Source: Candidatus Forterrea multitransposorum CG_2015-17_Forterrea_25_41 (GTDB taxonomy: Archaea > Iainarchaeota > Iainarchaeia > Iainarchaeales > CSSED10-239). Taken from it: a stretch of 64,000 bases of DNA. This document shows, one piece after another, positions 1-64,000 of the stretch (the stretch's first letter is position 1; each line of letters starts with the position of its first letter). The stretch lies in NCBI GenBank assembly GCA_009392915.1, contig CP045477.1, positions 544,001 through 608,000 on the forward strand, read 5' to 3'. The notes under the pieces are model-generated. The model was given only the letters and a program-made list of their open reading frames with translations, was not told where the DNA came from and made no database searches. Made by a program: the position numbers and the translations under genes.

Positions 1-153
1 ATAAAAAAACCTTATCAAATTATGTATCAACTTATAAATATTATATATTACAATAAGTTTAAATACATATCATTTTAGATATCAAAATGGATATTAAATA
101 TAAATATCATTCTTTTTCGTCATAAGTTATCTATTGACTTAAAAGGTGATGTT

Positions 154-294
154 ATGTGTAGAGTTATATTTACTCTTCCCAAATATATAAAACAAAAATT
201 AGAAAAAATAGCAAAAGAAAAAAATACAACACAATCTGAATTGATTAGAGCCTCTCTTTATTTGTATTTAGATAAGGAGAGTGATAATAAATGA
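154..294 (+). CDS. Ribbon-helix-helix (CopG/Arc-like) DNA-binding protein, 46 aa (not in the ORF track)
   Basis: Translation is MCRVIFTLPKYIKQKLEKIAKEKNTTQSELIRASLYLYLDKESDNK: a beta-strand (VIFTLP) followed by two helices, the classic RHH pattern. A GGTGAT Shine-Dalgarno sits 5 nt upstream of the ATG at 154. The stop TGA overlaps the next ATG (ATGA at 291-294). Confidence 0.6.
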   Translation: MCRVIFTLPKYIKQKLEKIAKEKNTTQSELIRASLYLYLDKESDNK

Positions 295-923
295 TATTCT
301 CAAAAGCACATAAAACATATACTAGTTGGTTAAAATCAGCTAGTAAAACAAGATATACATTTAAAATCATTAGAAAACATTCAATATTTCCTAACTATAA
401 CTTAAAACAATTAAGAAATACTAAACTAAGTGGTTATTTTCTTAATAAAACAAATTGGAATAATTTAACTAATATTCAAAAAGCTAATAGAAAACAAGTA
501 ACAAACGCACTTAGACAAATAAGAAAGGGCTATTCATTAAAAGATGTTGTTAAAATTAATGGAATTAACAAAGAAACAATACAAAAACACTTAGGAAATT
601 ATCTATTCAAAAGAAAAGGCAAATGGCAAGTAAGAAAAACAGATAGATTACAACTAAAACTAATGATTTTTGAAAAAAGAATGTGTGCAAGAACAATAAT
701 TACTACAAATTCTAAAGATAGACAATTAATTGGTAAATATTTTGCTAATGTTAAACTAGCTCTTAGAGAAAATAACCCTTATTATCTAAAACAATTCAAA
801 AATAAGAAAATAATTGATGCTTATGGAAAAGCACATCATTTTGAAACAGATTTAGATAGATTAAAAATGTGTGAAGAAGCTATAGAAGAGCCAGAATATT
901 TGGAAATATATAGAAATAGATGA
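291..923 (+). CDS. Hypothetical protein with a putative HTH segment, element-encoded
   Basis: 210 aa and basic. An HTH-like stretch (SLKDVVKINGINKETIQKHL) is present. It is translationally coupled to the upstream RHH gene. Function unknown; a terminal-protein role is only speculation. Confidence 0.4.
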   Translation: MIFSKAHKTYTSWLKSASKTRYTFKIIRKHSIFPNYNLKQLRNTKLSGYFLNKTNWNNLTNIQKANRKQVTNALRQIRKGYSLKDVVKINGINKETIQKHLGNYLFKRKGKWQVRKTDRLQLKLMIFEKRMCARTIITTNSKDRQLIGKYFANVKLALRENNPYYLKQFKNKKIIDAYGKAHHFETDLDRLKMCEEAIEEPEYLEIYRNR

Positions 924-927
924 TATT

Positions 928-1248
928 ATGACTGAACAAATAGGCAGTGGTCTTTCTTGTTATCTTTGTGGAGAAGACCATCCAGCAGTAATTAAGAAAT
1001 TAGAATTACATCATATTGATGGTAAAGCTAATTCAAATACCACTGTTGCTATTTGTCAAAATTGTCATAATAAAATTACTTGTGAACAAAATAAACTATC
1101 TCCTAAATTGAGATCTAATAAAAATAAAGATTCTTTGATCAAGTTAGGTTATCAATTATTAAGTCACGGGGCTTTATTGAAGACTTTAGGAGAAACACAA
1201 ATAAAAATTGGAAAAGAGATGATTGAATATGAAAAAAATAATACTTAG
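928..1248 (+). CDS. HNH endonuclease
   Basis: Motifs CYLCGEDHP...LHHIDG...N...CQNCHNKI give two Cys pairs plus HH-N-H, an HNH zinc-finger nuclease signature. Its 3' end overlaps the PolB start. Confidence 0.6.
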   Translation: MTEQIGSGLSCYLCGEDHPAVIKKLELHHIDGKANSNTTVAICQNCHNKITCEQNKLSPKLRSNKNKDSLIKLGYQLLSHGALLKTLGETQIKIGKEMIEYEKNNT

Positions 1249-2791
1249 AGCATTTGCTAATGTTAATACAAATAAGAAAGACTATACTACAGAAATTAAA
1301 AAACATAGAAGAGTTTTAGTATTTGATACTGAAACAACTACTGATGAATATCAAAACCTTAAGATAGGGTTCTTTCAGGTTTATCAAGATAATATTAAGG
1401 TAAATGAAGGTTTATTCTATATAAATGACTTACCTAATGAAGATATTAAGGTTCTACAAAAATATTCTAGAACCTACCCTACCTCACTATATACCTTAGA
1501 TAAATTTAAAGATATATTCTATAAAGAAGTGTATAATAGAGGTACGTTATGTATTGGTTATAATCTAGCTTTTGATATATCTAGAATAGCTCAAAAATAT
1601 GGATATTCTAGAAAATATAATAAGGGTGGGTTTACATTTACTTTATCTAAGGATATAAACAAACCTCCTATAATTATTAAAAAATTAGGTGATGCTAATA
1701 CTTTTAAATTTCAAAGAAATATTGCTAATAAAGGTAAATCTTACAAAAGTGGTTATTTTTTAGATGTTCAAACAATATCTAAAATAATATTAGATAAGAG
1801 AAGGATTAGTTTAGATAAATCCTGTGAAATATTAAATACAACAACTAAAAAAATGAAAAATATCACACATGGAAAAATAACTAAACTTTATATTGATTAT
1901 TTAATTACTGATGTGAAGTCTACATTTGAAGTATATTTAGAATTATTAAAAGAATTTAAAAAATATGATATTGATATTCCATTAGAAAAAACATATAGTT
2001 CAGCATCTCTAGGTAAACAAGCATTAGCTCAATTAGGAATAAAATCTTTTTTTAATTGTAATCCGAATTTTAGTAAAGAATTAATCGGAATTATAATGTC
2101 TACTTATTATGGTGGAAGATGTGAATGTGTTTATAGAAAAAAACCAGTTAAAATTGATTATCTTGATTTTACTTCAATGTATCCTACTATTACCTTATTA
2201 TATGGTATTTGGGACTTTATAATTGCAGAACAAATAACTACTGAAGATGTTACTGATGAAATAAAAAATTTAGTTGAGAATATAGATTTAGAAAGTTTAA
2301 AAAATAAAGAATTATTTAGACAATTTAATGTACTTGTGAAAATTAAACCAAACAAAGATTTATTGCCAATTAGATTTGATTATAAAAACAAAAATGAAAA
2401 TAATAACTTAGGATTAAATTATCTTACAAGTGATAAAGAATTATGGTATACTTTACCGGATATAATTTCATCAAAAATACTAACTGGAAAAGCACCTCAA
2501 ATACTTGAAGCTATTAGATTTAAACCCAATGGAATACAAAGTGATCTTAAAAAATCTAAAATTGTTGGAGTAAATATAAACCCTAAGAAAGAAAATTTAA
2601 TTAAAATTTGTGTAGATAAAAGACAAGAAATTAAAAAAGAGATAAAAGAGTTAAAAAAAGATGATTTAGAATCTAAAAGACTTGATGGTATTCAGAGAGC
2701 CCTTAAAATTTTAGTTAATACTTTTAGTTATGGTATATTTATTGAATTAAATCCTAAAGAGGTAAAAAATAACATTAAATTTATGGTTTAA
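1223..2791 (+). CDS. Protein-primed family B DNA polymerase, N-terminal part (3'-5' exonuclease plus pol motifs A and B)
   Basis: Exo I is VLVFDTETTTDEY (DxE). Exo II is YNLAFDISRI. Exo III is YIDYLITDV (Yx3D). A YxGG-like motif is YYGGRCE. Motif A is LDFTSMYPT (DxxSxYPS). Motif B is KILVNTFSYGIF (Kx3NSxYG). The ORF stops shortly after motif B. Confidence 0.7.
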   Translation: MNMKKIILRAFANVNTNKKDYTTEIKKHRRVLVFDTETTTDEYQNLKIGFFQVYQDNIKVNEGLFYINDLPNEDIKVLQKYSRTYPTSLYTLDKFKDIFYKEVYNRGTLCIGYNLAFDISRIAQKYGYSRKYNKGGFTFTLSKDINKPPIIIKKLGDANTFKFQRNIANKGKSYKSGYFLDVQTISKIILDKRRISLDKSCEILNTTTKKMKNITHGKITKLYIDYLITDVKSTFEVYLELLKEFKKYDIDIPLEKTYSSASLGKQALAQLGIKSFFNCNPNFSKELIGIIMSTYYGGRCECVYRKKPVKIDYLDFTSMYPTITLLYGIWDFIIAEQITTEDVTDEIKNLVENIDLESLKNKELFRQFNVLVKIKPNKDLLPIRFDYKNKNENNNLGLNYLTSDKELWYTLPDIISSKILTGKAPQILEAIRFKPNGIQSDLKKSKIVGVNINPKKENLIKICVDKRQEIKKEIKELKKDDLESKRLDGIQRALKILVNTFSYGIFIELNPKEVKNNIKFMV

Positions 2792-3804
2792 ATGAATTTT
2801 CTTCTGATGTAAAACATATAGAAAATATTGGTAAATATTTCAATCCTATATTAGGCACGATAATAACCTCAGGAGCAAGATTATTTTTAGCTATAGCTCA
2901 ATCAATTACAGAAAAACAAGGGTATAAGCACGTTTATATGGATACAGACAGTATTTTAGTTCCTATTGAGGTATCTAGTAAGGTAATAAATTATTTTAAA
3001 CCTTTAAATCCTTATTCTTCAGATATAGCTTTACTTAAAAAAGAGAAAGAAGATGTATGTTTCTATGGTATTTGTAGTAAAAGATATTGTTTATATAATT
3101 TTAAAAATAAAAAAATTGAACTTATGGATTATAAATTACATGGTTTAGGGCATCTTATTAATCCTTGGAGTAATAAAAAGGATTGGCATAAGGATGTTTG
3201 GTTAGATATATTGAATTTACATTATAATTATATTACATCAGCAGAAATTTATGAAAAATATTCTGTAGTTTATGGAATATCTAGATTTACAGTATCTACT
3301 CCACATTTAATTAAGAGATTTAATACAATTAATAATGATAGACCTTATGAAGAACAAATTAAACCATCTAATTTTTTTTATTTAGGGTTTTCTGTAAATA
3401 AGAATAATTCTGTAAAACCATTAGTGCCTTTTGGAGGAAATCCTCAAAAGTTGGTTTATGATGAATTTATTGATTATAATACTGGAAAGGTAATGCAAGG
3501 TTGTGAGTATTGGAAACCTTTAGGAAATACAATCTTAGAGTATATTGATCATTCAGAGTATAAGTTAGATGGGGGTATTGGGCAATTAGAAAGAAAACAT
3601 ATTGTTTGTAATGATATTCAGTATATAGGAAAAGAAGCAAACAATATTGATGAAGAAGCTATATCTTCTTTTAAACCTATTGAGTATAAGAACAATAATC
3701 AGTTTAAGAAGGATCTTAGGTCATTGAATAATAAGGAGTTGATGCAAAAGTACCATTTCAAGACTAGGAGTCACATCAAGTATTGGAGAGATAAATTATT
3801 CTAA
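2779..3804 (+). CDS. Protein-primed family B DNA polymerase, C-terminal part (Tx2GR, motif C, KxY). It lies in the -1 frame relative to the N-terminal part.
   Basis: The frame is open from 2779: IYWLNEFSSDVKHIENIGKYFNPILGTIITSGARLFLAIAQSITEKQGYKHVYMDTDSILV. ITSGAR is the Tx2G/AR motif of protein-priming PolBs. YMDTDSI is motif C (YxDTDS). KRYCLY is KxY-like. The two parts together would give about 860 aa. The first ATG is at 2938. Confidence 0.65.
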   Translation: MYGLNEFSSDVKHIENIGKYFNPILGTIITSGARLFLAIAQSITEKQGYKHVYMDTDSILVPIEVSSKVINYFKPLNPYSSDIALLKKEKEDVCFYGICSKRYCLYNFKNKKIELMDYKLHGLGHLINPWSNKKDWHKDVWLDILNLHYNYITSAEIYEKYSVVYGISRFTVSTPHLIKRFNTINNDRPYEEQIKPSNFFYLGFSVNKNNSVKPLVPFGGNPQKLVYDEFIDYNTGKVMQGCEYWKPLGNTILEYIDHSEYKLDGGIGQLERKHIVCNDIQYIGKEANNIDEEAISSFKPIEYKNNNQFKKDLRSLNNKELMQKYHFKTRSHIKYWRDKLF

Positions 3805-5013
3805 CGATTCATATTCATAGCAATGTTTTTTTTTAGTATTTTTAATAACTAATCTTTTATCCATATCTTTATAAACTTCAGGAGGCATAAAAGTATTTTT
3901 ACCAAAAGTTACAAAATTATATTTAGTCATATCCTTAATATCTGTTTTTAAAACACCTATAATAAATGATAATTTTTGTTTAGTTTTATAATATAAAGTC
4001 CAACAAGTAAATTTATTTTTAATTAAAATATCATCTTTTTTACCATTTGAAAAAGCGCAATAAATACCAAAATCAAAATTATCCCAACCTAAAAATCTTT
4101 GGACATAATTTTTATTAGATTTTTTAAATTCAATGTATTTCTTAAATATTTCAATACCAAAATTACATTTTTGAAATGAATTTAATTTTAAAATTTGTTC
4201 AATAAATAAATAATCATCTTGCGATTCACACTTTTCTAATTGAAATATTAAGTCATCTATAAATACACTATATTTTTCATTATTCTTTTTAATATCTAGT
4301 TGATTTTTTAAAAACTCTTTATAATTAAATTCATCAAATAATATTAAACTCGCATCAACCCACTTTTTTGTAAGTTCAGCAATACCGTCTTTATTTTGTA
4401 AGTAAATACCTAATATATTTCTTTCTGAATCTAATAAATTATTTTTATTTATGATTAGTTCTCTTTTATCTAAATAATCTATGAAGTCAACAGGTGTGTG
4501 TATATAATTTATAATTTCATTTATTTCTGTATAATTAAAAATATGTGGCATTATTTTAATATTTGATGATTCTTTTTGTGTAATTGATAACAATCCTTTA
4601 TTTGCTAATTCATAATTTCCATTATTAATAACAACACCATAGATTTTCTTAATTTTTTTAAAATTACTATTTGTTAATTTTATATTTTCATTAAATTTAT
4701 TTTTAATATTCACATGAATTTTATTTTCTTTGATTCTATTTATACTTGCACGTAATTGTTTTGTTGGATTGTATATAGCTTTTTGTATATATCTTTTATC
4801 GATAATATCATGTATTTTTGTTTTTATTTGAATAATTATAGCAACATCATTTAATAAAATAATGAAATCGCATAACTCTTTATTATTTTCTAATTGTGGA
4901 TTTGGAAAAACAAAATATTTATGAAAAATAGGTTGTAAAATATTATTATATATTTTTTCTTCAAAAGAATCTTTAAAGTTATAATTATTATTCATAAATA
5001 AATAATATTGCAA
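3796..5013 (-). CDS. Hypothetical protein with a possible PD-(D/E)xK / NERD-like nuclease motif
   Basis: 405 aa. The N-terminal segment CDFIILLNDVAIIIQIKTK resembles a D...(E/Q)xK restriction-endonuclease-fold core. The rest is unassignable by eye. Confidence 0.3.
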   Translation of the reverse strand: MQYYLFMNNNYNFKDSFEEKIYNNILQPIFHKYFVFPNPQLENNKELCDFIILLNDVAIIIQIKTKIHDIIDKRYIQKAIYNPTKQLRASINRIKENKIHVNIKNKFNENIKLTNSNFKKIKKIYGVVINNGNYELANKGLLSITQKESSNIKIMPHIFNYTEINEIINYIHTPVDFIDYLDKRELIINKNNLLDSERNILGIYLQNKDGIAELTKKWVDASLILFDEFNYKEFLKNQLDIKKNNEKYSVFIDDLIFQLEKCESQDDYLFIEQILKLNSFQKCNFGIEIFKKYIEFKKSNKNYVQRFLGWDNFDFGIYCAFSNGKKDDILIKNKFTCWTLYYKTKQKLSFIIGVLKTDIKDMTKYNFVTFGKNTFMPPEVYKDMDKRLVIKNTKKKHCYEYESLE

Positions 5014-5126
5014 AATATGTATAAATATTACTATTAGAACAAACGTACAAAAATAATTAGATATATATAACCCGGCTTCTTTTTATTATTTTATTTTCAC
5101 TCTTTGAAAGTTTTTTATTCTTTTCT

Positions 5127-5423
5127 ATGAATAAAGATTACAACAATTACATTATTTCAGTAATAGGAGGATTAACAACTGGTTTTATAATTATTATAAT
5201 TCCAGAATTATTAAAAGTTATATTTGATAAAAATATAAAACTATTTATTAAAATTATTTTTCTAATTGGGATGATATTATTTTTAATATGGAGTTTATTG
5301 TTTGTAGGAAATAAATTCTTTTTAAAACAAAAAAAACGTACTAAAGAATTAAACAAATTAATAATAACAAGTATTATATTTATTCTTATTAATATTATAT
5401 TAGAGTGCTTAATAAATCTGTAA
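5127..5423 (+). CDS. Small hydrophobic membrane protein (hypothetical)
   Basis: 98 aa with two or three predicted TM helices. It is preferred over the antisense 69-aa ORF because it is longer and more hydrophobic. Confidence 0.3.
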   Translation: MNKDYNNYIISVIGGLTTGFIIIIIPELLKVIFDKNIKLFIKIIFLIGMILFLIWSLLFVGNKFFLKQKKRTKELNKLIITSIIFILINIILECLINL

Positions 5424-5508
5424 TTATTATTTTTTTATTAAATTAACATAAATTATAAAAAAACATTTTTATTTAAAAAAATAATTTTTATATTTAATAA
5501 AATAAAAA

Positions 5509-6387
5509 TTAATGATAATGCACAGATAACGTTAAAACTCCCGCTTCTTTATATTCACCACGATAATTTTTTACATGCCCATGATAATGATATTTAAAAT
5601 TACATTTCTTTTTTAAATCATATATATTAATTGATCCTAAATTGTAAAACGTAATACCAGGACAGTGAGATACAAAAATTGTTTTATTACTAAAATAAGT
5701 TCTAAAAAAATCAATTCGTTTTTTATCCATTCTCAAACTATTATCAATTGAAGAAATATATTTTTCTTTACCAGATTTATCAGAATTAACTCCTGTTAAA
5801 TATAAATCTTTATTTAAATATATTAGTTCTAAATCCATAGGATTATAAAAATTAGGGTTATTTATAATTTTATAAATTATTGGAATATTATTAAAATAAT
5901 TATTTAATTCCATTAAATCTCCATTAAAAAATGAACCCATAATATATTTTCTTTGAGGAAAAGCCAATATACTATCGTGATTTCCAGAATAAAATAATAT
6001 TCTTATGTCTTTTTTAACACAATAATTTTCAAAATCAATAAAATTATCAATCTCATTTTTATTTTTAGAATAAATTAATTCAGATAGTAAATTACCAAAA
6101 TCTTCTGAAGTAATATTAAGTAAATTATTTTTATTTTTGTTTAAATAATCATACACTTGAAATTCATTCCAATAAGATTTTAAAAAAGAAAAAATATCTC
6201 CTAAAAACACAACTAATTTAATTTTTTTAGCACATAAAATTTTAATTAACTTTTTTTTTATTATTAAAGAAAATCTTTCAATATCTGATATAAAATAAAT
6301 TTCATCTAATTCAATATCTTTATTAAATAAACGATGAAAATCAAATTTTATATTAATTAAATTAGGCACTATTTTTTTATCCTTCAA
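5509..6387 (-). CDS. Calcineurin-like metallophosphoesterase
   Basis: Ordered MPE motifs: DxH-like (FDFHRLF), GD (FLGDIFS), GNHD (YSGNHDS), GH (HYHGHV). Confidence 0.6.
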   Translation of the reverse strand: MKDKKIVPNLINIKFDFHRLFNKDIELDEIYFISDIERFSLIIKKKLIKILCAKKIKLVVFLGDIFSFLKSYWNEFQVYDYLNKNKNNLLNITSEDFGNLLSELIYSKNKNEIDNFIDFENYCVKKDIRILFYSGNHDSILAFPQRKYIMGSFFNGDLMELNNYFNNIPIIYKIINNPNFYNPMDLELIYLNKDLYLTGVNSDKSGKEKYISSIDNSLRMDKKRIDFFRTYFSNKTIFVSHCPGITFYNLGSINIYDLKKKCNFKYHYHGHVKNYRGEYKEAGVLTLSVHYH

Positions 6388-6438
6388 TATTTATCTCCCC
6401 TATATACTTATTCACATTAAACAATATATTCAAAAATA

Positions 6439-7047
6439 TTATTTATAAAGTTTTATTCCTTCCAAAAGATCTATTCCAATAGATTTTTTTACTGCAATTT
6501 CCCTTATATATGAAACTATAGATTTATCTAAACAATCCCAATATCCAAATTTATCTATTAAATAAGCAATTAATTGAAAATACATATATTCAAATCTATA
6601 ATCTTCCTCATAATATAATGGGAAATGAATAAAATTATTTCTTTGATTTCCAATTAAATTAAATAAACTTTCGATTAATTCTTTATTTGAATCTTTATTA
6701 TTAATAATATATGAAAATAACTTAAATTTTAATTTACCTAAAGTTCTATTTTTAATTGGTATTTGTAAATAATTTATTGGATCTTTATCAATTAATATTA
6801 TTTTAACTAATCCTTCAACACAAATATTTAACAAAATAATATGAGAAATTTCCTCTGTAGTAGAATCTTCTTTTAATTTTTTATAATTATTTAACAAAAA
6901 TTTAAATTGCTTAAATAAATTAGCTATAAATTTTTGTTTTTTTTCATCTACATCAACTTTATCTAATAATTTACATTCCATAATTAAAGAGAGTTTTTGT
7001 AACTCTTTTAAACGATTATTTAATTCTTTAACCATAATTTCACACAT
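6439..7047 (-). CDS. Hypothetical protein with a HEPN-like Rx4H motif
   Basis: 202 aa, helical. GNQRNNFIHFPLY contains R-x4-H. Nothing else is recognisable. Confidence 0.35.
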   Translation of the reverse strand: MCEIMVKELNNRLKELQKLSLIMECKLLDKVDVDEKKQKFIANLFKQFKFLLNNYKKLKEDSTTEEISHIILLNICVEGLVKIILIDKDPINYLQIPIKNRTLGKLKFKLFSYIINNKDSNKELIESLFNLIGNQRNNFIHFPLYYEEDYRFEYMYFQLIAYLIDKFGYWDCLDKSIVSYIREIAVKKSIGIDLLEGIKLYK

Positions 7048-7065
7048 TTATTTTATAAATTTAAT

Positions 7066-7935
7066 TTATTTAATTAAATCAGATATTTTAACACTTAACA
7101 CATAACCAATTCTTGAAAGGTCTTTTGTTTCAATATTAATTACTCTTAAATTATTGTTTTCTAAAATCTTATTTTTATTTGCATATCTTTTTATTTCTTT
7201 ATTTCTTTTTTCTTCATTTAATGAATTTAATCCTCCATTAAATTCAATATAAATATCTTCTTTAGGTAAATAAAAATCAATTAATCTATATTCTGCTTTA
7301 TCACCTTTTAAAAAATCAACATAATATTCAGGAATATACCTAATTTTTAATTCTTGCAGAGAAAGTGCAACTAATTTTTCTCCTTCACTCCTAGTTTTCA
7401 AATAATTTTCTTTATTAATAGTTTTTAATTTTTTTTTATTAATATCTAATAACCAATTTACATACCATTGATAGGTATCCCATTGATCCCATTTTTCTCC
7501 TGCATAAAAATGTTTAGATTCATTATCTTTTCTATAATAAAATCTTCTCCAATCATGAGGAGTAGTTTTTATAATAAATGTAGTTTGTTTATCTTTTTTA
7601 ATATAAACATCCTCTTTATTAACTACTAAATGTTTCATATGATTAGGAAACATTTTTTCAGAACCTGGTTTTTCAATATTTGGATCATATCCACAAGCTA
7701 AATGAAAATGAATAGTAACTTTATTTATTTTTATATTTGCACAAAATTTTTTATCATCAATAATTACACAGTATGGTTCTGAAGGAAACCAATCTTTAAC
7801 CATATCTTGAAAAATTTCGGATGCTTTAGAATATTGACAATCTTTCTTAAATTTATCATATTTTTTTTTATCATACCTAGCATTAATTAATCTTTCTGAA
7901 TTTGTTAATTTGTAATCCTTTAATAAATAACTCAT
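7066..7935 (-). CDS. Hypothetical protein with a C-terminal DUF559/Vsr-like (PD-(D/E)xK) endonuclease-like segment
   Basis: C-terminal RLIDFYLPKEDIYIEFNGGLN...RNKEIKRYANKNKILENNNLRVINIE resembles the D...IExDG core of DUF559/very-short-patch-repair-like domains. N-terminal 200 aa unknown. Confidence 0.35.
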   Translation of the reverse strand: MSYLLKDYKLTNSERLINARYDKKKYDKFKKDCQYSKASEIFQDMVKDWFPSEPYCVIIDDKKFCANIKINKVTIHFHLACGYDPNIEKPGSEKMFPNHMKHLVVNKEDVYIKKDKQTTFIIKTTPHDWRRFYYRKDNESKHFYAGEKWDQWDTYQWYVNWLLDINKKKLKTINKENYLKTRSEGEKLVALSLQELKIRYIPEYYVDFLKGDKAEYRLIDFYLPKEDIYIEFNGGLNSLNEEKRNKEIKRYANKNKILENNNLRVINIETKDLSRIGYVLSVKISDLIK

Positions 7936-7945
7936 AATAACCCTC

Positions 7946-8515
7946 TTATCTTTTTTTAAAATTTCTTTTTCTTGAATGATTAAATTTAGAATTCTTATTA
8001 AAGCGACTAGATAAATTAGAAGGCTGTCTTTTAAAAGATCTAAATTTATTTACTTTTCTCTTTAAATAATGTGTAATTGTATAATATTTAATAAAATTTA
8101 AAATAATTATTGCAATTAAAATATAAATTAATAATTCTAAAATTAAAGAAAATAATGAAAAATCACTTAAATTAAGTATTATTTTTACAAATAAACCAAT
8201 AATAGGAATTAATAATAAACTAATATAAATTTCAATTAAAAAAAATCTATTTTTCGAATCTAATAAATACAGTCCACGTAACAGATTTTTGATAAAACTA
8301 ATAATTGTTTTAATAATTACAATAAATATAACTATTAAAGAAATAGAAAAATAAATTGTTTTTTTTATTTCACTAAGATTTGAAGATTTTATTAAAATAT
8401 TAATTAAAATAAAAAAAATCAATGTTGAGCAATAATATAAAAGGTTATTTTTATTTTCATTCCAAAAACGATGCCAAATATCTTTATGTAAAAAACTTTT
8501 ATGTTTTTTAATCAT
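7946..8515 (-). CDS. Polytopic membrane protein with a basic C-terminal tail (hypothetical)
   Basis: Four or five hydrophobic helices, then an R/K-rich tail. Confidence 0.35.
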   Translation of the reverse strand: MIKKHKSFLHKDIWHRFWNENKNNLLYYCSTLIFFILINILIKSSNLSEIKKTIYFSISLIVIFIVIIKTIISFIKNLLRGLYLLDSKNRFFLIEIYISLLLIPIIGLFVKIILNLSDFSLFSLILELLIYILIAIIILNFIKYYTITHYLKRKVNKFRSFKRQPSNLSSRFNKNSKFNHSRKRNFKKR

Positions 8516-8793
8516 ATATATTAAATTAATCCATTTATTTATAAATCTATTTAATTATATAAATTATTAAAATTAATATAAAATTTATTAATTAATTTAA
8601 TTTTATTTATAAGCTAATATATATTTCGAAAATCAGTATAATATTTATAAAAATACTACAAAAACTATATATTCTATAATAAATAACATTAAATCTCTTT
8701 TTAGGTATTAATAAAAATAAGAAAATAAATTATTTTTTTAAAGAAGGAATAATTTATTTTTCAAATTATTTATTTACATTTAGTATGTTTATT

Positions 8794-8964
8794 TTATTTT
8801 TTATGAGAAAATAAACCCCAAACTAAAAATATTACAAACAATACTACAAATATATAGAATAACACTAATGCAATGTTAGTTGCAACATCTGAAATTCTTC
8901 CAAAACCAAAAATTGCAGAAATTATTGCTATTACTAAAAATATAATTGCCCATCTAAGAAACAT
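8794..8964 (-). CDS. DUF1328/UPF0391-family small membrane protein, 56 aa (not in the ORF track)
   Basis: The reverse complement translates to MFLRWAIIFLVIAIISAIFGFGRISDVATNIALVLFYIFVVLFVIFLVWGLFSHKK. The start (MFLRWAIIFLVIA...FGFG) matches the conserved N-terminus of UPF0391 proteins. Confidence 0.55.
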   Translation of the reverse strand: MFLRWAIIFLVIAIISAIFGFGRISDVATNIALVLFYIFVVLFVIFLVWGLFSHKK

Positions 8965-9166
8965 ATAACATCACCTTCATATATTATAGTTGAAATATCT
9001 TATAAAGAGGTGTAATTAGCAGTTATACCTTAAATTACTAATATAAATGAATTAATAAATATAATTACTGAACATTTATTTATAAAAAACCTCTAAATAA
9101 AAATGTTTTGTTACTTAAATATATTATAACTAATTTTTTAAAAAAATAATTAATAAAGAAACACAT

Positions 9167-9913
9167 ATGCTTGAAATATATTTATACACACTAATCAGTA
9201 TCTTATTTGTAAGCCTAATATCATTAATAGGAATATTAACTTTATTTACAAATAAAAAACATCTCTCAAAAATGCTTTTATTCTTAATCAGTTTTTCTGC
9301 AGGTGCACTTTTAGGAGATGCATTTATACACTTAATACCAGAAAGCTTTGAAAGTTTTAATCCTCTAGTTATATCTTTTTCAATAATTGCAGGAATCTTA
9401 ATCTTCTTTATTCTAGAAAAAATAATACATTGGAGACACTGTCATATGCCAACTTCTAAAGAACACATTCACCCTTTAGGAAAAATGAACCTTATAGGAG
9501 ATATATTTCATAATTTTTTAGATGGTATTATTATAGCTACAAGTTATATTGTTTCAATTCCTTTAGGAATAGCAACAACAATTGCAGTTTTATTACACGA
9601 AATACCTCAAGAGATTGGAGATTTTGGTGTTTTGATATATGCAGGATATTCAAGAAAAAAAGCATTAATCCTTAATTTTTTAATATCTTTAACAGCAGTT
9701 ATTGGAGGAATCATAGGAATTGTTTTAAGTAAATATATTTCAGCTTTTTCAAGCATTATGATTGCATTTACTGCAGGTGGGTTTATTTATATTGGAGCAT
9801 CAGATTTAATACCTGAACTTAAGAAAGAAACAAGTATTAAAAAGACAACCATACAGATATTAGGTATAATATTAGGAATTGCTTTAATGGCATTATTAAT
9901 ATTTATGGAATGA
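9167..9913 (+). CDS. zupT: ZIP-family zinc transporter (ZupT-like)
   Basis: ZIP signature HEIPQEIGDFGVL, His-rich motifs and about 8 TM helices. Confidence 0.8.
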   Translation: MLEIYLYTLISILFVSLISLIGILTLFTNKKHLSKMLLFLISFSAGALLGDAFIHLIPESFESFNPLVISFSIIAGILIFFILEKIIHWRHCHMPTSKEHIHPLGKMNLIGDIFHNFLDGIIIATSYIVSIPLGIATTIAVLLHEIPQEIGDFGVLIYAGYSRKKALILNFLISLTAVIGGIIGIVLSKYISAFSSIMIAFTAGGFIYIGASDLIPELKKETSIKKTTIQILGIILGIALMALLIFME

Positions 9914-9919
9914 TATTTT

Positions 9920-10441
9920 ATGGATAAAAAGACAGACAAATTATTATATAATATTGTAATATTTTTACTAATTTTTGCATTAGTAATAAGTATTGTATTT
10001 ACTTTTGAAAGATTATTTTTAGAAAAACCAATTAATGAGTGTAATAATGTTTATCAAAAAAACTACATGAATGATAAATGTGAATATGATCAAGAAAATG
10101 TTGATACTTGTTATGCAAAAGAAGGAACAGTAATTTATAAAAGTGATTGTTCTATTGAGTGTGATTATTGTTATAAAGAATATAATAATAAATTAGAAAA
10201 TTATAATAATAATGCAAATCTTTTAAGAATAATATTATCATTTATTATAGCATTATCTTTGACATTAATAAATATTAAAGATAAAATAATTAAATATGCT
10301 TTACTTTCAGGAAGTTTAGTTTCATTATTTGTTGCAACATTAATGGCAATGAAGTTTATTGGAAGTTTACTTCCAATTGTAATTATTCTTGAATTTATTT
10401 TAGTACTTATAATTTATAAAAAAACAAAAGAGGAGAAATAA
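9920..10441 (+). CDS. Membrane-anchored Cys-rich protein (hypothetical)
   Basis: N- and C-terminal TM helices flank a Cys-rich extracytoplasmic segment (CxYDQENVDTCY...CSIECDYCY). Confidence 0.35.
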   Translation: MDKKTDKLLYNIVIFLLIFALVISIVFTFERLFLEKPINECNNVYQKNYMNDKCEYDQENVDTCYAKEGTVIYKSDCSIECDYCYKEYNNKLENYNNNANLLRIILSFIIALSLTLINIKDKIIKYALLSGSLVSLFVATLMAMKFIGSLLPIVIILEFILVLIIYKKTKEEK

Positions 10442-10442
10442 T

Positions 10443-10655
10443 ATGAGTGATAAAAAAACATCAGTTGAAATTGCTGGAACAGTTGGAGCATTTACTGTTG
10501 CAATTGCTGCAATTATTGTAATATTTGCAAGAGAATATTCTTGGGTAATAATATTTACAACATTAATTCTTTGTTTCTTTGGTATTGTTATGGCAAAAGA
10601 AAAAAATATTAACAATACTGAAAAACCAATTCAGAAAAAGAAAAAATCTAAATGA
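10443..10655 (+). CDS. Small membrane protein (hypothetical)
   Basis: 70 aa with two TM helices. Its ATG overlaps the upstream stop (ATATGA). Confidence 0.3.
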   Translation: MSDKKTSVEIAGTVGAFTVAIAAIIVIFAREYSWVIIFTTLILCFFGIVMAKEKNINNTEKPIQKKKKSK

Positions 10656-11370
10656 TTAGTTTGGCTCTATTTTCTCTGAGCCATTTACTTTTTTCTTTAT
10701 GATCTGGAACAAATTTTTCAACTAATTTCCAGAATCTCTTAGAATGATTATGATGAATAGTGTGACAAAGTTCATGAATAATCACATAATCAATCACATC
10801 TTTTCTTGCAAGCAAAAGAGAAGTTGAAAAAACTAGTTTTTTATCATAAGAACAAGAACCAAACTTTGAAATATTGTTCTTTAAAGAAATAGATTTAATA
10901 TTTTGCTTAAAATAAAGATCATTAAAGAAGTTAACTTTATCTTTAAGTAAAGGTAAAAGTTCTTTTGAAAGAATTTTTCCAATTAACTTTGAAATTATTT
11001 TATCTTCATTTAAAAGATTATCTGGAATCTTTAAAATAATTTGGTTCTCTTTAATTTTTGCAAGAGAAGTTTTTCTGTTTTCTTTTTGAATTGTTAATAT
11101 ATATTTTCTATCAAAAATTTCAATAATCTCACCAGAAACATATTTCCTTGAAGAAATTGGAGCATATTTTTCAGGATCTTTTTTTAAATAATCAATCAAT
11201 TTTAATTTCATATTATTTATCTGCTCTTCTCTTGCCTTTTCTGAAAAAAACTTAGGGACCCTTATGTTTATGTTCCTACCAATAGACATATATGTTGATC
11301 TTCTTCTTTCAACATATATTTTTAATAAATATTCTTTATTATTAAAAATTAGTTTTTCTTCTCTTAACAT
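10648..11370 (-). CDS. YgjP/DUF45-family zinc metallohydrolase (M48-like)
   Basis: HELCHTIHHNHSKRFWKLVEKFVPD matches the DUF45 HExxH...NHS..FW signature. Confidence 0.7.
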   Translation of the reverse strand: MLREEKLIFNNKEYLLKIYVERRRSTYMSIGRNINIRVPKFFSEKAREEQINNMKLKLIDYLKKDPEKYAPISSRKYVSGEIIEIFDRKYILTIQKENRKTSLAKIKENQIILKIPDNLLNEDKIISKLIGKILSKELLPLLKDKVNFFNDLYFKQNIKSISLKNNISKFGSCSYDKKLVFSTSLLLARKDVIDYVIIHELCHTIHHNHSKRFWKLVEKFVPDHKEKSKWLRENRAKLII

Positions 11371-11402
11371 ATTTAAAACAATCTTTCTATTTTAAAAAGA
11401 AT

Positions 11403-12779
11403 ATGCTACAAATATTTTATATAGATATCTTAAAAAAAAGAATAATTATGGAAAATATAATAGATAGAGTAAAACCTTTAAATAACTTTAAAGAAATAAA
11501 AGATAAACAAGAGATTGTTTACTGGATGACAAGAGAACAAAGAGTTGAAGATAACTACTCTCTTTTATTTGCAGACTATCTTTCAAAAAAACATAACTGT
11601 AAACTAAAAGTAATATTTACTTTAGTAGAAAAGTTTCTAGAATCACAAGAAAAACAATTTATCTTTATGCTTGAAGGTTTAAAAGAAGTTGAAGAAAAGC
11701 TTAATAACCTAGGAATTGAATTTATTATTTTAAAAGGAAAAGAACCTTTTAAAGAAATAACAAATTATATTAATAAAAATAAAATATCTGCACTAGTTAC
11801 AGATTTAGATCCATTAAAAATAAAGGTTAAATGGAGAGAAGAAGTATTAAAAGAAATAAAAATACCTTTTTTTATGGTAGATTCACATAATATAGTGCCT
11901 ATTGAAATTGCATCTAAAAAACAAGAGTATGCAGCATATACTCTAAGACCAAAAATTAATCATTTACTTGGAAGTTATTTAAAAGAAATTCCAAAGATTA
12001 AAAAAAGAGAACAAAAAACAGATTATAAAAATGATTTTAAAAAATTAATTAAAGAAAAACAAGATTATTCTTTTATTTCTGGAGAAAAAGCTTCTAGAAA
12101 AATATTAAAAGACTTTATTGAAAATAAACTTAACGATTATTCAACATTAAGAAACGATCCTTCAAGAAACTTTCAATCAAATCTTTCACCTTATCTTCAT
12201 TTTGGACAAATTTCTTCACAAAGAATAGCTTTAGAAGTTTTAAAATCAGAAAAAAACGAAGAAAGTAAGAAAGCTTTTTTAGAAGAACTAATTGTTAGAA
12301 AAGAATTGTCTGATAATTATTGTTATTATAACAAAGATTATGATAACTATAATGGTTTTCCTGATTGGGCAAAAAGAACTATAGAAGAACATAAGGATGA
12401 TAAAAGAGAATATCTCTATTCACTTAAAGAACTACAAGACTCTAAAACACATGACATCTTATGGAATTCATGTCAAAAAGAAATGGTATTGACAGGTAAA
12501 ATGCATGGTTACCTAAGAATGTATTGGGCAAAAAAGATTTTAGAATGGACAAAAGATATTAAAGAAGCTCAAGAATTTGCAATATTTTTAAATGATAAAT
12601 ATAGTTTAGATGGAAGAGATGCTAATGGATATACAGGGATTGCTTGGTCTCTTGGCGGGGTACATGATAGAGCATGGAATGAAAGAAGTATTTTTGGAAA
12701 AATAAGATTTATGAGTTTTAATTCAACTTCTAAAAAATTTAATCTTAAAGGATATTTAGAAAAAATAGAAAAAATATAG
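11403..12779 (+). CDS. phr: Class II CPD photolyase (deoxyribodipyrimidine photo-lyase)
   Basis: VYWMTREQRVEDNYSLLFA matches the class II N-terminus. The C-terminal FAD-binding region is MHGYLRMYWAKKILEW...GRDANGYTGIAWSLGGVHDRAWNERSIFGKIRFMS. The likely real start is the internal Met at 11448 (MENIIDRVK). Confidence 0.85.
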   Translation: MLQIFYIDILKKRIIMENIIDRVKPLNNFKEIKDKQEIVYWMTREQRVEDNYSLLFADYLSKKHNCKLKVIFTLVEKFLESQEKQFIFMLEGLKEVEEKLNNLGIEFIILKGKEPFKEITNYINKNKISALVTDLDPLKIKVKWREEVLKEIKIPFFMVDSHNIVPIEIASKKQEYAAYTLRPKINHLLGSYLKEIPKIKKREQKTDYKNDFKKLIKEKQDYSFISGEKASRKILKDFIENKLNDYSTLRNDPSRNFQSNLSPYLHFGQISSQRIALEVLKSEKNEESKKAFLEELIVRKELSDNYCYYNKDYDNYNGFPDWAKRTIEEHKDDKREYLYSLKELQDSKTHDILWNSCQKEMVLTGKMHGYLRMYWAKKILEWTKDIKEAQEFAIFLNDKYSLDGRDANGYTGIAWSLGGVHDRAWNERSIFGKIRFMSFNSTSKKFNLKGYLEKIEKI

Positions 12780-12801
12780 TTTTTAAAAAAAAATAAAAAA
12801 A

Positions 12802-13488
12802 CTATTCGTATTCAAGCATAAAATAATCTCCTTCACAAGAATTATTAACCATATCTCCTGTTGAAGAACAAACTGTACTATTATCATCTAAATAAAAACA
12901 ATCAACTGAACCATTAAAAGTATTAGTGTCTTTTTTATCAAGATAATCTAAAAGAGATTGAGGTGTTTCAAAATAACAAGTACCTTCAGTTCCAATATCT
13001 TCTTTTGAAACCATACTTTCATTAAAATCATTTTCACCTATAATTTCAATATTTATATCATAAAGAGAAAGATTTACTTTACAATAGATATATTCAATAC
13101 CATTTATTGTATATTCTGTAGTTCTTGTAAAAGATTTATTTTCAGTAGTTATTACATCTGTAAATAAAAATCTTGATCCTGATTTACATTCTGCAGCATA
13201 TTGTTTAAAACAATTTAAGTTTGTTCCACAATTTTCTGGATTTTCAATTTCTATAATTTCAATAATATTTAAATCTTCTGGAGAAACAATATTTTCATCT
13301 TCTAAAAGATTAGAATCAATATTTAAATCTATTAAATCATCTTCTAAAGAATTATTAATAGAGTCTTTATTTGTTTTTACAAAAACAAAAAGCACTATTA
13401 ATACTAAAATAATTACAATTATAATTATATATAACCATAAAAATTTTGATTTTTTAGATACTTTCTCTAAAGTAGTATTTTCATCCAT
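12802..13488 (-). CDS. N-terminally membrane-anchored Cys-rich acidic protein (hypothetical)
   Basis: A TM helix at residues about 18-38, then an acidic, Cys-containing domain. Confidence 0.35.
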   Translation of the reverse strand: MDENTTLEKVSKKSKFLWLYIIIIVIILVLIVLFVFVKTNKDSINNSLEDDLIDLNIDSNLLEDENIVSPEDLNIIEIIEIENPENCGTNLNCFKQYAAECKSGSRFLFTDVITTENKSFTRTTEYTINGIEYIYCKVNLSLYDINIEIIGENDFNESMVSKEDIGTEGTCYFETPQSLLDYLDKKDTNTFNGSVDCFYLDDNSTVCSSTGDMVNNSCEGDYFMLEYE

Positions 13489-13544
13489 AATTAATCAAAT
13501 AATATATATTATAAGATATTTATACACACATAACATTTAAAAAC

Positions 13545-14675
13545 TTATATTTTATGAGTATATACTTTATTAATATAATTATAGATTATTTTTGATTTAG
13601 AAGAATCTATTCCTTGTATTTTTGAAATATCAGATAAATTTAAACTTTTAATAGTTTTTAATGAATTTTGAGAATTAATTAAACTATTAATAGTTTTTTC
13701 ATCTATTTCTGTTATTTTAGAAAAAAATCTATAACCTCTAGGGAAATCAAATTCTTTTTGAGAAGTAAAATTTGAAAGTTCTAAGATATCTATTAACTTT
13801 TCTGTATCTGCAATTTTTCTAATACCTAGTTGTTTTAGAAAATTTATTTTTTCTAAACATTCTTCTTTTAGATATATATTGTTAGAATAATCTTTTAAAA
13901 TTAAATATAATTCTTCTTCAAGACCATATGTAATTTCATAAAAAGAATTAGAAATATCTTGACCTTGAGAACCAAGCTCTACTATTAAATCATCAACTTG
14001 AGTTTCATTTTTGAAAAAATATAAAATATTCTGTATTAAATCTAAAACTTCTGTTTTTAGATTATTTGATAAAATAATTTCTAAATCATATAAATTTTTA
14101 ATTTTTTTATCAATCTTTGATCTAAAATCTTTTAAATTGTTAATTGCATAACTTGCTTTTACCATTAAAATATTAAAATCTTGTAAAACATATTTTTGAT
14201 CTTTATAATAAAGAGAAATAACATTTCTTCTATGTGAAATTGCAATAACAGGTAAATCAGATTGCATTGCTGTTTGTTCAGCTGATCGATGTCTCATTCC
14301 TGTCTCTTTTGAAGAAATATCTCTATCTGGCATTAAATGTTTATTTGCACCTACAATCTTTGTTAAATCATTTGAAAGAACTATAGCTCCATCCATTTTT
14401 GAAAGTTCAAAAAGCTTTTGAGAAGAAAAAGGAATATCTAAATCAATTCCTCCTTTTAAAATAGGTTTTAACTTATCTGAATCACCTAAAACTATTAAAG
14501 CACCTAAGTTACCATGTAAAATTTCATCCAAACCACTCCTTAATTCTGTTCCAGGAGTTACAAGAGGGAGTATTTTAGTAATATCAATAACATCATTTTC
14601 ATGTATTTGACTGATTAATTTTGATTGAAAATCTTCTTCTTGAATAAAAACTTTTTTTTTTGGTCTTGTAGGCAT
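13545..14675 (-). CDS. DisA/DacZ-like diadenylate cyclase (c-di-AMP synthase, DAC domain)
   Basis: DAC motifs GALIVLGD, DGAIVLS, KHLMPDRD...ETGMRHRSAEQTA...LPVIAISHRRNVISLYY. The RHR motif and ISLYY closely match DisA-type DAC domains. Confidence 0.7.
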   Translation of the reverse strand: MPTRPKKKVFIQEEDFQSKLISQIHENDVIDITKILPLVTPGTELRSGLDEILHGNLGALIVLGDSDKLKPILKGGIDLDIPFSSQKLFELSKMDGAIVLSNDLTKIVGANKHLMPDRDISSKETGMRHRSAEQTAMQSDLPVIAISHRRNVISLYYKDQKYVLQDFNILMVKASYAINNLKDFRSKIDKKIKNLYDLEIILSNNLKTEVLDLIQNILYFFKNETQVDDLIVELGSQGQDISNSFYEITYGLEEELYLILKDYSNNIYLKEECLEKINFLKQLGIRKIADTEKLIDILELSNFTSQKEFDFPRGYRFFSKITEIDEKTINSLINSQNSLKTIKSLNLSDISKIQGIDSSKSKIIYNYINKVYTHKI

Positions 14676-14851
14676 AATAATCTTTTCCTTTTTTTATAAA
14701 AATAGTCAATTTATAAATCTATGATATTATAGTTATACAAATTGTTTATAAAGATAATGTGTTAGAATAACTTTGTTTTATGGTAAAATATTTAAAAAAT
14801 AATATTTTTAAATGAATTGGATAAATATAAAAATATTAACCGGTGTAAAAA

Positions 14852-15223
14852 ATGAAAATATTAATCTTTTCTGAAAAAGAGTTTTTTAAAGAACTTGGAC
14901 CAATAAGGCATTCTCTTACAAAGCATACTGGTATTTTTCAAACAACAGAGATTGGTAGGATTAACAAAGGGCTTTGTAAAGAGAAGATCATCCTTGATAA
15001 AGATATACAATTACTAAAAGAAGTAAATGCACTCTTAGTCTGTAACTTTAAGAAAGGAAAAGAAGAAAACCATGTTGGAGCTAATTCTTTATTAATTATG
15101 GCAATTGCCTATTCTCTTGGAAAAAAGATATATTTATTAGATGATATCCCTAATAAATATGTAGAAACATTAAAAAGTTTAGAAGTTAATCCTCTTAAGG
15201 GAGATTTAAAAAAAATAATGTGA
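14852..15223 (+). CDS. Hypothetical protein
   Basis: 123 aa. A GGTG SD sits 8 nt upstream of the ATG. No confident family. Confidence 0.35.
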   Translation: MKILIFSEKEFFKELGPIRHSLTKHTGIFQTTEIGRINKGLCKEKIILDKDIQLLKEVNALLVCNFKKGKEENHVGANSLLIMAIAYSLGKKIYLLDDIPNKYVETLKSLEVNPLKGDLKKIM

Positions 15224-15230
15224 AATATTT

Positions 15231-15857
15231 ATGATAAAACTAATAGCATTTGATTTTTGGGGAACTTTAGCAATTAAAAGAAATCCTTTTTTTCATTTTT
15301 CAGAAGAAATAAAAAAAGAATTTGAAATTAATTTATCTAAAGAAAAAATAAGTACACTTTATCAAGAAACAGTACAAATTAAATATTGGGAAAGCCAAGC
15401 AGATGCTTTTACAGAATTTGCAAGAAGACTTAAAATTTCTCCAACAAAAGATAATATTGTAAAATTAATTGGTATTAGAAATAAATCTGAAGATGGAATA
15501 TTAGTTTTTGATTTTGTAATACCATTACTTAAAAAACTAAGAGAAAAAAGATATAAAATAGCAATTGTTTCTAATTGTTCAATGTTTACTTATCAAACTA
15601 TTAAAAAAGAAACTAATCTTTTAAAATATATAGATTATGAGCATTTTTCATTTCAAGCAGGATACACAAAACCAAATCCACAGATCTATTTAGAGCTTCA
15701 AAGAAAAGCCAAGGTATTTAATAATGAGATGATAATGATTGGAGATGATTTTGAAAATGATTTTAAAGCTCCTAAAAAACTTGGAATAAATGCTATAATG
15801 TTTAAGACTTATGAAGATCTTTTAATCGAATTTAAAAAATATAATATTGAGTTATAA
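15231..15857 (+). CDS. HAD-superfamily hydrolase
   Basis: Motif I IAFDFWGTL (DxxGT), motif II VSNCS, motif III/IV K...GDDFEND. Confidence 0.7.
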   Translation: MIKLIAFDFWGTLAIKRNPFFHFSEEIKKEFEINLSKEKISTLYQETVQIKYWESQADAFTEFARRLKISPTKDNIVKLIGIRNKSEDGILVFDFVIPLLKKLREKRYKIAIVSNCSMFTYQTIKKETNLLKYIDYEHFSFQAGYTKPNPQIYLELQRKAKVFNNEMIMIGDDFENDFKAPKKLGINAIMFKTYEDLLIEFKKYNIEL

Positions 15858-15905
15858 GACTTTTTAGTAAAAATATTTTTACAACTCAATTTTTATTTTA
15901 GAAAA

Positions 15906-16175
15906 CTATTTTTTAAAAACTTTCATACATGGAATAATTGCAAAAAATACAAATAATATTAGATAAGCATACCATTCAAGAGAAAGGATATTAGGACATA
16001 ATTTTGCAAGCATTAATGTAAAAAATAAAACACTTAATTTTATTAAAGCAATGTCTGTCCATTTCATATTTTTTATTTTTTTATTTAATATTTTAAAACA
16101 CATAAAAACACCTCTTTTTATAATTAAAGATACAGATAATGTATTTTTAAATATATTTAAAATAAGAAATCTCAT
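15906..16175 (-). CDS. Small membrane protein (hypothetical)
   Basis: 89 aa with two or three TM helices. Confidence 0.3.
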   Translation of the reverse strand: MRFLILNIFKNTLSVSLIIKRGVFMCFKILNKKIKNMKWTDIALIKLSVLFFTLMLAKLCPNILSLEWYAYLILFVFFAIIPCMKVFKK

Positions 16176-16816
16176 TAAAAATGAGATTTCTCTTTAGATA
16201 AAATATAATCTAATCTTATTTTATTAGCTTCTTGAACATATTTTTTGTAATTTTGATCAGGCATTCTACTATGACTAAAACCACAAGTATAACATTCTTT
16301 TTTATGACCTGTTAAAACATCTTTGTTTTTAACTAATGCTTTTTCCCAATCTTTTGCAAAAGAATCATTTAAAATATTCCCTATAATTGTGTTAATTGTC
16401 CAACAAGTATAAACTTCACCTTTTGGAGAAATTAAAAGATCTTTACAATAACTATAACAAGGGACTATAATTTTTTCTTTTTTAAAATATTTTTTAATTA
16501 ACTCAATTCTTTCCTTACTTGTAATCTCTATATTATATTTGTTCGCAAGAGAAACTACTTTATCTATAGATGAAAGATCAATATTGAACTTATAGTTAGA
16601 ATTATTTCCAACACCATATATTTGAACAGGATCAAAGTCTATGAAAACTCCACCTAGTTCTTTAGATAACTCGACAATACTTTCAAGAGTAGAAATATTT
16701 TCATTTAAGATTGTACAATCAATCTCTATGTTTGGATGTTTATCTTTACTAATTATTTTTTTTAAACCCTCTACTGCTGAATTAAAAATTCCTGGGTAAA
16801 TTTCTGATTTTATCAT
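16175..16816 (-). CDS. Radical SAM enzyme, C-terminal segment with Cys-rich SPASM/twitch-like motifs
   Basis: IVPCYSYC...CW...ECYTCGF cysteine clusters. It overlaps the upstream rSAM ORF by 35 nt in another frame, and SPASM domains are normally fused to the rSAM core. Confidence 0.45.
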   Translation of the reverse strand: MIKSEIYPGIFNSAVEGLKKIISKDKHPNIEIDCTILNENISTLESIVELSKELGGVFIDFDPVQIYGVGNNSNYKFNIDLSSIDKVVSLANKYNIEITSKERIELIKKYFKKEKIIVPCYSYCKDLLISPKGEVYTCWTINTIIGNILNDSFAKDWEKALVKNKDVLTGHKKECYTCGFSHSRMPDQNYKKYVQEANKIRLDYILSKEKSHF

Positions 16817-17216
16817 GAATCTCAGGAAATCCAGAATCTATTGAAACAACAAGATTATCTACAAAATTAGAAACAACATCTACATGGTTGTTTAAAAGAG
16901 AACCATTTGTAATAATTTGTACCTTTAAATTTTTATTTTTTGCATGTATTATTAAATCATCAATATTTGGATGAAGCAATGGCTCTCCTCCCCATAAAGT
17001 TACCCATTTAAAATTAAGATCAGATAATTTATTTATTATTGAAAGAAGAGTTTCTTTTTCACCCATATAAGGATTTTTCCATATATTACACATAACACAT
17101 TTAGCATTACATGCAAAATTTACCTGCAGATAAGCATCTGTAGGAATTGAATTATTTTTTGCATTTTCAACATATAATTTCATTTTATCATATTTACTAC
17201 TTTCATTCATTTGCAT
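16782..17216 (-). CDS. Radical SAM enzyme, N-terminal core segment (probably one gene with 16175..16816, frameshifted)
   Basis: CxxxCxxC cluster FACNAKCVMCNIW and a glycine-rich SAM motif WGGEPLL. Confidence 0.55.
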   Translation of the reverse strand: MQMNESSKYDKMKLYVENAKNNSIPTDAYLQVNFACNAKCVMCNIWKNPYMGEKETLLSIINKLSDLNFKWVTLWGGEPLLHPNIDDLIIHAKNKNLKVQIITNGSLLNNHVDVVSNFVDNLVVSIDSGFPEIHDKIRNLPRNF

Positions 17217-17470
17217 ATTTTATCACCAATATATTTTTTTATAAATATTAAACCTATTTATGCTTAATCTATAAAAATAAATAGAACAATTATAAACAAT
17301 AAATAGATTTTTTAAAAAAAGAAAAATCTATTGGTGCCGTCTCACGAATACATGACTAGAGTTTACAAAAATAGTTTTATTTTTAATCATATATATCGCC
17401 TTAAAATTATATTAATAGCAAATATTTAAAAATAGTAGTATTTGATAAAAAGTTAATTTTATTAAAAAAA

Positions 17471-18289
17471 TTATTTTTCAAACCAATAAGGAGTCTTTTT
17501 ATTCCAACCAGTAACTTCTCTTATTTTTTTAGAACCGTTTTCTTCTTTTAAAAGTCTTTGATAAAAGTTAATAGAGGTAAGTATCTGAGAATCTAGAAAA
17601 TTAGAATGTTCTTCTTTCCAAATTTTAAAAGAATTATCTTTCATAAAGAACACCCATTTTTCAATAAAATCAATATGACTTTTATCTCTTTTAGTAGAGT
17701 ATACAAAAGAAGAATTATCTTTTAAACTATTATAAAGATGTTTATCTATCATTAATTTAATTTTTTTAATTTCCTCTAGACTAAGAACCTCTTTATACAA
17801 TAATCTTAGATGCAAAGCATCTTCATAGTCTTTATCACTTGAAAGATAATGTTCTTTATAAGCTATAGTTGATTCAATAGATGCAAAATAAATATCTAAA
17901 CCAGTTAAAGAAAGTTTAGTTCTTTTAAGTAAAGTATATTTATCAACTTCTGTTTTTACAAACTTAAGTTCAATGTTAGGAAGTATTGTTCCCTTATAAA
18001 CAAACCTTATAGATTCTTTTTTTATTAAATAATTATTATATATTTCTAAAGCATCATCAGATTGTATACACTCAAAATTAGAAGCATAAATATCTTCTAA
18101 AAATTTAAGAAATAAAGAAAAAGGTATTTTGTCAATAATAATATCTATGTCTTCAGTACCTCTTACTCTTCCGTTTGAAATTGCAACATAACCAGAGACG
18201 ATTACATATTTTGTATATTTTTCTAAAATCGAGGTAAACTCTATTACAAACTTGTCTAAGATGTTTCTATCAGATACAAGATTAATCAT
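17471..18289 (-). CDS. Pol-beta-like nucleotidyltransferase-fold protein (hypothetical)
   Basis: SGYVAISNGRVRGTEDIDIII fits G[SG]-x9-13-DxD of minimal nucleotidyltransferases. The remaining 200 aa are unassigned. Confidence 0.35.
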   Translation of the reverse strand: MINLVSDRNILDKFVIEFTSILEKYTKYVIVSGYVAISNGRVRGTEDIDIIIDKIPFSLFLKFLEDIYASNFECIQSDDALEIYNNYLIKKESIRFVYKGTILPNIELKFVKTEVDKYTLLKRTKLSLTGLDIYFASIESTIAYKEHYLSSDKDYEDALHLRLLYKEVLSLEEIKKIKLMIDKHLYNSLKDNSSFVYSTKRDKSHIDFIEKWVFFMKDNSFKIWKEEHSNFLDSQILTSINFYQRLLKEENGSKKIREVTGWNKKTPYWFEK

Positions 18290-18361
18290 AAATAATAATA
18301 TTTAGTTGAAAAGGGTTTTTAACTCTTTTTAAAGAGAGAGTACTTGGCCGAGAAACAATAA

Positions 18362-18928
18362 CTAATAATCATGCCCTGGGCAAAGAATCTCTATATCTAA
18401 ATCTTTTAACTTGTTTAAAGAAGAAGACATTTCTTTTGGTGAAGAAAAAGGAAGATCCATTCTTCCTATGTTATCTCTAAAGAAAAGAGTATCTCCAGAA
18501 AAAAGAATTTTTCTTTTTTTATCATATATACAAATTGAGCCTTTAGAGTGACCGGGTGTATCTATTACCTCTAAATAATCTGGAAGAGATAAAGAAGAAA
18601 TATCTTTTACATCAATATTAAATTTATCTGCGAGAGGTTTAAGTAAAATTGCTTTATATTTATCTTCTTCTAAAGAATCAACTGAATCCTTAGAAGCATA
18701 AAAAGAAGCATTTGTAAAAAGATGAAAGTTTCCTACATGATCATAGTGCATGTGTGTGAAGATAACTGTTTTAACTTCTTCTAAAGGAATTATTTTTGAT
18801 AAATCTTGTTTTATCATAAGCTCATCTGTAGGATAACCTGTATCAATCAAGAGGTTTTCTTCCTTTAAAAAATAAAGATTAGATTCTCCTGTAATTTTAA
18901 AAACATCTTTATAAATTTCTTCAATCAT
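18362..18928 (-). CDS. MBL-fold metallo-hydrolase
   Basis: THMHYDHVGN (HxHxDH), with downstream His/Asp ligands (PGHS, GD). Confidence 0.75.
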   Translation of the reverse strand: MIEEIYKDVFKITGESNLYFLKEENLLIDTGYPTDELMIKQDLSKIIPLEEVKTVIFTHMHYDHVGNFHLFTNASFYASKDSVDSLEEDKYKAILLKPLADKFNIDVKDISSLSLPDYLEVIDTPGHSKGSICIYDKKRKILFSGDTLFFRDNIGRMDLPFSSPKEMSSSLNKLKDLDIEILCPGHDY

Positions 18929-18992
18929 AAAAATTCATTTTTAAGTGTCCAACAAACATAGTTTTTAATATTAAAAAACCTTTTTCTAAAAA

Positions 18993-19088
18993 ATGGCTAC
19001 TACCTTTGGGGGTGAAGCACCTTTCCTAAAGGAGCTCTCTTGCGCGTGAACAAGAGCAAACATTGGGTGCGAACTGACCGAAACCAGT
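18993..19088. ncRNA. GC-rich multi-hairpin element, candidate structured small RNA of unknown class
   Basis: It is the only intergenic GC-rich island apart from the tRNAs. Four perfect local hairpins are present: GGTG-AAG-CACC, CCTTT-CCT-AAAGG, CTCTTG-CGCGTGAA-CAAGAG and GAACTG-ACCGAAAC-CAGTTC. It is not tRNA-like (no T-loop, no cloverleaf) and the strand is undetermined. Confidence 0.3.
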
Positions 19089-20783
19089 TCAGTGGGTAAA
19101 CCAAAAGTTATAAACCTTCTTCCCTTCCTTTTCCTCAATAGAATCAAGTCTTGCAAAACAGAATCTCTCAAACTGTATTATATCCCCAACAGATATTTGC
19201 TCAATTGTCTTTTCTGCCTTTGCATTTATCAATTCATGCTCAGGAGTAAAGATTGTAACATCTATTAATTGAGAAGGATCTTTTGGAAGGAAATGTATTA
19301 TTTTTTTATTTTCATTCTCTTCATTCTTAAAAGATAAATAATCCTCAGAATCAAAAACAAAAGAACCATCCTTTACTCTAAAATTAATATTATCCATAAG
19401 TCTTACAAGGTTTCCTTCCTTAAAAGAATCAAAATCTTCATTCTCTATTAAATAAACACCATTTGAAGTGAAATTTCTTTGTCCAAGATTTAATGAAGGA
19501 TGTAGAGATAAAGAATATTCTTTACAAACATCATTTTCAACAGTAATCTCAACAGGGTTTTTAATTGCAAAAAATCTTTTTGCAGAATCATTTAAAACTT
19601 TTTTATTATACTTAATTAAAGTATCCCAAGTTAAAACAGAACCTGCAGACTTTGTAATACCGGACTCAACAACCATTTGTTTTATTGCCTCAGGAGTAAA
19701 ACCTCTTCTCTTAAGTGCACGAAGAGTTGGAAGTGAAGGGTCATCCCAACCTATAAGCTCACCAGAGTTAACTTTTTCTCTAATAGCTCTTCCTGAAGAT
19801 AACATTCCTTCTAAGTTCATTCTTGAAAATTCATAAGTAACAGTATTATGTAAACCTAAAATTTTTCTAATATACTGATGAAGCTCACTTGCCATCTCAA
19901 ACTCAACAGTTCTTAACCTATGAGTAATATTAAAATAACCATCTAAAACAGCATTTTGAAAATCATAAGCAGGATAATTTCTATGCTTATAACCTATTCT
20001 TGGATGTTCACAATCAATTATTCTAAAGATTGTAGGATCTCTCATTCTTGAATTTTTATGTTTTAAATCTATTTTTAGTCTTAAGGAAGCTTTTCCTTCC
20101 TCGTAACCGTCCATTTCCTTCCACTTGATTAAGTTTTCTTGAGGAGAGACTTTTCTACAATTACAAGGAGTTGAAGTTTCTCTATTTTTACTCATCTCTT
20201 CAGGTGTACAGAAACAAACATATGCTTGAGATTTTAAGATTAATTTTTCTGCCATTTCTTTCATCATATCTATATAGTCTGATGCAAAAACAAGCTCGTC
20301 CCATTCAATACCAAGCCATTTAAAATCATCTTGAGAAATTTCATAGAATTCAGATCTTACAAGACGAGGGTTTGTGTCTTCAAACCTTAATTGAAATTTT
20401 CCAGAATATTTTTTTGCTAAAAGATAATTAAGTAAAACTGCTTTAGCGTGGCCTATGTGAAAATATTTTTCTGGGCCTGGTGGAAATGCAGATTTTACAA
20501 CATCGCCTTCTTTAATGTTTAAAAATGCAAAAATATTTCTTTCTTCTTTTTCTTTCTTTTCAAAAAAGCTAGGATTTATTTCTTTTAACATCTCTTGCTG
20601 TTTTTCAAGAGAAAGAGAATTAATTTCTTCAATTAAAGGAATAAGCTCAAGAGAAAGTTCTTTTGTTTTTTGTCTGTATTCAGGAAAGTCTTTAAGGATA
20701 GCTCCTAAGATATACTTAATTTCAGCTTTACCTTTATACTTTACAGCATTTTCTAAAATAATTTTTTTAAAAGTTTCTTGCAT
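19089..20783 (-). CDS. gltX: Glutamyl-tRNA synthetase, archaeal type
   Basis: HIGH motif (FHIGHAKAVLLNY), class I catalytic core, and an archaeal/eukaryal-type C-terminal anticodon-binding domain. 564 aa. Confidence 0.9.
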   Translation of the reverse strand: MQETFKKIILENAVKYKGKAEIKYILGAILKDFPEYRQKTKELSLELIPLIEEINSLSLEKQQEMLKEINPSFFEKKEKEERNIFAFLNIKEGDVVKSAFPPGPEKYFHIGHAKAVLLNYLLAKKYSGKFQLRFEDTNPRLVRSEFYEISQDDFKWLGIEWDELVFASDYIDMMKEMAEKLILKSQAYVCFCTPEEMSKNRETSTPCNCRKVSPQENLIKWKEMDGYEEGKASLRLKIDLKHKNSRMRDPTIFRIIDCEHPRIGYKHRNYPAYDFQNAVLDGYFNITHRLRTVEFEMASELHQYIRKILGLHNTVTYEFSRMNLEGMLSSGRAIREKVNSGELIGWDDPSLPTLRALKRRGFTPEAIKQMVVESGITKSAGSVLTWDTLIKYNKKVLNDSAKRFFAIKNPVEITVENDVCKEYSLSLHPSLNLGQRNFTSNGVYLIENEDFDSFKEGNLVRLMDNINFRVKDGSFVFDSEDYLSFKNEENENKKIIHFLPKDPSQLIDVTIFTPEHELINAKAEKTIEQISVGDIIQFERFCFARLDSIEEKEGKKVYNFWFTH

Positions 20784-20785
20784 AT

Positions 20786-21064
20786 TTAATCATAATTATT
20801 TTTATAAACATTATCTCTATGTTCAAAATATCTAAACAAAATTTTATTTTCTTTTTTTAAATATCTAAAAATTAAAACAAATTTCTGAGTAATGTGAACT
20901 CTTTTAAAAATTTGTAATGGTTTTTTTAAATTTTTATAATGTTCAACATCACTACAATTCTTAATTTCATCAACCTTATTAAGTACTTGAGCATACAACA
21001 CAGGATCTTTTTTAGAAATTTTTATTAAATCCTTTAATAATTCTTTATGAAATTCAAAGTCCAT
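20786..21064 (-). CDS. RelE/ParE-family type II toxin
   Basis: 92 aa. ...LKKPLQIFKRVHITQKFVLIFRYLKKENKILFRYFEHRDNVYK resembles the RelE/YoeB C-terminal core. It sits immediately downstream of a small RHH ORF. Confidence 0.5.
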   Translation of the reverse strand: MDFEFHKELLKDLIKISKKDPVLYAQVLNKVDEIKNCSDVEHYKNLKKPLQIFKRVHITQKFVLIFRYLKKENKILFRYFEHRDNVYKNNYD

Positions 21065-21316
21065 TTATTTTCCTTTAATATAATTATCTAAATCATCTAC
21101 AGAATTAAATTTTTTATAGTTAGAAGATTTATCTTTTTTATTATCAGATAAAACTTTTTTTATAAAGTCTGGTCTTAATTCTGGTTCTAGTTCTAAATCT
21201 GCATAATATTTTACAACTACAGAAATAGCTTCTACTTTATTTTTTAAATTATTCTTTGCTTTTATAATATTTAAGGTTTGATTTATATCTATTGGTAAGT
21301 CTAATAATGCTTTCAT
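21065..21316 (-). CDS. Putative RHH-type antitoxin
   Basis: 83 aa. The N-terminus ALLDLPIDINQTLNIIKAKNNLKNKVEAISVVVKYY fits a strand-helix-helix pattern. It abuts the toxin gene with no gap. Confidence 0.4.
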   Translation of the reverse strand: MKALLDLPIDINQTLNIIKAKNNLKNKVEAISVVVKYYADLELEPELRPDFIKKVLSDNKKDKSSNYKKFNSVDDLDNYIKGK

Positions 21317-21388
21317 GTAATCACCATATATATAATATATAGAAACATTAATAAATGTTAATAATTGTTAACAAATATTAATAATTAT

Positions 21389-21808
21389 TCATTTTTTATA
21401 AATTTCTTTTAAACTATATTTTTTAAATAAATTTTTAATAGGTAAAAATAATTTTTTAGGAAAAGCATCAATTGAAATCCATTTAACTTCTTTACATTTT
21501 TTAGGCTCTTTAATTTCTGGAGTTCCTGAAAAGTATTCTGCTTTATAAAAAATTGTAACATAATGTTTATCTGCCTTTATATAAAAATCATTTGTAATAT
21601 CTATAAACTTTAGATTTTTAATTTTTATTCCAACTTCTTCTAAAGTTTCTCGCTTTATAGCTTTTTCAAAACTTTCAAACATCTCAAGATGACCACCAGG
21701 AATTGACCAAGTGTTTTCCCCTATTTTTTTAGAAGATTTTCTTTTCATTAAAAGAACTTTATCTTCTTTAAAAATAAAAACTGCAACTCCTATCTTTGGT
21801 CTTGGCAT
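21389..21808 (-). CDS. NUDIX hydrolase
   Basis: Nudix box GGHLEMFESFEKAIKRETLEEVGI (Gx5Ex7REUxEExGU). Confidence 0.8.
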   Translation of the reverse strand: MPRPKIGVAVFIFKEDKVLLMKRKSSKKIGENTWSIPGGHLEMFESFEKAIKRETLEEVGIKIKNLKFIDITNDFYIKADKHYVTIFYKAEYFSGTPEIKEPKKCKEVKWISIDAFPKKLFLPIKNLFKKYSLKEIYKK

Positions 21809-21830
21809 AAAAAATCACTAAAAATTACAA

Positions 21831-22853
21831 TTATTCAGGATATGCCTCTTTAATTAACTCTTCTTTTCCTTCAAAGTTTTTTCTTATAGGTTCTAAAAGC
21901 TTATTAACTTCTTCTGCAACACCTGACTTAAGATCCATTGGGTGTAAAGCTTTTGATGCAAAGGCCTCTTGTAGATCTTCTTGAGTCTTAAACTTTAAAG
22001 GCCCACCCCATTTTTCTGGCCTATCAATTATAAACTCTTCACCTTTATCTTGTTTTTGAGTCATTATTAAAAGTTTTGCAAAATCTAAAACTCCATTTTC
22101 AATATTTCCTTCTTCACAATATGCTTTCTTTAATTTATTTTTAATAGTTTCATAATCATCTATTAAATCTATTTTTGAAGCTTGGTTTGAAGAAGACATT
22201 TTACCATCAGGAGTTAAGCCTCTTATAAAAGGAATCATAACTTCAACTCTTGGTTTTTCTCCAAGCTTTGGCAGGAATTCTCTTGCAAGAACAAATATTT
22301 TTCTTTGATCAATTGCTCCTAACTGCACATCAACATCTAAATGAACTTCATCAAGTGCCTGCATTAATGGATATAAAAGACCAGAAAGCTTAGGATTATC
22401 TCCTTGTTTTACAACATCACTAGATGCTTTTTCTGCATTTCTAACAGTTACTTCTGAAGACATTTTATAAAGATCTAAAACATATTCTTTAGATAATTGA
22501 AAATCTGAACCTTTAACAATTTCAAAATTTTCTAAATCTCCACCAAGTGCTTCAATCATTCCTTTAATAACTATTGAATAGTATTCGTATCTTTTTTCAA
22601 GTAAAGGCCAAGGAGTATTATCTAAAGCTCCATGAAGATCTGCTAAAAGAACTTTAACTTTAAAACCTGCATTAAGAAAATCATTTAACTTTTGAGCCCA
22701 GGTAAAATAACCTATATGAGGTCTTCCAGTAACTGATGTTCCTAAGTAAACAACTGGTTTTTCTTTTTCTTTTAAAAGTTTTAAAAGTTCTTCCTCACTT
22801 ATAATTTCTTGAGTATTTCTTTTTATTAATTTAAATCTTTCTTCAACATCCAT
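21831..22853 (-). CDS. tyrS: Tyrosyl-tRNA synthetase, archaeal type
   Basis: Close, co-linear resemblance to the Methanocaldococcus TyrRS: IKRNTQEIISEEEL, LLADLHG, KMSSS, KKAYC, IDRPEKWGG, LHPMDLK, EPIRK. Confidence 0.8.
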   Translation of the reverse strand: MDVEERFKLIKRNTQEIISEEELLKLLKEKEKPVVYLGTSVTGRPHIGYFTWAQKLNDFLNAGFKVKVLLADLHGALDNTPWPLLEKRYEYYSIVIKGMIEALGGDLENFEIVKGSDFQLSKEYVLDLYKMSSEVTVRNAEKASSDVVKQGDNPKLSGLLYPLMQALDEVHLDVDVQLGAIDQRKIFVLAREFLPKLGEKPRVEVMIPFIRGLTPDGKMSSSNQASKIDLIDDYETIKNKLKKAYCEEGNIENGVLDFAKLLIMTQKQDKGEEFIIDRPEKWGGPLKFKTQEDLQEAFASKALHPMDLKSGVAEEVNKLLEPIRKNFEGKEELIKEAYPE

Positions 22854-22882
22854 AATAAATCACATATTTTTTATTTAAAAAA

Positions 22883-23209
22883 TTATTTTAACTTAACAGC
22901 AGTTCCATATGCAAGCATTTCTGAAGCTCCTTGCATAACCATAGAAGTTGTAAATCTTAAACCTATAACTGCATCTGCTTTAAGATCAATTGCTTCGTTT
23001 ATCATTCTATTATAAGCTTCTTCTCTTGAATGAATAGTCATTTCTGTGTAAGTTTTAACTTCTCCACCAACTAAATTTCTAAGACCAGCACCAATATCTC
23101 TTCCAAGATTTCTTGATCTAACAGTATTTCCTTTAACAATTCCTAATATTTTTATTATTTTTTTACCAGGAATTTCTTGTCCAGTTGTAACAATCATTTC
23201 TTTTGCCAT
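22883..23209 (-). CDS. YbjQ/UPF0145-family protein
   Basis: 108 aa. The two-repeat YbjQ pattern (GIVKGNTVRSRNLGRDIGAGL...AVIGLRF) is present. A GGTGA SD sits 9 nt upstream. Confidence 0.7.
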   Translation of the reverse strand: MAKEMIVTTGQEIPGKKIIKILGIVKGNTVRSRNLGRDIGAGLRNLVGGEVKTYTEMTIHSREEAYNRMINEAIDLKADAVIGLRFTTSMVMQGASEMLAYGTAVKLK

Positions 23210-23218
23210 AATTAAATT

Positions 23219-23395
23219 TCACCTTTTTTTAATTTGTTCAATAACATCTTCTTTTTTATTAAATAAAATAAATAAAAATACAATAAATATTGGAACACCA
23301 TATATAAAAAATATAGGACTTATAATAATTCCTAAAAATATTAAAATCAAACTTAAAATTAAACCAATATAATTAATTATATTTTTATTATCCAT
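23219..23395 (-). CDS. Small membrane protein, 58 aa (hypothetical; not in the ORF track)
   Basis: Reverse-complement ORF MDNKNIINYIGLILSLILIFLGIIISPIFFIYGVPIFIVFLFILFNKKEDVIEQIKKR, with two TM helices. Its 3' end overlaps the SD of the downstream ybjQ-like gene. Confidence 0.3.
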   Translation of the reverse strand: MDNKNIINYIGLILSLILIFLGIIISPIFFIYGVPIFIVFLFILFNKKEDVIEQIKKR

Positions 23396-23500
23396 ATCAA
23401 ATTATCTCTTTTATAATATTATATATAAATTATAATAAGAAGTATATAAAAATATATAGATATAGTTAATATTTATTAAAATAAAGATAAAGATTTAAGT

Positions 23501-24952
23501 ATGTTTAAAAAAATATTTTCTAAAAAAATTAATATTATATTAATTATTATTTTTATATTAATAACTACATATTCAATGATAAACTACATGCCTTATTGGG
23601 ATGAAGCAGTTTATATTAATAATGGGAAATATTTATTTTCATTAACAGAAATTTCAACTTATGAATACCAAAGACCCCCTATCATGGGTATTTTAACAGG
23701 AGTTTTTTGGGTTCTAGGTTTAAATGAGATTTTGTTTACAAAAATCCTTCTTTCAATAATATTTATTCTTGGTCTTTTATATTTATTTAAGATTTCTGAA
23801 GATATTAAAAAAGGAAGTGGAATAATTACTACTTTAATATATGCATCTCTTCCAACAATATCTTTATTTACAAATAGAGTCTTAACTGAACTTCCTGGAA
23901 GCGCTTTATCTATTATAGGTTATTATTTTTTTACTAAAAAAAAATATATATTATCAGGATTAATATTTTCATTAGCATTTCTATTTAGGTATCCTACAGG
24001 ACTTATCTTTGGAATTTTAGGAATTTTTTTAATTATTGAAGTTATTAAAAAAAGAAAATTTAAAAATTTAAAAAATATATTAAAATATGGAATTGGTTTT
24101 TCAATATTAGTAATTCCTTTTATAATTATTAATTATATATTTATTAGAAATGAATATCTAACATTATCATTAATTAATAAACTACTTTTACCATTTATTA
24201 ATGCTTCTAAAATGGTGGCAGCAAATTCTTTTGATTTAGTTACAAATGGTTTTTTATATTATATTAAATATTTATTCTATGAAAACTTTTTATTAGTTTT
24301 TTTCATATTATTTTTAATACTTGGAATAATCTTTAAAAAAAGTAGAAAATTATTTTTAAAGAAAAAAGTAATTATTCCAATAGTAATTTCTATAATAGGT
24401 TATTTGTATATTTCATCACTTGTACACTATGAACCAAGATATTTTATTGTAGCATTACCTTTCTTTTCAATAATTGCAGGAGTTTCGATAATTGAATTTT
24501 TAAAAAGAATTAAATTAATAAAAATTAAACCAATAATTGAAATTGCACTTATAATATTTGTAATAGCAATATATATTTTTTTAATAAAACAACAAATAAT
24601 GAATAACCAGATTACTGAATTTAAAGAAATTGAAGAATACTATAATTATGTTAAAAGTATAGATAAAGATTATAGAGGATTGGTAGCTGTTGATAATCCT
24701 GTATTTGGAATTTATAATGAAAATAAATTTATTTATCTATCAGGACCTTTTTATGCAGCTTACATTCTAGAGAATAACCCTTCTGTAAAATATGTTTATT
24801 TTGAAGAAAGAACAATTACTTGTTTTAATAAAGAAGATAAAGAATGTATTGAAAAAGAAGAAAAATTTAGAAACTTAATGTCTCAAAAATATGATTTAAT
24901 ATACACAACTAATTTTCAAAAAAGTACTCAATATATCTACAAGCTAAAATAA
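23501..24952 (+). CDS. GT-C fold glycosyltransferase (PMT/ArnT-like, GT39/GT83-like)
   Basis: About 12 TM helices. A DE motif lies in the first extracytoplasmic loop (YWDEAVY). The domain architecture is like ArnT/PMT_2. Confidence 0.55.
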   Translation: MFKKIFSKKINIILIIIFILITTYSMINYMPYWDEAVYINNGKYLFSLTEISTYEYQRPPIMGILTGVFWVLGLNEILFTKILLSIIFILGLLYLFKISEDIKKGSGIITTLIYASLPTISLFTNRVLTELPGSALSIIGYYFFTKKKYILSGLIFSLAFLFRYPTGLIFGILGIFLIIEVIKKRKFKNLKNILKYGIGFSILVIPFIIINYIFIRNEYLTLSLINKLLLPFINASKMVAANSFDLVTNGFLYYIKYLFYENFLLVFFILFLILGIIFKKSRKLFLKKKVIIPIVISIIGYLYISSLVHYEPRYFIVALPFFSIIAGVSIIEFLKRIKLIKIKPIIEIALIIFVIAIYIFLIKQQIMNNQITEFKEIEEYYNYVKSIDKDYRGLVAVDNPVFGIYNENKFIYLSGPFYAAYILENNPSVKYVYFEERTITCFNKEDKECIEKEEKFRNLMSQKYDLIYTTNFQKSTQYIYKLK

Positions 24953-25690
24953 ATCATATTCTTTAAATTTTTTTATTCTAAACTTAGTTAAAAGATATTT
25001 AGAGATTTCTTTAATTATTGAAAGCCCATAAACTAAAGATGCCTTTAATTTTATTGAAGATGCTTCTGGAAAATATCTTGTTTCAACAGGAACTTCTTTT
25101 ATTTTGTATTTTTTAATAACAGTTTGTATAATAATTTGAGTATCAAAAACAAAATTATCAGAATTTTTATCTAATGGAATAGAAGTTAATAATTTTTTAG
25201 AATAAGATCTATAACCTGTATGAAATTCACTTAAAGAAGTATTAAGAAAAATATTTTCAAAAAATGTTAAAACTCTATTTCCAAAATATTTATAATAAGG
25301 CATACCCCCTTTAATTGGATCTTTTTTATTTAAAAATCTAGATGCAAAAACAGCATCTGCTTTTCCTTGAACAATTGGAATAAACATTTTATTTAAAATT
25401 CTAGGATCATACTGATAATCAGGGTGTATCATTATAACAACATCAGCACCTCTTTTTAAGGCTTCTTTATAACAAGTCTTTTGATTTGCACCATAACCTT
25501 TGTTTTTTTTATGCTTGATTGTCATAATACCTAGTTTTTTTGAAAGAGAGTAAGTATTATCAGTAGAATTATCATCAACTAAGATCATTTCATCTACATA
25601 TTCTTTTGGAATATCTTTAATTGTCTTTTCTAAAGTACTTTCTGCATTATATGCAGGAAAAACAATAATTATTTTTTTACCATCATACAT
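24944..25690 (-). CDS. GT2-family glycosyltransferase (dolichyl/polyprenyl-phosphate sugar synthase-like)
   Basis: IIIVFPAYNAESTL, DxD-like VDDNSTD, and overall DPM1/GtrB-like organisation. Confidence 0.8.
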   Translation of the reverse strand: MYDGKKIIIVFPAYNAESTLEKTIKDIPKEYVDEMILVDDNSTDNTYSLSKKLGIMTIKHKKNKGYGANQKTCYKEALKRGADVVIMIHPDYQYDPRILNKMFIPIVQGKADAVFASRFLNKKDPIKGGMPYYKYFGNRVLTFFENIFLNTSLSEFHTGYRSYSKKLLTSIPLDKNSDNFVFDTQIIIQTVIKKYKIKEVPVETRYFPEASSIKLKASLVYGLSIIKEISKYLLTKFRIKKFKEYDLF

Positions 25691-25774
25691 TCAAAATCAA
25701 TATTTATAAATATTTAAGCTATCACTAAATATAATATAGATTCCTAAATAAATAAAAACTAAACTGATTAAAAG

Positions 25775-26212
25775 ATGACAAACAATATTTTAGATAAAAC
25801 ATTTGATTTTCTTGAAAAAAGAAATAAACATTTTAAAAAAATTAGAACTATTGGAAAATATACAATCTTTTCTGTAATTGCAACACTTACAGATCTTTTA
25901 TTTTTATATGTATTTACAGAGTTTATAGGTTTGTTTTATTTAGTATCAGTAAAACTATCATACTTTATAGGAATGATTGTTGCTTTTTTTGGAAATAAAC
26001 AATATACTTTTAAAAAAACTAATAAAAGAAGCTATCATCAATTTATTGATTTTTTTATAATATCTGTTATTGATTTATGTATGAATGTAATACTTATTAA
26101 ACTATTAACTGAATATTTAGGAGTATGGTATATTTTATCAAAAATAATAACTGTAATAATTATATTCTTTGGAAAATATTTACTTCATAAAAAAATAGCA
26201 TTTAAAAATTAA
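25775..26212 (+). CDS. GtrA-family membrane protein
   Basis: 145 aa with 4 TM helices. YTIFSVIATLTDLLFLYVFTEF...YFIGMIVAFFGNKQYTFK matches the GtrA pattern. Confidence 0.65.
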   Translation: MTNNILDKTFDFLEKRNKHFKKIRTIGKYTIFSVIATLTDLLFLYVFTEFIGLFYLVSVKLSYFIGMIVAFFGNKQYTFKKTNKRSYHQFIDFFIISVIDLCMNVILIKLLTEYLGVWYILSKIITVIIIFFGKYLLHKKIAFKN

Positions 26213-26215
26213 AAG

Positions 26216-26288
26216 CGCCTCGGGTAGGATTTGAACCTACGACCTATCGGTTAACAGCCGATCGCTCCAACCACTAAGCTACCGAGGC
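26216..26288 (-). tRNA. tRNA-Asn (anticodon GTT)
   Basis: The reverse complement GCCTCGGTAGCTTAGTGGTTGGAGCGATCGGCTGTTAACCGATAGGTCGTAGGTTCAAATCCTACCCGAGGCG folds as a cloverleaf: a 7-bp acceptor stem, a CUGUUAA anticodon loop and a GGTTCAAATCC T-arm. CCA is not encoded. Confidence 0.85.
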
Positions 26289-26363
26289 AGATTACTAATA
26301 TTTTTAATAACATAAAATTAGTATTAAATAATTAAGAACATAAATATATTTAAACCTATTTTT

Positions 26364-27209
26364 TTATATAAAAGTTAAAGAAATCAGGAAAAGATTTCTT
26401 AAAGCTGTTGAAAAACCAATTATTATTATAAATAGCTTAAAATAGTTGTTTAAAGAAGAATCTTTAACATATTTATCAATTATAAATAAAAGAGCTAGAC
26501 AAAGAAATATTTTTACAAATAAAAAAACATAAGGATTTAAAGAAATTAAAAAATTTGATAAAACATGAATTTCTTTAAAATTATTTGGAATAAAACTAAC
26601 CATATAAAAAGTAATAAAAGAATCTAGAACTTGAGAAAAAAATGCTAATTGACTAGATTTTTTTAAAAATAGTCTTTTTTTAAAAATAAAATAAAAAATT
26701 ATAAAAATTATTGAAGAAAAGAAAATTAATTTTAAAAATAAAAAATAATTAACAAGATTTATAAAAAATAAAACTAAAAGAGGAAATAACAATATATAAC
26801 TTAAAAATAAAAGAATGTTTTCAAAAGAAAATTTAGTTTTCTTTTCAATAAATAAAGATAATTCAAAGAATATTAAAAAAAGTAAACCTAAAAATAAAAA
26901 AAGATTAGGATAATATAAATAAAAACCAATTGAAAAAGGATTATTTGAAGAAGGAATAAAAAAATCTAAAGAAGTAAAAGAAAAAGATAACATTCTTAAG
27001 AAAGCACCAATAACTACAAAATTAAAAACAGATAATATGAATCTAAAATTAATATTTATTTTTCTAAATATTAAATAAGGATAGATTAAAAAATAAATAA
27101 AAATACCAATTATTGAATAAGTCAGAGTATTAATAATATTATATCCATTATCTAAAAGATTAAATTTAGAAAAATAATAAATTACCCTTTCTAAAGAAAT
27201 TGGAGACAT
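26364..27209 (-). CDS. Polytopic membrane protein (hypothetical)
   Basis: 281 aa, about 9 TM helices, F/L-rich. Confidence 0.35.
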   Translation of the reverse strand: MSPISLERVIYYFSKFNLLDNGYNIINTLTYSIIGIFIYFLIYPYLIFRKININFRFILSVFNFVVIGAFLRMLSFSFTSLDFFIPSSNNPFSIGFYLYYPNLFLFLGLLFLIFFELSLFIEKKTKFSFENILLFLSYILLFPLLVLFFINLVNYFLFLKLIFFSSIIFIIFYFIFKKRLFLKKSSQLAFFSQVLDSFITFYMVSFIPNNFKEIHVLSNFLISLNPYVFLFVKIFLCLALLFIIDKYVKDSSLNNYFKLFIIIIGFSTALRNLFLISLTFI

Positions 27210-27226
27210 TTATTAAAAACCTTAAA

Positions 27227-27916
27227 TTAACCTCTAGGGCCTCTTCTAATAATTTTTTTCTTTTTTAAATTAGATTCTAACTTGCTTTGAAAATTTTTAA
27301 CTCTATTTTTATAATCAAAATTTTGAGTTGAAATATTTCTTTCAAGTTTTGGTTTTCTTTTAAAAATAAAACCTTTATCTATTAAATAAATAGGGTTTTT
27401 CTTTAATTGAGCCTGAAGCAATTCAACATTAAATTTATTTTTAAAAAGTGGATTTGTTGAAAAAAGAGTAAATAAACTATCTAAATTTTTTTTAACATCT
27501 TTATTTTTATATAACTCTTTAACTAAAGATTTAAATTGTTTATTTTTAGATTCTAAAATCTTAAGACTAGCTTCTGTATTAAGAGAAGAATTATTTAAGA
27601 CTTTTAATAATTTTTCATTAGCTTCAACATTATATTTATAAAAATCATACATTTTATTAAAAACAGCAGTATCTGTATATAATCTATCTACAATTCTTTG
27701 TGCATTTTTCTGATTTGAATCAGATAATTTATAAGGATAACTTTTAAAAAATTGTTCTACAGCAACTTTTTGTTTTAAATTTTTTTTAATATTAGCATCA
27801 ATAATTTTCTTTGCAGAAAATACAGATAAAAGTAAACTTAAAGAAATTGCACCCGAAATTATAGTTGATTTATTCATATAAATATCTATAACAGAATAAA
27901 ATATAAATATATGCAT
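27227..27916 (-). CDS. Signal-peptide/anchored basic protein (hypothetical)
   Basis: N-terminal hydrophobic segment, then a K-rich helical domain. Confidence 0.3.
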   Translation of the reverse strand: MHIFIFYSVIDIYMNKSTIISGAISLSLLLSVFSAKKIIDANIKKNLKQKVAVEQFFKSYPYKLSDSNQKNAQRIVDRLYTDTAVFNKMYDFYKYNVEANEKLLKVLNNSSLNTEASLKILESKNKQFKSLVKELYKNKDVKKNLDSLFTLFSTNPLFKNKFNVELLQAQLKKNPIYLIDKGFIFKRKPKLERNISTQNFDYKNRVKNFQSKLESNLKKKKIIRRGPRG

Positions 27917-28297
27917 CTAAATTTATTTATGAAACTTAAAATAACAGGATTTTCAAAATTTGAAATAACTGAAAAAGAATATAACAAATTCTTAAAAAAA
28001 AGTAAAGAAGAAATTTATATTTGCCTTAAAAAAACAAAAGATGAAGAAATTTATCTTGAAATTGTTGGAGATGATTTTGAGAAAATTAAAGAAACAGTAG
28101 TATATATTTTCTTTAAAATTAAAAAAATTAAGTTTTTTAAAACAACTATCCTAACATTTAGTAAAAAAATAAGCAAAAAAGAAATAAAGAACATAAAAAA
28201 TGAAATTATAACAGAAATTGAAACAAAAATGGATAATATAAATTATAGTTATGCTCCAGAAGATTTACTTGAGATAACAAAAGCTAAATACCTTTAA
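27911..28297 (+). CDS. Hypothetical protein
   Basis: 128 aa, charged. No motif recognised. Confidence 0.3.
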   Translation: MHLNLFMKLKITGFSKFEITEKEYNKFLKKSKEEIYICLKKTKDEEIYLEIVGDDFEKIKETVVYIFFKIKKIKFFKTTILTFSKKISKKEIKNIKNEIITEIETKMDNINYSYAPEDLLEITKAKYL

Positions 28298-28310
28298 ATA
28301 AAGATTTATA

Positions 28311-29363
28311 ATGGACAAAATAATTGGAATTAAAGTAAATAAAGATAAAGCACAAGAAACAATTTCTAAAATAAAAGAAGAAAATAACTTTAATTCAAGA
28401 TATAAGATAATTAGAGAAAAAGAAAACATAATCATACCTATTAAAAAAATAACTTCAGACTTAAATAAAAATAACATAGTAGAAATTAATAATCCAGAAA
28501 AACAAAAAGAAATTGGACTTACATACAAAGAAATACTTAAAAAAGAAATAAATTCTAAATATATAGATAATCTCCCTTCTTCTTATGATATTGTAGGAGA
28601 CATTATAATAATTAACATAGAAGATAAAGAATTTCTTAAAGAATATAGTTCAAATCTAACTAATTCTCTTAAAAAAATACATCCCCACATAAAAGTAGTC
28701 TTAAACAAATCAAAAGAACATCATGGAACCTTTAGAACACAAGATTTAGAATGGATAGGTGGCGAAAATAGAAAAGAAACAATTATCCAAGAAAACGGAT
28801 GTTATTTAAAAACAGATGTTGAGAAAGTATTTTATTCAACAAGACTTGCAACAGAAAGAAAAAGAATAGCCTCTTTAGTCTTAGAAAATGAAACAATAGG
28901 AGTTTTCTTTGCAGGAGTAGGTCCTTTTTCAATAGCCATTGCAAAACTTGCAAAACCAAAAGAAATTATTTCCATTGAACTTAACCCTATTGGTGTTAAA
29001 TATATGGAAGAAAATATTTTAAAAAATCAAATGGAAAAAATAATAACACCAATAGAAGGTGATGTTAAAGAAATATCTAAAAGATATCCAAACTACTTTG
29101 ATAGAATACCAATGCCACTTCCAAAATCTGCAGAAAATTTTTTAGATGATGCAATTTTTTCAATAAAAGATAAAGGAATAATACACATTTATAATTTTGT
29201 ATCTAAAAATGAACCATTTAAAGAAATTGAAAAAATAATAAAAGAAAAAGAAAAAAAGAATAATTGCAAGATAGAAATAATATTTAAGAAAGTTATTAGA
29301 AGTTTTTCTCAAACCACTGTACAGATTGTAATGGATTTAAAAATATCTAAAGATCTTTCTTAA
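28311..29363 (+). CDS. Trm5/Tyw2-family tRNA methyltransferase (Met-10+ like, m1G37 type)
   Basis: Class I MTase core VGVFFAGVGPFSIAIAK (GxGxF). The acidic/NPPY-like motif is ISIELNP. The N-terminal D1-like region is typical of archaeal Trm5. Confidence 0.7.
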   Translation: MDKIIGIKVNKDKAQETISKIKEENNFNSRYKIIREKENIIIPIKKITSDLNKNNIVEINNPEKQKEIGLTYKEILKKEINSKYIDNLPSSYDIVGDIIIINIEDKEFLKEYSSNLTNSLKKIHPHIKVVLNKSKEHHGTFRTQDLEWIGGENRKETIIQENGCYLKTDVEKVFYSTRLATERKRIASLVLENETIGVFFAGVGPFSIAIAKLAKPKEIISIELNPIGVKYMEENILKNQMEKIITPIEGDVKEISKRYPNYFDRIPMPLPKSAENFLDDAIFSIKDKGIIHIYNFVSKNEPFKEIEKIIKEKEKKNNCKIEIIFKKVIRSFSQTTVQIVMDLKISKDLS

Positions 29364-31716
29364 GTTTAGGTTTCTTTTTAGAAGTTTTAGATTTAGAAAC
29401 TTCTTTTGGTTTTACTTCTTCTTTTTTCTTTGAAGGTTTAATTTTTGAAACTATTTTTTTAACACTTTTAATAGAATCACTTTTTTCATTTTCTAAAAGA
29501 AGTTTCTTTCTTTTCTCAAGTTCAAATATTTGTTTATCAATAATTTTCTTTTCAAAATCAACTGAAGCACTATCATAAATAGTTTTAGATTTAGAATCCT
29601 TTAAAACATCTTTATTTTTTATTCTTTCAAGCTCTAAAAGATATTTATCTCTCATTTCTTTATAAGTGAAAGGACTTATTTTTCCTTCAATTAATTTTTC
29701 ATCTAAATAACCTATTTGTTTAATTATTCCTTCCTTTGAATGATGTTTTTTAAATCTTTCAACTTCAAAGACAATTGTTAAAACCATTAAAAACAAAGCT
29801 GCAACAAATAAATAAAGATAAACATCTTTCTTCTCTTTTGAATAAATATAGATGTTTTGAGAAGAAGTTTCTTTTTCTTTACTTACATTTTCATCTTCAT
29901 CAGAAACAATAATTACAGAGCCTTGATTTGAAGAACTAATATCAATAACTAATGTTTCAAGATCTGTATTTAAATAATAATCAAGAACTATTTTTTCTGT
30001 TTCATAAAGATAATGTGCAAAATTAAGTATAGAGTTTGCAACATTTAATTGAGATTTTGCTTTTTCTTCATCTTTATTTTTATAGAAATCATGAGCATTT
30101 TTATAATAAATACCATGATCTAAGAAAGTTTTAGACCAAACATAATTTTCATTATTCATTGCACTTTGATTTCTTAAATCTTTAGTTAATTGATCATATT
30201 TAATATTAAAATCATTTAATGTAAAATTATTTTTACTGTCTTCTTGTGTTTTTATAACAGCTAAAGCAGTTGCTGAATCATAAAGTGAAGTTACATACCA
30301 TCCTCTTTGGTAATTAATCTTTGCAGCATTAAGTCTTCTTTTTAAATCTTCAGTATCTGCTATGTTTGGAGCAACTAAAATTAATTGATTTTCAACAGAT
30401 ATAATGCTTTCTTGTGCTTTTTCTTTAAAAAAGTTAGATTCTACAAACTTTAAATCATTATTTGTTGTAATTGATGCATCTAAAAAATCATTTGCAATTT
30501 CTGTCCATGCTAAAGCATAAGCATATTCTTGTATTTTTGAAAAATTATTTATAGTTTGCTTTTCTTTTAAAGATTCAACTTTATCTCTTGCCCAAGTAAT
30601 TCTTTGTCTTCCACCAACACACCATTCTAAATATTCAATTGAACAGTTGTTAGATCTGTTTTCTGTTAAAGTTATTTTTTCATCAAGTTCAGAAACTCTA
30701 AGATCAAAAATAATTGAAGAATCTGCTAAAATTGATGGATTTGTAATAATTTCTTCAACAGAGATTATATTAATATAAGCTAAAAAAGAATTATTTGCTG
30801 CTGAATAAAAATAATTATTTTCATAAAACTTTTTTGAATTTTCAACAAGTTCTTCAGAATAAGTAACTGTTGATAAAAGTGTATCTAGAACATCTAAATC
30901 TTTTATGTTAGAGGAAGATATTTTAGAATTAATTGAAGATAATTTTTCTTCAGTATTAAGAATATATTCTTCAGTTATTTTTTTTAAAGGTTCAACAGCT
31001 TTAGAATATTCAATTTTATTATAAACAAAATCATCTACTTTTTCTTCTTGAATAGAATTTACATCAATTGAAGAAACATCTTTAAAAGCATAATCTAGAA
31101 CATCATCAATAGTTGATACTTCAATAATCTTTAAACCCCATTCATTATAAGCATGCTCAATTAAATCAACTTGTTTAATTTCATCATCTTCATTAATCAC
31201 TTGAGATCTATTTCCTTGAGGTATGAAAAATAAATCAACACCTATTTCAGAAGCTTTTTTTGCTTTATAATAAATTCCACCAACATCTCCAATATATCCA
31301 TCAATTGAAATTGAACCAGTCATACTTACATTTTCAGGAACTGGAGAATCTTTAAACATTGAAATTATTAAGAGAGCCATTGCACCACCTGCAGATGGAC
31401 CATCTATAGTGTGTGCATTTGAAGTAATATCAACTGTAAAATCATACTCTTGCTTAATATCTTCTTTTATAACTGAATCTGCAACTGCAATTGCATTTTT
31501 AAAAGATTCTTGTGTTGAAGAACCTACTATTGATTCATCTATTGAAGAATATATTTTTCCAGTACCAGGTATAATTTTTACATTTAATTGTGCATCTTTT
31601 GCACTTGTTTCACCAGATACTGCGAAAATCTTCATATTAGCATCAGAAACTAATGCAAAAAGATTAGGCATTAAAAGTATTAAAAATAATAATATTGCAA
31701 TTGATTTAATTTTCAT
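29347..31716 (-). CDS. Secreted/membrane-anchored protein with a Lon-like S16 peptidase domain
   Basis: N-terminal signal peptide (MKIKSIAILLFLILLMPNLFAL). The Lon proteolytic domain IDGPSAGGAMALLIISMF...VSMTGSISIDGYIGDVGGIYYKAKKASEIGVDLFFIPQGN carries the catalytic Ser in DGPSAG and a downstream Lys. A large middle domain is followed by a C-terminal TM helix and a Lys-rich tail. 789 aa. Confidence 0.65.
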   Translation of the reverse strand: MKIKSIAILLFLILLMPNLFALVSDANMKIFAVSGETSAKDAQLNVKIIPGTGKIYSSIDESIVGSSTQESFKNAIAVADSVIKEDIKQEYDFTVDITSNAHTIDGPSAGGAMALLIISMFKDSPVPENVSMTGSISIDGYIGDVGGIYYKAKKASEIGVDLFFIPQGNRSQVINEDDEIKQVDLIEHAYNEWGLKIIEVSTIDDVLDYAFKDVSSIDVNSIQEEKVDDFVYNKIEYSKAVEPLKKITEEYILNTEEKLSSINSKISSSNIKDLDVLDTLLSTVTYSEELVENSKKFYENNYFYSAANNSFLAYINIISVEEIITNPSILADSSIIFDLRVSELDEKITLTENRSNNCSIEYLEWCVGGRQRITWARDKVESLKEKQTINNFSKIQEYAYALAWTEIANDFLDASITTNNDLKFVESNFFKEKAQESIISVENQLILVAPNIADTEDLKRRLNAAKINYQRGWYVTSLYDSATALAVIKTQEDSKNNFTLNDFNIKYDQLTKDLRNQSAMNNENYVWSKTFLDHGIYYKNAHDFYKNKDEEKAKSQLNVANSILNFAHYLYETEKIVLDYYLNTDLETLVIDISSSNQGSVIIVSDEDENVSKEKETSSQNIYIYSKEKKDVYLYLFVAALFLMVLTIVFEVERFKKHHSKEGIIKQIGYLDEKLIEGKISPFTYKEMRDKYLLELERIKNKDVLKDSKSKTIYDSASVDFEKKIIDKQIFELEKRKKLLLENEKSDSIKSVKKIVSKIKPSKKKEEVKPKEVSKSKTSKKKPKLKKDL

Positions 31717-31780
31717 GTTTTCTTCCTCTCAAATAAATAGTTTTCAATGTAATATATATTATATAATATTTATTTAAAGG

Positions 31781-32245
31781 TTACTTTTTCTTGTTTTTGA
31801 AAAGAAGATTAAATTTTTTAGTTGTAGAAAGAATATTTTTCCTTCCTTTTTTTTCAATTGAAATTAAATCTAGTTCTTTAAGTATTTTTAAGTCTTCAAA
31901 AGGTCTTTTCTTACTTATTTTTGATTGTTCAACAGGAGCATTTAAAGAAATAAAAGCTAAAGTTTTAAGTTCAGATTTTGAAAGAGTTGTTCCTGTTGCA
32001 AAAATATTAAAAGAATGGAATTCTGGTTTTACAACAATTTCTAATTTTTTATTATCTTTAACAATAGAAAGAGAAGTTTTTCTTTTATTATAATCATTGA
32101 TTAAATCATCTATCTGAATATCAATTATTTTTTTATCAATATTTGGAAATGAAGAATAAATTTTTGAAATTAAAGTTGATTTTGGAGATAGAAACAAAAT
32201 AGCTTCAATTGCTTGTTTTAAATAATCACTACTTGTTTGGTCCAT
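31781..32245 (-). CDS. scpB: ScpB-like segregation/condensation protein (winged helix)
   Basis: The N-terminus LKQAIEAILFLSPKSTLISKI resembles the ScpB EALLF motif. The size (154 aa) is compatible with archaeal ScpB. Confidence 0.4.
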   Translation of the reverse strand: MDQTSSDYLKQAIEAILFLSPKSTLISKIYSSFPNIDKKIIDIQIDDLINDYNKRKTSLSIVKDNKKLEIVVKPEFHSFNIFATGTTLSKSELKTLAFISLNAPVEQSKISKKRPFEDLKILKELDLISIEKKGRKNILSTTKKFNLLFKNKKK

Positions 32246-32266
32246 TATAAATCACATGTTAAAAAA

Positions 32267-33043
32267 TTATTCTCTTTTTGCAGTTAATGTTTCATTACGT
32301 GCAGGCATTATGTAAACAAAATAATCTCCCTCTGAAACTTTATCTCCAGTAGATTTTTCAATCCAATAAACAGTAGAGTCATCTTCTGATTGACTTAAAA
32401 AACTTATAGATCCGTGAACCACATCACCTGTTTGATATTCTCCAGCTCCATTAAGAATAGGTTGAGAGATTCCAGTATCATTTTCTAAAGTTAAAGTATA
32501 AGTTTCTGGCTCAGAAGATTCTGCTTGAAAAATTGCAGTAACTGATTTATTTTGAGTCATTGTAACGTCACAATTTATAGCAGCAGTATCACAATTTCCA
32601 GTCCATCCTTGAAAAGTATTTCCTTCAGATGCATTTGCATTTAAAGTAACTGAAGTTCCTGAAGAATAATTTTGAGAACAATCAGTTCCACAATTAATAC
32701 CTACTGGATTTGAAGTTACAGTTCCATTTCCAGAAACATTAACAGTTAATGTATAATTTTCAGGATCTGGTTCATCTGGTTCATCTGGTTCATCTGGTTC
32801 AGGATCTTCTCCTCCAGGATTAGGATTAACATTATCTATTTCTTCAACTTGAGAAGAATCATTTAAATCTTCAATAAACCCATCAACTGTTGAATCTATT
32901 CCTTCATTAATTTTGTCAGATTGACTTACTTTCTCATTTGAAAAATTAATAAAGGTTGTTGCAAGAACAATTGTACCTAAGACTAAAACACCAACTATAA
33001 TTACCATTTCTAAAGAAACTTGAGCTTTTTTATTTTGAATCAT
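32267..33043 (-). CDS. DUF361-type archaeal type IV pilin-like protein with Flg_new-like repeats
   Basis: Class III signal peptide MIQNKKA|QVSLEMVIIVGVLVLGTIVLATTF (Q at +1, E at +5). A (PDE)n linker. Repeats with GINCGT(D/N)CS...GTSVTL...G(N/H)xFxGW, as in Listeria-Bacteroides (Flg_new) repeats. Confidence 0.7.
   Translation of the reverse strand: MIQNKKAQVSLEMVIIVGVLVLGTIVLATTFINFSNEKVSQSDKINEGIDSTVDGFIEDLNDSSQVEEIDNVNPNPGGEDPEPDEPDEPDEPDPENYTLTVNVSGNGTVTSNPVGINCGTDCSQNYSSGTSVTLNANASEGNTFQGWTGNCDTAAINCDVTMTQNKSVTAIFQAESSEPETYTLTLENDTGISQPILNGAGEYQTGDVVHGSISFLSQSEDDSTVYWIEKSTGDKVSEGDYFVYIMPARNETLTAKRE
32764..32800. repeat. 9-bp tandem repeat (about 4 units, TCTGGTTCA) encoding a (PDE)n linker in the pilin-like gene
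   Basis: ggatctggttcatctggttcatctggttcatctggttcagg is seen directly. It encodes EPDEPDEPDEPDP on the minus strand. Confidence 0.8.
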
Positions 33044-33072
33044 ATTTATTCTTATTTTATATTTTTATAATA

Positions 33073-35190
33073 TTATTCTAAGCCACCATCAGTAATAGTC
33101 CAATTATAATTATTAATTAATATATTTTTTGCATCAACTGCAGAACTATCATAATTAACTGCTGTTGCACCTAATGTAACATTACTTTTTAAATTAGTTA
33201 AATTTGACCATCTAATTAAAATATTAGAATAATTTACAGTAGATAATGCATAATCAAACATATGAGCCATATCAGTTACATTTGAAACATCCCATGCACT
33301 AATATCTTGATCAAAACAAATATCAGAAATACTAAAGAAACATTGAAACATTCTGTTCATATTTGTAACATTTGAAACATCCCACATACTTATATTTTGA
33401 TTAAATGAATAATTATTATAAAACATAGAAGACATATCAGTTACATTTGAAACATCCCAATTATTCAATGGTTGATTAAATCTAGTACATCTAAACATTG
33501 CAGCCATATTAGTTACATTTGAAACATCCCAATTATTTATAGAAGTATTAGTCCATGAAAATACACCATTATTTGGAGGACTACTTACACTACAATTTTG
33601 ATAACCACTAAAAGTTCCTGCTAAATTTGTAATTCCGTTTAAATCAGGAACATCAGTTGCAGTTACAACTAAATTTGTAGCTCCAGAGAAATAATATCCA
33701 CTATTTCCAAATTTTAAATTACCCCATTGACTAATTTCAGTTAATTTTAATTTATCTCCAGAATTATTAAACCTAAAACCTTCAATAAAACCTGTTATGA
33801 TTACATCATATATCCCAGAACTTGAATATGTGTGAGTTTTATCAGGATCACTATAACTTGTAACCTCTGATGTAGTTCCATCTCCCCAATAAACTTTAAA
33901 ATTATAATTATTACTATAAAGAGAAGCAGAATCTAAAGGTAATGTAATTTGATTTGCATTTGAAGAACCAGTACTAATTTTTGTAGTATCCCATTTAGAT
34001 ATAAATGCATCTGAAGTAGGTATAAAATTTGCAGTTAAATTCACATTACTTGAAGGCATTGTATAACTAAATGAAGGATCTGTACTTACTACAGTACCAT
34101 TTTGATCAATCCAATTTACATAAGAAAATTCAGCAATAGAAGAGACAGATATATTTGCAACATCTCCAGGATTATAATTTCCTGCACCATTTAAACTAAT
34201 ATTTACTGAATCTGGATTTTCAATTAAATTTAAATTATAAGCAACAGGCAAACTAAAAGTTGCAGTTACATTTTTAACTTCAGTCATAGAAACAGAACAA
34301 CTAATTTGAGGTCCAGAACAATCCCCAGACCATCCTTCAAAAACATATCCTGAAACTGGAGTTGCATTTAATTGAACAGATTGTTGATCAGGAAAAGTTG
34401 CAGAACAGTTTGTTTGAGATTCTAAACAATTAATTCCAGAAGGATAAGTTTCAACAGTTCCTCCAATTGTTTTAGTTAAATTTAAAGTATAACTGTTTGG
34501 AAGATTAAAAGTTGCAGTTACATTTCTTGCTTGAGTCATGGAAACTGTACAAGTAAGATTAGTTCCTGAACAAGCACCTGACCATCCACCAAAACTATGA
34601 CCAGTAACAGGATTTGCAGTTAAAGTAACTGAAGTGCCTGAAGAATAATTTTCAGAACAATTAGTTCCACAATTAATACCAGAAGGATTTGAAGTCACAG
34701 TTCCATTTCCCGCACCACTTAAAGATACATTTAAAGTATAAGTTGATGGAGCAGTTGATGAAAAATTTGCAGTTAAAGAAGTATTTGAATTTAAATTAAA
34801 AGTATATGGATTTGTGGAAAGTGAACCTGTTGGAGTTGTCCAATTATTAAAAGTATAACCTGAAAGAGCAGTTGCAGTTGCAGTAACTGAAGTTCCACAA
34901 CTAAAAGTTCCAGCTCCTGAAACAGTACCACCTGCTGGAGGGTTTGAAGATAAAGTTAAAACACAATTACTACCAACACCTGAAATTGGTTCATAATCTT
35001 CAGGATTTGTTAAATCTTTAATAAAACCATCAATTGTTGAATTTGTAGCAGCATCAATTTCTCCTGCTTGATCTACTTTTTCATTTGTAAATCCAATTAA
35101 AATAGTTGCTAAAATAACAGCACCTAAAATCAAAACACCAATAATAATTATCATCTCTAAAGAGACTTGAGCTTTTTTACTTTTATTCAT
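33073..35190 (-). CDS. Large DUF361-type pilin-like adhesin with Flg_new-like repeats and BspA/DUF285-like C-terminal repeats
   Basis: The class III signal is MNKSKKA|QVSLEMIIIIGVL. The ORF-track start at 35265 adds a 25-aa Lys-rich extension that is probably untranslated. Four repeats have the form ...NPSGINCGTNCSENYSSGTSVTLTANPVTGHSFGGWSG... C-terminal 25-aa repeats are NWDVSNVT(N/D)M(A/S)xMF. Many NxT/S sequons. Confidence 0.7.
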   Translation of the reverse strand: MNKSKKAQVSLEMIIIIGVLILGAVILATILIGFTNEKVDQAGEIDAATNSTIDGFIKDLTNPEDYEPISGVGSNCVLTLSSNPPAGGTVSGAGTFSCGTSVTATATALSGYTFNNWTTPTGSLSTNPYTFNLNSNTSLTANFSSTAPSTYTLNVSLSGAGNGTVTSNPSGINCGTNCSENYSSGTSVTLTANPVTGHSFGGWSGACSGTNLTCTVSMTQARNVTATFNLPNSYTLNLTKTIGGTVETYPSGINCLESQTNCSATFPDQQSVQLNATPVSGYVFEGWSGDCSGPQISCSVSMTEVKNVTATFSLPVAYNLNLIENPDSVNISLNGAGNYNPGDVANISVSSIAEFSYVNWIDQNGTVVSTDPSFSYTMPSSNVNLTANFIPTSDAFISKWDTTKISTGSSNANQITLPLDSASLYSNNYNFKVYWGDGTTSEVTSYSDPDKTHTYSSSGIYDVIITGFIEGFRFNNSGDKLKLTEISQWGNLKFGNSGYYFSGATNLVVTATDVPDLNGITNLAGTFSGYQNCSVSSPPNNGVFSWTNTSINNWDVSNVTNMAAMFRCTRFNQPLNNWDVSNVTDMSSMFYNNYSFNQNISMWDVSNVTNMNRMFQCFFSISDICFDQDISAWDVSNVTDMAHMFDYALSTVNYSNILIRWSNLTNLKSNVTLGATAVNYDSSAVDAKNILINNYNWTITDGGLE
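33271..33540. repeat. Four copies of a roughly 75-bp periodic repeat (core agttacatttgaaacatccca) within the large adhesin gene
   Basis: Near-identical 25-30 nt cores at about 33271, 33364, 33436 and 33509. They encode the repeated NWDVSNVTxMxxMF units. Confidence 0.75.
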
Positions 35191-35279
35191 ATCTTTATCC
35201 ACTTTTTTTACTTTTTTAGATTTTATTATTTTTTTAGATTTAATTTTTTTAACTTCTTTTTTCATAAATATCTTTTCTC

Positions 35280-35663
35280 TTAATTAAAATTTGCTGTAAT
35301 ACCAGTATTAAAATTTAAATCAAAATAGAATATTTCAGTTTTGCTCATAATAGCTCCAGAAGAATCTTTCCAGTTTAAGAAACTATGACCTGTAGCAGGA
35401 ACAGCTTCTACTCTTACTTGAGTTCCACAAGCAAAACTACCATCTCCTTTAACAGTGCCAGCATCTTGAGGATTTACTGAAATTACTAGATTACAAATAA
35501 AGTTATCAACAATTTCATCTGTTTGTTTATTAATTGCATTAGATTGATCTGCTTTTGAAGAAGACATATTAATAACAATTGTTGCAAGAATAATTGTCCC
35601 TAAAACTAAAACACCAACGATAATCATCATTTCTAAAGAAACTTGAGCTTTTTTATTTATCAT
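35280..35663 (-). CDS. DUF361-type type IV pilin-like protein (short, with one Flg_new-like unit)
   Basis: MINKKA|QVSLEMMIIVGVLVLGTIILATIV, plus ...GTVKGDGSFACGTQVRVEAVPATGHSFLNWKD. Confidence 0.7.
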   Translation of the reverse strand: MINKKAQVSLEMMIIVGVLVLGTIILATIVINMSSSKADQSNAINKQTDEIVDNFICNLVISVNPQDAGTVKGDGSFACGTQVRVEAVPATGHSFLNWKDSSGAIMSKTEIFYFDLNFNTGITANFN

Positions 35664-35778
35664 AAAATATAATCCTTTAATTATAAATATAATATAAATA
35701 TAAATACATAATATATATAAATGTATTTGTTATAGAAGAATAAGTAAATAGTTTTAAAGATAAATAATTTTAAAGATC

Positions 35779-36444
35779 TTAAATAACTTTTATAAAAATC
35801 TCAGAAAAGAAATCATCTTGCCAAACATTTATCTTCTGATCTTGATGAAGAAATAAAAGAGGAATAAATAAATTATTAACAATATCAAAATTATCAATAT
35901 TTTTTGAAAAAAGATTTTTAAAAGTTAAACAACCTTCCTTATCTGCTTCTTTTTTAATTGAAGAAAAAAGAGAATCAATTCTTAAGTTAATATCTTCAGT
36001 TGATTTTGGAACAAAAAATTCAACTTCTGCTTTTTCTTTAATCATTTTTTCAATGTTTTTTTTAGTTGGTTTATTCATTATAGTATCTATTGCTTCAATT
36101 AAATCATCTAAAGAAACTTGACTTTCTTTATTTCTAATTGGATTTTCTAAGTTTAAAGCATTAAGTAAAATATCATCTTCTTTAGGTATTATTAAATCAT
36201 CTTCAGGATCAATACTTGAAAGCTTTAAAGTATATGTTTTAATTTTAAGAAGAATACTTGCAGCTAGAAGTGCATTTGCAGGAATCATTAAATTTTCTTC
36301 TTTAAACTCTATTATTTTTTTTAAATAGAGATCTGTAAGAGAAATAATATCAATATTCCAAATATCAAAATCATTTGATTTTACAAGATCAAACAAAAGT
36401 AGTTTCCAGTTTGGTTGATCTATAATGTTTACTAATTCTTCCAT
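35779..36444 (-). CDS. scpA: ScpA-like kleisin (segregation and condensation protein A)
   Basis: The N-terminus WKLLLFDLVKSNDFDIWNIDIISLTDLYLKKIIEF...IPANALLAASILLKIKT matches the ScpA N-terminal pattern LDLLL.LI....DI.DI.I..IT.QYL.Y......L..A...LVMAA.L..IKS. Confidence 0.5.
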   Translation of the reverse strand: MEELVNIIDQPNWKLLLFDLVKSNDFDIWNIDIISLTDLYLKKIIEFKEENLMIPANALLAASILLKIKTYTLKLSSIDPEDDLIIPKEDDILLNALNLENPIRNKESQVSLDDLIEAIDTIMNKPTKKNIEKMIKEKAEVEFFVPKSTEDINLRIDSLFSSIKKEADKEGCLTFKNLFSKNIDNFDIVNNLFIPLLFLHQDQKINVWQDDFFSEIFIKVI

Positions 36445-36496
36445 ATATAAAAGATATCTTCAAAAAAGAATAAAAAGAGAAAGGTTTTTTAGTTTT

Positions 36497-37180
36497 TTAA
36501 TCTTCTAAAACCTTTGCATTAAAATTGTTTGCTTCAATATCACATAATTTAATTTTTTTACTTTGGCCTTCAATATATAAAACAGTATCTTTTTCAAAGT
36601 AAATTGTTACAGAATCACAAACTAATCTAAACCTTACAGATTTAGATTTTAGTAATTCATCAAAAATTAAATCTATATTTTCTGAAAAAACTATAATATC
36701 TATTCCTTGTTTTTTACCTTTAATTTTTGTTGAAATTTCATTTAAATCAATAGTTCCAACAACATTAAACTTTAAAATAAACTCTTTAATATCAAATGAA
36801 GAAATTAATTTTTGAATATATTCTTTAGCTTTTATAGTGTCTGAAAAGATATATGTTCTATAAGCTCTATATTTTTCAAAAAACTTATCAGCTTCACCCA
36901 TTTCTTTATAAAAACTATCCATTTCTTCTTTAATATTTGAAACTGTTGAATTCATTTTCTTAAAAAGAGAAATTAATTCTCTCTTATTAATTTCAGATTC
37001 TATATCTTTTTCTAAATATTCATTCTTTTTAACAATATCATTAATTTCTTTATAGTCATTTATAAGACTATTTAAAATATCATGAAGTGGATTGTAAAGC
37101 TCTAAAACCTTATTTGTTCTATATAGATTTTTATTTAAAGACTCAAAAGACTTTTTAACTTTATTATTAATATCAACCAT
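36497..37180 (-). CDS. Hypothetical coiled-coil protein
   Basis: 227 aa, helical and charged. Confidence 0.35.
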   Translation of the reverse strand: MVDINNKVKKSFESLNKNLYRTNKVLELYNPLHDILNSLINDYKEINDIVKKNEYLEKDIESEINKRELISLFKKMNSTVSNIKEEMDSFYKEMGEADKFFEKYRAYRTYIFSDTIKAKEYIQKLISSFDIKEFILKFNVVGTIDLNEISTKIKGKKQGIDIIVFSENIDLIFDELLKSKSVRFRLVCDSVTIYFEKDTVLYIEGQSKKIKLCDIEANNFNAKVLED

Positions 37181-37277
37181 TTTTTAAAACCCCTTTTTTA
37201 AATTTGAAAAAATTCCCCTATAATAATATGATAAATGGTAATATTTAATAAAGCTATCTTTTTATGTAGATAACAGA

Positions 37278-38198
37278 TTATTTTTCAGACTTTAAATCTA
37301 AAAACATATGATATGATGCAATTGCTCCTTGAGAAGTAGAAGTTACAATTTGCTTAAGTTCTGTATGGTTAGTACAATCTCCAGCTGCAAATACACCTTC
37401 AATATTAGTTCTTTGAGCTTTATCTACAATAATTTCACCATGATCATCAAGTTTTATACTTAATTTATCTAAAAGCTCTGTATTTGGAACATGACCTATC
37501 TCAATAAATATTCCATCTAATACCATTTCATTATCATCTTTTAATTTAATTTTTTCTAATTTTTCAGAACCAATTAATTCTTTTATTTCAGAATTATAAA
37601 CAACTTCTACATTTTCTTGTTTAAATAAAGAATCAAGCCACATAGGTTCTGCTCTTAATTGAGAGCCTCTATATATTAAATAAACTTTCTTTGCAATTTC
37701 AGAAAGTAATAAAGCAGCAGTTACAGCAGCATCAGAACCACCAATAACACCTACAATTTTATCTTTATAAAAAGCTCCATCACAGGTAGCACAATAATGA
37801 ACCCCTTTACCTAAATATTTTTCTTCATTTTCAATATTTAAAGTTCTTTTTTTCTTTCCTATTGCAAGTAAAACTTTTCTTGCTTTTACAGTTTCTTGAT
37901 CAGTATTTACTATGAAAAAATCATCTTGTTTTTTAATATCCATAACTTTTTCATATTTTATAGGAATTTCTAAATTATTAACTTGTTCTACCATTTTTGA
38001 AATTAAATCCATACCAGTTACTTCTAAAAAACCAGGATAATTCCAAATAGTGTGAGCAGTAGAAGTTACTCCTCCAAAAGAATCTGTAAACATTATAGTT
38101 GACATTTTATATCTTCCTGAATAAAGTGCACTTGAAAGTGCTGCAACACCACCACCAACAATAACTAAATCATAAATATTTGAATTATTTTCATTCAT
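37278..38198 (-). CDS. trxB: Thioredoxin reductase
   Basis: FAD-binding GxGxxA (VIVGGGVAALSSA), redox-active CATCDG, second Rossmann motif GGSDAAVTAAL. Confidence 0.85.
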   Translation of the reverse strand: MNENNSNIYDLVIVGGGVAALSSALYSGRYKMSTIMFTDSFGGVTSTAHTIWNYPGFLEVTGMDLISKMVEQVNNLEIPIKYEKVMDIKKQDDFFIVNTDQETVKARKVLLAIGKKKRTLNIENEEKYLGKGVHYCATCDGAFYKDKIVGVIGGSDAAVTAALLLSEIAKKVYLIYRGSQLRAEPMWLDSLFKQENVEVVYNSEIKELIGSEKLEKIKLKDDNEMVLDGIFIEIGHVPNTELLDKLSIKLDDHGEIIVDKAQRTNIEGVFAAGDCTNHTELKQIVTSTSQGAIASYHMFLDLKSEK

Positions 38199-38285
38199 TT
38201 TTTAATCACATTTCTAATTTTTAAAGTATTTTTCACTTGTATATATTTACAAGTATATATATTTACTATCCAAAAAATATATAAA

Positions 38286-38747
38286 CTAAACCTTTTCAAA
38301 CCTATCCCAAGGAAAAATCAACCAATCAACATTAGTTTTTGAATAGAAATCAGGATAAGAAGTACAGTTTTTTTTATTTACATAAAGACTTGCAATTTTT
38401 ACATCTTTTGGTTTATATTTTTCTTTTAATAAAGAAGAAATAAACTGAATAGTTTTACCAGAATCAACAATTTCATCTACAATTAAAATAGTTTTATTTT
38501 TTAGAAATTCTTTTGCAGGAAAATTAATTAATTCGATCTTACCTCTTTTTTCTTTAGAGTAAGATTTTACAGCAATACTAAAAAGATTTTTATTATCAAG
38601 AAGTCTTGATAAGTGAATAGCTGGAAAAAGGCCACCTACAGAAACACCTAAAATAACATCTGGAATATAGTTTTGTTTTTTTAATTGCAGAAATATTTTT
38701 TTACAATCATTTTCAATTTGAGTATAAGTAAGTTTTATTTTTGTCAT
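38286..38747 (-). CDS. Purine phosphoribosyltransferase (type I PRTase)
   Basis: PRPP-binding motif ILIVDEIVDSGKTI. 153 aa. Confidence 0.7.
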   Translation of the reverse strand: MTKIKLTYTQIENDCKKIFLQLKKQNYIPDVILGVSVGGLFPAIHLSRLLDNKNLFSIAVKSYSKEKRGKIELINFPAKEFLKNKTILIVDEIVDSGKTIQFISSLLKEKYKPKDVKIASLYVNKKNCTSYPDFYSKTNVDWLIFPWDRFEKV

Positions 38748-38815
38748 ATAATATTAATAAAACGAATAAAATAAAAATAGTATCTTAAAAAAAATAAAAA
38801 AAAGAAAGAGAAAAA

Positions 38816-39721
38816 TTATTCTCCATCTATATTAAGATTTAATTTTGCTTTAAGTTCTCTATATCTGTTTCTTATAGTAACTTCAGTTACACCAGCAACA
38901 TTTGCAACTTCTTTTTGAGTTCTTCTCTCACCTGTCATTAAAGCAGCTATATATACTGCAGCTGCAGCAACACCAGTTGGACCTCTTCCAGAAATTAAAC
39001 CAGATGCAATTGCTTTTTTAACAATTTGTTTAGCTTTATTTTCAACTTCTGAAGATAAAGTTAAAACAGAAACAAATCTTGAGATATAGTAACTTGGATC
39101 TGTTAAAGGAACAGCAATATCAAGTTCTTTTACAATGAACCTATATGTTCTTCCAATTTCTTTTTTTGTTAAACCTGAAGCTTCAGCCATTTCATTTAAT
39201 GTTCTTGGAACATTATATGTTCTACAGACAGAATAAAGAACAGCAGCAACAACAGCTTCAATTAATCTTCCTCTTATAAGTCCTTTTTCAACAGTTTTTC
39301 TATAAAGTAAAGCTGCAGTTTCAACTAAAGGATTTGGAATATTTAAATATGATGAAATTCTTTTAAGTTCTGTTAAAGCAATTGATAAATTTCTTTGAAC
39401 AGAGTTTGAAATTGAAGATCTTTTATGCCATTTAATTAATCTATACATTTGAGCTCTTGATTTTGTAGAAAGTTTATTACCTCTTAAATCTCTACCTGAT
39501 CTTTCAATCATAGTTTCAAGACCTTTGTTTATTTTTGTATATTTCATTGGTGAACCAGTACTAACATTATCTTGTTTTTCAGCATTATCAAAACTTCTCC
39601 AATCTTTTCCAGTATCGATTTGATCTTCTGATAAAACAGTATGACATTTACTACAGATATATTCTCCAGTTTTTGAATCTCTGTAGACTTTTGTGTTTCC
39701 ACATTCTGGACATTTAACCAT
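38816..39721 (-). CDS. tfb: Transcription initiation factor IIB (TFB)
   Basis: N-terminal zinc ribbon CPECGNTKVYRDSKTGEYICSKCHTV, a B-reader/linker, and two cyclin repeats with a C-terminal HTH (TQKEVANVAGVTEVTIRNRYREL). Confidence 0.9.
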   Translation of the reverse strand: MVKCPECGNTKVYRDSKTGEYICSKCHTVLSEDQIDTGKDWRSFDNAEKQDNVSTGSPMKYTKINKGLETMIERSGRDLRGNKLSTKSRAQMYRLIKWHKRSSISNSVQRNLSIALTELKRISSYLNIPNPLVETAALLYRKTVEKGLIRGRLIEAVVAAVLYSVCRTYNVPRTLNEMAEASGLTKKEIGRTYRFIVKELDIAVPLTDPSYYISRFVSVLTLSSEVENKAKQIVKKAIASGLISGRGPTGVAAAAVYIAALMTGERRTQKEVANVAGVTEVTIRNRYRELKAKLNLNIDGE

Positions 39722-39905
39722 TGTTTACACCTCTATATTTTTTAAAAATTATAAAATTAGTTTACCATTTAATCTTTCTTTGTAATTTTTGTAAAACCTT
39801 GTATTTTATATAAGTTTTTGAAAAATAAGCAAACCTATATAAATATAATAGTTTTTCTAGTATTTAAAGGTTTTTATTTTTAAGTTTTCAAGAGTTTTTT
39901 TAAAA

Positions 39906-41342
39906 TTAAATATCTTCTTTAAACTTATAATTTATAACACTTGAAGTAAAAGTAGGTCTGAAAAGTAACCTTATAGCATCTCTATTTGGATAATAAATAA
40001 CCCCATCATTATCTTTAATTGAAATTATCTTTACAGAAGATAAATTACCATCTCTAAAATCAACTTCAGATTTTGAAGTTGTTAAAAAATTAAGAGTACT
40101 ATTATCTTTAATTATTTGTTGGATACTACTTCCTAAATAAATATTATTAAAAACAAAACTTAATTCAGGGAAAACAACTAAAACATCATCTTTTAAATTT
40201 AAAGAAATATCTTCAACAATACCTTTTATAAAATAAGGAGCAATAGGATCTTTTGGATTAATATTTATTAATTTTACAGAACCAATGTTTTGATATCTTT
40301 GTTTAAATAATACAGAAACATTTGTTTTATTAAAAAAAGAACCATATTTTTTATCTAAAACTATTAATTTTGATAAAACTCTTAATTTTTCAAAATCATT
40401 GATTTCATTTGTAATTTTTATAGCTTTAACTTTTGTAATTAAATCTTTAATTGTTATAATATCTTTTGAAAAAACTTGATTAATTATTTTTAAAGAAACA
40501 TCTTTAAATGAAAAAATATTTACAAAAGCATCAAAAGGAATTTTTCCTAATGGCATTTTAATATCAGAATAATTTATTTTTTTAACAGGAAACCCAAAAG
40601 GATCCATATTAAGTTCAAATTTATCTAAAACTTCAGAATTCTGTTGAGGATAACCAAGACTTATAAAATTATTAACAGTATCAAAAACAATAACTGTTTT
40701 TGAAGAAAGCAAATAATTTTCACAAATAATTTTAGATATAAATAATCTATCATCAAGATTTGGACCATAAACAGAAACACTTTTTAAATTTGAAAGAGAA
40801 GTTGTAACAGTAATATCTTTCTTTTTACCTAAAATTAATTTATCTAAAGGAGTTGAAGATTTAAAATCTAAAGACAAAGGCATATTTGATAAAGATTTAA
40901 TAACTTCAGGATCTGAAAAGAAATAATCATTATCTCTTTTTTCTGCAAGTTTTAAAGAAATTAATTTTATATTATAAGATTTAACAACAGAAATTACAGA
41001 ACCTACCATCTTGTTTAGTTCAGTTATTTTTTTATCTACATGATAAGATAAAGTATTAATGTCTACATATTCTGTTTCTGTATGTAGTAATAAATATTTA
41101 AAATTATTTTTTGAACCTATGTCAATATGTTTTTGATAAACAATAGCTGGAAATGGAAGAGTATTTGCAAAAGTTTCTAAATCTCCTTTAACTACAAATA
41201 CCTTATATACTTGTATGAGTACATTAGTCTTATCTCTTAGTCTTAAAAAAGACACAAAAATATCATCCTTATACAAAATGTTTAATTCTTGATTTCCGTA
41301 TTTTCCTTCATATAAGGTATTCCATGTGTTTAAAGAAATCAT
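39906..41342 (-). CDS. Hypothetical protein (478 aa)
   Basis: Long ORF with good coding periodicity. No Walker motif or other signature recognised. Confidence 0.4.
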   Translation of the reverse strand: MISLNTWNTLYEGKYGNQELNILYKDDIFVSFLRLRDKTNVLIQVYKVFVVKGDLETFANTLPFPAIVYQKHIDIGSKNNFKYLLLHTETEYVDINTLSYHVDKKITELNKMVGSVISVVKSYNIKLISLKLAEKRDNDYFFSDPEVIKSLSNMPLSLDFKSSTPLDKLILGKKKDITVTTSLSNLKSVSVYGPNLDDRLFISKIICENYLLSSKTVIVFDTVNNFISLGYPQQNSEVLDKFELNMDPFGFPVKKINYSDIKMPLGKIPFDAFVNIFSFKDVSLKIINQVFSKDIITIKDLITKVKAIKITNEINDFEKLRVLSKLIVLDKKYGSFFNKTNVSVLFKQRYQNIGSVKLININPKDPIAPYFIKGIVEDISLNLKDDVLVVFPELSFVFNNIYLGSSIQQIIKDNSTLNFLTTSKSEVDFRDGNLSSVKIISIKDNDGVIYYPNRDAIRLLFRPTFTSSVINYKFKEDI

Positions 41343-41451
41343 AATTTACTCTCTTAAAAATATATATTATATTTATTATTTAAAACAAAACATTTTTAAT
41401 AACTTACATTTAAGATATTAACTATTGAAAATTTGGAAAAATTGAAAACTT

Positions 41452-42084
41452 ATGGTAGATAAAAAACTTATTCAAGATACTATTGTTGAATTACTAGATG
41501 CTAACATAGATAAAGACACTATTTATTCAACATTAAAAGATATTGGAGTTTCAGAAGATGAAATTGAAGAAAATTATAAAGAAATGATTGCTTCAAGAAA
41601 AGAAGGTGGGGAAAAAGACACCTCTCCTAAAGAAGAAACTGAAGAAGATGATTCTAAAGAAGAAGAAACTAAAGAAGATGAACCTGAAACTAATGAAGAG
41701 GATACTGATAAAAAAGAAGATGAAGAAATTGAAGATGACGACATCTTTGCAAATAATGATTCAGAAGATAAAGAAGAAGCTGTAAAAAAACAAACTACAA
41801 AAACAGACTTTCTAGAAGAAAATAAAAAAAGAGATGAAGAAAAACAAGAAAAAGAACTTAAAGAAACTTCTGAAACTGTTGACAAAGAAACTAAAAAAAG
41901 TATTTTTGATGATATTGAAAAGAAAAATACTGAAAAAAAAGAAGTGCCTTCTAAAATTAATTCAAGCCAACTTGCAGACATAGAAGAACAAGTTAGAGAA
42001 CTGAAAGCACAAATGAATGCCTTAACAAAAATAATGAAAGATATTTTAGAAGAAAATAGAAATATTTTAAATAAATTAAAATAA
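41452..42084 (+). CDS. Highly acidic (E/D/K-rich) protein with a C-terminal coiled coil (hypothetical)
   Basis: 210 aa. The low-complexity acidic middle region explains the antisense and alternate-frame ORFs at 41574..41981 and 41588..41785. Confidence 0.45.
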   Translation: MVDKKLIQDTIVELLDANIDKDTIYSTLKDIGVSEDEIEENYKEMIASRKEGGEKDTSPKEETEEDDSKEEETKEDEPETNEEDTDKKEDEEIEDDDIFANNDSEDKEEAVKKQTTKTDFLEENKKRDEEKQEKELKETSETVDKETKKSIFDDIEKKNTEKKEVPSKINSSQLADIEEQVRELKAQMNALTKIMKDILEENRNILNKLK

Positions 42085-42087
42085 AGT

Positions 42088-42474
42088 TTAATCTCTTAAA
42101 AGAAAACCATATTCTTTATTATTAATATGATCTAGAATATCTAATAAAACATTTTCTCTTTCTGCTGGAGCTAAATCTCCAAAAATATATCTAATCATAT
42201 CTTCTATTTGCTCAAGAGAAAAATCAGAAAAAACATATGCAAGTAAAGCCTTAAGATTAGATTTTGTAAAAAAAGATTTATTTTTCGATAAATATTCTTT
42301 AGAAGATTTTTTATTTCTTAAAATATTTTTAACGAATTCTTTTCCTTTATTAAAAAGAGAAGGCACATCTTTTCCTTTAATTTCTTTCTTAATAGAAGGA
42401 TTCTTAGGTTTAGTTAAATAATTTTTAATTTCTTTTTTAACTCTTTTTACAGAAGATTTAATTATTTTATGCAT
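42088..42474 (-). CDS. Hypothetical basic protein
   Basis: 128 aa, K-rich N-terminus. Confidence 0.35.
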   Translation of the reverse strand: MHKIIKSSVKRVKKEIKNYLTKPKNPSIKKEIKGKDVPSLFNKGKEFVKNILRNKKSSKEYLSKNKSFFTKSNLKALLAYVFSDFSLEQIEDMIRYIFGDLAPAERENVLLDILDHINNKEYGFLLRD

Positions 42475-42495
42475 AATTGTTTAAACCTATTTTAA

Positions 42496-42804
42496 TTAAT
42501 TTCCAAAAAGTTTACTAAAATCAACATCTCCAACATCATCTTCTTTTTTACCACCAGAAAAGTAATTTGTAATAACTATAATTAGTAAAAGAACTACTGA
42601 AGAGATTAATAAAAAATTAATATCACTTGCAAGAAGGAAGAAAATTAAAAAATAACCTGCTAAAACTAAAAGATTCCACCAACTTTTATCAAATAAAAAG
42701 TAAATACCTAAAATAAAAGGAATAAATATTAAAAGATCATACTTAATGCATAAAATAACTATAACCAACAAAAAGATTCTTGATAATATAGCTTCCAAAT
42801 GCAC
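42496..42804 (-). CDS. Small membrane protein (hypothetical)
   Basis: 102 aa, 3 TM helices. Confidence 0.3.
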   Translation of the reverse strand: MHLEAILSRIFLLVIVILCIKYDLLIFIPFILGIYFLFDKSWWNLLVLAGYFLIFFLLASDINFLLISSVVLLLIIVITNYFSGGKKEDDVGDVDFSKLFGN

Positions 42805-42812
42805 ACGTCCTT

Positions 42813-43079
42813 TTAAATTCTAAAATCCTTTAATAATTTTTTAATATCTGGTTTGCTTACAGAAAATAAAAGTGCACCAATTACTGCAAACCAAACAAAA
42901 TCAGGATATTGTACAAATAATAAATATACAATAACAATTGTAATAATTACTGAAAAAGTATTGTTTGCAACTTTACTTTTTGTCCAGGAATATATTACCA
43001 TTGAAATAACAATTAAAAGCACAATCCAGACAACATGCTGGAACGCACTTAAATATATAATATTATTCATACCTCTCAA
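42813..43079 (-). CDS. Small membrane protein (hypothetical)
   Basis: 88 aa, 2-3 TM helices. Confidence 0.3.
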   Translation of the reverse strand: MRGMNNIIYLSAFQHVVWIVLLIVISMVIYSWTKSKVANNTFSVIITIVIVYLLFVQYPDFVWFAVIGALLFSVSKPDIKKLLKDFRI

Positions 43080-43106
43080 TTAAATAAAGAAAGAAAAGAT
43101 TTAAAA

Positions 43107-43715
43107 CTATTTAGCTTTTCTTAATTTTGCTCTATTTGAAGGACCAGCTTTTTCAGTTCCTGTTCCTTTCTTCACAAGACCTCTATTTTTCTTACCTGCA
43201 CTTGTAAGTCCTCTTTGAGCTCTTGAAGAATGTTTTTCAGAAACTATCCAATTAAGATCCATATCATTAATTATTGATGGGTGATTTGGATCAACCATTA
43301 TAACTTCAAAATATTTCTTTTGACCATCTTCGCCAACATAATATGAATTTAAAACTTCTAAATTTTCAAAAGCCTTATCTGCTTTTTGTTCTGCCATTCT
43401 TTGAATAGAAACTCTTCTTGTAATTTTATTTATTCCCATTCTTTTTGGTCTTCTAGCGTTTTTAGGTCTTAAAATTAAACCTCCACCTTTTCTTACCTTA
43501 ACAAAAACAACAGAAACTCCTTGTTTTGCTTTATAACCAAGTTCTCTTGCTCTAGGTATATTTGATGGTTTATCAACTTTAACTATTGAACCTTCTAATT
43601 TTCTAAATTCAATTAATTTTTTTGTATAAATTTGTCTATAATCATAATTAGTATCTCTTTTTTTCTTATATTCATTTTGAATTGTTTTCTGAATATATTT
43701 ATTTGCACTTGTCAT
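43107..43715 (-). CDS. rpl15e: Ribosomal protein L15e
   Basis: KYIQKTIQNEYKK...LGYKAKQGVSVVFVKVRKGGG...PKRMG matches L15e throughout. Confidence 0.9.
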   Translation of the reverse strand: MTSANKYIQKTIQNEYKKKRDTNYDYRQIYTKKLIEFRKLEGSIVKVDKPSNIPRARELGYKAKQGVSVVFVKVRKGGGLILRPKNARRPKRMGINKITRRVSIQRMAEQKADKAFENLEVLNSYYVGEDGQKKYFEVIMVDPNHPSIINDMDLNWIVSEKHSSRAQRGLTSAGKKNRGLVKKGTGTEKAGPSNRAKLRKAK

Positions 43716-43871
43716 AAAAAAATCACACTCTTTTTAATTTGTTTTAAACTATTATTATTTTATATTTAAAATAATTATAAATAACTATGAAACGAAATGT
43801 TTATATATTAGATGGAAATTAAAGGCTAAATTAACCTTATTTTCATAAAAAATAACAAAATAAGAAGTATT

Positions 43872-44051
43872 ATGCTTAAAAAGAAAATAACAATAACAAA
43901 AAATGACTTTAATAAAACTTTAAGAGATATACTAATAGATCTTAATATAAATCCAGAAACAGTACTTGTAAAGATAGATGGAATATTTAAACCAATATCA
44001 ACTGTTATAAAAAAAGAAACTGAAATAGAAGTTTTAGTTGTAATAAAGTGA
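43872..44051 (+). CDS. ThiS/MoaD-like beta-grasp mini-protein lacking a C-terminal Gly-Gly, 59 aa (not in the ORF track)
   Basis: MLKKKITITKNDFNKTLRDILIDLNINPETVLVKIDGIFKPISTVIKKETEIEVLVVIK follows the ThiS pattern (I.I......TL.DLL..L.I.PE.V.V..NG.I.........D.IE.V) but ends in VIK rather than GG. It lies 7 nt upstream of an NcsA/TtuA-like gene. Confidence 0.4.
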   Translation: MLKKKITITKNDFNKTLRDILIDLNINPETVLVKIDGIFKPISTVIKKETEIEVLVVIK

Positions 44052-44058
44052 AAAAAAT

Positions 44059-44994
44059 ATGAATATTAAATGCGATAAATGTTCTAAAGATGCTTTAATA
44101 TATTTAGCATACGGAAAGCATAATTTCTGTAAAGATCACTTTAATGATTTTTTTGAAAGTAGGTTTAAAAAAACAATTAGACAATTTAAACTTTTTTCAC
44201 AAAAAGATTATTTAGGAGTTGCAACTTCTGGTGGAAAAGACTCAATGGTTTTACTTTATTTAATAAATAAAATATTTAGAGAAAAAAGAATTAATTTCTG
44301 TGCAATCTTTGTTGACGAAGGAACTGATAATTATTCAAATAAAACTTTCCAAGTTGTTAAAGATTTTTGTACTAAAGAAAATATTAAACTTGTAACCTCC
44401 TCTCATAAAAAAGAATTTGATATATCAACACAAGAGATTGGAGAAAAATATGATAAAAAAGAAGGAACTGTTTGCACTTATTGTGGAGTTTTAAGAAGAA
44501 AAACATTAAACAGACTTGCAAATAAAGAAAAAGTTTCAAAACTTCTAACAGGACATAATTTAGATGATGAATGTCAAACTATTTTAATGAATCTTTTAGA
44601 TAATGATACCTTAAGATTTTTTAGAACAGGTCCTGAAACAGGAATTATTGATATTGAAAATACAAGACCTAGAATTAAACCATTTTACTTAACTCCTGAA
44701 AAAGAAATTGCAGCATATGCTCTCTTTAATCAAATACCTTTTCATGATTGTAATTGTCCTTTCTTTAGAACAGCTAAAAGAAATCATTTTAGAAATTTTT
44801 TAAATGAAACAGAAATTATACATCCTGGATCTAAATTTTCATTAGTTAAAAGTTTTTTAAAAATAAAAGAACTTTCAAATCTTAAAAAAATAATTACTAA
44901 AAAAAATCTAAAAAAATGTAAAATTTGTAAAGAAGATACAAGTCAAGATATATGTAAGGCATGCGAGTTAATTTCAAAAATTAAAAAGATATAA
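44059..44994 (+). CDS. NcsA/TtuA-family tRNA 2-thiolation PP-loop ATPase
   Basis: N-terminal Zn finger CDKCSKD...CKDHF. PP-loop VATSGGKDSMVLLYL (SGGxDS). Catalytic Cys region CTYCGVLRR. C-terminal CxxC...CxxC. Confidence 0.8.
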   Translation: MNIKCDKCSKDALIYLAYGKHNFCKDHFNDFFESRFKKTIRQFKLFSQKDYLGVATSGGKDSMVLLYLINKIFREKRINFCAIFVDEGTDNYSNKTFQVVKDFCTKENIKLVTSSHKKEFDISTQEIGEKYDKKEGTVCTYCGVLRRKTLNRLANKEKVSKLLTGHNLDDECQTILMNLLDNDTLRFFRTGPETGIIDIENTRPRIKPFYLTPEKEIAAYALFNQIPFHDCNCPFFRTAKRNHFRNFLNETEIIHPGSKFSLVKSFLKIKELSNLKKIITKKNLKKCKICKEDTSQDICKACELISKIKKI

Positions 44995-45025
44995 AAAGCT
45001 ATTTTACCTTATAATATAATTGTTT

Positions 45026-45098
45026 GGTCCTGTGGTCTAGTGGTTATGACGTCGCATTGACATTGCGGAGATCCCCAGTTCGATCCTGGGCAGGACCA
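45026..45098 (+). tRNA. tRNA-Val (anticodon GAC)
   Basis: GGTCCTG acceptor stem, anticodon stem TCGCA/TGCGG with loop TTGACAT, T-arm CCCAG-TTCGATC-CTGGG, 3' acceptor strand CAGGACC, discriminator A. CCA is not encoded. Confidence 0.85.
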
Positions 45099-45122
45099 CT
45101 TATAATTTTATAAAGAAAATTT

Positions 45123-46760
45123 ATGAATCCTATAAAAGATTTAAAAACTGCATCTGAAAAGATAAAACAAAATAGTGAAAAACTAAAAGATGACTTTATT
45201 AATTATAAATATATATTAAATCAGATTAAGCAGATTATAGATTTTCAAGACGCTTTAATTGACCCTTTAAAATCACAAAAGAAAATTTTAAAGAAAATAA
45301 TTAAAAGAAATAAAAATACTGAGTATGGTAAAAAATATTCTTTTTCTAAAATAAAAACTATTGAAGATTTTCAAAAACAAGTACCAATTATAAAATATAA
45401 TGATATTTCAGAAGATATTGAAGAGATAAAAAAAGGAAAACAAAATATTTTTACTAGAGACAAAGTAGTATACTTTGCATCAACCTCAGGAACTACAAGT
45501 AAGATTAAACTTATACCTGTTACGAAGCAAAGAATAAAAAATTATAATAAAGAATTTGCTTTATGGGCTGTATATGTTCTAAAAGATTATGTGAAAATTG
45601 CAAATGGAAAAACACTTTATTTTGCAGGACCTTATTTTGAAGGTAAAACAAAAGGTAAAATACCATATGGTAGTATCTCTGGATACCTTCCTTTTAAATC
45701 ACCTTGGTATGTTAAAAAGAAAATATCAAATCCAATAAATGTTTATAACGAAATGAATTTTAATAAAAAAATTAAAAAAATGGCAATCCATGCACTCCAA
45801 GAAAATATAACCCAAATTGCTTTCACAGCACCAATTGAAGCCATTCTTTTTTTAGATTATATAAAAGAAAATAAAACTAAATTAATAAAAATAATTAAAA
45901 AGAAAAATTCTAAAAGAGCAGAATATCTATCCAAAATTGATGATTTTAAAGCGATTAATATTTGGCCAAATATAGGACTTGTAAGTTGTTTTAGATCAAA
46001 GACAAATGAAATGTATATTGACACATTAATGAAAAAAATTGGTAAAAAAATTGAAATTAGAGATCCAGGTATAAATGCTTCTGAAGGTAGAATATCTATT
46101 GGTATATCAAAAGATGGTATTTCAGGAGTATTTCCATTAAATACAACTTTTTTTGAATTTATTGATTTTAATAAAGAAAAAAAAGAAATAATTACAGTAG
46201 ATAAATTAAAATTAAATAGAAAATATAAAGTAATAATTACAACTCAAGAAGGACTATATAGATATGATATGGGAGATGTTGTAAAAGTAACCAGTTTCTT
46301 TAAAAAGATTCCTGAAATTAAATTTTTTACAAGAGAAAATTATCTTAATATCGCAGGAGAACTTGCATATGAAGATGAAATTGTTAAAGCTTTAAAAAAA
46401 TCTTTCACAGAAGAAAATTTTAAAATTAAATACTACACTGTAATTCCATATCTTAAAGATCTTTCAAAAAAACCAAGATATGAAATATTACTTGATCTTG
46501 AAGAAAATAAAACTGAAAAAGAAATTATAAAACTAAAAGAAAAAATAGATTTAAATCTTAAAGAAACAATAAACGACTACAAACAAATGAGAGAAGAGTT
46601 TGGAAGAATGGATATGCCAGTTATATCTATTCTTGAAAAAAATAGTTATGATGAATTTAATAAAAAAAGAGTTGTAGGCTCTGGAAATCCAAAACCAATA
46701 AATATACATCCTGAGCAGAATTTTAGAGAAAATTTTAAAATAAAGAAAACATATGAATAA
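45123..46760 (+). CDS. GH3-like acyl-adenylate-forming amido ligase (ANL superfamily)
   Basis: 545 aa. GH3-type motif VVYFASTSGTTSKIKLIPVT (SSGTT-like P-loop), then YGSISGY and the typical GH3 length and organisation. Confidence 0.55.
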   Translation: MNPIKDLKTASEKIKQNSEKLKDDFINYKYILNQIKQIIDFQDALIDPLKSQKKILKKIIKRNKNTEYGKKYSFSKIKTIEDFQKQVPIIKYNDISEDIEEIKKGKQNIFTRDKVVYFASTSGTTSKIKLIPVTKQRIKNYNKEFALWAVYVLKDYVKIANGKTLYFAGPYFEGKTKGKIPYGSISGYLPFKSPWYVKKKISNPINVYNEMNFNKKIKKMAIHALQENITQIAFTAPIEAILFLDYIKENKTKLIKIIKKKNSKRAEYLSKIDDFKAINIWPNIGLVSCFRSKTNEMYIDTLMKKIGKKIEIRDPGINASEGRISIGISKDGISGVFPLNTTFFEFIDFNKEKKEIITVDKLKLNRKYKVIITTQEGLYRYDMGDVVKVTSFFKKIPEIKFFTRENYLNIAGELAYEDEIVKALKKSFTEENFKIKYYTVIPYLKDLSKKPRYEILLDLEENKTEKEIIKLKEKIDLNLKETINDYKQMREEFGRMDMPVISILEKNSYDEFNKKRVVGSGNPKPINIHPEQNFRENFKIKKTYE

Positions 46761-47805
46761 ATATTTTTCAGAAAACTATTTTCAAGCAAGAGAAAAATTT
46801 AGAAAAAGTACAGCTAAACTTAAGAAAAGTAATTATCATATAATTGATGATTTAACTATTGATGTTGCTGAAAGCCATCCTAAAAAAAAAGAAAAACTAT
46901 TAATTATAATTTCAGGAACTCATGGAGTAGAAGGATATGTTGGAAGTGCTTTTCAATTATTTTTTATTGATAAATATCTATCTAAAATTAAAGATAAATA
47001 TGGGATATTATTAATTCATTCTCTAAATCCTTATGGTTTTAAAAATAATAGAAGATACAATGAAAATAATGTTGATCTAAATAGAAACAATAACAAAGAC
47101 TTTTCAAAAATTAATTATTTTTTTAATAAAAATAAATTATTTAAAGAAGAAAATATATTTAATATTAAAAGAGCATTTCTAAGTGATAATTTTGAAAGAA
47201 TCAGATATAATTTACTATTGTACAAATTAATTTTAAAGCATGGAATATCTAAAACAATACAATTAATTGGACATGGACAAAATAAATATCCTAAAGGGTT
47301 ATGTTATTCAGGAAAAAATAAAGAAAAATCAATCTTATTTTTAGATAAAAAAATAAAAGAAATAACTAAAGATTATAAAGAAACAATATTAATTGATGTT
47401 CATACTGGAGCTGCAAAAAAATATAATTTAGATATATTTACTGCAAATAAACTAAATGAAATTAAAATAGATGTTCCTTTTAAGTCAACAAACACTAAAA
47501 AAAAAGGAACTGATCATATTGGTGGAATTGAGAATAGTTTGTTTGAAAATTCAAAATCAAAAAAAAATATTCATTTCACTTTAGAGTTTGGAACAATAAA
47601 TAAATATTCAACAGTAATCTCTCTAAATTATCTTAGTTATTTATTGTTTAAAGAAAATCAAATAACAAACTTTGGACCTTTTGAAAAAATACCAAAAATT
47701 AGACAAAAAATGAAAAAAGCTTATTTTCCAGAAAATAAAAAATTTAAAGAAAATATGTTAAAAAAAACAAAAGACTTTTTAGAAAGAATTATAAATTATC
47801 AATAG
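46753..47805 (+). CDS. M14-like zinc carboxypeptidase / AstE-AspA (DUF2817-like) family protein
   Basis: LLIIISGTHGVEGYVGS matches the GxHGxE zinc-binding motif of succinylglutamate desuccinylase/aspartoacylase and DUF2817 proteins, with downstream His (DVHTG). It overlaps the GH3-like gene by 8 nt. Confidence 0.5.
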   Translation: MNKYFSENYFQAREKFRKSTAKLKKSNYHIIDDLTIDVAESHPKKKEKLLIIISGTHGVEGYVGSAFQLFFIDKYLSKIKDKYGILLIHSLNPYGFKNNRRYNENNVDLNRNNNKDFSKINYFFNKNKLFKEENIFNIKRAFLSDNFERIRYNLLLYKLILKHGISKTIQLIGHGQNKYPKGLCYSGKNKEKSILFLDKKIKEITKDYKETILIDVHTGAAKKYNLDIFTANKLNEIKIDVPFKSTNTKKKGTDHIGGIENSLFENSKSKKNIHFTLEFGTINKYSTVISLNYLSYLLFKENQITNFGPFEKIPKIRQKMKKAYFPENKKFKENMLKKTKDFLERIINYQ

Positions 47806-48169
47806 AGAGTTTAATCTCTAAAATATTATTTTTATAACTTGAAACTATACTTTCTTTAACAACTTTAAAACCTAACCAAACTTCTTTATAGAAAGAAAAA
47901 TCGTGACTTCTTATCATTAAAATATTTCTATCATCATCAACATCAAATCTTATTTTATTTAAATTATGAGGAGTATACATGGTAAGATAAATACTCTCTT
48001 TATCAAAAACAAAACTATCAATATCGTCGCACATTTCAAAATCATCTTTATCTCTATTAAACTGTATATTAAGATTAATAGGTTCAGATTTTTCTAGTTT
48101 GTTTTTACGAGCAAAATCTAAGATCATTTGTTTAATTGCTTTGTCAATTTCATCAAGATTTTTTGTCAT
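47789..48169 (-). CDS. Possible small heat-shock protein (Hsp20/alpha-crystallin-like)
   Basis: 126 aa. The C-terminal beta-rich segment with ...NNILEIKLS resembles an ACD G/NxLxI motif. Weak. Confidence 0.35.
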   Translation of the reverse strand: MTKNLDEIDKAIKQMILDFARKNKLEKSEPINLNIQFNRDKDDFEMCDDIDSFVFDKESIYLTMYTPHNLNKIRFDVDDDRNILMIRSHDFSFYKEVWLGFKVVKESIVSSYKNNILEIKLSIDNL

Positions 48170-48839
48170 AAAACCACCCTATTTTGTTTTGATATAATTC
48201 ATTCATAACATTATTTATTGTTTCCCATTTATCTCTTGCAAAAGGAGGAATCTTTTTATTTTTTATAATATATTCTTTTAAATATTTAATAGTCTTTGGA
48301 TCAGAAGAATATCCTGAAATATCAAGACCTGTTAATTCAGAAATCATTTGATCTCTTACAACTTTTGCTAAAACAGAAGCACATGAAACAGAAATATGAT
48401 TTAAATCTGCTTTATGTTCTGAAACAATATTAAATTTATAATCATACTTAAGTATATTAAAATTAGATATCATTCTTTTTTTATACTTTTCTGCACTAGT
48501 ATCAGGACAATCTAATATTAATACATTTGGATTAATTTTTAAGTTTTTAATCATTTCAGCAGTTTTTATAGCTTCAATCTCATTTAAAGAATATCTATTC
48601 ATTAAAACATTTAATTCTTCTGCTGGAATTAAAACAATACTAAATTCTGTTGATTTTTCTTTAATAATATTAAAAAAATTAATTCTTTTTGATTTAGATA
48701 AAAGTTTAGAATCTTTAACACCAAGTTCTTTAAAAAAAATCTCTTGCTCAGGATTTAAAGTACAAGAAGCTAAGACTAATGGACCTAAAACACACCCTCT
48801 TCCAGCTTCATCAACCCCACAATTTAGTACTTTTTCCAT
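48153..48839 (-). CDS. rnhB: Ribonuclease HII
   Basis: N-terminal catalytic motif CGVDEAGRGCVLGPLV, plus downstream DSK and SxAS motifs. Confidence 0.85.
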   Translation of the reverse strand: MEKVLNCGVDEAGRGCVLGPLVLASCTLNPEQEIFFKELGVKDSKLLSKSKRINFFNIIKEKSTEFSIVLIPAEELNVLMNRYSLNEIEAIKTAEMIKNLKINPNVLILDCPDTSAEKYKKRMISNFNILKYDYKFNIVSEHKADLNHISVSCASVLAKVVRDQMISELTGLDISGYSSDPKTIKYLKEYIIKNKKIPPFARDKWETINNVMNELYQNKIGWFYDKKS

Positions 48840-48983
48840 GTAATAATCACTATATATACTATATATGGTATTGTTTAAAAAGCCTAAGGTAGAATTTAGT
48901 AAAAAATAACCATTTAAAAAGAGTTTTGTTTTCTAATATATATAGATATAATATTTAAATATTTGAAAAAAGGTGACAATAAT

Positions 48984-49247
48984 ATGCAAGCAACAATTTT
49001 AAGTAACAGAAGAGGAGTTAGAACTCAATATAACAATCAATATATTTTAAAAGTTGATGACGAAAAATATAGTGATAAAAAAACAGTTTCTAGCCTTTTA
49101 GGTAAAAAAACAATTTATAAAACAGGTTCAGGAAAAACCATAACTGGAACTATTGTTTCAGCACATGGAAATAAAGGTGCTGTAAGAGTTATTTTTGAAA
49201 AAGGACTTCCTGGAACAGCAATCTCACAAAAAGTAGATGTTAAATAA
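48984..49247 (+). CDS. rpl35ae: Ribosomal protein L35Ae
   Basis: GTIVSAHGNKGAVRVIFEKGLPGTAISQKVDV matches the L35Ae C-terminal signature. A GGTGA SD lies 7 nt upstream of the ATG at 48984, so the ORF-track start at 48963 (a TTG) is probably upstream of the true start. Confidence 0.7.
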   Translation: MQATILSNRRGVRTQYNNQYILKVDDEKYSDKKTVSSLLGKKTIYKTGSGKTITGTIVSAHGNKGAVRVIFEKGLPGTAISQKVDVK

Positions 49248-49252
49248 ATTTG

Positions 49253-49708
49253 TTATTCAGAAGATTTTTCTTCTGAATCTTTTTCATTTTCTAATTTTTT
49301 ATCATTAATTAAGTTTTGGTTAATAGTTTTAAAAACATCAGCATAATTTTTATAACTTACATTTTGTTTAGGTATCTCTTTTGCTTTTTTTAAAGCTTTT
49401 TTAGATAAAGATTCTTTTTTAAAAACTACACTTGGGGACTCTATTGTTTCAACTAAAACTTCTTTTGGAGTTACAACTAAAGATTCTTCTTCTTTTACTG
49501 GAAGATTAAACTTTTCAATAACTTCTTTTTTTGTATATTTTGGAGCACTCTTAAGTTTAAATAAATAAATACCAGAAAATAAGATAATAAAAACTCCTAT
49601 AAATATTAAATAATTATTTTCTTGTACTAATAAATAATAACCAATATAAATTACACCTGAAAAAATAATTGAAAGGTATAAAGATTTAATTAATTTGTTC
49701 ATATACAT
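49253..49708 (-). CDS. N-terminally anchored K/E-rich protein (hypothetical)
   Basis: Two N-terminal TM helices, then a charged tail. Confidence 0.35.
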   Translation of the reverse strand: MYMNKLIKSLYLSIIFSGVIYIGYYLLVQENNYLIFIGVFIILFSGIYLFKLKSAPKYTKKEVIEKFNLPVKEEESLVVTPKEVLVETIESPSVVFKKESLSKKALKKAKEIPKQNVSYKNYADVFKTINQNLINDKKLENEKDSEEKSSE

Positions 49709-49786
49709 TCACTTTTAAAAACACATTGTAACAATATTATATAGTATAAACAACTATAAATATATTTAGTTTAGTTAAGAGAAAAT

Positions 49787-50539
49787 ATGAAACAAGAAAT
49801 ATTACAAATTACTAAGAATAAAGTAAAAGAAAAATTAGAAAAATCTGATCAAAAGATAATAAACCTATCTTTAATTGTAGAAAAACTACAATTAAAAATA
49901 AATGAACTTACAGAACTTCTAAAAATTATCTCTGATCAAGAATATCCATCTATTGATCAAATTTTAGGTATTAAAGATTATTGTAAATTTTATCTTTTAG
50001 AAGATAAAAGTCAAATAAGTACACTTAATTTTAAAGAAGAAGAAGAGATTAAAAAAATATTAGATTATAATATTGGAATTACAATTGAAAAAGATGTTAA
50101 AGAAATTACAAATAAACTTTGTAAAAATATTTTAGAGTTAATTGACACTAAAGAAAAAATTGATCTTAAAATAGACACATTAATTAAAGAAAATTATATT
50201 AACCTTTATAATATTGCAACACCTAAAATTGCATGTAAAATGATTGAAATTGCAGGATCTTTTGAAAGATTATCAAGATATCCAGCATCAACTATACAAT
50301 TATTAGGTTCTGAAAAATCTTTTTTTAAAGCTTTAAAGTTCAATAAAAAAACACCAAAATATGGAATTTTATATAATCATCCTTTAATTATAAATTTAAC
50401 AAATAAAAAGAAAGCTAAAATAGCAAGAAGCCTTGCATCAAAAATTGCCTTAGGGTTAAAAGCTGATGTTGAAAAAAAAGATATTTCTAAAGATTTAATT
50501 AATAAAATTAAAACAAAAATTAGTGAAATTAATGAATAA
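49787..50539 (+). CDS. nop5: Nop5 (Nop56/58) C/D box sRNP protein, short form
   Basis: Nop domain: LYNIATPKIACKMIEIAGSFERLSRYPASTIQLLGSEKSFFKALK...KYGILYNHPLI...KAKIARSLASKIALGLKADV, preceded by a coiled coil. Only 250 aa, so the usual N-terminal domain is reduced or absent. Confidence 0.75.
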   Translation: MKQEILQITKNKVKEKLEKSDQKIINLSLIVEKLQLKINELTELLKIISDQEYPSIDQILGIKDYCKFYLLEDKSQISTLNFKEEEEIKKILDYNIGITIEKDVKEITNKLCKNILELIDTKEKIDLKIDTLIKENYINLYNIATPKIACKMIEIAGSFERLSRYPASTIQLLGSEKSFFKALKFNKKTPKYGILYNHPLIINLTNKKKAKIARSLASKIALGLKADVEKKDISKDLINKIKTKISEINE

Positions 50540-51131
50540 ACAAATAATTTTAAAAAATCAAAAAATATTTACAAAAAATAACTTAACTGAAAAAGTTAGA
50601 GAATGGGATCCAAATAGATCAAAAGTAGCTGCAGGGATTAAAAAAGGAATAATGCCAAATATTAAAGAAGATGACAAAGTACTTTATCTTGGAGCTGCAG
50701 AAGGTTACACAATATCTTATATATCAGATATTTTAACAAAAGGAAAAGTTTATGGTATAGATATTTCACCATACAGTATGCAAAAATTATTAATACTTGC
50801 AGAAAAAACAGAAAATATAATTCCTATATTAGGAGATTGTAACAAACCTTTTGAATATAATGAAATAATTAAAAAAAAATTTGATTATATAATACAAGAT
50901 ATTGCTCAAAAAAATCAAGCAGAAATATTAATTAAAAATTCAGATATTTTTTTAAAAGAAAAAGGTCTTGCTCTTTTAAGTTTAAAATTATCTGCAATTT
51001 CTCAAAAAAACCATAAAAAAACAATTGATGATCAAATAAACATACTAAGAAATAAATTTAGAATCATTAATCAAAAAAGATTAGATCCTTTTGAAAAGAA
51101 CCACATGCTAATTTTACTTGAAAAAAAATAA
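50523..51131 (+). CDS. flpA: Fibrillarin (rRNA/tRNA 2'-O-methyltransferase)
   Basis: KVLYLGAAEGYTISYISDIL (SAM-binding motif I) and fibrillarin-wide similarity. It overlaps the nop5 3' end, the classic nop5-flpA operon. Confidence 0.85.
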   Translation: MKLMNKQIILKNQKIFTKNNLTEKVREWDPNRSKVAAGIKKGIMPNIKEDDKVLYLGAAEGYTISYISDILTKGKVYGIDISPYSMQKLLILAEKTENIIPILGDCNKPFEYNEIIKKKFDYIIQDIAQKNQAEILIKNSDIFLKEKGLALLSLKLSAISQKNHKKTIDDQINILRNKFRIINQKRLDPFEKNHMLILLEKK

Positions 51132-52073
51132 TTATAAAAGATTAAATAAGAATAATAAAAACAAAACATAAAATGAAATTAATAATATTCCTTCTTGTAT
51201 TGTAATCTTTTTATCAAGAATTATAAAATAAATTAATATTGTTCCTAAAAACATTAAACCTAAAGGAAAAATTAAACTAGAAATATCAAAAGCTACTTTT
51301 CCAAAAATTGAAGAAACACCTAATATTCCTAAAATATTAAAAATATTAGAACCAATTATATTACCAACTGCAAGATCATATTTTTTAAGCTTAACAGCTT
51401 TAATTGAAACTATCAATTCCGGAAGAGAAGTTCCAAAAGCAATTGCACTAATAGCAATAATTTCTGTACCAATATTAAGAATTGTTGATAGTTTTATTGT
51501 AGCATCAATTAAATATTTTGCACTAATATATATTGCAAGTAAACTAATTGAAAAAATTAAAATATTTACCAAAAAATCTTTCTTTCTAGGTCTTTTTTCA
51601 ACAATTGTTTGAGATAAATCTATTTCTTTAATAGTGTATATTAAATAAAATACAAAAACAAATAATAATAATAAAGTTTCATAAAAAGAAACAAAACCAT
51701 TAAATAAAATTAAAACTAATAAAAAAGAAGTTCCTATAAAAAAAGGAAGATCTTGCTTAATTACATTTTCATTAACTACAATTTTTTTTGCAATAATTGC
51801 TGTAATCCCTAAAATTAAAAATAGATTTGCAATATTTGAACCAATAACAGTAGATACAACTATTTCTGAAGAACCTTTTAAAATTGCAAAAATTGAAGAA
51901 ATTAATTCTGGAAGAGAAGTTCCAATACTTAAAATTATTACACCTATTATTATTGGTGGTAATTTTAAAAAAATACCAATATTTTCAGAAGATTTTATAA
52001 AATAGCTAGATGCCTTTATTAAAAAAAATAAAGAGGCTAAAAAAACTAAAATCCATAAAAATAATTCTAACAT
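51132..52073 (-). CDS. CaCA-family cation/Ca2+ antiporter (YrbG-like)
   Basis: Two alpha-repeats: GTSLPELISSIFAI and GTSLPELIVSIKAV. About 10 TM helices. Confidence 0.8.
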   Translation of the reverse strand: MLELFLWILVFLASLFFLIKASSYFIKSSENIGIFLKLPPIIIGVIILSIGTSLPELISSIFAILKGSSEIVVSTVIGSNIANLFLILGITAIIAKKIVVNENVIKQDLPFFIGTSFLLVLILFNGFVSFYETLLLLFVFVFYLIYTIKEIDLSQTIVEKRPRKKDFLVNILIFSISLLAIYISAKYLIDATIKLSTILNIGTEIIAISAIAFGTSLPELIVSIKAVKLKKYDLAVGNIIGSNIFNILGILGVSSIFGKVAFDISSLIFPLGLMFLGTILIYFIILDKKITIQEGILLISFYVLFLLFLFNLL

Positions 52074-52108
52074 AATTAAGAAAAGAAAGAAAGTTTATTT
52101 AAAATAAA

Positions 52109-52786
52109 CTATTCTTTAATATAAACTTTTTTAATTATAACATCTTCAACAGGCCAATCTTGATAATAATCATACTTAGTTGTAGTTTCTAAATTTTCAA
52201 TTTTTAAAACTACATCCATACCTGAGACAACTTTACCAAATACTGCATAGCCTGGATTTTTTGAATCTTTATAATCTAAAAATAAATTATCAACAGTATT
52301 TATGAAAAATTGACTAGTTGCTGAATCAGGATCCATAGTTCTTGCCATTGAAACAGTCCCTTTAAGATTACTTAAACCAGTTATGTTTGTTTGTTCTAAA
52401 ACAATAGGATCAAAAGTATCTTTTTCAGAACCATCTTCATTAAAACCACCTGTTTGAACCATAAAATTTTTTATAACTCTATGGAAAACAACTCCATCAT
52501 AAAAATTAGATGACACATATTTTTTGAAATTTGCAACTGAAATAGGAGCATTCTTATCAAAAAGCTCAATTTCAATATTACCTTGTGTTGTTTCTATAAC
52601 TATCATGGTTGGATACCTCTCTTTTTTTGTAGCTTGATCTGTAGTTAAATTAAATATAAAATAAACTATTAAAATTAATAGAATTATTGATAAACCAAAT
52701 ATTATTATTTTTGTTTGCTTCATATTAATAATATGCTTAAAAAGATTTTTAAAATAATAAGAAATATTAAATGAAACTAATAACAT
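52109..52786 (-). CDS. Cyclophilin-type peptidyl-prolyl cis-trans isomerase, N-terminally membrane-anchored
   Basis: FHRVIKNFMVQTGG, SMAR...PDSATSQFFIN, YAVFGKVVSGMDVV. The probable true start is an internal Met (MKQTKIIIFGL, about 52723). Confidence 0.85.
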   Translation of the reverse strand: MLLVSFNISYYFKNLFKHIINMKQTKIIIFGLSIILLILIVYFIFNLTTDQATKKERYPTMIVIETTQGNIEIELFDKNAPISVANFKKYVSSNFYDGVVFHRVIKNFMVQTGGFNEDGSEKDTFDPIVLEQTNITGLSNLKGTVSMARTMDPDSATSQFFINTVDNLFLDYKDSKNPGYAVFGKVVSGMDVVLKIENLETTTKYDYYQDWPVEDVIIKKVYIKE

Positions 52787-52862
52787 ATGTTATTTAAAGT
52801 TTATGTTACATAATATATATACTTATTCTATTTAATTTAAAAAAAAATATTGGAGTGATTAA

Positions 52863-53426
52863 ATGATAAAAATAAATCAAGAAGCACCAAGCTTTAAAGA
52901 AGACGCATTTGTCAATAATGAAATAAAAAAAATTAGTCTAGAAGAATTTAAAGGGAAATGGGTTGTATTATTTTTCTATCCTGCAGACTTTACTTTTGTA
53001 TGCCCAACAGAACTTCAAGAACTTGCAAGACATTATGAAGAATTTAAAAAACTTGGAGCAGAAGTTATTTCTGTAAGCACAGATACTGCTTTTTCACATA
53101 AAGCATGGCATGATACTTCAGAAGCTATTAAACCAATTAAATTTCCTATGCTTGCAGATCCTGCAATGAGAGTTTGTAAGGCTTATGAAACATTAATTGA
53201 AGAAGAAGGTTTATCTTTAAGAGCAACTTTTGTAATAGATCCTGATGGAATAGTAAAAGCTTTTGAGTTCCATAATAACGATATTGGAAGATCAGTTCAT
53301 GAACTTTTAAGAAAAATAGAAGCTGCAAAATTTACAAGAGAACATAATGGTGAAGTGTGCCCTATGAACTGGCATCCTGGAGAAAAAACTTTAAAGCCAG
53401 GTTTAGATCTTGTTGGAAAGATTTAA
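52863..53426 (+). CDS. Peroxiredoxin (2-Cys Prx/AhpC type)
   Basis: Peroxidatic Cys motif FTFVCPTEL. A resolving Cys is near the C-terminus (EVCP). Confidence 0.85.
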   Translation: MIKINQEAPSFKEDAFVNNEIKKISLEEFKGKWVVLFFYPADFTFVCPTELQELARHYEEFKKLGAEVISVSTDTAFSHKAWHDTSEAIKPIKFPMLADPAMRVCKAYETLIEEEGLSLRATFVIDPDGIVKAFEFHNNDIGRSVHELLRKIEAAKFTREHNGEVCPMNWHPGEKTLKPGLDLVGKI

Positions 53427-53446
53427 ATCTTTCTTTTTCTTTTTAT

Positions 53447-53812
53447 TTAATAACTAAAAGGTAATTTTAAGATATTAAGTTTAATTAAAATTACAATTAA
53501 TAAAGTATATCCTATTGAAACTAAAATATTTATAATTAAATCTTTTTTTGTTAATTTATTTTCTTTTGAAACCATGTTTTTAATTCCAAAATGCATCATA
53601 AGCATACCTACAACATTTGAAACCCAATAAAAGAAAATCATACTTTCAAGAAAAATACCTTTTATTAAAAAAGATAATAAATAAGATAAACCATAAGCAA
53701 TAGGAATATTTACTAAAAAGTCATTCCAAAAAGACAAAGGTGAAAGAATATATCCAACTATAGTTAGAGCTCCACCTTTAAAATATTTTTTAAAATAGTT
53801 CTTAAAATTCAT
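53447..53812 (-). CDS. Membrane protein (hypothetical)
   Basis: 121 aa, 3-4 TM helices. Confidence 0.35.
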   Translation of the reverse strand: MNFKNYFKKYFKGGALTIVGYILSPLSFWNDFLVNIPIAYGLSYLLSFLIKGIFLESMIFFYWVSNVVGMLMMHFGIKNMVSKENKLTKKDLIINILVSIGYTLLIVILIKLNILKLPFSY

Positions 53813-53814
53813 AT

Positions 53815-55323
53815 CTAAAGATCCTTAAAATTAATCTTTTCAAAATAAAGATCAAATAATATTTTGGATAAATTAGAAACATTAACTCTCTTTTGATCAA
53901 AAGAATCTCTATCTCTAATAGTTACGGTATTATCTTCTTTTGTTTGATGATCAATTGTTATACAGTAATTACAACCAATTTCATCTAAACGAGCATATCT
54001 TTTACCAATAGAACCTTTTTCATCAAAAAAGACTTCAAAAACACCATAATTTTTGTCCAAGATATCTTTCAAAACATCTTGTCCAATCTCTAAAATACCA
54101 TCTTTTTTAACTAAAGGTAAAATTGCACAAAAATAAGGAGATATTTTTGGTTTTAAATGAAGAATATTTCTTAACTCTTCACCTTCTTTTTTAACTTCAA
54201 AAGAATTTTCTAAAAGAACATAGAAAAGTCTATCAAGACCTATTGAAGAAACTTCTAAAACATGAGGATTAATTACCTTACCTTCTTCTTTAACTGACAA
54301 ATCTTTTTTAGAACCTTCACTATGTGCTTTTAAATCATGATCTGTTCTATAGTTAAAAGAGAATAACTCTATCCAGCCTAAAGAAGAATTAACCTCTAAA
54401 TCAAAAGTTTGTTTTGAATAGAAGGCTCTATCATTATCAGGAACTTCTCTAAATCTTAAGTTTTCATGAGTTATACCAATATCATCTAAAAATTTTTGTT
54501 TTAAATATAAATAAAAAGTTAAAAGATTACCTAAAGAAATTTTATTTTCAGTAATTTCTTTTACAGTATAATCTTTTTCAACACCATCTTTTAAAAGTAA
54601 AAATCTTATTTTATAATCTTGAATATTTGATAAATCATAATCATTTATTTTATCAGGATCAAAGAACATTTCAGTCTCAAGTTGTTCAAATTCTCTACAT
54701 CTTATAAGACCTTGTCTTGGAGAAATTTCATTTCTGTAAACTTTTCCATGTTGTGAAAGAGTTATTGGAAGAGTATTTCTTGAAGATTTATATATTCTTG
54801 AAAAATCTAAAAATATAGATTGACAAGATTCTCCTCTCAAGTATCCTTTGTTACCATCCTGTACACCTACATTTATATAAGCCATAAGATTAAATCTTTT
54901 AATATTTATTAAATCACCACCATCTTCTGACTTAATACTATTATCTGTAATTAATTTTTGATATTCTTCAATTGAGAGACCTTCTGGTATTTCAAGGTTT
55001 AATTTTTCAGAAAGATATTTATCAAGTTTATAAGATTTTCCTGTTTTAGAGCATGTTGCAATTGGATCATCAAAGTTTTTAAGATGACCTGAAGCTTGAA
55101 AAACAGGTTCTGGTAAAATAATTGAACCAGAGATTTCTAAAAAGTTATTTCTATTTACAAATTCTTTTCTCCAGAAATCAATAATCTTTAATCTTATTTT
55201 GTTTCCTAAAGGACCATACTCATAAAAACCAGCAAAGTTTTTAGAATATATTTCAGCTGAAGGAAAATAAAATGATCTTGTAGATATCATTTCGTTAAAT
55301 CTATCTATTTTTAAATTATCCAT
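53815..55323 (-). CDS. glyS: Glycyl-tRNA synthetase (archaeal/eukaryal alpha2 type)
   Basis: N-terminal FYFPSAEIYSKNFAGFYEYGPLG, class II motifs, and a C-terminal anticodon-binding domain. 502 aa. Confidence 0.85.
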   Translation of the reverse strand: MDNLKIDRFNEMISTRSFYFPSAEIYSKNFAGFYEYGPLGNKIRLKIIDFWRKEFVNRNNFLEISGSIILPEPVFQASGHLKNFDDPIATCSKTGKSYKLDKYLSEKLNLEIPEGLSIEEYQKLITDNSIKSEDGGDLINIKRFNLMAYINVGVQDGNKGYLRGESCQSIFLDFSRIYKSSRNTLPITLSQHGKVYRNEISPRQGLIRCREFEQLETEMFFDPDKINDYDLSNIQDYKIRFLLLKDGVEKDYTVKEITENKISLGNLLTFYLYLKQKFLDDIGITHENLRFREVPDNDRAFYSKQTFDLEVNSSLGWIELFSFNYRTDHDLKAHSEGSKKDLSVKEEGKVINPHVLEVSSIGLDRLFYVLLENSFEVKKEGEELRNILHLKPKISPYFCAILPLVKKDGILEIGQDVLKDILDKNYGVFEVFFDEKGSIGKRYARLDEIGCNYCITIDHQTKEDNTVTIRDRDSFDQKRVNVSNLSKILFDLYFEKINFKDL

Positions 55324-55407
55324 ATACTATCACAATAATATTTAGTAATGAAATGTTATAAATATATATTGGTTTAATAAATATTTATAAATATATAATA
55401 AAAATAA

Positions 55408-55489
55408 GCAGGGGTACCCAAGTGGTCAAAGGGGCATGGCTTAGGACCATGTGCTTAGTGCTTCGCAGGTTCGAATCCTGTCCCTTGCA
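55408..55489 (+). tRNA. tRNA-Leu (anticodon TAG), class II with a long variable arm
   Basis: Acceptor GCAGGGG/CCCTTGC. Anticodon stem CATGG/CCATG with loop CTTAGGA. Variable-arm hairpin TGCTTAGTGCTTCGCA. T-arm GGTTCGAATCC. Discriminator A. Confidence 0.8.
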
Positions 55490-55503
55490 CTATTTTATAG
55501 AAG

Positions 55504-56541
55504 TTGAAAAATATGATGACTAATTTTGAAATACCAGAAGATAAATTTAATGTTAAATATTTAATTAACATAATAAAAGAAGATTTAAAAGAATATCAAT
55601 TTGAAACATTTAATTTAGGAATTAGTTATCCTTATTCTGTAACTGAAGAAGAAAAACTACTTTTAAAAAAAGAATTTCAATATGATTTAGTAGTAGGTAT
55701 TGAAAAAGAGCTTCTTAAAAAAAGAACAGAAGTCTCTTTTGGAGATATTGATATAATAATTGATTTTAATTATAAACAAATTGAATATAAAATAACCTCA
55801 CTTTATATTTATGGAATATATAATAAATATTCAAGAGAACTACCTCAAACAATTGATTTTTGTTATAAATGTAGAGGAAAAGGATGTTCTTTTTGTAATA
55901 ACACAGGTATATTGAGAAATATATCTATTCAAGAAATTATAGAAAAATACTTAAGAGAAAAATATAATTTTAAAGAACTTAAATTTCACGGAGCAGGAAG
56001 AGAAGATATTGATGTTTTAATGCTTGGAAATGGAAGAGAGTTTATAATTGAAATGACAGAACCTAAAGAGCGTAAAATTAATGAGAAAGAACTTTTAGAA
56101 ATTGAAAATAATATTAATAATAATGAAAAAGAAAAAATAAAGATATCTAATCTTAAGATTACAGAGAAAGAAAAAGTTGCAGAAATCAAAAATGAAAAAT
56201 ATTTTAAAAAATATAAAGTTACTGCAGAATGTGAAACTGAAATAAATCAAGAAGATTTAGATAAGATAACAATTAATAAAGAATTTAAAATAAAACAATT
56301 TACTCCAAAAAGAGTTGCAAAAAGAAGAGCACTTATAACTAGAGAAAGAAGTGTAGAAATATTAGAGGTTAAAAAAATTAACAATACTATTTTTGAAATA
56401 GAAATAAAAGCAGAAGCTGGTCTTTATGTTAAAGAATTTGTTTCTGGAGAAGGAGAGAAAACTAAACCTTCAATTTCAGAGATTATAAATATTAATTGTA
56501 AATGCATAAAGCTTGATGTTACTTGGATATATAGGGAGTGA
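55504..56541 (+). CDS. pus10: tRNA pseudouridine synthase Pus10
   Basis: Zn-binding CYKCRGKGCSFCNNTG. Catalytic motif HGAGREDIDVLMLGNGREFIIEM, which matches the Pus10 AGREDxDxRMLG core. 345 aa. Confidence 0.7.
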   Translation: MKNMMTNFEIPEDKFNVKYLINIIKEDLKEYQFETFNLGISYPYSVTEEEKLLLKKEFQYDLVVGIEKELLKKRTEVSFGDIDIIIDFNYKQIEYKITSLYIYGIYNKYSRELPQTIDFCYKCRGKGCSFCNNTGILRNISIQEIIEKYLREKYNFKELKFHGAGREDIDVLMLGNGREFIIEMTEPKERKINEKELLEIENNINNNEKEKIKISNLKITEKEKVAEIKNEKYFKKYKVTAECETEINQEDLDKITINKEFKIKQFTPKRVAKRRALITRERSVEILEVKKINNTIFEIEIKAEAGLYVKEFVSGEGEKTKPSISEIININCKCIKLDVTWIYRE

Positions 56542-56549
56542 TTTAAATT

Positions 56550-56858
56550 ATGAAAGAAATACAAGAAAAAATTAAAAAATTTTGTAAAGATAAAAATCTT
56601 GATAGTACACTTGAGATAAAAGTGCTTGATTTAGTTTCAGAAGTCGGAGAAGTATCTAAAGAGATTATAAAAGGAACAAACTATGGAAAAAAAGATTTTA
56701 AAATTACAGAAAACACAGAATCAGAGATTGGAGATGTTTTATTTTCCTTAATAACTATTGCAAACCAACTAGATGTTGATCTTGAAATTGCTTTAGAAAA
56801 AGTTTTAGAGAAATATCAAAAAAGATTTGAAATTAAAAAAGAAATTGGATCTTTTTAA
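56550..56858 (+). CDS. MazG-like nucleotide pyrophosphohydrolase (small, single-domain)
   Basis: EVGEVSKEI...ESEIGDVLFSLITIANQLDVDLE gives the EExxE/D metal-binding helices of the MazG fold. Confidence 0.65.
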   Translation: MKEIQEKIKKFCKDKNLDSTLEIKVLDLVSEVGEVSKEIIKGTNYGKKDFKITENTESEIGDVLFSLITIANQLDVDLEIALEKVLEKYQKRFEIKKEIGSF

Positions 56859-56862
56859 AAAA

Positions 56863-57501
56863 TTATTTTAAAACAGTTCCTGTTTCAAGATACCATAGAT
56901 AAAAATCAAGCTCACCTTGAGAAAGCTTTACTTTTTTTGAAAGACATTCTAAAATATTTTCAATTTCTAAATATTTTTGTCTGTTTAAAGATTTTGGTTT
57001 TTCTTTTAAATAACCATTCTTAATTAATATATCAACTATATGAAAATCAATTATAGCATAATCGTTATACCCTATGTTTCTTAAAAAATGAGAAGATTCC
57101 TTATAAGAGATACCTTTTATATTTTCAACAAACCAATCTCTTAAAGAGTTTTTTTCATTAAAGGCTTTTAAAACTTTTTTTAAAGAATCTAAATGCTTTC
57201 TATTAGATACTATATATTCTGCTCTTAAGTTTGGATATCTATAACCTAACTCTTTAAGCTTTAAAGAAAGATCTTTTAAAGAAAGAAAAAGAAACCCATC
57301 ATTTATTTTTTTTTGAATCTCAATTGCTTTTTTAGCATTATAATTTGCAGTTAATACACAAAAAGAAAGTTCTTTAAAAATCTCTTTATTACTTTTATTT
57401 TTTATTTTTGAAAAAGATTGTATTTTTTTATCAATAACTTGTTTAACATCTTTTTTCTTAAGAGAATTAATCTGACGTACTAAAGAAGACATAAATAACA
57501 C
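56863..57501 (-). CDS. ogg: Archaeal Ogg-type 8-oxoguanine DNA glycosylase/lyase (HhH-GPD)
   Basis: LSFCVLTANYNAKKA...GISYKESSHFLRNIGYNDYAIIDFHIV gives a HhH with catalytic Lys and a downstream Asp, as in Methanocaldococcus Ogg. Confidence 0.65.
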   Translation of the reverse strand: MLFMSSLVRQINSLKKKDVKQVIDKKIQSFSKIKNKSNKEIFKELSFCVLTANYNAKKAIEIQKKINDGFLFLSLKDLSLKLKELGYRYPNLRAEYIVSNRKHLDSLKKVLKAFNEKNSLRDWFVENIKGISYKESSHFLRNIGYNDYAIIDFHIVDILIKNGYLKEKPKSLNRQKYLEIENILECLSKKVKLSQGELDFYLWYLETGTVLK

Positions 57502-57590
57502 TACCTTTAAATAATTTAAGTATATTAAAAGTATATACCAAAGGTTTTATAAAAAAGATATATTTATTAAATATTTATACTTATATATAA

Positions 57591-58436
57591 GTGAGAAATA
57601 TGAAGAACATTTTAGAATATATAGATCAATTATTAATAAAATCAAGAGAGATTTATAGATTAATGCCAACTCCACTCTATAAACTTGAAAAAAAAGAACT
57701 GATTGATAAATTAAATGAAATAAAAACAAGCCTTGAAAGCTTATCAAAAGAAATCTTAGAACTTAATAAATATACAGTAATACAATATTCTTCAGAAGTT
57801 AATTTTTCAAAAATGGATCTATTTTATCAAAACTTTTTAATGATTTCTAATAATATTAATTCTCAAATGTTTTTAGAGATTAATAAAAAAGAAATAAATC
57901 ATGATTTAATAAATATTAAAGAAGCAATTACAAGACCACAGATTTTTTATGATATAGAAGAACAATTAAAAAATGAAATCACATTATTTTTAAGTTTTTT
58001 AGAAGAAGTTAAAACAAAAGTAAAGTATAAATATGTAGATTTATCTAATCAAAAAAAATCTATTGAAGAACTATTAAGAATAATTCAAGATAAAGAAGAA
58101 GATAATAAACTACTTAGGAAAAAAGTACAAGATTATAAGTGGCTAGAATCAAAAGAAAGAGCAAAAGAATCATTAATAACAAATCTTGAAAATGAATTAA
58201 TTAAAAAAATAAAAATTAATGAAAAGAAAAGTGTCTTATTAAATGTACATTTACTTAAAGTTGAAAAAGAAATTACAGAAATGTATAAAGTAATTAAAAA
58301 GCTAACACTTGATATAGATGAAAGTGAAAAAGCAAATCTTGAAAAAGAAAAATTAGCATTAGAGCTTATAAAAGAACTTAAAGACGAACTTTTAAGTACA
58401 AGATATGCATTATCAAAAGTATATGAGGGTAAATAA
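57591..58436 (+). CDS. Coiled-coil protein (hypothetical)
   Basis: 281 aa, heptad-rich, no TM helix. Confidence 0.4.
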   Translation: MRNMKNILEYIDQLLIKSREIYRLMPTPLYKLEKKELIDKLNEIKTSLESLSKEILELNKYTVIQYSSEVNFSKMDLFYQNFLMISNNINSQMFLEINKKEINHDLINIKEAITRPQIFYDIEEQLKNEITLFLSFLEEVKTKVKYKYVDLSNQKKSIEELLRIIQDKEEDNKLLRKKVQDYKWLESKERAKESLITNLENELIKKIKINEKKSVLLNVHLLKVEKEITEMYKVIKKLTLDIDESEKANLEKEKLALELIKELKDELLSTRYALSKVYEGK

Positions 58437-59918
58437 ATGGCTGAAAAGTTTGATCCATTTTCATCAGGAAGCACAAATTATTATAATCCAACTTCTGAAA
58501 AGAAAAAAAGTAATGGACTTGTAACATTTATACTTGTGATAATATTAATTGGACTTGGAATTTATTATGGTTCAAACTATTTATTTCTAAATAAAGTAGA
58601 TGTAACTTTTAATATTAAGAACACAGAAGGAGAAACTATTCCTGCAAACATACAAATTTCAAAAAGTCCTATGTTTACAGATACAGTTCTTAATTTACAA
58701 AATGGAACTACAGGAGAATTGAAGAAAGGTAGCTATTATTATCAGATACAAGCAACAGGATATAAGTTATATAAATCAAGTACAGAAAAAGAATTTAAAG
58801 AAACATTTAATGAAGACTTTGAACTTGAAAAAAATATTAGTCTAAAATTAGAAAAAATTACTTTTCCAGAAAAAGTTTTTAAAAACCAAATGGCAATTCT
58901 TTCAATTGAAGTTATAAATACTTCAGAAAAAGAAATATATACTCCATCAAATATCATTGTAGAAGGTGATATTGAAGAATGGAATTTTGAATATGTTGAT
59001 AATTATCAAGAAGTAATATCTGTTGAAGATATAGTTATTCCACCAAAACAAAGAATGAATATAAATTTAAGATATATTGTGGACGATACTGGAGATAAAG
59101 AAAATGATATTAAGGTAAGAATTAAATATAAATCAGATTCTAAAAAAACTAGTTTTGAAATCATAGAAATTCCAGAAATCACAATAAAAGCAGATATTGA
59201 AAAAACAATTGAAAGTGGAAGTAATAGTAATTTTACAATAAATATTGGAAATTCTAAGAATAGCAGTCCTATTTCAGACTTAAAAATAGCACTTGAAATT
59301 GAAAGTGAAGAAAATGAAACTGTAGAAGAATGGTTTAATTATGATAAAGGGAACATTGTAATCCCTGCTAAAAGAAATACAACTTTAAGTCTTTCAGTTT
59401 CAATACCTCAATATGCAAAAAGTGATACACTTAATGGAAATTTAATTTTTTCAAGTTCTGCATTTGATGAAAATAAAGTTATTCCAATAAAAATTACAAT
59501 TGAAGAACCAAGCATTGATTTTGATACAAAATTAAGTACAAGTGAAACAGAAATTAATTATGATGTAAATAATAACACTACTGATAAAAAATATATTACT
59601 TTAACTTTAGATAATAAAAGTTCAATTGATATAGAAATTGTAAACATATCTATTCTTAATTTAGATCCTGACAAAAAAGATTGTAATAACTACATATATA
59701 TTTCAGAAAACTCACTTCCAGATAAAAGAGTTATTAAAAACACAAAACCAGAAATACCAATTACAATATTTGCAAAAGATCCTTCATTAATTGGAGATCC
59801 AATAAATAACACCAGGATTTGTGGAATAAATGTAGAATACAAACATCCTTTTAGAATAGAAGAAACAATTAATATTTCTAAAAATATTATAATAAATATT
59901 GAAGAAAAAACATCATAA
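58437..59918 (+). CDS. N-terminally anchored extracellular protein (hypothetical surface protein)
   Basis: Single TM after KKKSNG (LVTFILVIILIGLGIYY), beta-rich ectodomain with NxT/S sequons. It is contiguous with the upstream gene (stop/start TAAATG). Confidence 0.4.
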   Translation: MAEKFDPFSSGSTNYYNPTSEKKKSNGLVTFILVIILIGLGIYYGSNYLFLNKVDVTFNIKNTEGETIPANIQISKSPMFTDTVLNLQNGTTGELKKGSYYYQIQATGYKLYKSSTEKEFKETFNEDFELEKNISLKLEKITFPEKVFKNQMAILSIEVINTSEKEIYTPSNIIVEGDIEEWNFEYVDNYQEVISVEDIVIPPKQRMNINLRYIVDDTGDKENDIKVRIKYKSDSKKTSFEIIEIPEITIKADIEKTIESGSNSNFTINIGNSKNSSPISDLKIALEIESEENETVEEWFNYDKGNIVIPAKRNTTLSLSVSIPQYAKSDTLNGNLIFSSSAFDENKVIPIKITIEEPSIDFDTKLSTSETEINYDVNNNTTDKKYITLTLDNKSSIDIEIVNISILNLDPDKKDCNNYIYISENSLPDKRVIKNTKPEIPITIFAKDPSLIGDPINNTRICGINVEYKHPFRIEETINISKNIIINIEEKTS

Positions 59919-59938
59919 ATTAAAAGAGTTAATATAGT

Positions 59939-61771
59939 ATGGAACACATAGATTGGATTGTATCATTTGTAATTTTTATATTTGTAATACTTGCAATAAT
60001 TACAGCAATACCAAGATTTCTTCCAGACAATTTAAAACAAGAAGATATATATACTTCAAAAATAGTTTATTCTCAATTAACTGAAAATATTGATAAATAT
60101 ACAATATATTCAGATAATAATTATCAAGATATATTTTTTTTAGAAGACATTAACAAAGGAAGAGCAATTTCTAATTTTATAATTGATGAAAATATTCTAT
60201 TTTTAGATTATATTAAAAAATCAAATTTTTATTATTATGATGCAAATAGTTCTTTTGAAAAACCAAAAACTATTATTTTTAAAGAAAAAATAATTGATGA
60301 AAATAGTTTAGTTAATTTTCAATTAGATCAAGGACAAATAATTAGCTTTAATGGAGAAGCATATGCCTATCAAGAAACTACATTAAAAAGTATAGAAAAT
60401 TATTCTAATGTTTATTTTGAGTATGTTGTAGAACCACAAGACATGAATGTTTATTTTAATTATGCAGATGTTAATAATTACTCACTTTGTTCAATAGATC
60501 AAAATCAGCTTAAATTATATGATCAAAATAGCTCTGGAAGTTATTTAGTAGATTTTGTAGATGTTAATTTTGATGAAGATCAGTATTTTATAACATTAAA
60601 AGTAAATACAAACTATACTGGAGAAGTTAGTTGTGTTATTGAGGATTATATAGCTGAAAATAATACACAAAGTTCTATTAATAGTGGGCAAATAATTTTA
60701 AAAAATATTAATGAACAATTTATAGATAGCTTTGAAATATACAAGAATAATTATCTTGAAATTAACTCAAATACAATCAATACAAATTATTTTGATCTAG
60801 AAATTACTGGAAACCAAATTGATGCAAATATTTTTGAAAATAGAAATCTTCTTGGAAATATAAAATTAAGTTTTGAAAATAATTTAGATTATAGCTTAAT
60901 TGAAAACAATAATCCAGGAATAATAAAAGATAGTTTATCAAAACAAAAATTAGTTATTTTTCCAAACACAAATCAATTAATAACAGTTATTGAAAATGAA
61001 GATGTTAATTTTGAAGTATCACAAGGACTTGAAATTAATAATTATGATTATGAAATAGAATATTTAACAGATTATTATACTTGGATTAAAATGGATGTTC
61101 TTGCAAATTCTCAAAAAACAGTTTATTTAAATAAAATTCAAGGATATCAACCAGAGAATGATTTTTCAAAAGTTTATGATAGCCCAACTCATCCAAGCAC
61201 AACAGTTACAAACCAAGGAAGTGGATTATTTAAAATTGATATAGATAATACTGGAGGATTAGAACTTTCAGATTATGAAATTAGAATAGATAATAATATT
61301 TTAAGTCTATCATCTACAACTGAAAGTTTATTGATTACAGATTCTAATTTTACAAATGTTAATAAAATAACACTTAAAAACAAAACAGAAAATAAATATG
61401 TAATTATTGAATTTTTAGATAAAGATAGAAATCTTAAAGAATGTACAGTAAATATTATAGATGATGGTTTTAATATAAATTGTACAAGCAAAACATATTT
61501 AAAAATAAAAATTACAGACACAACAGAACAAGAAAAAAGTAAATATTTAAAGAGTTCTGAAAAAATAATTACTAAAGAAAAAATAGATGATGTTAATCTA
61601 GATGTAATTGATAACTATAATTACTTTATTAAACTATATAATAATAAAGAAAACGTAGAAATTGGAAACTATGGATATTCAGGAGATTTTAAAATTCTCG
61701 AAAAAATATCTAAATATTTAAATGAAAAAGGACAAGAAGAAATAGTTAAAGTTTTAATAAAACCTAACTAA
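59939..61771 (+). CDS. N-terminally anchored large extracellular protein (hypothetical surface protein)
   Basis: TM at residues 5-25, 610 aa, N/S/T/Y-rich ectodomain. Confidence 0.4.
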   Translation: MEHIDWIVSFVIFIFVILAIITAIPRFLPDNLKQEDIYTSKIVYSQLTENIDKYTIYSDNNYQDIFFLEDINKGRAISNFIIDENILFLDYIKKSNFYYYDANSSFEKPKTIIFKEKIIDENSLVNFQLDQGQIISFNGEAYAYQETTLKSIENYSNVYFEYVVEPQDMNVYFNYADVNNYSLCSIDQNQLKLYDQNSSGSYLVDFVDVNFDEDQYFITLKVNTNYTGEVSCVIEDYIAENNTQSSINSGQIILKNINEQFIDSFEIYKNNYLEINSNTINTNYFDLEITGNQIDANIFENRNLLGNIKLSFENNLDYSLIENNNPGIIKDSLSKQKLVIFPNTNQLITVIENEDVNFEVSQGLEINNYDYEIEYLTDYYTWIKMDVLANSQKTVYLNKIQGYQPENDFSKVYDSPTHPSTTVTNQGSGLFKIDIDNTGGLELSDYEIRIDNNILSLSSTTESLLITDSNFTNVNKITLKNKTENKYVIIEFLDKDRNLKECTVNIIDDGFNINCTSKTYLKIKITDTTEQEKSKYLKSSEKIITKEKIDDVNLDVIDNYNYFIKLYNNKENVEIGNYGYSGDFKILEKISKYLNEKGQEEIVKVLIKPN

Positions 61772-61932
61772 ATCATTAATTTAAATATTAAAACCACAAC
61801 TACAAAAGCAATAGATAAACCAACTACTAATTCTGGTGAAAGCTTATAACCACCTAAACTTTCATTAAACTTCATAATACCAATAGCACTACTTGGTCCT
61901 TGACTATTACTCTTCATTTGCTTTAATTTCAT
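61768..61932 (-). CDS. secG: Preprotein translocase subunit Sec61beta/SecG (archaeal), 54 aa (not in the ORF track)
   Basis: The reverse complement translates to MKLKQMKSNSQGPSSAIGIMKFNESLGGYKLSPELVVGLSIAFVVVVLIFKLMI. The SAGLIRYxDE...K.xPE.V.G...AFV pattern of archaeal Sec-beta is present, with a single C-terminal TM. Confidence 0.6.
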   Translation of the reverse strand: MKLKQMKSNSQGPSSAIGIMKFNESLGGYKLSPELVVGLSIAFVVVVLIFKLMI

Positions 61933-62040
61933 AAATATTACACCTCTAATAATAAATATATATATAGAAAACTATTAAATAACTTACTCTTATATAATTT
62001 ATGTAAGAACAGTTAAAAAAAATTAAAAAAAGGATAATAA

Positions 62041-63018
62041 ATGATTAATAAAAAAATGATTTGGAAAACTGCAGTAGTTATAATAATGATAATTATTCTA
62101 CTATATCTTTTAGTATGGGCAGGAACAGTTAGATGTAAATCTATTCCTGGAATGTGTTCTATTTACTGGGGAACCCAAACATTAATTACTGGAAAACAAC
62201 AACCAAGCATATTAATTGTTTATAATCCATCAGATATAGAAGGTCTTGGAAATCCTTATCTTCTAGAGAAAACAATAAGAGATAATAAAATAATTGGAAT
62301 GAATGTAAGACTTGAAAATATAAATTATTTAAGTGAAGAAAAACTAAAAAATGAAGCAATGGTAATAGTTACAAAATCTAGAAAAATATCTACACCAAAG
62401 CTTGAAATGTTTATTAATTATGTATCAACTGGTGGTAGACTTATTTGGGTCGGAGATGCTGGAATAGAAAAAGAAACAAACTTAGATGTTCTTGCAACAA
62501 AAGGAGATATTGAAGGTTCATTTGATTCTAATATTGTAAGTGGCTGGGCAAGACTTGATTCTGAAAACTATATTTTAAGATTTGATAATTTCTTAGGAGT
62601 TAATTATCTTAATAATTATTGCCAAGTAAAAGATTGTCAAGATAAAATATATAAAGTTGCTAATGGTATTGAACTTAATTATAAAAAACCAATTGCTAAT
62701 AATGGAGTACTTATACCAAGTTCAGAACATCGTATGGTCTATGGACTTAGAAGTTATCTTGAAGTAAAAGATGATTTTGCAATTGTACAAACACTAAAAC
62801 CAATGACAACTCCTTTAAAATTAGATTTTGGATCAACACTTTTTGATTCAGAGAAAGTATCTTATGGAAATGAAGAAGGAGTATTCCCTTTAATAATATT
62901 AAGTAATTCAAATAAAGTTGCATACTATGCAATGCCTCCAGAATATTTAATTGAAGATGATGATAAAGAGAAATATTATTCAATAATTGAAAATATGATA
63001 TATGGTATGGTTAAATGA
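62041..63018 (+). CDS. N-terminally anchored extracellular protein (hypothetical)
   Basis: TM at residues 8-28. 325 aa. Confidence 0.4.
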   Translation: MINKKMIWKTAVVIIMIIILLYLLVWAGTVRCKSIPGMCSIYWGTQTLITGKQQPSILIVYNPSDIEGLGNPYLLEKTIRDNKIIGMNVRLENINYLSEEKLKNEAMVIVTKSRKISTPKLEMFINYVSTGGRLIWVGDAGIEKETNLDVLATKGDIEGSFDSNIVSGWARLDSENYILRFDNFLGVNYLNNYCQVKDCQDKIYKVANGIELNYKKPIANNGVLIPSSEHRMVYGLRSYLEVKDDFAIVQTLKPMTTPLKLDFGSTLFDSEKVSYGNEEGVFPLIILSNSNKVAYYAMPPEYLIEDDDKEKYYSIIENMIYGMVK

Positions 63019-63024
63019 TAATTT

Positions 63025-63396
63025 ATGATTAAATCTGTAGAAGCTGTTATTGCTGTAATGATTCTTTTTTTATTCATAATAACATTATTTTCAAGCTATA
63101 CAAAAACAGAAACTAGAGAAAACTTAATGATTGAAAAAAGTTCAGAAATATTTTTAATCAATGCACAAAATAAAGAATTTAGAGATTATATACAAGAAAA
63201 TAAAGGTCAAATAATATATAATGAATTATATGGTTATATAGATAGTAATTATTCAATAAAAATATGTGATTTTTTAGAAGAAAATGAAAACTGTGCTGAT
63301 TTTGGAGATACAGTTCCTGATAAAAAAAGTTTAAGCTCTTTTAATTATTATTTTTATGATATTAATAAAACTTTAAATATAATAGTGTGGTCTTAA
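63025..63396 (+). CDS. Small pilin-like protein with a possible class III signal peptide
   Basis: MIKS|VEAVIAVMILFLFIITLF has K at -2, S at -1 and a hydrophobic stretch. 123 aa. Confidence 0.4.
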   Translation: MIKSVEAVIAVMILFLFIITLFSSYTKTETRENLMIEKSSEIFLINAQNKEFRDYIQENKGQIIYNELYGYIDSNYSIKICDFLEENENCADFGDTVPDKKSLSSFNYYFYDINKTLNIIVWS

Positions 63397-63399
63397 AAA

Positions 63400-63858
63400 A
63401 TGAAAGAAAAAGGATTTACATACATAATAATTGTTGTTTTTATTATGATATTTGTAACTATGCTTTTTTTAATCTCAAAAAACATAAACTATTCAAATAA
63501 AATAAAACATTTAGTATCAAACTATAAAACTGAAATCAACTATCTTTCAGAAAATAACTTAATAGATGTAAATAGTTTAGATGAGTTTAATATAAATTTT
63601 AAAGAATTTATAAAATCAAATAACTATAATAGTAAAGCTTGTGGAATATATTTTGATGGTAATAAATACATTCTAAGTAATTATCTTGATGCAAATTATA
63701 CTCTGATACAAGAAAATCAAACTATTGAAATATTAGCAGAAAGTGTTTCAGAAGATATCATATTTGGAAATTGTGAAATGGATATTTCTTTAGAAAATTC
63801 ACTTTCTTTTTATATAGAAATTTATAATGATTCTGAGAAAAGTATATATAAACAATAA
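63400..63858 (+). CDS. Pilin-like protein with a class III (prepilin-type) signal peptide
   Basis: MKEKG|FTYIIIVVFIMIFVTMLF has KG at -2/-1 then a hydrophobic helix, the archaeal PibD/FlaK-type substrate pattern. Confidence 0.45.
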   Translation: MKEKGFTYIIIVVFIMIFVTMLFLISKNINYSNKIKHLVSNYKTEINYLSENNLIDVNSLDEFNINFKEFIKSNNYNSKACGIYFDGNKYILSNYLDANYTLIQENQTIEILAESVSEDIIFGNCEMDISLENSLSFYIEIYNDSEKSIYKQ

Positions 63859-63935
63859 AAAAAGATAGCTTTATAAAGTAAACGAACTAATAATTTATAA
63901 TATATTATATTAATAAATTTAGAAGGTGTTAATGA

Positions 63936-64000
63936 TTATGAACGAAATTAAAGAAAATATTAGCCAAATAGCATTAAAAAGTAATGAAATTGTAGCAAAA
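63936..64000 (+). CDS. 5' end of an ORF running off the window (hypothetical)
   Basis: The ATG at 63936 (MIMNEIKENISQIALKSNEIVAK...) stays open to the window edge. Confidence 0.25.

Follow-up and report, generated by a model that had tools for sequence, protein, structure and literature searches.

A TtuB/SAMP2-type beta-grasp protein without a C-terminal Gly-Gly is encoded next to an NcsA/TtuA-family tRNA thiolase in a clade of DPANN archaea

The locus described here lies in a 64,000-nt stretch of DNA (the window), and all coordinates below are positions in that window. A small open reading frame (ORF) is followed on the same strand by a predicted tRNA thiolase gene, with these features:

43800..43807, + strand: candidate archaeal TATA/BRE promoter, a TTTATATA box with a purine-rich stretch on its 5' side, as read from the sequence
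43872..44051, + strand: gene for a TtuB/SAMP2/ThiS-like beta-grasp protein of 59 aa without a C-terminal Gly-Gly (GG)
44046..44048, + strand: Lys59 codon, invariant in the clade and aligned with the F/S that precedes the invariant GG (alignments A1 and A3)
44048-44051, + strand: GTGA, a Shine-Dalgarno-like element overlapping the small-ORF stop codon
44052..44058, + strand: 7-nt spacer between the small ORF and the thiolase gene
44059..44994, + strand: predicted NcsA/TtuA-family [4Fe-4S]-type PP-loop tRNA 2-thiouridine synthetase, 311 aa, complete

The small ORF runs from an ATG at 43872 to a TGA at 44049-44051, and its product reads MLKKK...EIEVLVVIK. A first-pass annotation had described a 59-aa ORF ending in ...EVLVVIK, 7 nt 5' of the thiolase, and we read the frame, its end, and the spacing in the same way. 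Its remark that the ORF track had missed this frame fits a 59-aa product falling under the 60-aa default of the ORF lister. The TTTATATA box lies 64 nt 5' of the ATG, within the intergenic gap from which the small ORF and the L15e gene diverge, and would probably be used as a promoter directed towards the small ORF. The block TTTATATAT was invariant in a three-way alignment of the window with two related loci (L001 and L005), while the intergenic DNA around it diverges.

The small ORF is a real gene under constraint. Shuffling the 343 nt that separate the starts of L15e and ncsA gave an ATG ORF of 59 aa or more in 1.5% of shuffles, making a chance origin unlikely. Its dN/dS is 0.07–0.28 with saturated synonymous sites, which indicates purifying selection. 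Homologues were found in ~ 30 database sequences, all from Candidatus Iainarchaeum-type DPANN archaea, and the conservation on which the first-pass annotation had staked its reading is present. In alignment A1 (21 small-protein sequences, 64–100% identity), 20 positions are invariant, and the 59–60 aa, Lys59-terminated form is kept in relatives down to ~ 53% identity. The small protein diverges no faster than its neighbors (61–93% identity to relatives, compared with 60–97% for NcsA and 67–100% for L15e). We regard it as highly improbable that the ORF is a decaying remnant or a spurious, functionless frame. It is short, lacks the defining GG, goes unannotated in some records, and has no counterpart upstream of NcsA in one related locus (L013), all of which would suit such a reading, but the selection analysis contradicts it, as do the fixed length, the invariant positions, the unexceptional rate of divergence, the confident fold prediction given below, and the rarity (1.5%) of a frame this long in shuffled gap sequence.

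The encoded protein is clearly a TtuB/SAMP2 relative with a beta-grasp fold. Its sole Pfam and NCBIfam match is SAMP2, in both cases below the curated cut-off (Pfam PF21965: E 2.6e-4, 21.8 bits, gathering score 27; NCBIfam: 19.5 bits, cut-off 70, with residues 14–59 on profile positions 20–64 of 66). Family homology was nevertheless evident when the family profile was compared by hhalign with 23 GG-ending relatives annotated as ThiS/SAMP2 (99.3% probability, E 4.9e-20), where residues 3–58 of the small-protein family cover template positions 7–61 of 64. A profile search of 1.84e9 representatives returned only ThiS/SAMP2-annotated proteins. The AF2 model has beta-grasp topology with a pLDDT of 91.4, and the top five Foldseek matches are TtuB chains from TtuA-TtuB complexes (TM 0.69–0.73, 28–33% identity). 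SAMP2 (5lda_B) and Mth1743 (PDB 1RYJ) were also matched by fold at 27–33% identity, and TGS domains are among the weaker fold matches. The first-pass annotation had recognized a ThiS-type pattern; this agrees with the profile and fold searches, which point to a beta-grasp protein of TtuB/ThiS type, and the rejection of the fold by profile searches that it had allowed for did not occur. An LNINPETVLVK core is common to the small protein and the NcsA-linked GG-ending relatives. Charge and pI, compared as a possible hint of RNA binding, gave none: the mean pI is 9.2 in the GG-less proteins and 9.3 in Lys-rich GG-ending relatives, with no difference in net charge.

The downstream gene was called an NcsA/TtuA thiolase by the first-pass annotation, and Pfam and PDB matches agree. 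Pfam returned ATP_bind_3 (1.3e-21), TtuA_LIM_N (28.3 bits, cut-off 27), and zn-ribbon_14, and TIGR00269 scored 83 bits, above its 62.75 cut-off. The NCBIfam NcsA and Pyrococcus TtuA models gave 204 bits (cut-off 500) and 172 bits (cut-off 450), both below the equivalog cut-offs. The PDB homologues matched were PhTtuA (4.5e-46, 160 bits), MmNcsA (7.6e-41, 143 bits), and TthTtuA (1.7e-31). The predicted catalytic elements are:

44227..44244, + strand: PP-loop S57-G-G-K-D-S62 for ATP binding and adenylation, invariant in alignment A4 and matching the PDB homologues
44473..44484, + strand: C139-x-x-C142, two of the three predicted [4Fe-4S] ligands, invariant in A4 and aligned with the CxxC of PhTtuA and MmNcsA
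44755..44757, + strand: C233, the predicted third [4Fe-4S] ligand, invariant in A4

The role of the CxxC cysteines in cluster ligation is taken from previous work (PMC10067955, PMC7138817). C233 is the only A4-invariant cysteine of its HDCNC stretch, which in one relative (L006) reads KKSCK. The zinc-finger residues are all invariant, both at the N-terminus (C5, C8, C24, H27) and at the C-terminus (C287, C290, C299, C302). Judged by its sequence, the enzyme has the PP-loop, the three cluster cysteines, and the two zinc fingers of its family, and its motifs are intact. Its CGVLRRK motif is closer to CGVIRRK of MmNcsA than to CGLTKRY of PhTtuA. U34 may be the likelier target than U54, given that the organisms are mesophilic and AT-rich.

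As in the carrier families, the small gene is associated with a sulfur-accepting enzyme, the NcsA/TtuA thiolase. It was found upstream of NcsA in 13 of 14 distinct Iainarchaeial loci, on the same strand and 7–24 nt away in most, and the spacer often contains AAGGA. Spacing and common orientation suggest that the small ORF and the thiolase gene may be coupled in an operon-like manner. Tight translational coupling is not obligatory, since another gene is inserted between the two in L022 and L024. In L013, NcsA and GH3 are present but the 435 nt 5' of NcsA contain no small ORF, so the partner is dispensable or relocated there. Gene order in the clade is also conserved for unrelated neighbors, L15e and GH3 being as syntenic as the small gene and NcsA, which makes within-clade synteny alone weak evidence of functional linkage.

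These observations could also be read as a beta-grasp protein that has taken on a function apart from the thiolase, such as TGS-like RNA binding or docking elsewhere, with its position a relic of the ancestral operon. We consider this rather unlikely, although it is a reading to be taken seriously. It would agree with the generally frozen gene order, the L013 locus, the genes intervening in L022 and L024, and the TGS domains among the weaker fold matches. However, the best structure and sequence matches are carriers of the TtuB, SAMP2, and Mth1743 type and not TGS domains, the LNINPETVLVK core of the NcsA-linked relatives is retained, the same-strand site just upstream of NcsA is kept in most loci, and the net charge is that of the Lys-rich GG-ending relatives.

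GG-ending relatives outside the clade, namely P0032 (Micrarchaeota), P0028, and P0027, are likewise encoded directly upstream of an NcsA-like gene, and a gene association between arCOG00535 (ThiS family) and arCOG00042 (NcsA-type PP-loop) has been described for many archaea (PMC2948915). Because the GG-ending relatives occupy the same place, the arrangement is that of the ThiS-like/NcsA operon already known, minus the carrier tail.

A C-terminal glycine is the defining feature of ubiquitin-like sulfur carriers. The small protein, ending in ...VVIK, does not have it, and its alignment stops exactly two residues before the GG end of its relatives. GG endings were found in 95 of 127 collected relatives, and the GG-less remainder forms one tight clade. 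In alignment A6 of the nearest outgroup proteins, G63 and G64 are invariant. All GG-less members of the clade end at Lys59 or one residue beyond it, and where present this residue varies (F, I, V, N, S, or M), so the C-terminus offers an activating enzyme no conserved chemistry. The first-pass annotation had asked whether relatives encode a GG-terminated version at this position: the clade is GG-less throughout, and other DPANN archaea have GG there. The absence of GG is a clade-wide trait and not the defect of a single sequence.

Its suggestion of a carrier that needs C-terminal processing did not hold up. We found no internal GG and no conserved glycine in the GG-less family that cleavage could expose, so processing cannot yield a GG terminus. 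A search of the window and the Iainarchaeial loci for a second small ORF ending in GG returned none except an unrelated membrane-like peptide in L017. We regard it as barely credible that the missing GG is an artifact, whether through an error in the sequence, recoding of the TGA, or a frameshift extending the protein or fusing it with NcsA. The stop codon is a TGA followed by an A7 run, and the TGA is read through as Trp in four database gene calls (P0001, P0002, P0004, and P0007), as such an artifact would allow. Against this, the frame is closed in relatives by TAA, TAG, or TGA, either at this site or one codon on, position 60 is unconserved, spacers and relative frames differ among loci, no GGNGGN occurs downstream of the small ORF, and other long ORFs in the window also end in TGA. 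Sequencing error, recoding, and fusion were excluded because stop codons, spacers, and frames vary between relatives.

We also looked for the machinery that would activate a carrier. Neither E1-like nor JAMM motifs, nor a tblastn search with an approximate E. coli ThiF query, gave a match in the window and related loci, which together cover 305 kb (the longest contig with this NcsA is ~ 840 kb). In characterized systems, the C-terminus of TtuB ligates and stabilizes the [4Fe-4S] cluster, and PhTtuA and MmNcsA are active with inorganic sulfide in vitro (PMC10067955, PMC7138817). With an ample supply of inorganic sulfur, ubiquitin-like carriers can be dispensed with (PMC11323500), and the use of free sulfide by NcsA/TtuA enzymes in vivo is called unresolved by the field (PMC10067955). 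The literature searched contained no description of a GG-less TtuB/ThiS-like partner of NcsA/TtuA, which is not proof of absence.

Taken together, we lean towards the view that the GG-less TtuB/SAMP2-type protein is a non-carrier accessory partner of a sulfide-using [4Fe-4S] thiolase, and we judge this somewhat probable. Two of the alternatives raised by the first-pass annotation, a non-conjugatable partner and another sulfur source, are mutually compatible and together form the best explanation. The ancestor of the small gene would have been a ubiquitin-like sulfur carrier encoded directly upstream of the tRNA 2-thiolase NcsA, as in many archaea, and one clade of Iainarchaeum-type DPANN archaea would have lost the terminal GG. 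An E1-like enzyme would have no terminus left to adenylate and thiocarboxylate in the resulting protein, which would also be unable to deliver a thiocarboxylate to the unique iron of the thiolase [4Fe-4S] cluster. The thiolase, with all catalytic elements apparently kept, most likely uses free hydrosulfide bound to the cluster, comparable to MmNcsA/TtuA in vitro. The small protein, co-oriented just upstream and under strong purifying selection, most likely persists as an accessory subunit that docks non-covalently at the former carrier site, where it could act as a stabilizer or shield for the active site and its oxygen-labile cluster, possibly via the invariant terminal Lys59.

The genes 3' of NcsA bear on a different possibility, that the small protein is still a sulfur carrier or modifier whose non-glycine C-terminus is activated by a non-E1 route. 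We think this very unlikely, and a shade more so the specific version in which a DUF2817 zinc carboxypeptidase-like enzyme trims residue 60 and a GH3 ligase adenylates the exposed Lys59 carboxylate. To our knowledge, E1-independent ubiquitin-like activation at a non-glycine C-terminus has no example in any domain of life. GH3 enzymes do adenylate carboxylates, as established family chemistry, and GH3 and DUF2817 genes follow NcsA in every Iainarchaeial locus and are not found in the loci of the GG-ending relatives. The variable residue 60 next to an invariant Lys59 would also suit such trimming. However, NcsA and GH3 are separated by a tRNA-Val gene in the window and by a VTT-domain gene in L001, L013 has NcsA and GH3 without the small ORF, and GH3 homologues in Woesearchaeota and Omnitrophica have unrelated gene neighborhoods that include neither a beta-grasp nor an NcsA gene. 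In TtuB-like docking, a tail shortened by two residues would also be expected to miss the cluster iron (by extension from PMC7138817), and no precedent was found in the literature searched. If true, a GH3/DUF2817 route would be a new ubiquitin-like activation chemistry. In a milder variant of this unlikely reading, the small protein may have become a permanent subunit, with its invariant terminal lysine entering the thiolase active site where the GG tail would otherwise lie.

The small protein can be compared with the closest described systems. TtuB of Thermus thermophilus (PDB 5GHA, 5ZTB) carries a terminal Gly-Gly, relies on the E1-like TtuC for thiocarboxylation, and places its C-terminus on the unique Fe (PMC7138817), whereas the small protein is two residues shorter there, finishing on an invariant Lys, and has a beta1-beta2 region ~ 5 residues shorter. 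A second group comprises SAMP2 (Haloferax volcanii), UblA (Thermococcus kodakarensis), and arCOG00535 ThiS-family proteins such as Mth1743; SAMP2 and Mth1743 resemble the small protein as family or fold matches, and arCOG00535 genes also stand directly upstream of an NcsA-type PP-loop gene (PMC2948915). The C-terminal GG of this group is essential to its function in sulfur transfer and protein modification, which involves the E1-like UbaA; the small protein has no GG and scores under both SAMP2 family cut-offs. Its nearest relatives outside the clade, at 31–44% identity, are the GG-ending SAMP2/ThiS-like DPANN proteins (for example P0032 from Anstonellaceae/Micrarchaeota, P0028, and P0027), which are of similar size, with at least three directly upstream of an NcsA-like gene, but end in FGG or SGG. 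The thiolase shares its domain set and cluster cysteines with the carrier-independent enzymes (TtuA of Thermotoga maritima and Pyrococcus horikoshii, NcsA of Methanococcus maripaludis) and is most similar to PhTtuA and MmNcsA. Those systems are described without any TtuB-type partner, while a degenerate partner is retained here.

In evolutionary terms, the pairing of TtuB, SAMP2, or Urm1 with a thiolase is regarded as what connects sulfur transfer with ubiquitin-type conjugation. A clade that keeps a selected carrier-like protein without Gly-Gly beside the thiolase would be natural evidence for a second, carrier-independent role of the beta-grasp partner, for which cluster or active-site stabilization, gating, and tRNA handling are candidates. 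The small protein and its thiolase would also make a simple two-protein system in which to test free-sulfide use by NcsA/TtuA in vivo. For annotation, the small gene is short, falls under the family cut-offs, and is over-extended in some gene calls where TGA is read as Trp.

The small protein encoded directly upstream of the NcsA/TtuA-family thiolase is a clade-wide derivative of a TtuB/SAMP2-type sulfur carrier from which the terminal Gly-Gly is missing. The genes of the locus are:

43872-44051, + strand: small beta-grasp ORF, ATG at 43872 to TGA at 44049-44051, 59 aa, MLKKKITITKNDFNKTLRDILIDLNINPETVLVKIDGIFKPISTVIKKETEIEVLVVIK
44059-44994, + strand: NcsA/TtuA-family PP-loop thiolase, 311 aa, with the full set of family elements, namely the PP-loop (S57GGKDS62) and the N-terminal CxxC...CxxH and C-terminal CxxC...CxxC zinc fingers as sequence motifs, and predicted [4Fe-4S] ligands C139/C142 (CxxC) and C233, a role known from homologues
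45026-45099, + strand: tRNA-Val(GAC) gene, between thiolase and GH3
45123-46760, + strand: GH3-family adenylate-forming ligase (Pfam GH3, 6e-52)
46753-47805, + strand: DUF2817 zinc-hydrolase-like gene (1e-59)

The 59-aa ORF proposed in the first-pass annotation was confirmed at these coordinates, 7 nt upstream of the NcsA start at 44059. Because the window is so AT-rich (GC ~ 23%), long ORFs rarely arise by chance: the window holds 80 ATG ORFs that are 59 aa or longer, against 7.3 ± 2.8 in its shuffles, and shuffling the 343-nt gap between L15e and ncsA produced such an ORF in just 1.5% of cases. Among 5.8 billion proteins, a word-indexed search identified 20 homologues at 64–100% identity, each 59–60 aa long when mis-called extensions were excluded, and a profile search and locus scans brought the set to ~ 30 sequences. 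Comparison of the window gene with each of three relatives gave dN/dS values of 0.07–0.28, with synonymous sites saturated, and identity across relatives was 61–93% for the small protein, 60–97% for the flanking NcsA, and 67–100% for L15e. Given that its divergence matches that of both neighbours, the small gene is not decaying, and a non-functional remnant is highly improbable. TGA ends 6 of the 54 long ORFs in the window, where it acts as a normal stop codon. The public gene calls for four database homologues (P0001, P0002, P0004, and P0007), on AT-rich contigs, translate TGA as Trp in the style of code 4, which gives the small protein spurious C-terminal extensions (WKKYEY and similar). NCBI lists a protein identical to the window's NcsA under the name 'TIGR00269 family protein [archaeon]', on contigs of up to 839,632 bp. 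The members of its 90% cluster, together with seven species-representative genomes retrieved by means of the NcsA alignment, carry the labels Candidatus ainarchaeum or Iainarchaeum, or just 'archaeon', which places the clade lacking Gly-Gly among Iainarchaeum-type DPANN archaea.

The family matches of the single sequence were weak but specific: Pfam SAMP2 scored 21.8 bits (E 2.6e-4), below its 27-bit cut-off, and residues 14-59 aligned to positions 20-64 of the 66 in the NCBIfam SAMP2 profile. AlphaFold2, run with the family alignment, predicted a beta-alpha-beta-beta-beta layout (pLDDT 91.4), for which the top five Foldseek matches in the PDB were TtuB chains of T. thermophilus TtuA-TtuB complexes (TM 0.69–0.73, 28–33% identity, probability 1.00). 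Lower ranks, amid unrelated folds such as HPr, went to ThiS of E. coli and SAMP2 of Pyrococcus; another fold match, Mth1743, may be a member of the ThiS family arCOG00535. Against PDB sequences, the family profile also found TtuB best, though its E of 0.14 is not significant. From 1.84 billion representatives, a no-index profile search retrieved 16 proteins only, of which four were further members without Gly-Gly and 12 were proteins of 60–66 aa ending FGG, SGG, or SSG, most of them annotated as Pfam ThiS and/or SAMP2. Profile-profile comparison of the family with 23 Gly-Gly-ending relatives gave 99.3% probability (E 4.9e-20), bearing out the initial assignment to a ThiS-type beta-grasp.

The absence of Gly-Gly, first noted for this one ORF, holds throughout the clade. 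Among 127 collected sequences, 95 end in GG and three in SSG, and the rest belong to one clade lacking Gly-Gly or are its mis-called extensions. The two terminal glycines are the sole invariant columns in the alignment of the Gly-Gly relatives, and in the joint alignment Lys59 occupies the column of the F or S residue directly before them; hhalign paired residues 3-58 with template positions 7-61 of 64, placing Lys59 opposite position 62 and leaving G63-G64 unpaired. Across 14 loci, either Lys59 is the last residue of the small protein (stop TGA or TAA) or a single F, M, or N follows it, and database sequences also show S, I, and V there. The stops at these loci are TAA, TAG, or TGA, the spacer to NcsA ranges from 7 to 24 nt with differing relative reading frames, and no GGNGGN was found downstream of the stop, which together rule out a sequencing error, a recoded stop codon, and fusion by programmed frameshifting; that the missing Gly-Gly is an artefact has next to no likelihood. 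The first-pass annotation had offered a non-conjugatable partner, a carrier needing C-terminal processing, or another sulfur source. This reading stands overall except for processing: no internal GG or conserved glycine occurs in the collected family sequences, so proteolysis would have nothing to expose. Since the last residue varies while Lys59 is invariant, selection is apparently not on C-terminal carboxylate chemistry, which would argue against an alternative thiocarboxylate carrier. Three relatives in the Gly-Gly group (P0026, P0029, and P0054) end Ser-Ser-Gly instead of Ser-Gly-Gly, possibly as intermediate or variant carrier tails.

A Gly-Gly version was found at the same position outside the clade. 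P0032 (Anstonellaceae, Micrarchaeota) and a 313-aa PP-loop gene overlap at the start of the latter, and P0028 and P0027 lie 2 nt and ~ 40 nt upstream of NcsA-like genes; the relative P0036 instead adjoins aldehyde:ferredoxin oxidoreductase, cysteine desulfurase, and NifU. The NcsA-linked arrangement is the one that Makarova and Koonin reported from many archaea, in which a ThiS-family gene (arCOG00535) accompanies a PP-loop gene (arCOG00042) (PMC2948915), and the window locus is thus this known operon with its carrier tail deleted. L15e and TFIIB-type genes among the neighbours mark the window as archaeal DNA, and the order L15e(-), small ORF, NcsA, GH3, DUF2817 is kept in the clade with three exceptions. 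In archaeon isolate SO_2016_LW2_139 (L013 1..1368; NcsA 72% identical), neither the small ORF nor L15e was found in the 435 nt upstream of NcsA-GH3, and the small gene is lost or moved. By motif reading, same-strand genes separate the small ORF from NcsA at L022 (221-aa methyltransferase-like, 7471..8136) and L024 (148-aa P-loop, GTTCTGKTT, 10171..10617). Re-purposing of the small beta-grasp is possible but doubtful.

Nearly all Iainarchaeial loci (window, L001, L005, L006, L011-L016, L020-L024) carry GH3 after NcsA, and the window, L001, and L005 have the DUF2817 gene after GH3. Homologues of GH3 (42–52% identity) occur widely among Woesearchaeota and Nanoarchaeia, in unrelated contexts. A non-canonical carrier, possibly acting via GH3, is very unlikely. 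On a DPANN contig (L026 5001..8008), a GH3 homologue is convergent to a ThiI-type tRNA s4U synthetase gene, a second, possibly coincidental, instance of GH3 beside a tRNA thiolase gene.

The PP-loop, three cluster cysteines, and both zinc fingers of NcsA are invariant across the clade and present in a Micrarchaeota homologue. Its closest solved structures are P. horikoshii TtuA (4.5e-46), M. maripaludis NcsA (7.6e-41), and T. thermophilus TtuA (1.7e-31), and NCBIfam gave NcsA 204 bits and TtuA 172 bits, both far under the equivalog cut-offs. Judging from the CGVLRRK motif and the mesophilic, Lys/Glu/Gln-codon-rich genome, U34 would be a likelier target uridine than U54. E1 adenylation needs the terminal glycine of ThiS/MoaD/Ubl proteins (PMC2948915, PMC1779556), and when TtuB is bound to TtuA its C-terminus is a ligand of the unique Fe in the [4Fe-4S] cluster, which binding stabilises (PMC7138817). 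Inorganic sulfide also serves TtuA and MmNcsA for tRNA thiolation, TtuB being absent from some organisms (PMC7138817, PMC10067955), and Ubl carriers are dispensable in T. kodakarensis given elemental sulfur (PMC11323500). Together, these findings suggest that the Iainarchaeial protein could not be a canonical thiocarboxylate carrier, that hydrosulfide on the cluster would supply the thiolase with sulfur, and that the beta-grasp may be kept as a non-covalent partner at its old docking site. There it would perhaps protect or tune the cluster; the candidate functional residue is the invariant Lys59. Searches of the window and fetched loci, which cover only a small part of the genome, found neither an E1-like or JAMM gene nor another GG-ending small ORF. 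No description of such a derivative was found in the literature searched, which makes it an apparently undescribed variant of a known system; it points to a role of the beta-grasp partner independent of carrier function and to tRNA thiolation that depends on sulfide in DPANN archaea with reduced genomes.

Elsewhere in the window, a DisA-type diadenylate cyclase lies at 13545..14675 (-) (Pfam DAC 2e-25, DisA-linker 1.5e-14). The ORF block 291..5013, with no Pfam match at E <= 1e-3, includes consecutive ORFs 1223..2791 and 2938..3804, the second beginning MDTDS, which recalls a family-B DNA polymerase motif; the block could represent an integrated element or a polymerase gene that has been split. 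Overlapping ORFs 16782..17216 (CxxxCxxC motif) and 16175..16816 (SPASM match, 4.6e-5), both (-), resemble two halves of one radical-SAM/SPASM protein, whose gene (16175..17216) may be split or frameshifted. A 730-aa DUF285/Flg_new-repeat surface-type protein is encoded at 33073..35265 (-), and a 789-aa protein whose sole Pfam match is the Lon_C protease domain at 29347..31716 (-).

Follow-up and report, generated by a model that had tools for sequence, protein, structure and literature searches.

In the window, a 64,000-nt stretch of DNA from Candidatus Forterrea multitransposorum, a gene for a GH3-family acyl-acid amido synthetase is followed directly by a gene for a DUF2817-family zinc peptidase, an arrangement that recurs in other archaea. 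These two genes may well constitute a functional module, to which a probability of about 0.55 can be assigned, in which the peptidase is an accessory and dispensable enzyme that hydrolyses or recycles the class of amides produced by the ligase. No earlier description of a GH3-DUF2817 pairing was found in the literature, nor any functional account of DUF2817, GHDC or archaeal GH3, while the matches for GH3 together with DPANN appear to concern glycoside hydrolase family 3. The pair represents a concrete and cheap experimental lead for both DUF2817 and archaeal GH3.

The ligase, an ANL-type adenylating enzyme of 545 aa, is encoded on the plus strand at 45123..46760, and the peptidase, an M14-fold, carboxypeptidase-like amidohydrolase of 350 aa, at 46753..47805 on the same strand; both open reading frames were read from the sequence exactly where the sequence-only reading had placed them. 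The genes overlap by 8 nt (46753..46760, plus strand, ATGAATAA), where the start codon of the peptidase meets the stop codon of the ligase. In particular, the junction reads ACATATGAATAAATAT, with the peptidase ATG at 46753 and the ligase TAA at 46758-46760. Each gene is present in one copy within the window. Upstream, a tRNA-Val(GAC) at 45026..45099 ends 23 nt before the ligase ATG and is itself preceded by a tRNA 2-thiolation gene coding for an NcsA/TtuA-like PP-loop protein (44059..44994). Thus, the earlier statement that the pair follows tRNA-Val and thiolation genes is right for the tRNA, and only a single thiolation gene is present rather than several. Downstream of the pair, on the opposite strand, lie a 126-aa open reading frame without an assigned family and RNase HII. 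Matching proteins place the organism, a tiny symbiont, among the DPANN archaea: those that are identical, or 96% so, are labelled 'archaeon' or 'Candidatus ainarchaeum', while a relative at 84% is from Candidatus Iainarchaeum. A scan for sigma-70 promoters, a promoter type that is wrong for an archaeon, and for terminators returned signals at background level. An origin as a foreign island or mobile element was considered and rejected, as the GC content of the window is uniform (around 23%) with no break in composition at the pair, no archaeal-type pair was found on viral contigs, and the PADLOC anti-phage defence models match neither the ligase nor the peptidase.

The ligase matches the N, M and C domains of Pfam GH3 (PF03321, PF23571 and PF23572) with E-values of 6e-52, 1e-21 and 8e-9. 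The bit scores are 177.2, 77.3 and 36.6, where the cut-off is 23.6, and all three lie above the Pfam gathering scores. It carries the three nucleotide-binding motifs, (S/T)SGTT..K, Y/A-SE and YRxGD, aligned to those of Vitis GH3-1. Indeed, STSGTTSK, ASEGR and GLYRYDMGD are invariant among 100 homologues, and at the level of single residues S122, G123, K129, E321, Y379, R380, Y381 and D385 are invariant in 100 sequences, and T125 nearly so. Among solved structures, the only sequence matches are plant GH3 enzymes. In parallel, the AF2 model, which has a pLDDT of 91.5, aligns along its whole length with the plant enzymes GH3.6, GH3.5, JAR1 and PBS3 (TM 0.80-0.82), and a Foldseek search gives GH3.6 an E-value of 1e-36 (TM 0.82), with PaaK-type ANL ligases as the next class at 1e-14. 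By sequence and model, the ligase is thus a complete, full-length, two-domain member of the GH3 family, and it looks catalytically competent.

The peptidase matches DUF2817 (PF10994) with an E-value of 1e-59 and 203.2 bits against a gathering score of 23, and the match spans residues 5-338 and profile positions 1-341 (341/341). It has no match to Peptidase_M14 (PF00246) at E up to 0.01, a match that is precomputed for a few DUF2817 homologues, and its AstE_AspA (PF24827) score does not reach the cut-off. Its SGTHGVEG segment contains H57-x-x-E60, whose HGxE aligns to 3b2y; in the homologue alignment, H57 is nearly invariant and both E60 and H217 are invariant. The block D108-L-N110-R111-N112, a clamp of the Asn144-Arg145 type, aligns to the DLNRN/DPNRS of MpaA and REP34; R100 and R101, which account for the polarising Arg, are nearly invariant, and so is E278 (in LEFGT), located inside a core beta-strand like the catalytic Glu (Glu270 type) of carboxypeptidase A. 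The mapping of H217 and E278 to the zinc and catalytic residues of M14 rests on invariance and fold. With this mapping, the M14 active-site set looks intact, including the Asn-Arg clamp for the carboxylate, and catalytic competence can be predicted. The protein has the carboxypeptidase core fold, and its best structural matches are true peptide carboxypeptidases, not deacylases. Its HxxE...H arrangement, its clamp and its core fold, and probably its catalytic Glu as well, are those of the M14 carboxypeptidases (A/B/T, MpaA) and of AstE and AspA (succinylglutamate desuccinylase and aspartoacylase), but it differs from them as it lacks a propeptide or signal peptide and scores below both Pfam thresholds. 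Features of its own are helical insertions of around 110 residues and the family-specific invariant motifs G175-Q176 and E301-N302-Q303, while the archaeal clade, as read from the alignment by eye, has no conserved residue at the place aligned with the Tyr248-type position of bacterial homologues. All in all, the GH3 ligase with its STSGTTSK P-loop and the DUF2817-like M14 metallopeptidase with its GxHGxE site were correctly recognized by the sequence-only reading, and the profile searches placed the former in no unrelated adenylating family and made the latter no non-catalytic M14 homologue.

The DUF2817 family is large (1,829 clusters at E 1e-3 in a single search), and its bacterial members share with the window peptidase 28-33% identity and the same invariant residues. 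They are mostly membrane-anchored, unlike the archaeal clade. Indeed, an N-terminal hydrophobic anchor is present in none of 43 archaeal-clade peptidases, as opposed to 55 of 77 other homologues, and the window protein is likewise predicted to be cytosolic, with no signal peptide or membrane anchor. The GH3-tied branch can therefore be regarded, from these predicted features, as a cytosolic archaeal branch within a family that is for the most part extracytoplasmic, and the absence of the anchor can be read as a signature of recruitment.

The analysis shows the family membership, the folds, the catalytic motifs and the cytosolic form of both proteins, together with a linkage that survives rearrangements; for what the two enzymes may do together, we infer the substrates, the direction of reaction, the action of the peptidase on the ligase product and the physiological role. 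The ligase would adenylate a carboxylic acid with ATP and then pass the acyl group to the alpha-amino group of an amino acid, giving a conjugate of the N-acyl-amino-acid type, R-CO-NH-CH(R')-COO-, whose alpha-carboxylate is free. N-acyl amino acids are the minimal substrates of M14, AstE and AspA enzymes. Since the putative conjugate would be such a minimal substrate, and the Asn-Arg clamp holds an alpha-carboxylate, the peptidase would hydrolyse the product class of the ligase: as a cytosolic zinc hydrolase, it would cleave the amide bond adjoining the free C-terminal carboxylate, namely the bond made by GH3. This presumed match between the product class of one enzyme and the substrate class of the other is what makes their conserved pairing an experimental entry to both families. 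In this scheme the ligase would provide the core function, and the peptidase would serve it as a de-conjugating enzyme for turnover, recycling or proofreading. Two opposing enzymes, if co-expressed without regulation, would waste ATP in a futile cycle, an objection that is real yet not decisive. Opposing activities are co-encoded in the cases of glutathionylspermidine synthetase/amidase, of the Pup ligase and depupylase, and of cyanophycin synthetase and hydrolases.

With OlsH as the analogy, the best guess for the acyl group is a fatty acid or another hydrophobic one. Reported in 2025, OlsH of Singulisphaera acidiphila is the sole characterised prokaryotic GH3; it uses ATP and Mg to join a free fatty acid to ornithine, producing N-acyl-ornithine, and is encoded in an operon with the methyltransferase OlsG and the alpha/beta-hydrolase acyltransferase OlsI (PMC12493201). 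The window ligase is a relative of OlsH, as its sole NCBIfam match is the OlsH model (NF052613), but orthology was rejected on the basis of a score of 114.8 bits against the equivalog cut-off of 620 bits and of the lack of an OlsI-type operon partner. Indeed, no methyltransferase partner accompanies the window ligase, and an alpha/beta-hydrolase of the OlsI type is absent both from the neighbours scanned or read in the window and from the gene calls of four further paired loci (L161, L163, L169 and L171). The partner of OlsH is an O-acyltransferase, whereas that of the window ligase is a hydrolase. A sharper version of the module, in which DPANN archaea, unable to produce most of their building blocks, use it to form N-acyl amino acids (lipoamino-acid-like conjugates) from scavenged carboxylic acids and to take them apart again, and in which DUF2817 represents a new class of M14 N-acyl-amino-acid hydrolases, is a tentative proposal that, taken in full, we consider unlikely. 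If true, it would provide a first function for DUF2817 and for archaeal GH3, establish in archaea a parallel to the aminolipid synthesis of bacteria or the hormone conjugation of plants, and speak against the idea that archaea have no N-acyl amino lipids.

The pairing was evaluated by scans in both directions. Of the loci returned by a search of one genome per GTDB species with a GH3 alignment, 25 belong to the archaeal-type clade and 53 are bacterial, the latter mostly labelled Omnitrophota or Planctomycetia; 22 of the 25 carry archaeal labels, and all 22 are DPANN-like. In these reference genomes, the DUF2817 profile placed a peptidase directly 3' of GH3 in six archaeal-type loci, while 18 have no peptidase within 6 kb and one is uninformative; none of 54 bacterial GH3 loci (the 53 of the scan plus L001) is paired. 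In the reverse scan, metagenomes were searched with a DUF2817 alignment, and four of the five archaeal-clade peptidase loci had GH3 directly upstream, L082 being the exception, while no GH3 neighbour accompanied any of 76 bacterial DUF2817 loci (75 from the scan plus L002). Five more look-ups of archaeal-clade peptidases gave four paired loci (L161, L163, L169, L171) and a lone peptidase (L170). Taking only the archaeal-clade peptidase loci that were sampled without reference to GH3, six of eight follow a GH3 gene. Collectively, the number of distinct archaeal loci in which GH3 is followed by DUF2817 on the same strand is at least 15, with identity down to around 40-46% (the window, L003-L006, L009, L012, L081, L083-L085, L161, L163, L169 and L171).

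These loci fall into three mutually unrelated contexts, in which every neighbour outside the pair differs. In the first, the order is rpL15e-NcsA-(VTT)-(tRNA-Val)-GH3-DUF2817, followed by RNase HII or UvrB; in the second, MCM-NmrA-primase-like-GH3-DUF2817-rpL3-rpL4 (L009 and L171); in the third, the pair lies among surface proteins and PLD (L163). A functional tie to tRNA-Val or to the thiolation gene was therefore rejected: this neighbourhood is found in only one syntenic lineage (the window, L003, L012, L083, L161 and L169), is missing from the other two contexts, and is an adjacency inherited within that lineage. Similarly, the 8-nt overlap is a local feature, since the spacing ranges from -8 to around +150 nt across pairs. 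L171 has the same -8 nt as the window and L009 a 5-nt overlap, while the other pairs are separated by 2-12 nt or by around 136-147 nt; the overlap noted earlier is thus present in the window but is not general. By neighbour joining, the GH3 clade that includes the window ligase has 12 members, all of them paired; a second group (L163 and L009) is paired too, while the remaining archaeal GH3 clades are unpaired. The pairwise identities of GH3 and peptidase correlate (r = 0.84 over 45 locus pairs), which fits joint inheritance of the pair, although vertical descent alone would yield the same pattern.

The linkage is asymmetric: the peptidase is tied to GH3, while most archaeal GH3 genes have no peptidase. 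Co-conservation in archaea, as expected from the sequence-only reading, is thus borne out by the three contexts, with the qualification that it is not obligatory (six of 25 GH3 loci). No other conserved partner was identified by sequence reading near the unpaired archaeal GH3 genes, whose neighbours are unrelated housekeeping genes. A telling comparison is that of L007 and L009, which have the same gene order and flanking proteins 61-95% identical: the peptidase is present in L009 only, and the 966-bp gap of L007 contains no remnant of a peptidase pseudogene. The peptidase also diverges faster, with a mean identity of 45% against 60% for GH3. From these observations we read the peptidase as an accessory enzyme rather than an obligatory step of a pathway, as the ligase is widespread without it, while the peptidase is mostly confined to GH3 loci, is cleanly lost in L007 and evolves faster.

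The same gene linkage would equally suit a sequential salvage: an imported peptide or conjugate would lose a specific C-terminal amino acid to the carboxypeptidase, or have a carboxylate unmasked by it, and GH3 would then use the product. The pair would in this case remodel scavenged molecules instead of making and breaking one bond, and no futile cycle would arise. Salvage is in line with the reliance of DPANN archaea on building blocks from outside, and with the resemblance of the peptidase to peptide carboxypeptidases rather than deacylases. However, L007 keeps the ligase after loss of the peptidase, and since the peptidase is dispensable there, the ligase must obtain its substrates without it; moreover, in the loci compared the pair is accompanied by no conserved transporter or other pathway gene. 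Salvage is considered unlikely.

That the two are unrelated housekeeping enzymes, kept adjacent by compact DPANN genomes and vertical inheritance with no shared function, is quite improbable. It would account for the many archaeal GH3 genes without a peptidase, for the fact that the relatives of both families in bacteria are never paired and that the other neighbours of the pair are all housekeeping genes, and for the lone peptidases of L082 and L170. The latter are 54% identical, closer to each other than either is to the query, and probably stand for a single sub-lineage that lost its linkage with GH3, as judged from their sequences. An absence of shared function is at odds with the retention of order and adjacency in three contexts down to around 40% peptidase identity, with the uniform loss of the membrane anchor in the archaeal peptidase clade, and with the proportion of independently sampled peptidases that follow GH3. 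A role in macromolecular tagging, in which the ligase would add an amino acid to, or activate, the carboxylate of a peptide or protein and the M14 enzyme would trim C-terminal residues, much as cytosolic carboxypeptidases undo the tyrosination or glutamylation of tubulin, is very improbable.

The accessory-hydrolase reading has its closest parallel in plants, where GH3 ligases are paired with M20 conjugate hydrolases. In auxin and jasmonate homeostasis, GH3 enzymes, whose family, motifs and fold are common to the window ligase, act in ATP-dependent conjugation, and metallo-amidohydrolases of the ILR1/IAR3 type free the amino acid, a logic to which the window pair can be likened. The difference is that the hydrolase is of the M20 family in plants and of the M14 type in the window, where the two genes are also clustered. 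The pair can thus be seen as a known ligase-plus-hydrolase logic in changed form, with no sign of unusual chemistry. If true, this reading would bring a plant-type logic of conjugation and release to archaea by way of a different hydrolase family. It might also point to a new metabolite class in the host-dependent DPANN archaea.

The neighbourhoods of bacterial DUF2817 genes are not conserved and contain no strongly recurrent gene, hence no hint of a substrate; proximity to SIR2 or GNAT was seen in single cases and is anecdotal. The bacterial GH3 genes nearest to the archaeal clade (around 30% identity) lie within a recurrent gene cluster, in the order methyltransferase, SDR, nitroreductase, alpha/beta-hydrolase, MR/MLE enolase-superfamily enzyme and then GH3. 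Of the 54 bacterial GH3 loci, 19 have the MR/MLE gene, and 18 have it at position -1; its similarity is to L-Ala-D/L-Glu epimerase, N-acetyl-D-Glu racemase and OSBS. In five bacterial loci, a C45 Ntn acyltransferase/hydrolase directly follows GH3, which shows an independent pairing of a ligase with an amidase. As these bacterial partners act on N-acyl amino acids, dipeptides and amide bonds, they fit an N-acyl-amino-acid product for this branch of GH3.

Among bacterial homologues of the window ligase, GH3 genes recur in a cluster with the order methyltransferase, SDR, nitroreductase, alpha/beta-hydrolase, MR/MLE enolase-superfamily enzyme and GH3, an arrangement resembling a biosynthetic gene cluster. 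This cluster is found at loci L028, L039, L041, L070, L079 and L080, and the same type with a second GH3 is present at L033, L048, L051, L052 and L054; its hosts are Omnitrophota, Planctomycetota and Chloroflexota. Part of these loci carry extra genes, a GNAT-GH3 pair upstream and an MFS-radical SAM pair downstream. GH3, methyltransferase and alpha/beta-hydrolase are also common to the OlsH-OlsG-OlsI ornithine-lipid operon of Singulisphaera acidiphila, and the product of the bacterial cluster may be a modified N-acyl amino acid or an aminolipid. At further bacterial loci (L030, L032, L037, L065, L066), a C45-family autoproteolytic acyltransferase/hydrolase (NF040521, 6.6e-39) lies directly 3' of GH3, representing an independent case of ligase-plus-amidase pairing.

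The DUF2817 proteins of bacteria mostly bear an N-terminal hydrophobic anchor (P0165, P0168, P0193, P0222, P0224 and 50 others), implying that they act at an extracytoplasmic site. The gene neighbourhood of bacterial DUF2817 is not conserved; the following (+1) gene encodes a metallo-beta-lactamase-fold protein in four loci and a class A beta-lactamase-like protein in four loci. Directly 3' of two anchor-less bacterial DUF2817 genes, a SIR2 deacylase is encoded in one isolated case (L166, 6001..7860) and a GNAT acyltransferase in another (L167, 6001..7717), both being neighbours that remove or make N-acyl groups. DUF2817-like proteins are also present on viral contigs, namely giant-virus metagenome-assembled (GVMAG) sequences and one other viral contig (L173, L174, L175), with about 31-33% identity to the window peptidase over its residues 5-345 (L173 and L175) or 9-308 (L174); most of the remaining viral matches cover the generic M14 motif region only (residues 43-112).

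GH3 genes at L008, L010 and L011, and also at L013, lie on contigs labelled Spirochaetia or Spirochaetaceae, which come from soda-lake sediment and have a GC content of 50-56%. They share 45-47% identity with the window GH3 and fall within the archaeal-type clade in the tree, a nesting that indicates either inter-domain transfer or mis-binning. Residues 1-46 of the window ligase (45123..45260, + strand) form an N-terminal extension, predicted to be a single long helix at a reduced pLDDT of 56-80. This extension is found in the window's clade (P0009, P0022, P0031), whereas GH3 proteins elsewhere in archaea and bacteria mostly lack it.

Convergent with the peptidase gene and overlapping its 3' end by 17 nt is a 126-aa ORF (47789..48169, - strand), which has no match in Pfam or PADLOC and whose position is kept in the syntenic loci L003, L004, L005, L012 and L169. 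Elsewhere in the window, a 789-aa protein (29347..31716, - strand) has as its sole family match a Lon protease C-terminal proteolytic domain, placed close to the N-terminus (residues 64-211), the remaining ~570 residues matching no family. The gene at 41452..42084 (+ strand), whose synteny is conserved (cluster c5), encodes a low-complexity protein of 210 aa that is rich in Lys/Glu and highly acidic, and the 135-aa Ser-rich ORF opposite it (41574..41981, - strand) is probably a shadow of that gene. Finally, a 730-aa predicted surface protein (33073..35265, - strand) with InlB B-repeat and DUF285 domains and a weak match to a class III (archaeal pilin-type) signal peptide may be an adhesin of this host-dependent archaeon.

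Follow-up and report, generated by a model that had tools for sequence, protein, structure and literature searches.

Gene Layout at the Right End of the Window

The DNA analysed here (the window) is a 64,000-nucleotide stretch from an AT-rich (GC about 23%) archaeon of the Iainarchaeota/Diapherotrites (DPANN). A block of six plus-strand open reading frames lies near its right end, between positions 57591 and 63858, and all six are present where a sequence-only reading of the window had placed them: cc281 (57591..58436, 281 aa; the JGI start at 57600 gives 278 aa), p493 (58437..59918, 493 aa), p610 (59939..61771, 610 aa), p325 (62041..63018, 325 aa), p123 (63025..63396, 123 aa), and p152 (63400..63858, 152 aa). 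They fall in a run of hypothetical proteins with NCBI locus tags GW835_00630-00655. The description of the block as lying on one strand with minimal spacing holds for the strand of the six frames and for gaps of 0, 20, 6, and 3 nt, but not for a 269-nt gap between p610 and p325. This gap contains a minus-strand gene for the housekeeping translocon subunit Sec61beta (61768..61932; Pfam PF03911, E 5e-7; NCBIfam NF002318, E 1.8e-9, under its cutoff), which is divergent from p325 and convergent with p610, the two 3′ ends overlapping. Therefore, the block comprises at least two transcription units. A further plus-strand gene, cc116, begins at 63926, with ATGs at 63932 and 63938, and is cut by the window end at 64000; the open reading frame that had been noticed near 63936 thus exists, and it encodes a coiled-coil protein of 112–116 aa.

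Five of the six proteins, all except cc281, have a single N-terminal hydrophobic segment each, in agreement with the N-terminal anchors that had been proposed for p493, p610, and p325. Dense NxS/T sequons had also been ascribed to these three proteins. An excess is seen in p493 only (13 sequons vs. 7.9 ± 2.4 in shuffled sequences), p610 having 9 against 10.0 expected and p325 having none. Nor is p325 beta-rich, as had been thought, since it models as an alpha/beta fold. When the six window proteins and the downstream neighbours were searched against Pfam and NCBIfam, the only significant matches were those of Sec61beta and of a T2SSE protein, and no member of the block matched a pilin family in either collection. 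Scans of the 55–64 kb interval for Rfam families, tRNAs, and repeats returned only a tRNA-Leu and chance AT-rich repeats.

The Downstream ATPase

It was correctly noted in the sequence-only reading that neither an assembly ATPase nor a platform gene lies inside the window, and it was suggested that such genes may be found beyond position 64000. When the region was followed rightward on a 663-kb JGI contig, this proved true of the ATPase but not of the platform. A gene for a T2SSE-family ATPase of 675 aa (L001 10905-12932) directly follows cc116, on the same strand as p152, and there is no platform gene within 10 kb of it. The ATPase matches PF00437 (E 1.4e-31), its best solved relatives are Archaeoglobus fulgidus GspE (PDB 2OAP, E 1.8e-92) and FlaI, and its Walker A/B, Asp, and His boxes are all intact. 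The cytoplasmic coiled-coil protein cc116 has orthologues directly 5′ of the ATPase in every in-clade locus and also 5′ of the ATPase in outgroup loci (E 1.7e-29, 8e-21, and 4e-16). No Pfam or NCBIfam family is matched by cc116, p123, or p152; for p123, this includes the Class_IIIsignal family (PF04021).

p610, p123, and p152 in a Conserved, Putative Type IV Filament Module

The p610 protein starts with a conserved M-[EDQ]-[YH]-[IV]-D-W sequence that is followed by a hydrophobic helix. The length of the protein is variable; homologues of 514 to 1096 aa are present in all in-clade loci, with DUF2341 in 6 of 15 members and Laminin_G_3 in 2 of 15, the window copy having neither. An orthologue of 2211 aa in one outgroup locus (L053) begins with MHYIDW, contains FG-GAP and LamG domains, and lies directly upstream of a p123-like gene. 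From these sequence features, p610 is a putative large pilin-like protein or adhesin of a type IV filament module.

The N-termini reported for the two small proteins, MIKSVEAV... for p123 and MKEKGFTYIII... for p152, are correct, and each is conserved in about 28 distinct homologues. In p152, a site of the form [KR]-[GA]↓[FY]-[TM]-[YF]-I-I, with predicted prepilin-type cleavage at the arrow, is conserved in 21 of 21 aligned homologues, and the protein has two to four conserved cysteines. In p123, an alignment of 22 homologues shows an invariant, nearly leaderless M-[IT]-[KR]-S-x-E start followed by a hydrophobic helix, as well as an FR motif, a Cys pair, and a D-x-N-K-T sequon. Both proteins had been taken for class III signal-peptide proteins. 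This is upheld for p152, but p123 has no G/A at −1 and thus does not carry a standard class III signal peptide. Neither p123 nor p610 has a [KR][GA] site for cleavage. Compared by eye with the QxSxE motif of DUF361-type pilins, p123 has I/T rather than Q at +1, and its Ser+3 and Glu+5 fall into place only on the assumption that the leader is Met1 by itself. We regard p123 as a putative minor pilin or membrane-anchored component.

The comparison covered about 35 in-clade loci and five loci from more distant Iainarchaeota (the outgroup). In the former, the order p610/Sec61beta/p325/p123/p152/cc116/ATPase is fixed, with ATPase identities of 56–93%. The in-clade synteny extends to the housekeeping genes for MetAP, L11, Spt5, and FtsZ, and so it is weak functional evidence on its own. 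In the outgroup, where the ATPases are 42–57% identical, the order is a large LamG/FG-GAP protein, a p123-like gene, a p152-like gene, a cc116-like gene, the ATPase, and two T2SSF genes, with canonical KG↓VSPLIA pilins alongside. The p123 orthologues in the equivalent position are found with HMM E-values of 1.8e-15, 5e-13, 1.6e-9, and 4e-4, and those of p152 with 3e-18, 1.6e-10, 3.9e-10, and 1.7e-7. BLASTP comparisons with the L053 copies give 27% identity over 129 aa for p123 (E 2e-10) and 25% over 175 aa for p152 (E 9e-8), and the homology of both proteins to their outgroup copies is full-length. The conserved module consists of the large pilin-like, putative adhesin p610, p123, p152, cc116, and the ATPase. 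Accordingly, the proposal of a surface-appendage locus is supported for p610, p123, and p152, which keep their order beside the ATPase and two T2SSF genes in distant Iainarchaeota, but not for cc281, p493, and p325. As for the features of a TFF locus, a secretion-superfamily ATPase is encoded with pilin-like genes, and p152, by its sequence-predicted site, supplies at least one class III signal peptide protein; a T2SSF platform stands beside the ATPase in the five outgroup loci and not here.

We propose that an archaeal type IV filament system, pilus-like in kind, has its assembly-core cluster here, made up of p610, p123, p152, cc116, and the T2SSE ATPase, and that the other genes of the block are neighbours. 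We put the probability of this reading at roughly three in four.

Might p123 and p610 instead remain at the base of the filament? They could be uncleaved pilin-derived anchors acting as a stator or base in the manner of ArlF/ArlG (FlaF/FlaG), with only p152 and the distal pilins described below entering the filament. ArlF and ArlG arose by duplication of filament subunits and act as stators (bioRxiv 10.64898/2026.04.22.720090). As small proteins with an uncleaved pilin-like N-terminal helix that are encoded in an assembly operon, they are a possible model for p123 and p610, whose N-termini are conserved and have no [KR][GA] site and essentially no leader. In addition, the p152 and p123 profiles show a weak similarity (hhalign probability 25%) that suggests paralogy; in this alignment, the Ser of p123 is in register with the −1 Gly of p152. 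On the other hand, no sequence match to ArlF/ArlG was found, and there is no archaellum context. If Met1 is the sole leader, Ser+3 and Glu+5 of p123 would correspond to a mature QxSxE N-terminus, which fits a filament-core subunit, and the variable length and lectin-type domains of p610 suit a displayed adhesin better than a stator. For these reasons we consider a stator role unlikely, and we retain the assembly-core cluster with p610 as putative adhesin and p123 as putative minor pilin or anchored component.

The Neighbouring Genes

The first protein of the block, cc281, is a predicted cytoplasmic coiled-coil protein, as had been proposed: it has no TM segment, 58% of its residues are E/K/L/I/Q, and it has no Pfam or NCBIfam match. 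Among the roughly 35 related loci, it accompanies p493 in about 10 and is never seen apart from it. The p493 protein is single-pass: a 25-aa cytoplasmic tail bearing an FDPF motif is joined by one TM segment to an ectodomain built of Ig-like beta-sandwich repeats. Its family has 55 representatives among 1.84 billion, all of about 490–515 aa, and the domain matches within it include CarboxypepD_reg (15 of 48), NPCBM_assoc (14 of 48), and also FixG_C, PEGA, and CARDB. None of the outgroup pilus loci has a member, and no T2SSE gene lies close to a distant one. In a distant locus (L056), a coiled-coil protein that is unrelated in sequence to cc281 again precedes a p493 homologue. We conclude that cc281 and p493 are not part of the pilus but an independent two-gene module, in which a cytoplasmic coiled coil is paired with a surface protein of Ig repeats.

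The p325 protein is an N-terminally anchored ectoprotein with four conserved cysteines, in two conserved Cys pairs. Its ectodomain is modelled as a class I glutamine-amidotransferase-like (GATase1; ThuA/GIFT-like) fold, with Pfam scores far below cutoff. Sequence identity to GIFT/ThuA-like members is only 7–15%, there is no catalytic triad, and the anchor is at the N-terminus, not at the C-terminus as in the GIFT/ThuA-like proteins GldG, IFT52, and OST48/Wbp1. This is a small family (31 matches in a word search) that appears limited to DPANN metagenomes; a match of p325 and the ATPase in a bacterial locus (L048) was false and was left out. The divergent Sec61beta/p325 pair is also seen in a distant locus (L009). 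The gene is co-oriented with p123 and lies 6 nt upstream of it. A role for p325 as a pilus component was considered and, as far as an ancestral component is concerned, rejected: none of the five outgroup pilus loci has p325 or Sec61beta, and distant p325 homologues sit elsewhere, unlinked to any T2SSE gene. On the modelled fold, p325 would be a non-catalytic GATase1/GIFT-like ectoprotein, one that entered the cluster together with Sec61beta in this clade. It now appears to lead a p325-p123-p152-cc116-ATPase transcription unit.

These observations bear on the proposal of a single surface-appendage or S-layer locus that spans all of 57591-63858 and whose six proteins act jointly. The single strand, the tight spacing within cc281/p493/p610 and within p325/p123/p152, the N-terminal anchors on five consecutive proteins, and the fixed order among the closest relatives all speak for it. 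However, some 25 of the roughly 35 related loci have no cc281 and p493 at this position, a flippase gene lies between them and p610 in two loci (L005 and L029), and the L056 pair occurs without pilus genes; p325 and Sec61beta are missing from the outgroup loci, and the minus-strand Sec61beta splits the block. As to an S-layer, Pfam and NCBIfam find no S-layer domain in the six proteins, which are all N-terminally anchored or cytoplasmic. Comparative synteny thus largely refutes the one-block arrangement, to which we give little credence, and the assembly-core cluster with unrelated neighbours is preferred.

Where Is the Platform?

When about 40 in-clade loci were searched with an HMM built from the outgroup T2SSF genes, no T2SSF platform turned up within 10 kb of the ATPase, and none was found in the 64-kb window. 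Following Makarova et al. 2016 (PMC4858521), a conserved polytopic neighbour, m325, was considered as a possible diverged platform of the TadC type, and was rejected: there is no T2SSF match in 21 members, the hhalign probability against the outgroup T2SSF is 1.2%, no PDB profile is matched, and its AF2 model (pLDDT 81.6) matches the fold of an ECF S-component. A Peptidase_A24 prepilin peptidase was likewise not found when polytopic proteins of the 64-kb window were scanned with Pfam; the scan identified only a ZIP transporter, a DUF63 protein, a Na/Ca exchanger, and a GT22-like protein.

The window does contain candidate subunits. Three class III signal-peptide proteins of 258, 730, and 127 aa are encoded on the minus strand at 32267..35663, with the N-terminus KKA↓QVSLEM.... 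The Class_IIIsignal model (PF04021) matches residues 4–22, below cutoff, and Flg_new_2 and DUF285 domains are also present. In the DUF361/Epd-type pilin motif QxSxExxxL, the Q stands at +1, directly after the cleavage site (PMC2910488), and the start A↓QVSLEMVII fits this QxSxE type when compared by eye rather than with the DUF361 model. These proteins are likely filament subunits or decorated pilins, which the same ATPase would serve.

It may be argued that the clade has lost the T2SSF pair and that its strongly conserved FlaI/GspE-type ATPase uses another membrane partner, or p325 with the leaderless p123 and p610. Such a type IV filament machine would have no recognisable platform and would in part do without prepilin peptidase. 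The argument rests on absence at the locus and in 64 kb of flanking sequence, and we find it improbable.

That the cluster is an archaellum (motility) locus is very hard to sustain and was rejected: several homologous ATPases were named "FlaI" by JGI annotators and the top NCBIfam match of the ATPase is the FlaI equivalog, but this match reaches 323 bits where the cutoff is 550, the closest solved structure is that of A. fulgidus GspE and not FlaI, the neighbours include no match to archaellin, FlaH, FlaF/G, or FlaCDE/X, and the outgroup platform is split over two genes, unlike ArlJ.

Comparison with Known Systems and a Proposed Mechanism

The closest parallels to the assembly-core cluster are archaeal type IV filament systems with two platform genes, among the clades of Makarova et al. 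2016 (PMC4858521). Sivabalasarma & Albers 2026 (bioRxiv 10.64898/2026.04.22.720090) describe such an architecture, with an ATPase, pilins, and an adhesin as well, for system 1 (Epd/Tad-like) and subsystem 4A, and it is found in DPANN. The present cluster resembles them in its FlaI/GspE-family ATPase, its several small proteins with class III-type N-termini, and its adjoining large adhesin-like protein with beta-propeller or lectin domains. Likewise, the nearest outgroups have two half-size T2SSF genes after the ATPase, and candidate pilins of the DUF361 type (QxSxE) are encoded in the same genome. It differs from them in that this clade is without both platform genes at the locus and has the GATase1/GIFT-like ectoprotein and Sec61beta inserted, and in that the "leader" of p123 is one to four residues, with no G/A at −1. 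We see the locus as a rearranged, previously unannotated addition to the archaeal type IV filament systems already known. In the literature on Diapherotrites pili, nothing specific was found.

A large adhesin gene beside small pilin-like genes and an assembly ATPase also recalls the minor-pilin and PilY1 complexes of bacterial T4aP/T2SS. The p152 sequence K-G↓F-T-Y-I is close to the bacterial G↓FTLIE, although p152 is without Glu at +5. Unlike in T4aP/T2SS, the envelope is archaeal, there is no secretin, and no sequence homology to FimU/PilVWX/GspHIJK was found; the likeness to T4aP/T2SS tip or priming complexes is a functional one, by analogy.

By the same analogy with T4P/T2SS minor pilins, a pathway can be envisaged. 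The p152 protein would insert into the membrane via its N-terminal helix and be cut after K-G by a prepilin peptidase. It may join p123 and the large p610, via their hydrophobic N-terminal helices, in a priming or tip complex, on which the ectodomain of p610, lectin-like (LamG/DUF2341-type), would be exposed and serve in adhesion. Driven by the hexameric ATPase, which cc116 may tune, the major DUF361-type pilins, whose genes lie at a distance of 25 kb, would be extracted and polymerised.

Significance

DPANN archaea are thought to depend on contact with a host, for which type IV filaments are the leading candidate structures. The run of "hypothetical proteins" at this locus now has a proposed role, and the genes that are merely nearby are separated from four unannotated ATPase-linked families found across Iainarchaeota, namely the lectin-type adhesin with the D-W N-terminus, p123, p152, and cc116. 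Detectors that need an ATPase and a platform side by side would probably miss this clade. Finally, the p123-type proteins offer a clean test case of whether a pilin-like subunit can function with essentially no leader peptide.

Gene content of the block and of the DNA beyond the window

The six plus-strand ORFs that the sequence-only reading placed at 57591–63858 are all present there: cc281 (57591–58436), p493 (58437–59918), p610 (59939–61771), p325 (62041–63018), p123 (63025–63396) and p152 (63400–63858), each named by its length in residues. As had been claimed, cc281 fits a cytoplasmic coiled coil, with no hydrophobic segment and 58% E/K/L/I/Q, and each of the other five has a single N-terminal hydrophobic segment. 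None of the six proteins has a significant match in Pfam or NCBIfam. The ORFs are co-oriented, but they do not make up an unbroken one-strand block: a minus-strand Sec61beta gene (61768–61932) lies between the p610 and p325 genes, overlapping the 3′ end of p610, and there are therefore at least two transcription units. The dense NxS/T sequons hold for p493 only (13 observed against 7.9 expected from composition); p610 has 9 against 10 expected and p325 has none. Nor is p325 beta-rich, being an alpha/beta protein.

The block is adjoined by archaeal housekeeping genes, namely those for an archaeal-type GlyRS, Pus10, MazG, an Ogg-type glycosylase and Sec61beta, and a tRNA-Leu gene (anticodon TAG; 55408–55490, plus strand) lies directly upstream of the Pus10 gene. 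The G+C content of the window is ~23%, falling to 18–19% at 4001–10000. This low-G+C stretch may be a mobile-element remnant, as may two large ORFs that lack a Pfam match (1223–2791, 522 aa, and 3796–5013, 405 aa) and a 478-aa ORF at 39906–41342 with a weak ERF-recombinase match (E 0.0017).

The exact p152 sequence occurs in numerous assemblies, one of them a 663,621-bp JGI contig, and this allowed the contig to be extended to the right. Assembly genes had been suspected past 64000, and two pilus-related genes do follow: cc116, encoding a coiled coil of 112–116 aa, and a gene whose 675-aa product has the T2SSE domain of secretion ATPases (PF00437, E 1.4e-31). The downstream genes are therefore not unrelated to pilus assembly, and the proposal of an appendage locus stands on this point. 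Among solved structures, the ATPase is closest to A. fulgidus GspE (E 1.8e-92), FlaI (4e-65) and CpaF, and it retains intact Walker A, Asp-box, Walker B and His-box motifs. Its NCBI name is “Flp pilus assembly complex ATPase component”; every neighbour is labelled “hypothetical protein”. An archaellum is rejected, as the NCBIfam FlaI equivalog scores 323 bits against a cutoff of 550. Residues 1–190 (10905–11480 in comparison locus L001) form a Lys/Glu-rich N-terminal extension, predicted to be helical, ahead of the part that aligns with afGspE and FlaI; its length differs among relatives, whose whole proteins span 647–906 aa. After the ATPase the strand switches to m458, which has a signal peptide and a C-terminal anchor, the polytopic m325, methionine aminopeptidase and the small surface protein p169; further on come L11, Spt5, SecE and FtsZ.

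Synteny and the ancestral module

A search with the ATPase recovered six loci from genomes and 36 from metagenomes, and from these family HMMs were built. With these, a single fixed gene order is seen in ~35 loci whose ATPases are 56–93% identical: p610, Sec61beta (minus), p325, p123, p152, cc116, ATPase and then, on the minus strand, m458, m325, methionine aminopeptidase and p169. Ahead of p610, cc281 and p493 occur in only ~10 of the ~35, and two loci carry a Wzx-like flippase between this pair and p610; three have additional genes between p610 and Sec61beta. Since the housekeeping genes are just as syntenic within the clade, this order alone says little about function.

The decisive comparison is with outgroup Iainarchaeota, found by protein search at 42–57% ATPase identity (contigs L053, L054, L055, L057 and L058). 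In all five, the ATPase follows an orthologue of cc116 (E 1.7e-29 to 4e-16) and is itself followed by two half-size T2SSF (platform) genes, which correspond to the N- and C-terminal halves of ArlJ/FlaJ. Directly upstream, in four of the five, lies a gene for a very large protein (1093–2211 aa; FG-GAP, LamG), followed by orthologues of p123 and p152 and in some by a further pilin; alongside are canonical KG|VSPLIA pilins. Pairwise alignment to the L053 copies is full-length for p123 (E 2e-10) and p152 (E 9e-8), while that of p610 to the large L053 protein, whose N-terminus is likewise M-H-Y-I-D-W, is limited to the N-terminal 51 residues of p610 (E 8e-8). The genes for p325, Sec61beta, cc281, p493, m458 and m325 are in none of the five loci. 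From outgroup gene content and order, the ancestral module is thus a large adhesin-like protein, p123, p152, cc116, the ATPase and a split platform. This agrees with archaeal type IV filament system 1 and subsystem 4A, which have two platform genes, an ATPase, pilins and an adhesin and are present in DPANN (bioRxiv 10.64898/2026.04.22.720090). The surface-appendage idea holds for half of the block; nothing in the analysis backs an S-layer.

With HMMs made from the T2SSF genes of the outgroups, neither the window nor any in-clade locus yields a match. The polytopic m325 was considered as a diverged TadC and rejected: no member matches T2SSF, a PDB profile search was empty, and the hhalign probability against the T2SSF alignment of the outgroups is 1.2%. 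With all of these tests negative, the platform pair is gone from the ATPase locus in this clade. Because the ATPase is strongly conserved, we expect the platform pair and a prepilin peptidase elsewhere in the genome.

Genes outside the module

Homologues of p325 at 36–37% identity adjoin Sec61beta, Sua5 and Alba genes rather than pilus genes, so p325 and Sec61beta look like an insertion into the pilus cluster. The same divergent pair (61768–63018) is found in locus L009 (9658–10948), with p325 37% identical, and a shorter p325 paralogue (278–289 aa) lies two genes downstream in L009 and L011. The predicted fold of p325 is class I glutamine-amidotransferase-like (GIFT-like), that of OST48/Wbp1. 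The family has no invariant His and no nucleophile Cys, and p325 is therefore probably non-catalytic. A link of Sec61beta/p325 to secretion or glycosylation is conceivable. The 6-nt spacing suggests that p325 is now co-transcribed with p123, and it may thus have a recruited role at the pilus cluster. The two genes also share a reading frame, a stop codon and two further codons apart (63016–63027), which is probably coincidence; the spacing varies among relatives (104 nt in L004).

An exhaustive search gave 55 representatives of the p493 family, uniform in length: single-pass surface proteins of ~500 aa with Ig-like repeats (CarboxypepD_reg, NPCBM_assoc, CARDB, PEGA) and a conserved [FY]DPF motif in the cytoplasmic tail. 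In the distant locus L056 (2455–5105), a member at 22% identity is directly preceded by a cytoplasmic coiled-coil gene, with no detectable sequence similarity to cc281, among housekeeping genes. Since the pairing recurs there, cc281 and p493 are an independent pair.

Pilin-like proteins and proposed mechanism

All p152 homologues have a short basic leader ending in K-[GA], then [FY]-[TM]-[YF]-I-I and a hydrophobic helix, a predicted site of textbook prepilin type. In all p123 homologues, an initial M-[IT]-[KR]-S-x-E leads into the hydrophobic helix with no G/A cleavage residue; also common to them are an FR motif, a pair of Cys residues and a D-x-N-K-T sequon. Profile alignment to p152 places the Ser at −1 (hhalign probability 25%). 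Alternatively, with Met1 as sole leader, Ser+3 and Glu+5 agree with the mature DUF361 motif QxSxE (PMC2910488). The p610 homologues (514–1096 aa) keep M-[EDQ]-[YH]-[IV]-D-W at the N-terminus and carry DUF2341 in six of 15 and Laminin_G_3 in two of 15. The anchor is thus conserved and the lectin-type head variable, which fits a displayed adhesin.

Three canonical class III proteins (258, 730 and 127 aa; 32267–35663, minus strand) share the N-terminal sequence …KKAQVSLEM[VIM]II.GVL, a DUF361-type signal (QxSxE; KKA|QVSLEM), and have Flg_new_2/List_Bact repeats and DUF285 in their ectodomains. They presumably make up the “first” appendage locus, which has no ATPase gene beside it. Adjacent to this locus, a gene at 29347–31716 (minus strand) encodes an apparent extracytoplasmic protease of Lon-like type, a 789-aa protein in which a Lon_C protease domain (E 5.6e-17) is accompanied by a signal peptide and a C-terminal transmembrane segment.

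We propose that p152 would be cleaved and would join p610 and p123 in a complex at the tip or for priming. The ATPase may be modulated by cc116, and the main substrates would be the DUF361-type proteins at 32–35 kb. In the main rival reading, p123 and p610 would instead be uncleaved anchors like ArlF/G. The system as a whole belongs, in rearranged form, to a known kind of filament system and is built from unannotated families, with three features specific to this clade: displaced platform genes, a leaderless pilin-like p123 and an inserted GIFT-like ectoprotein.
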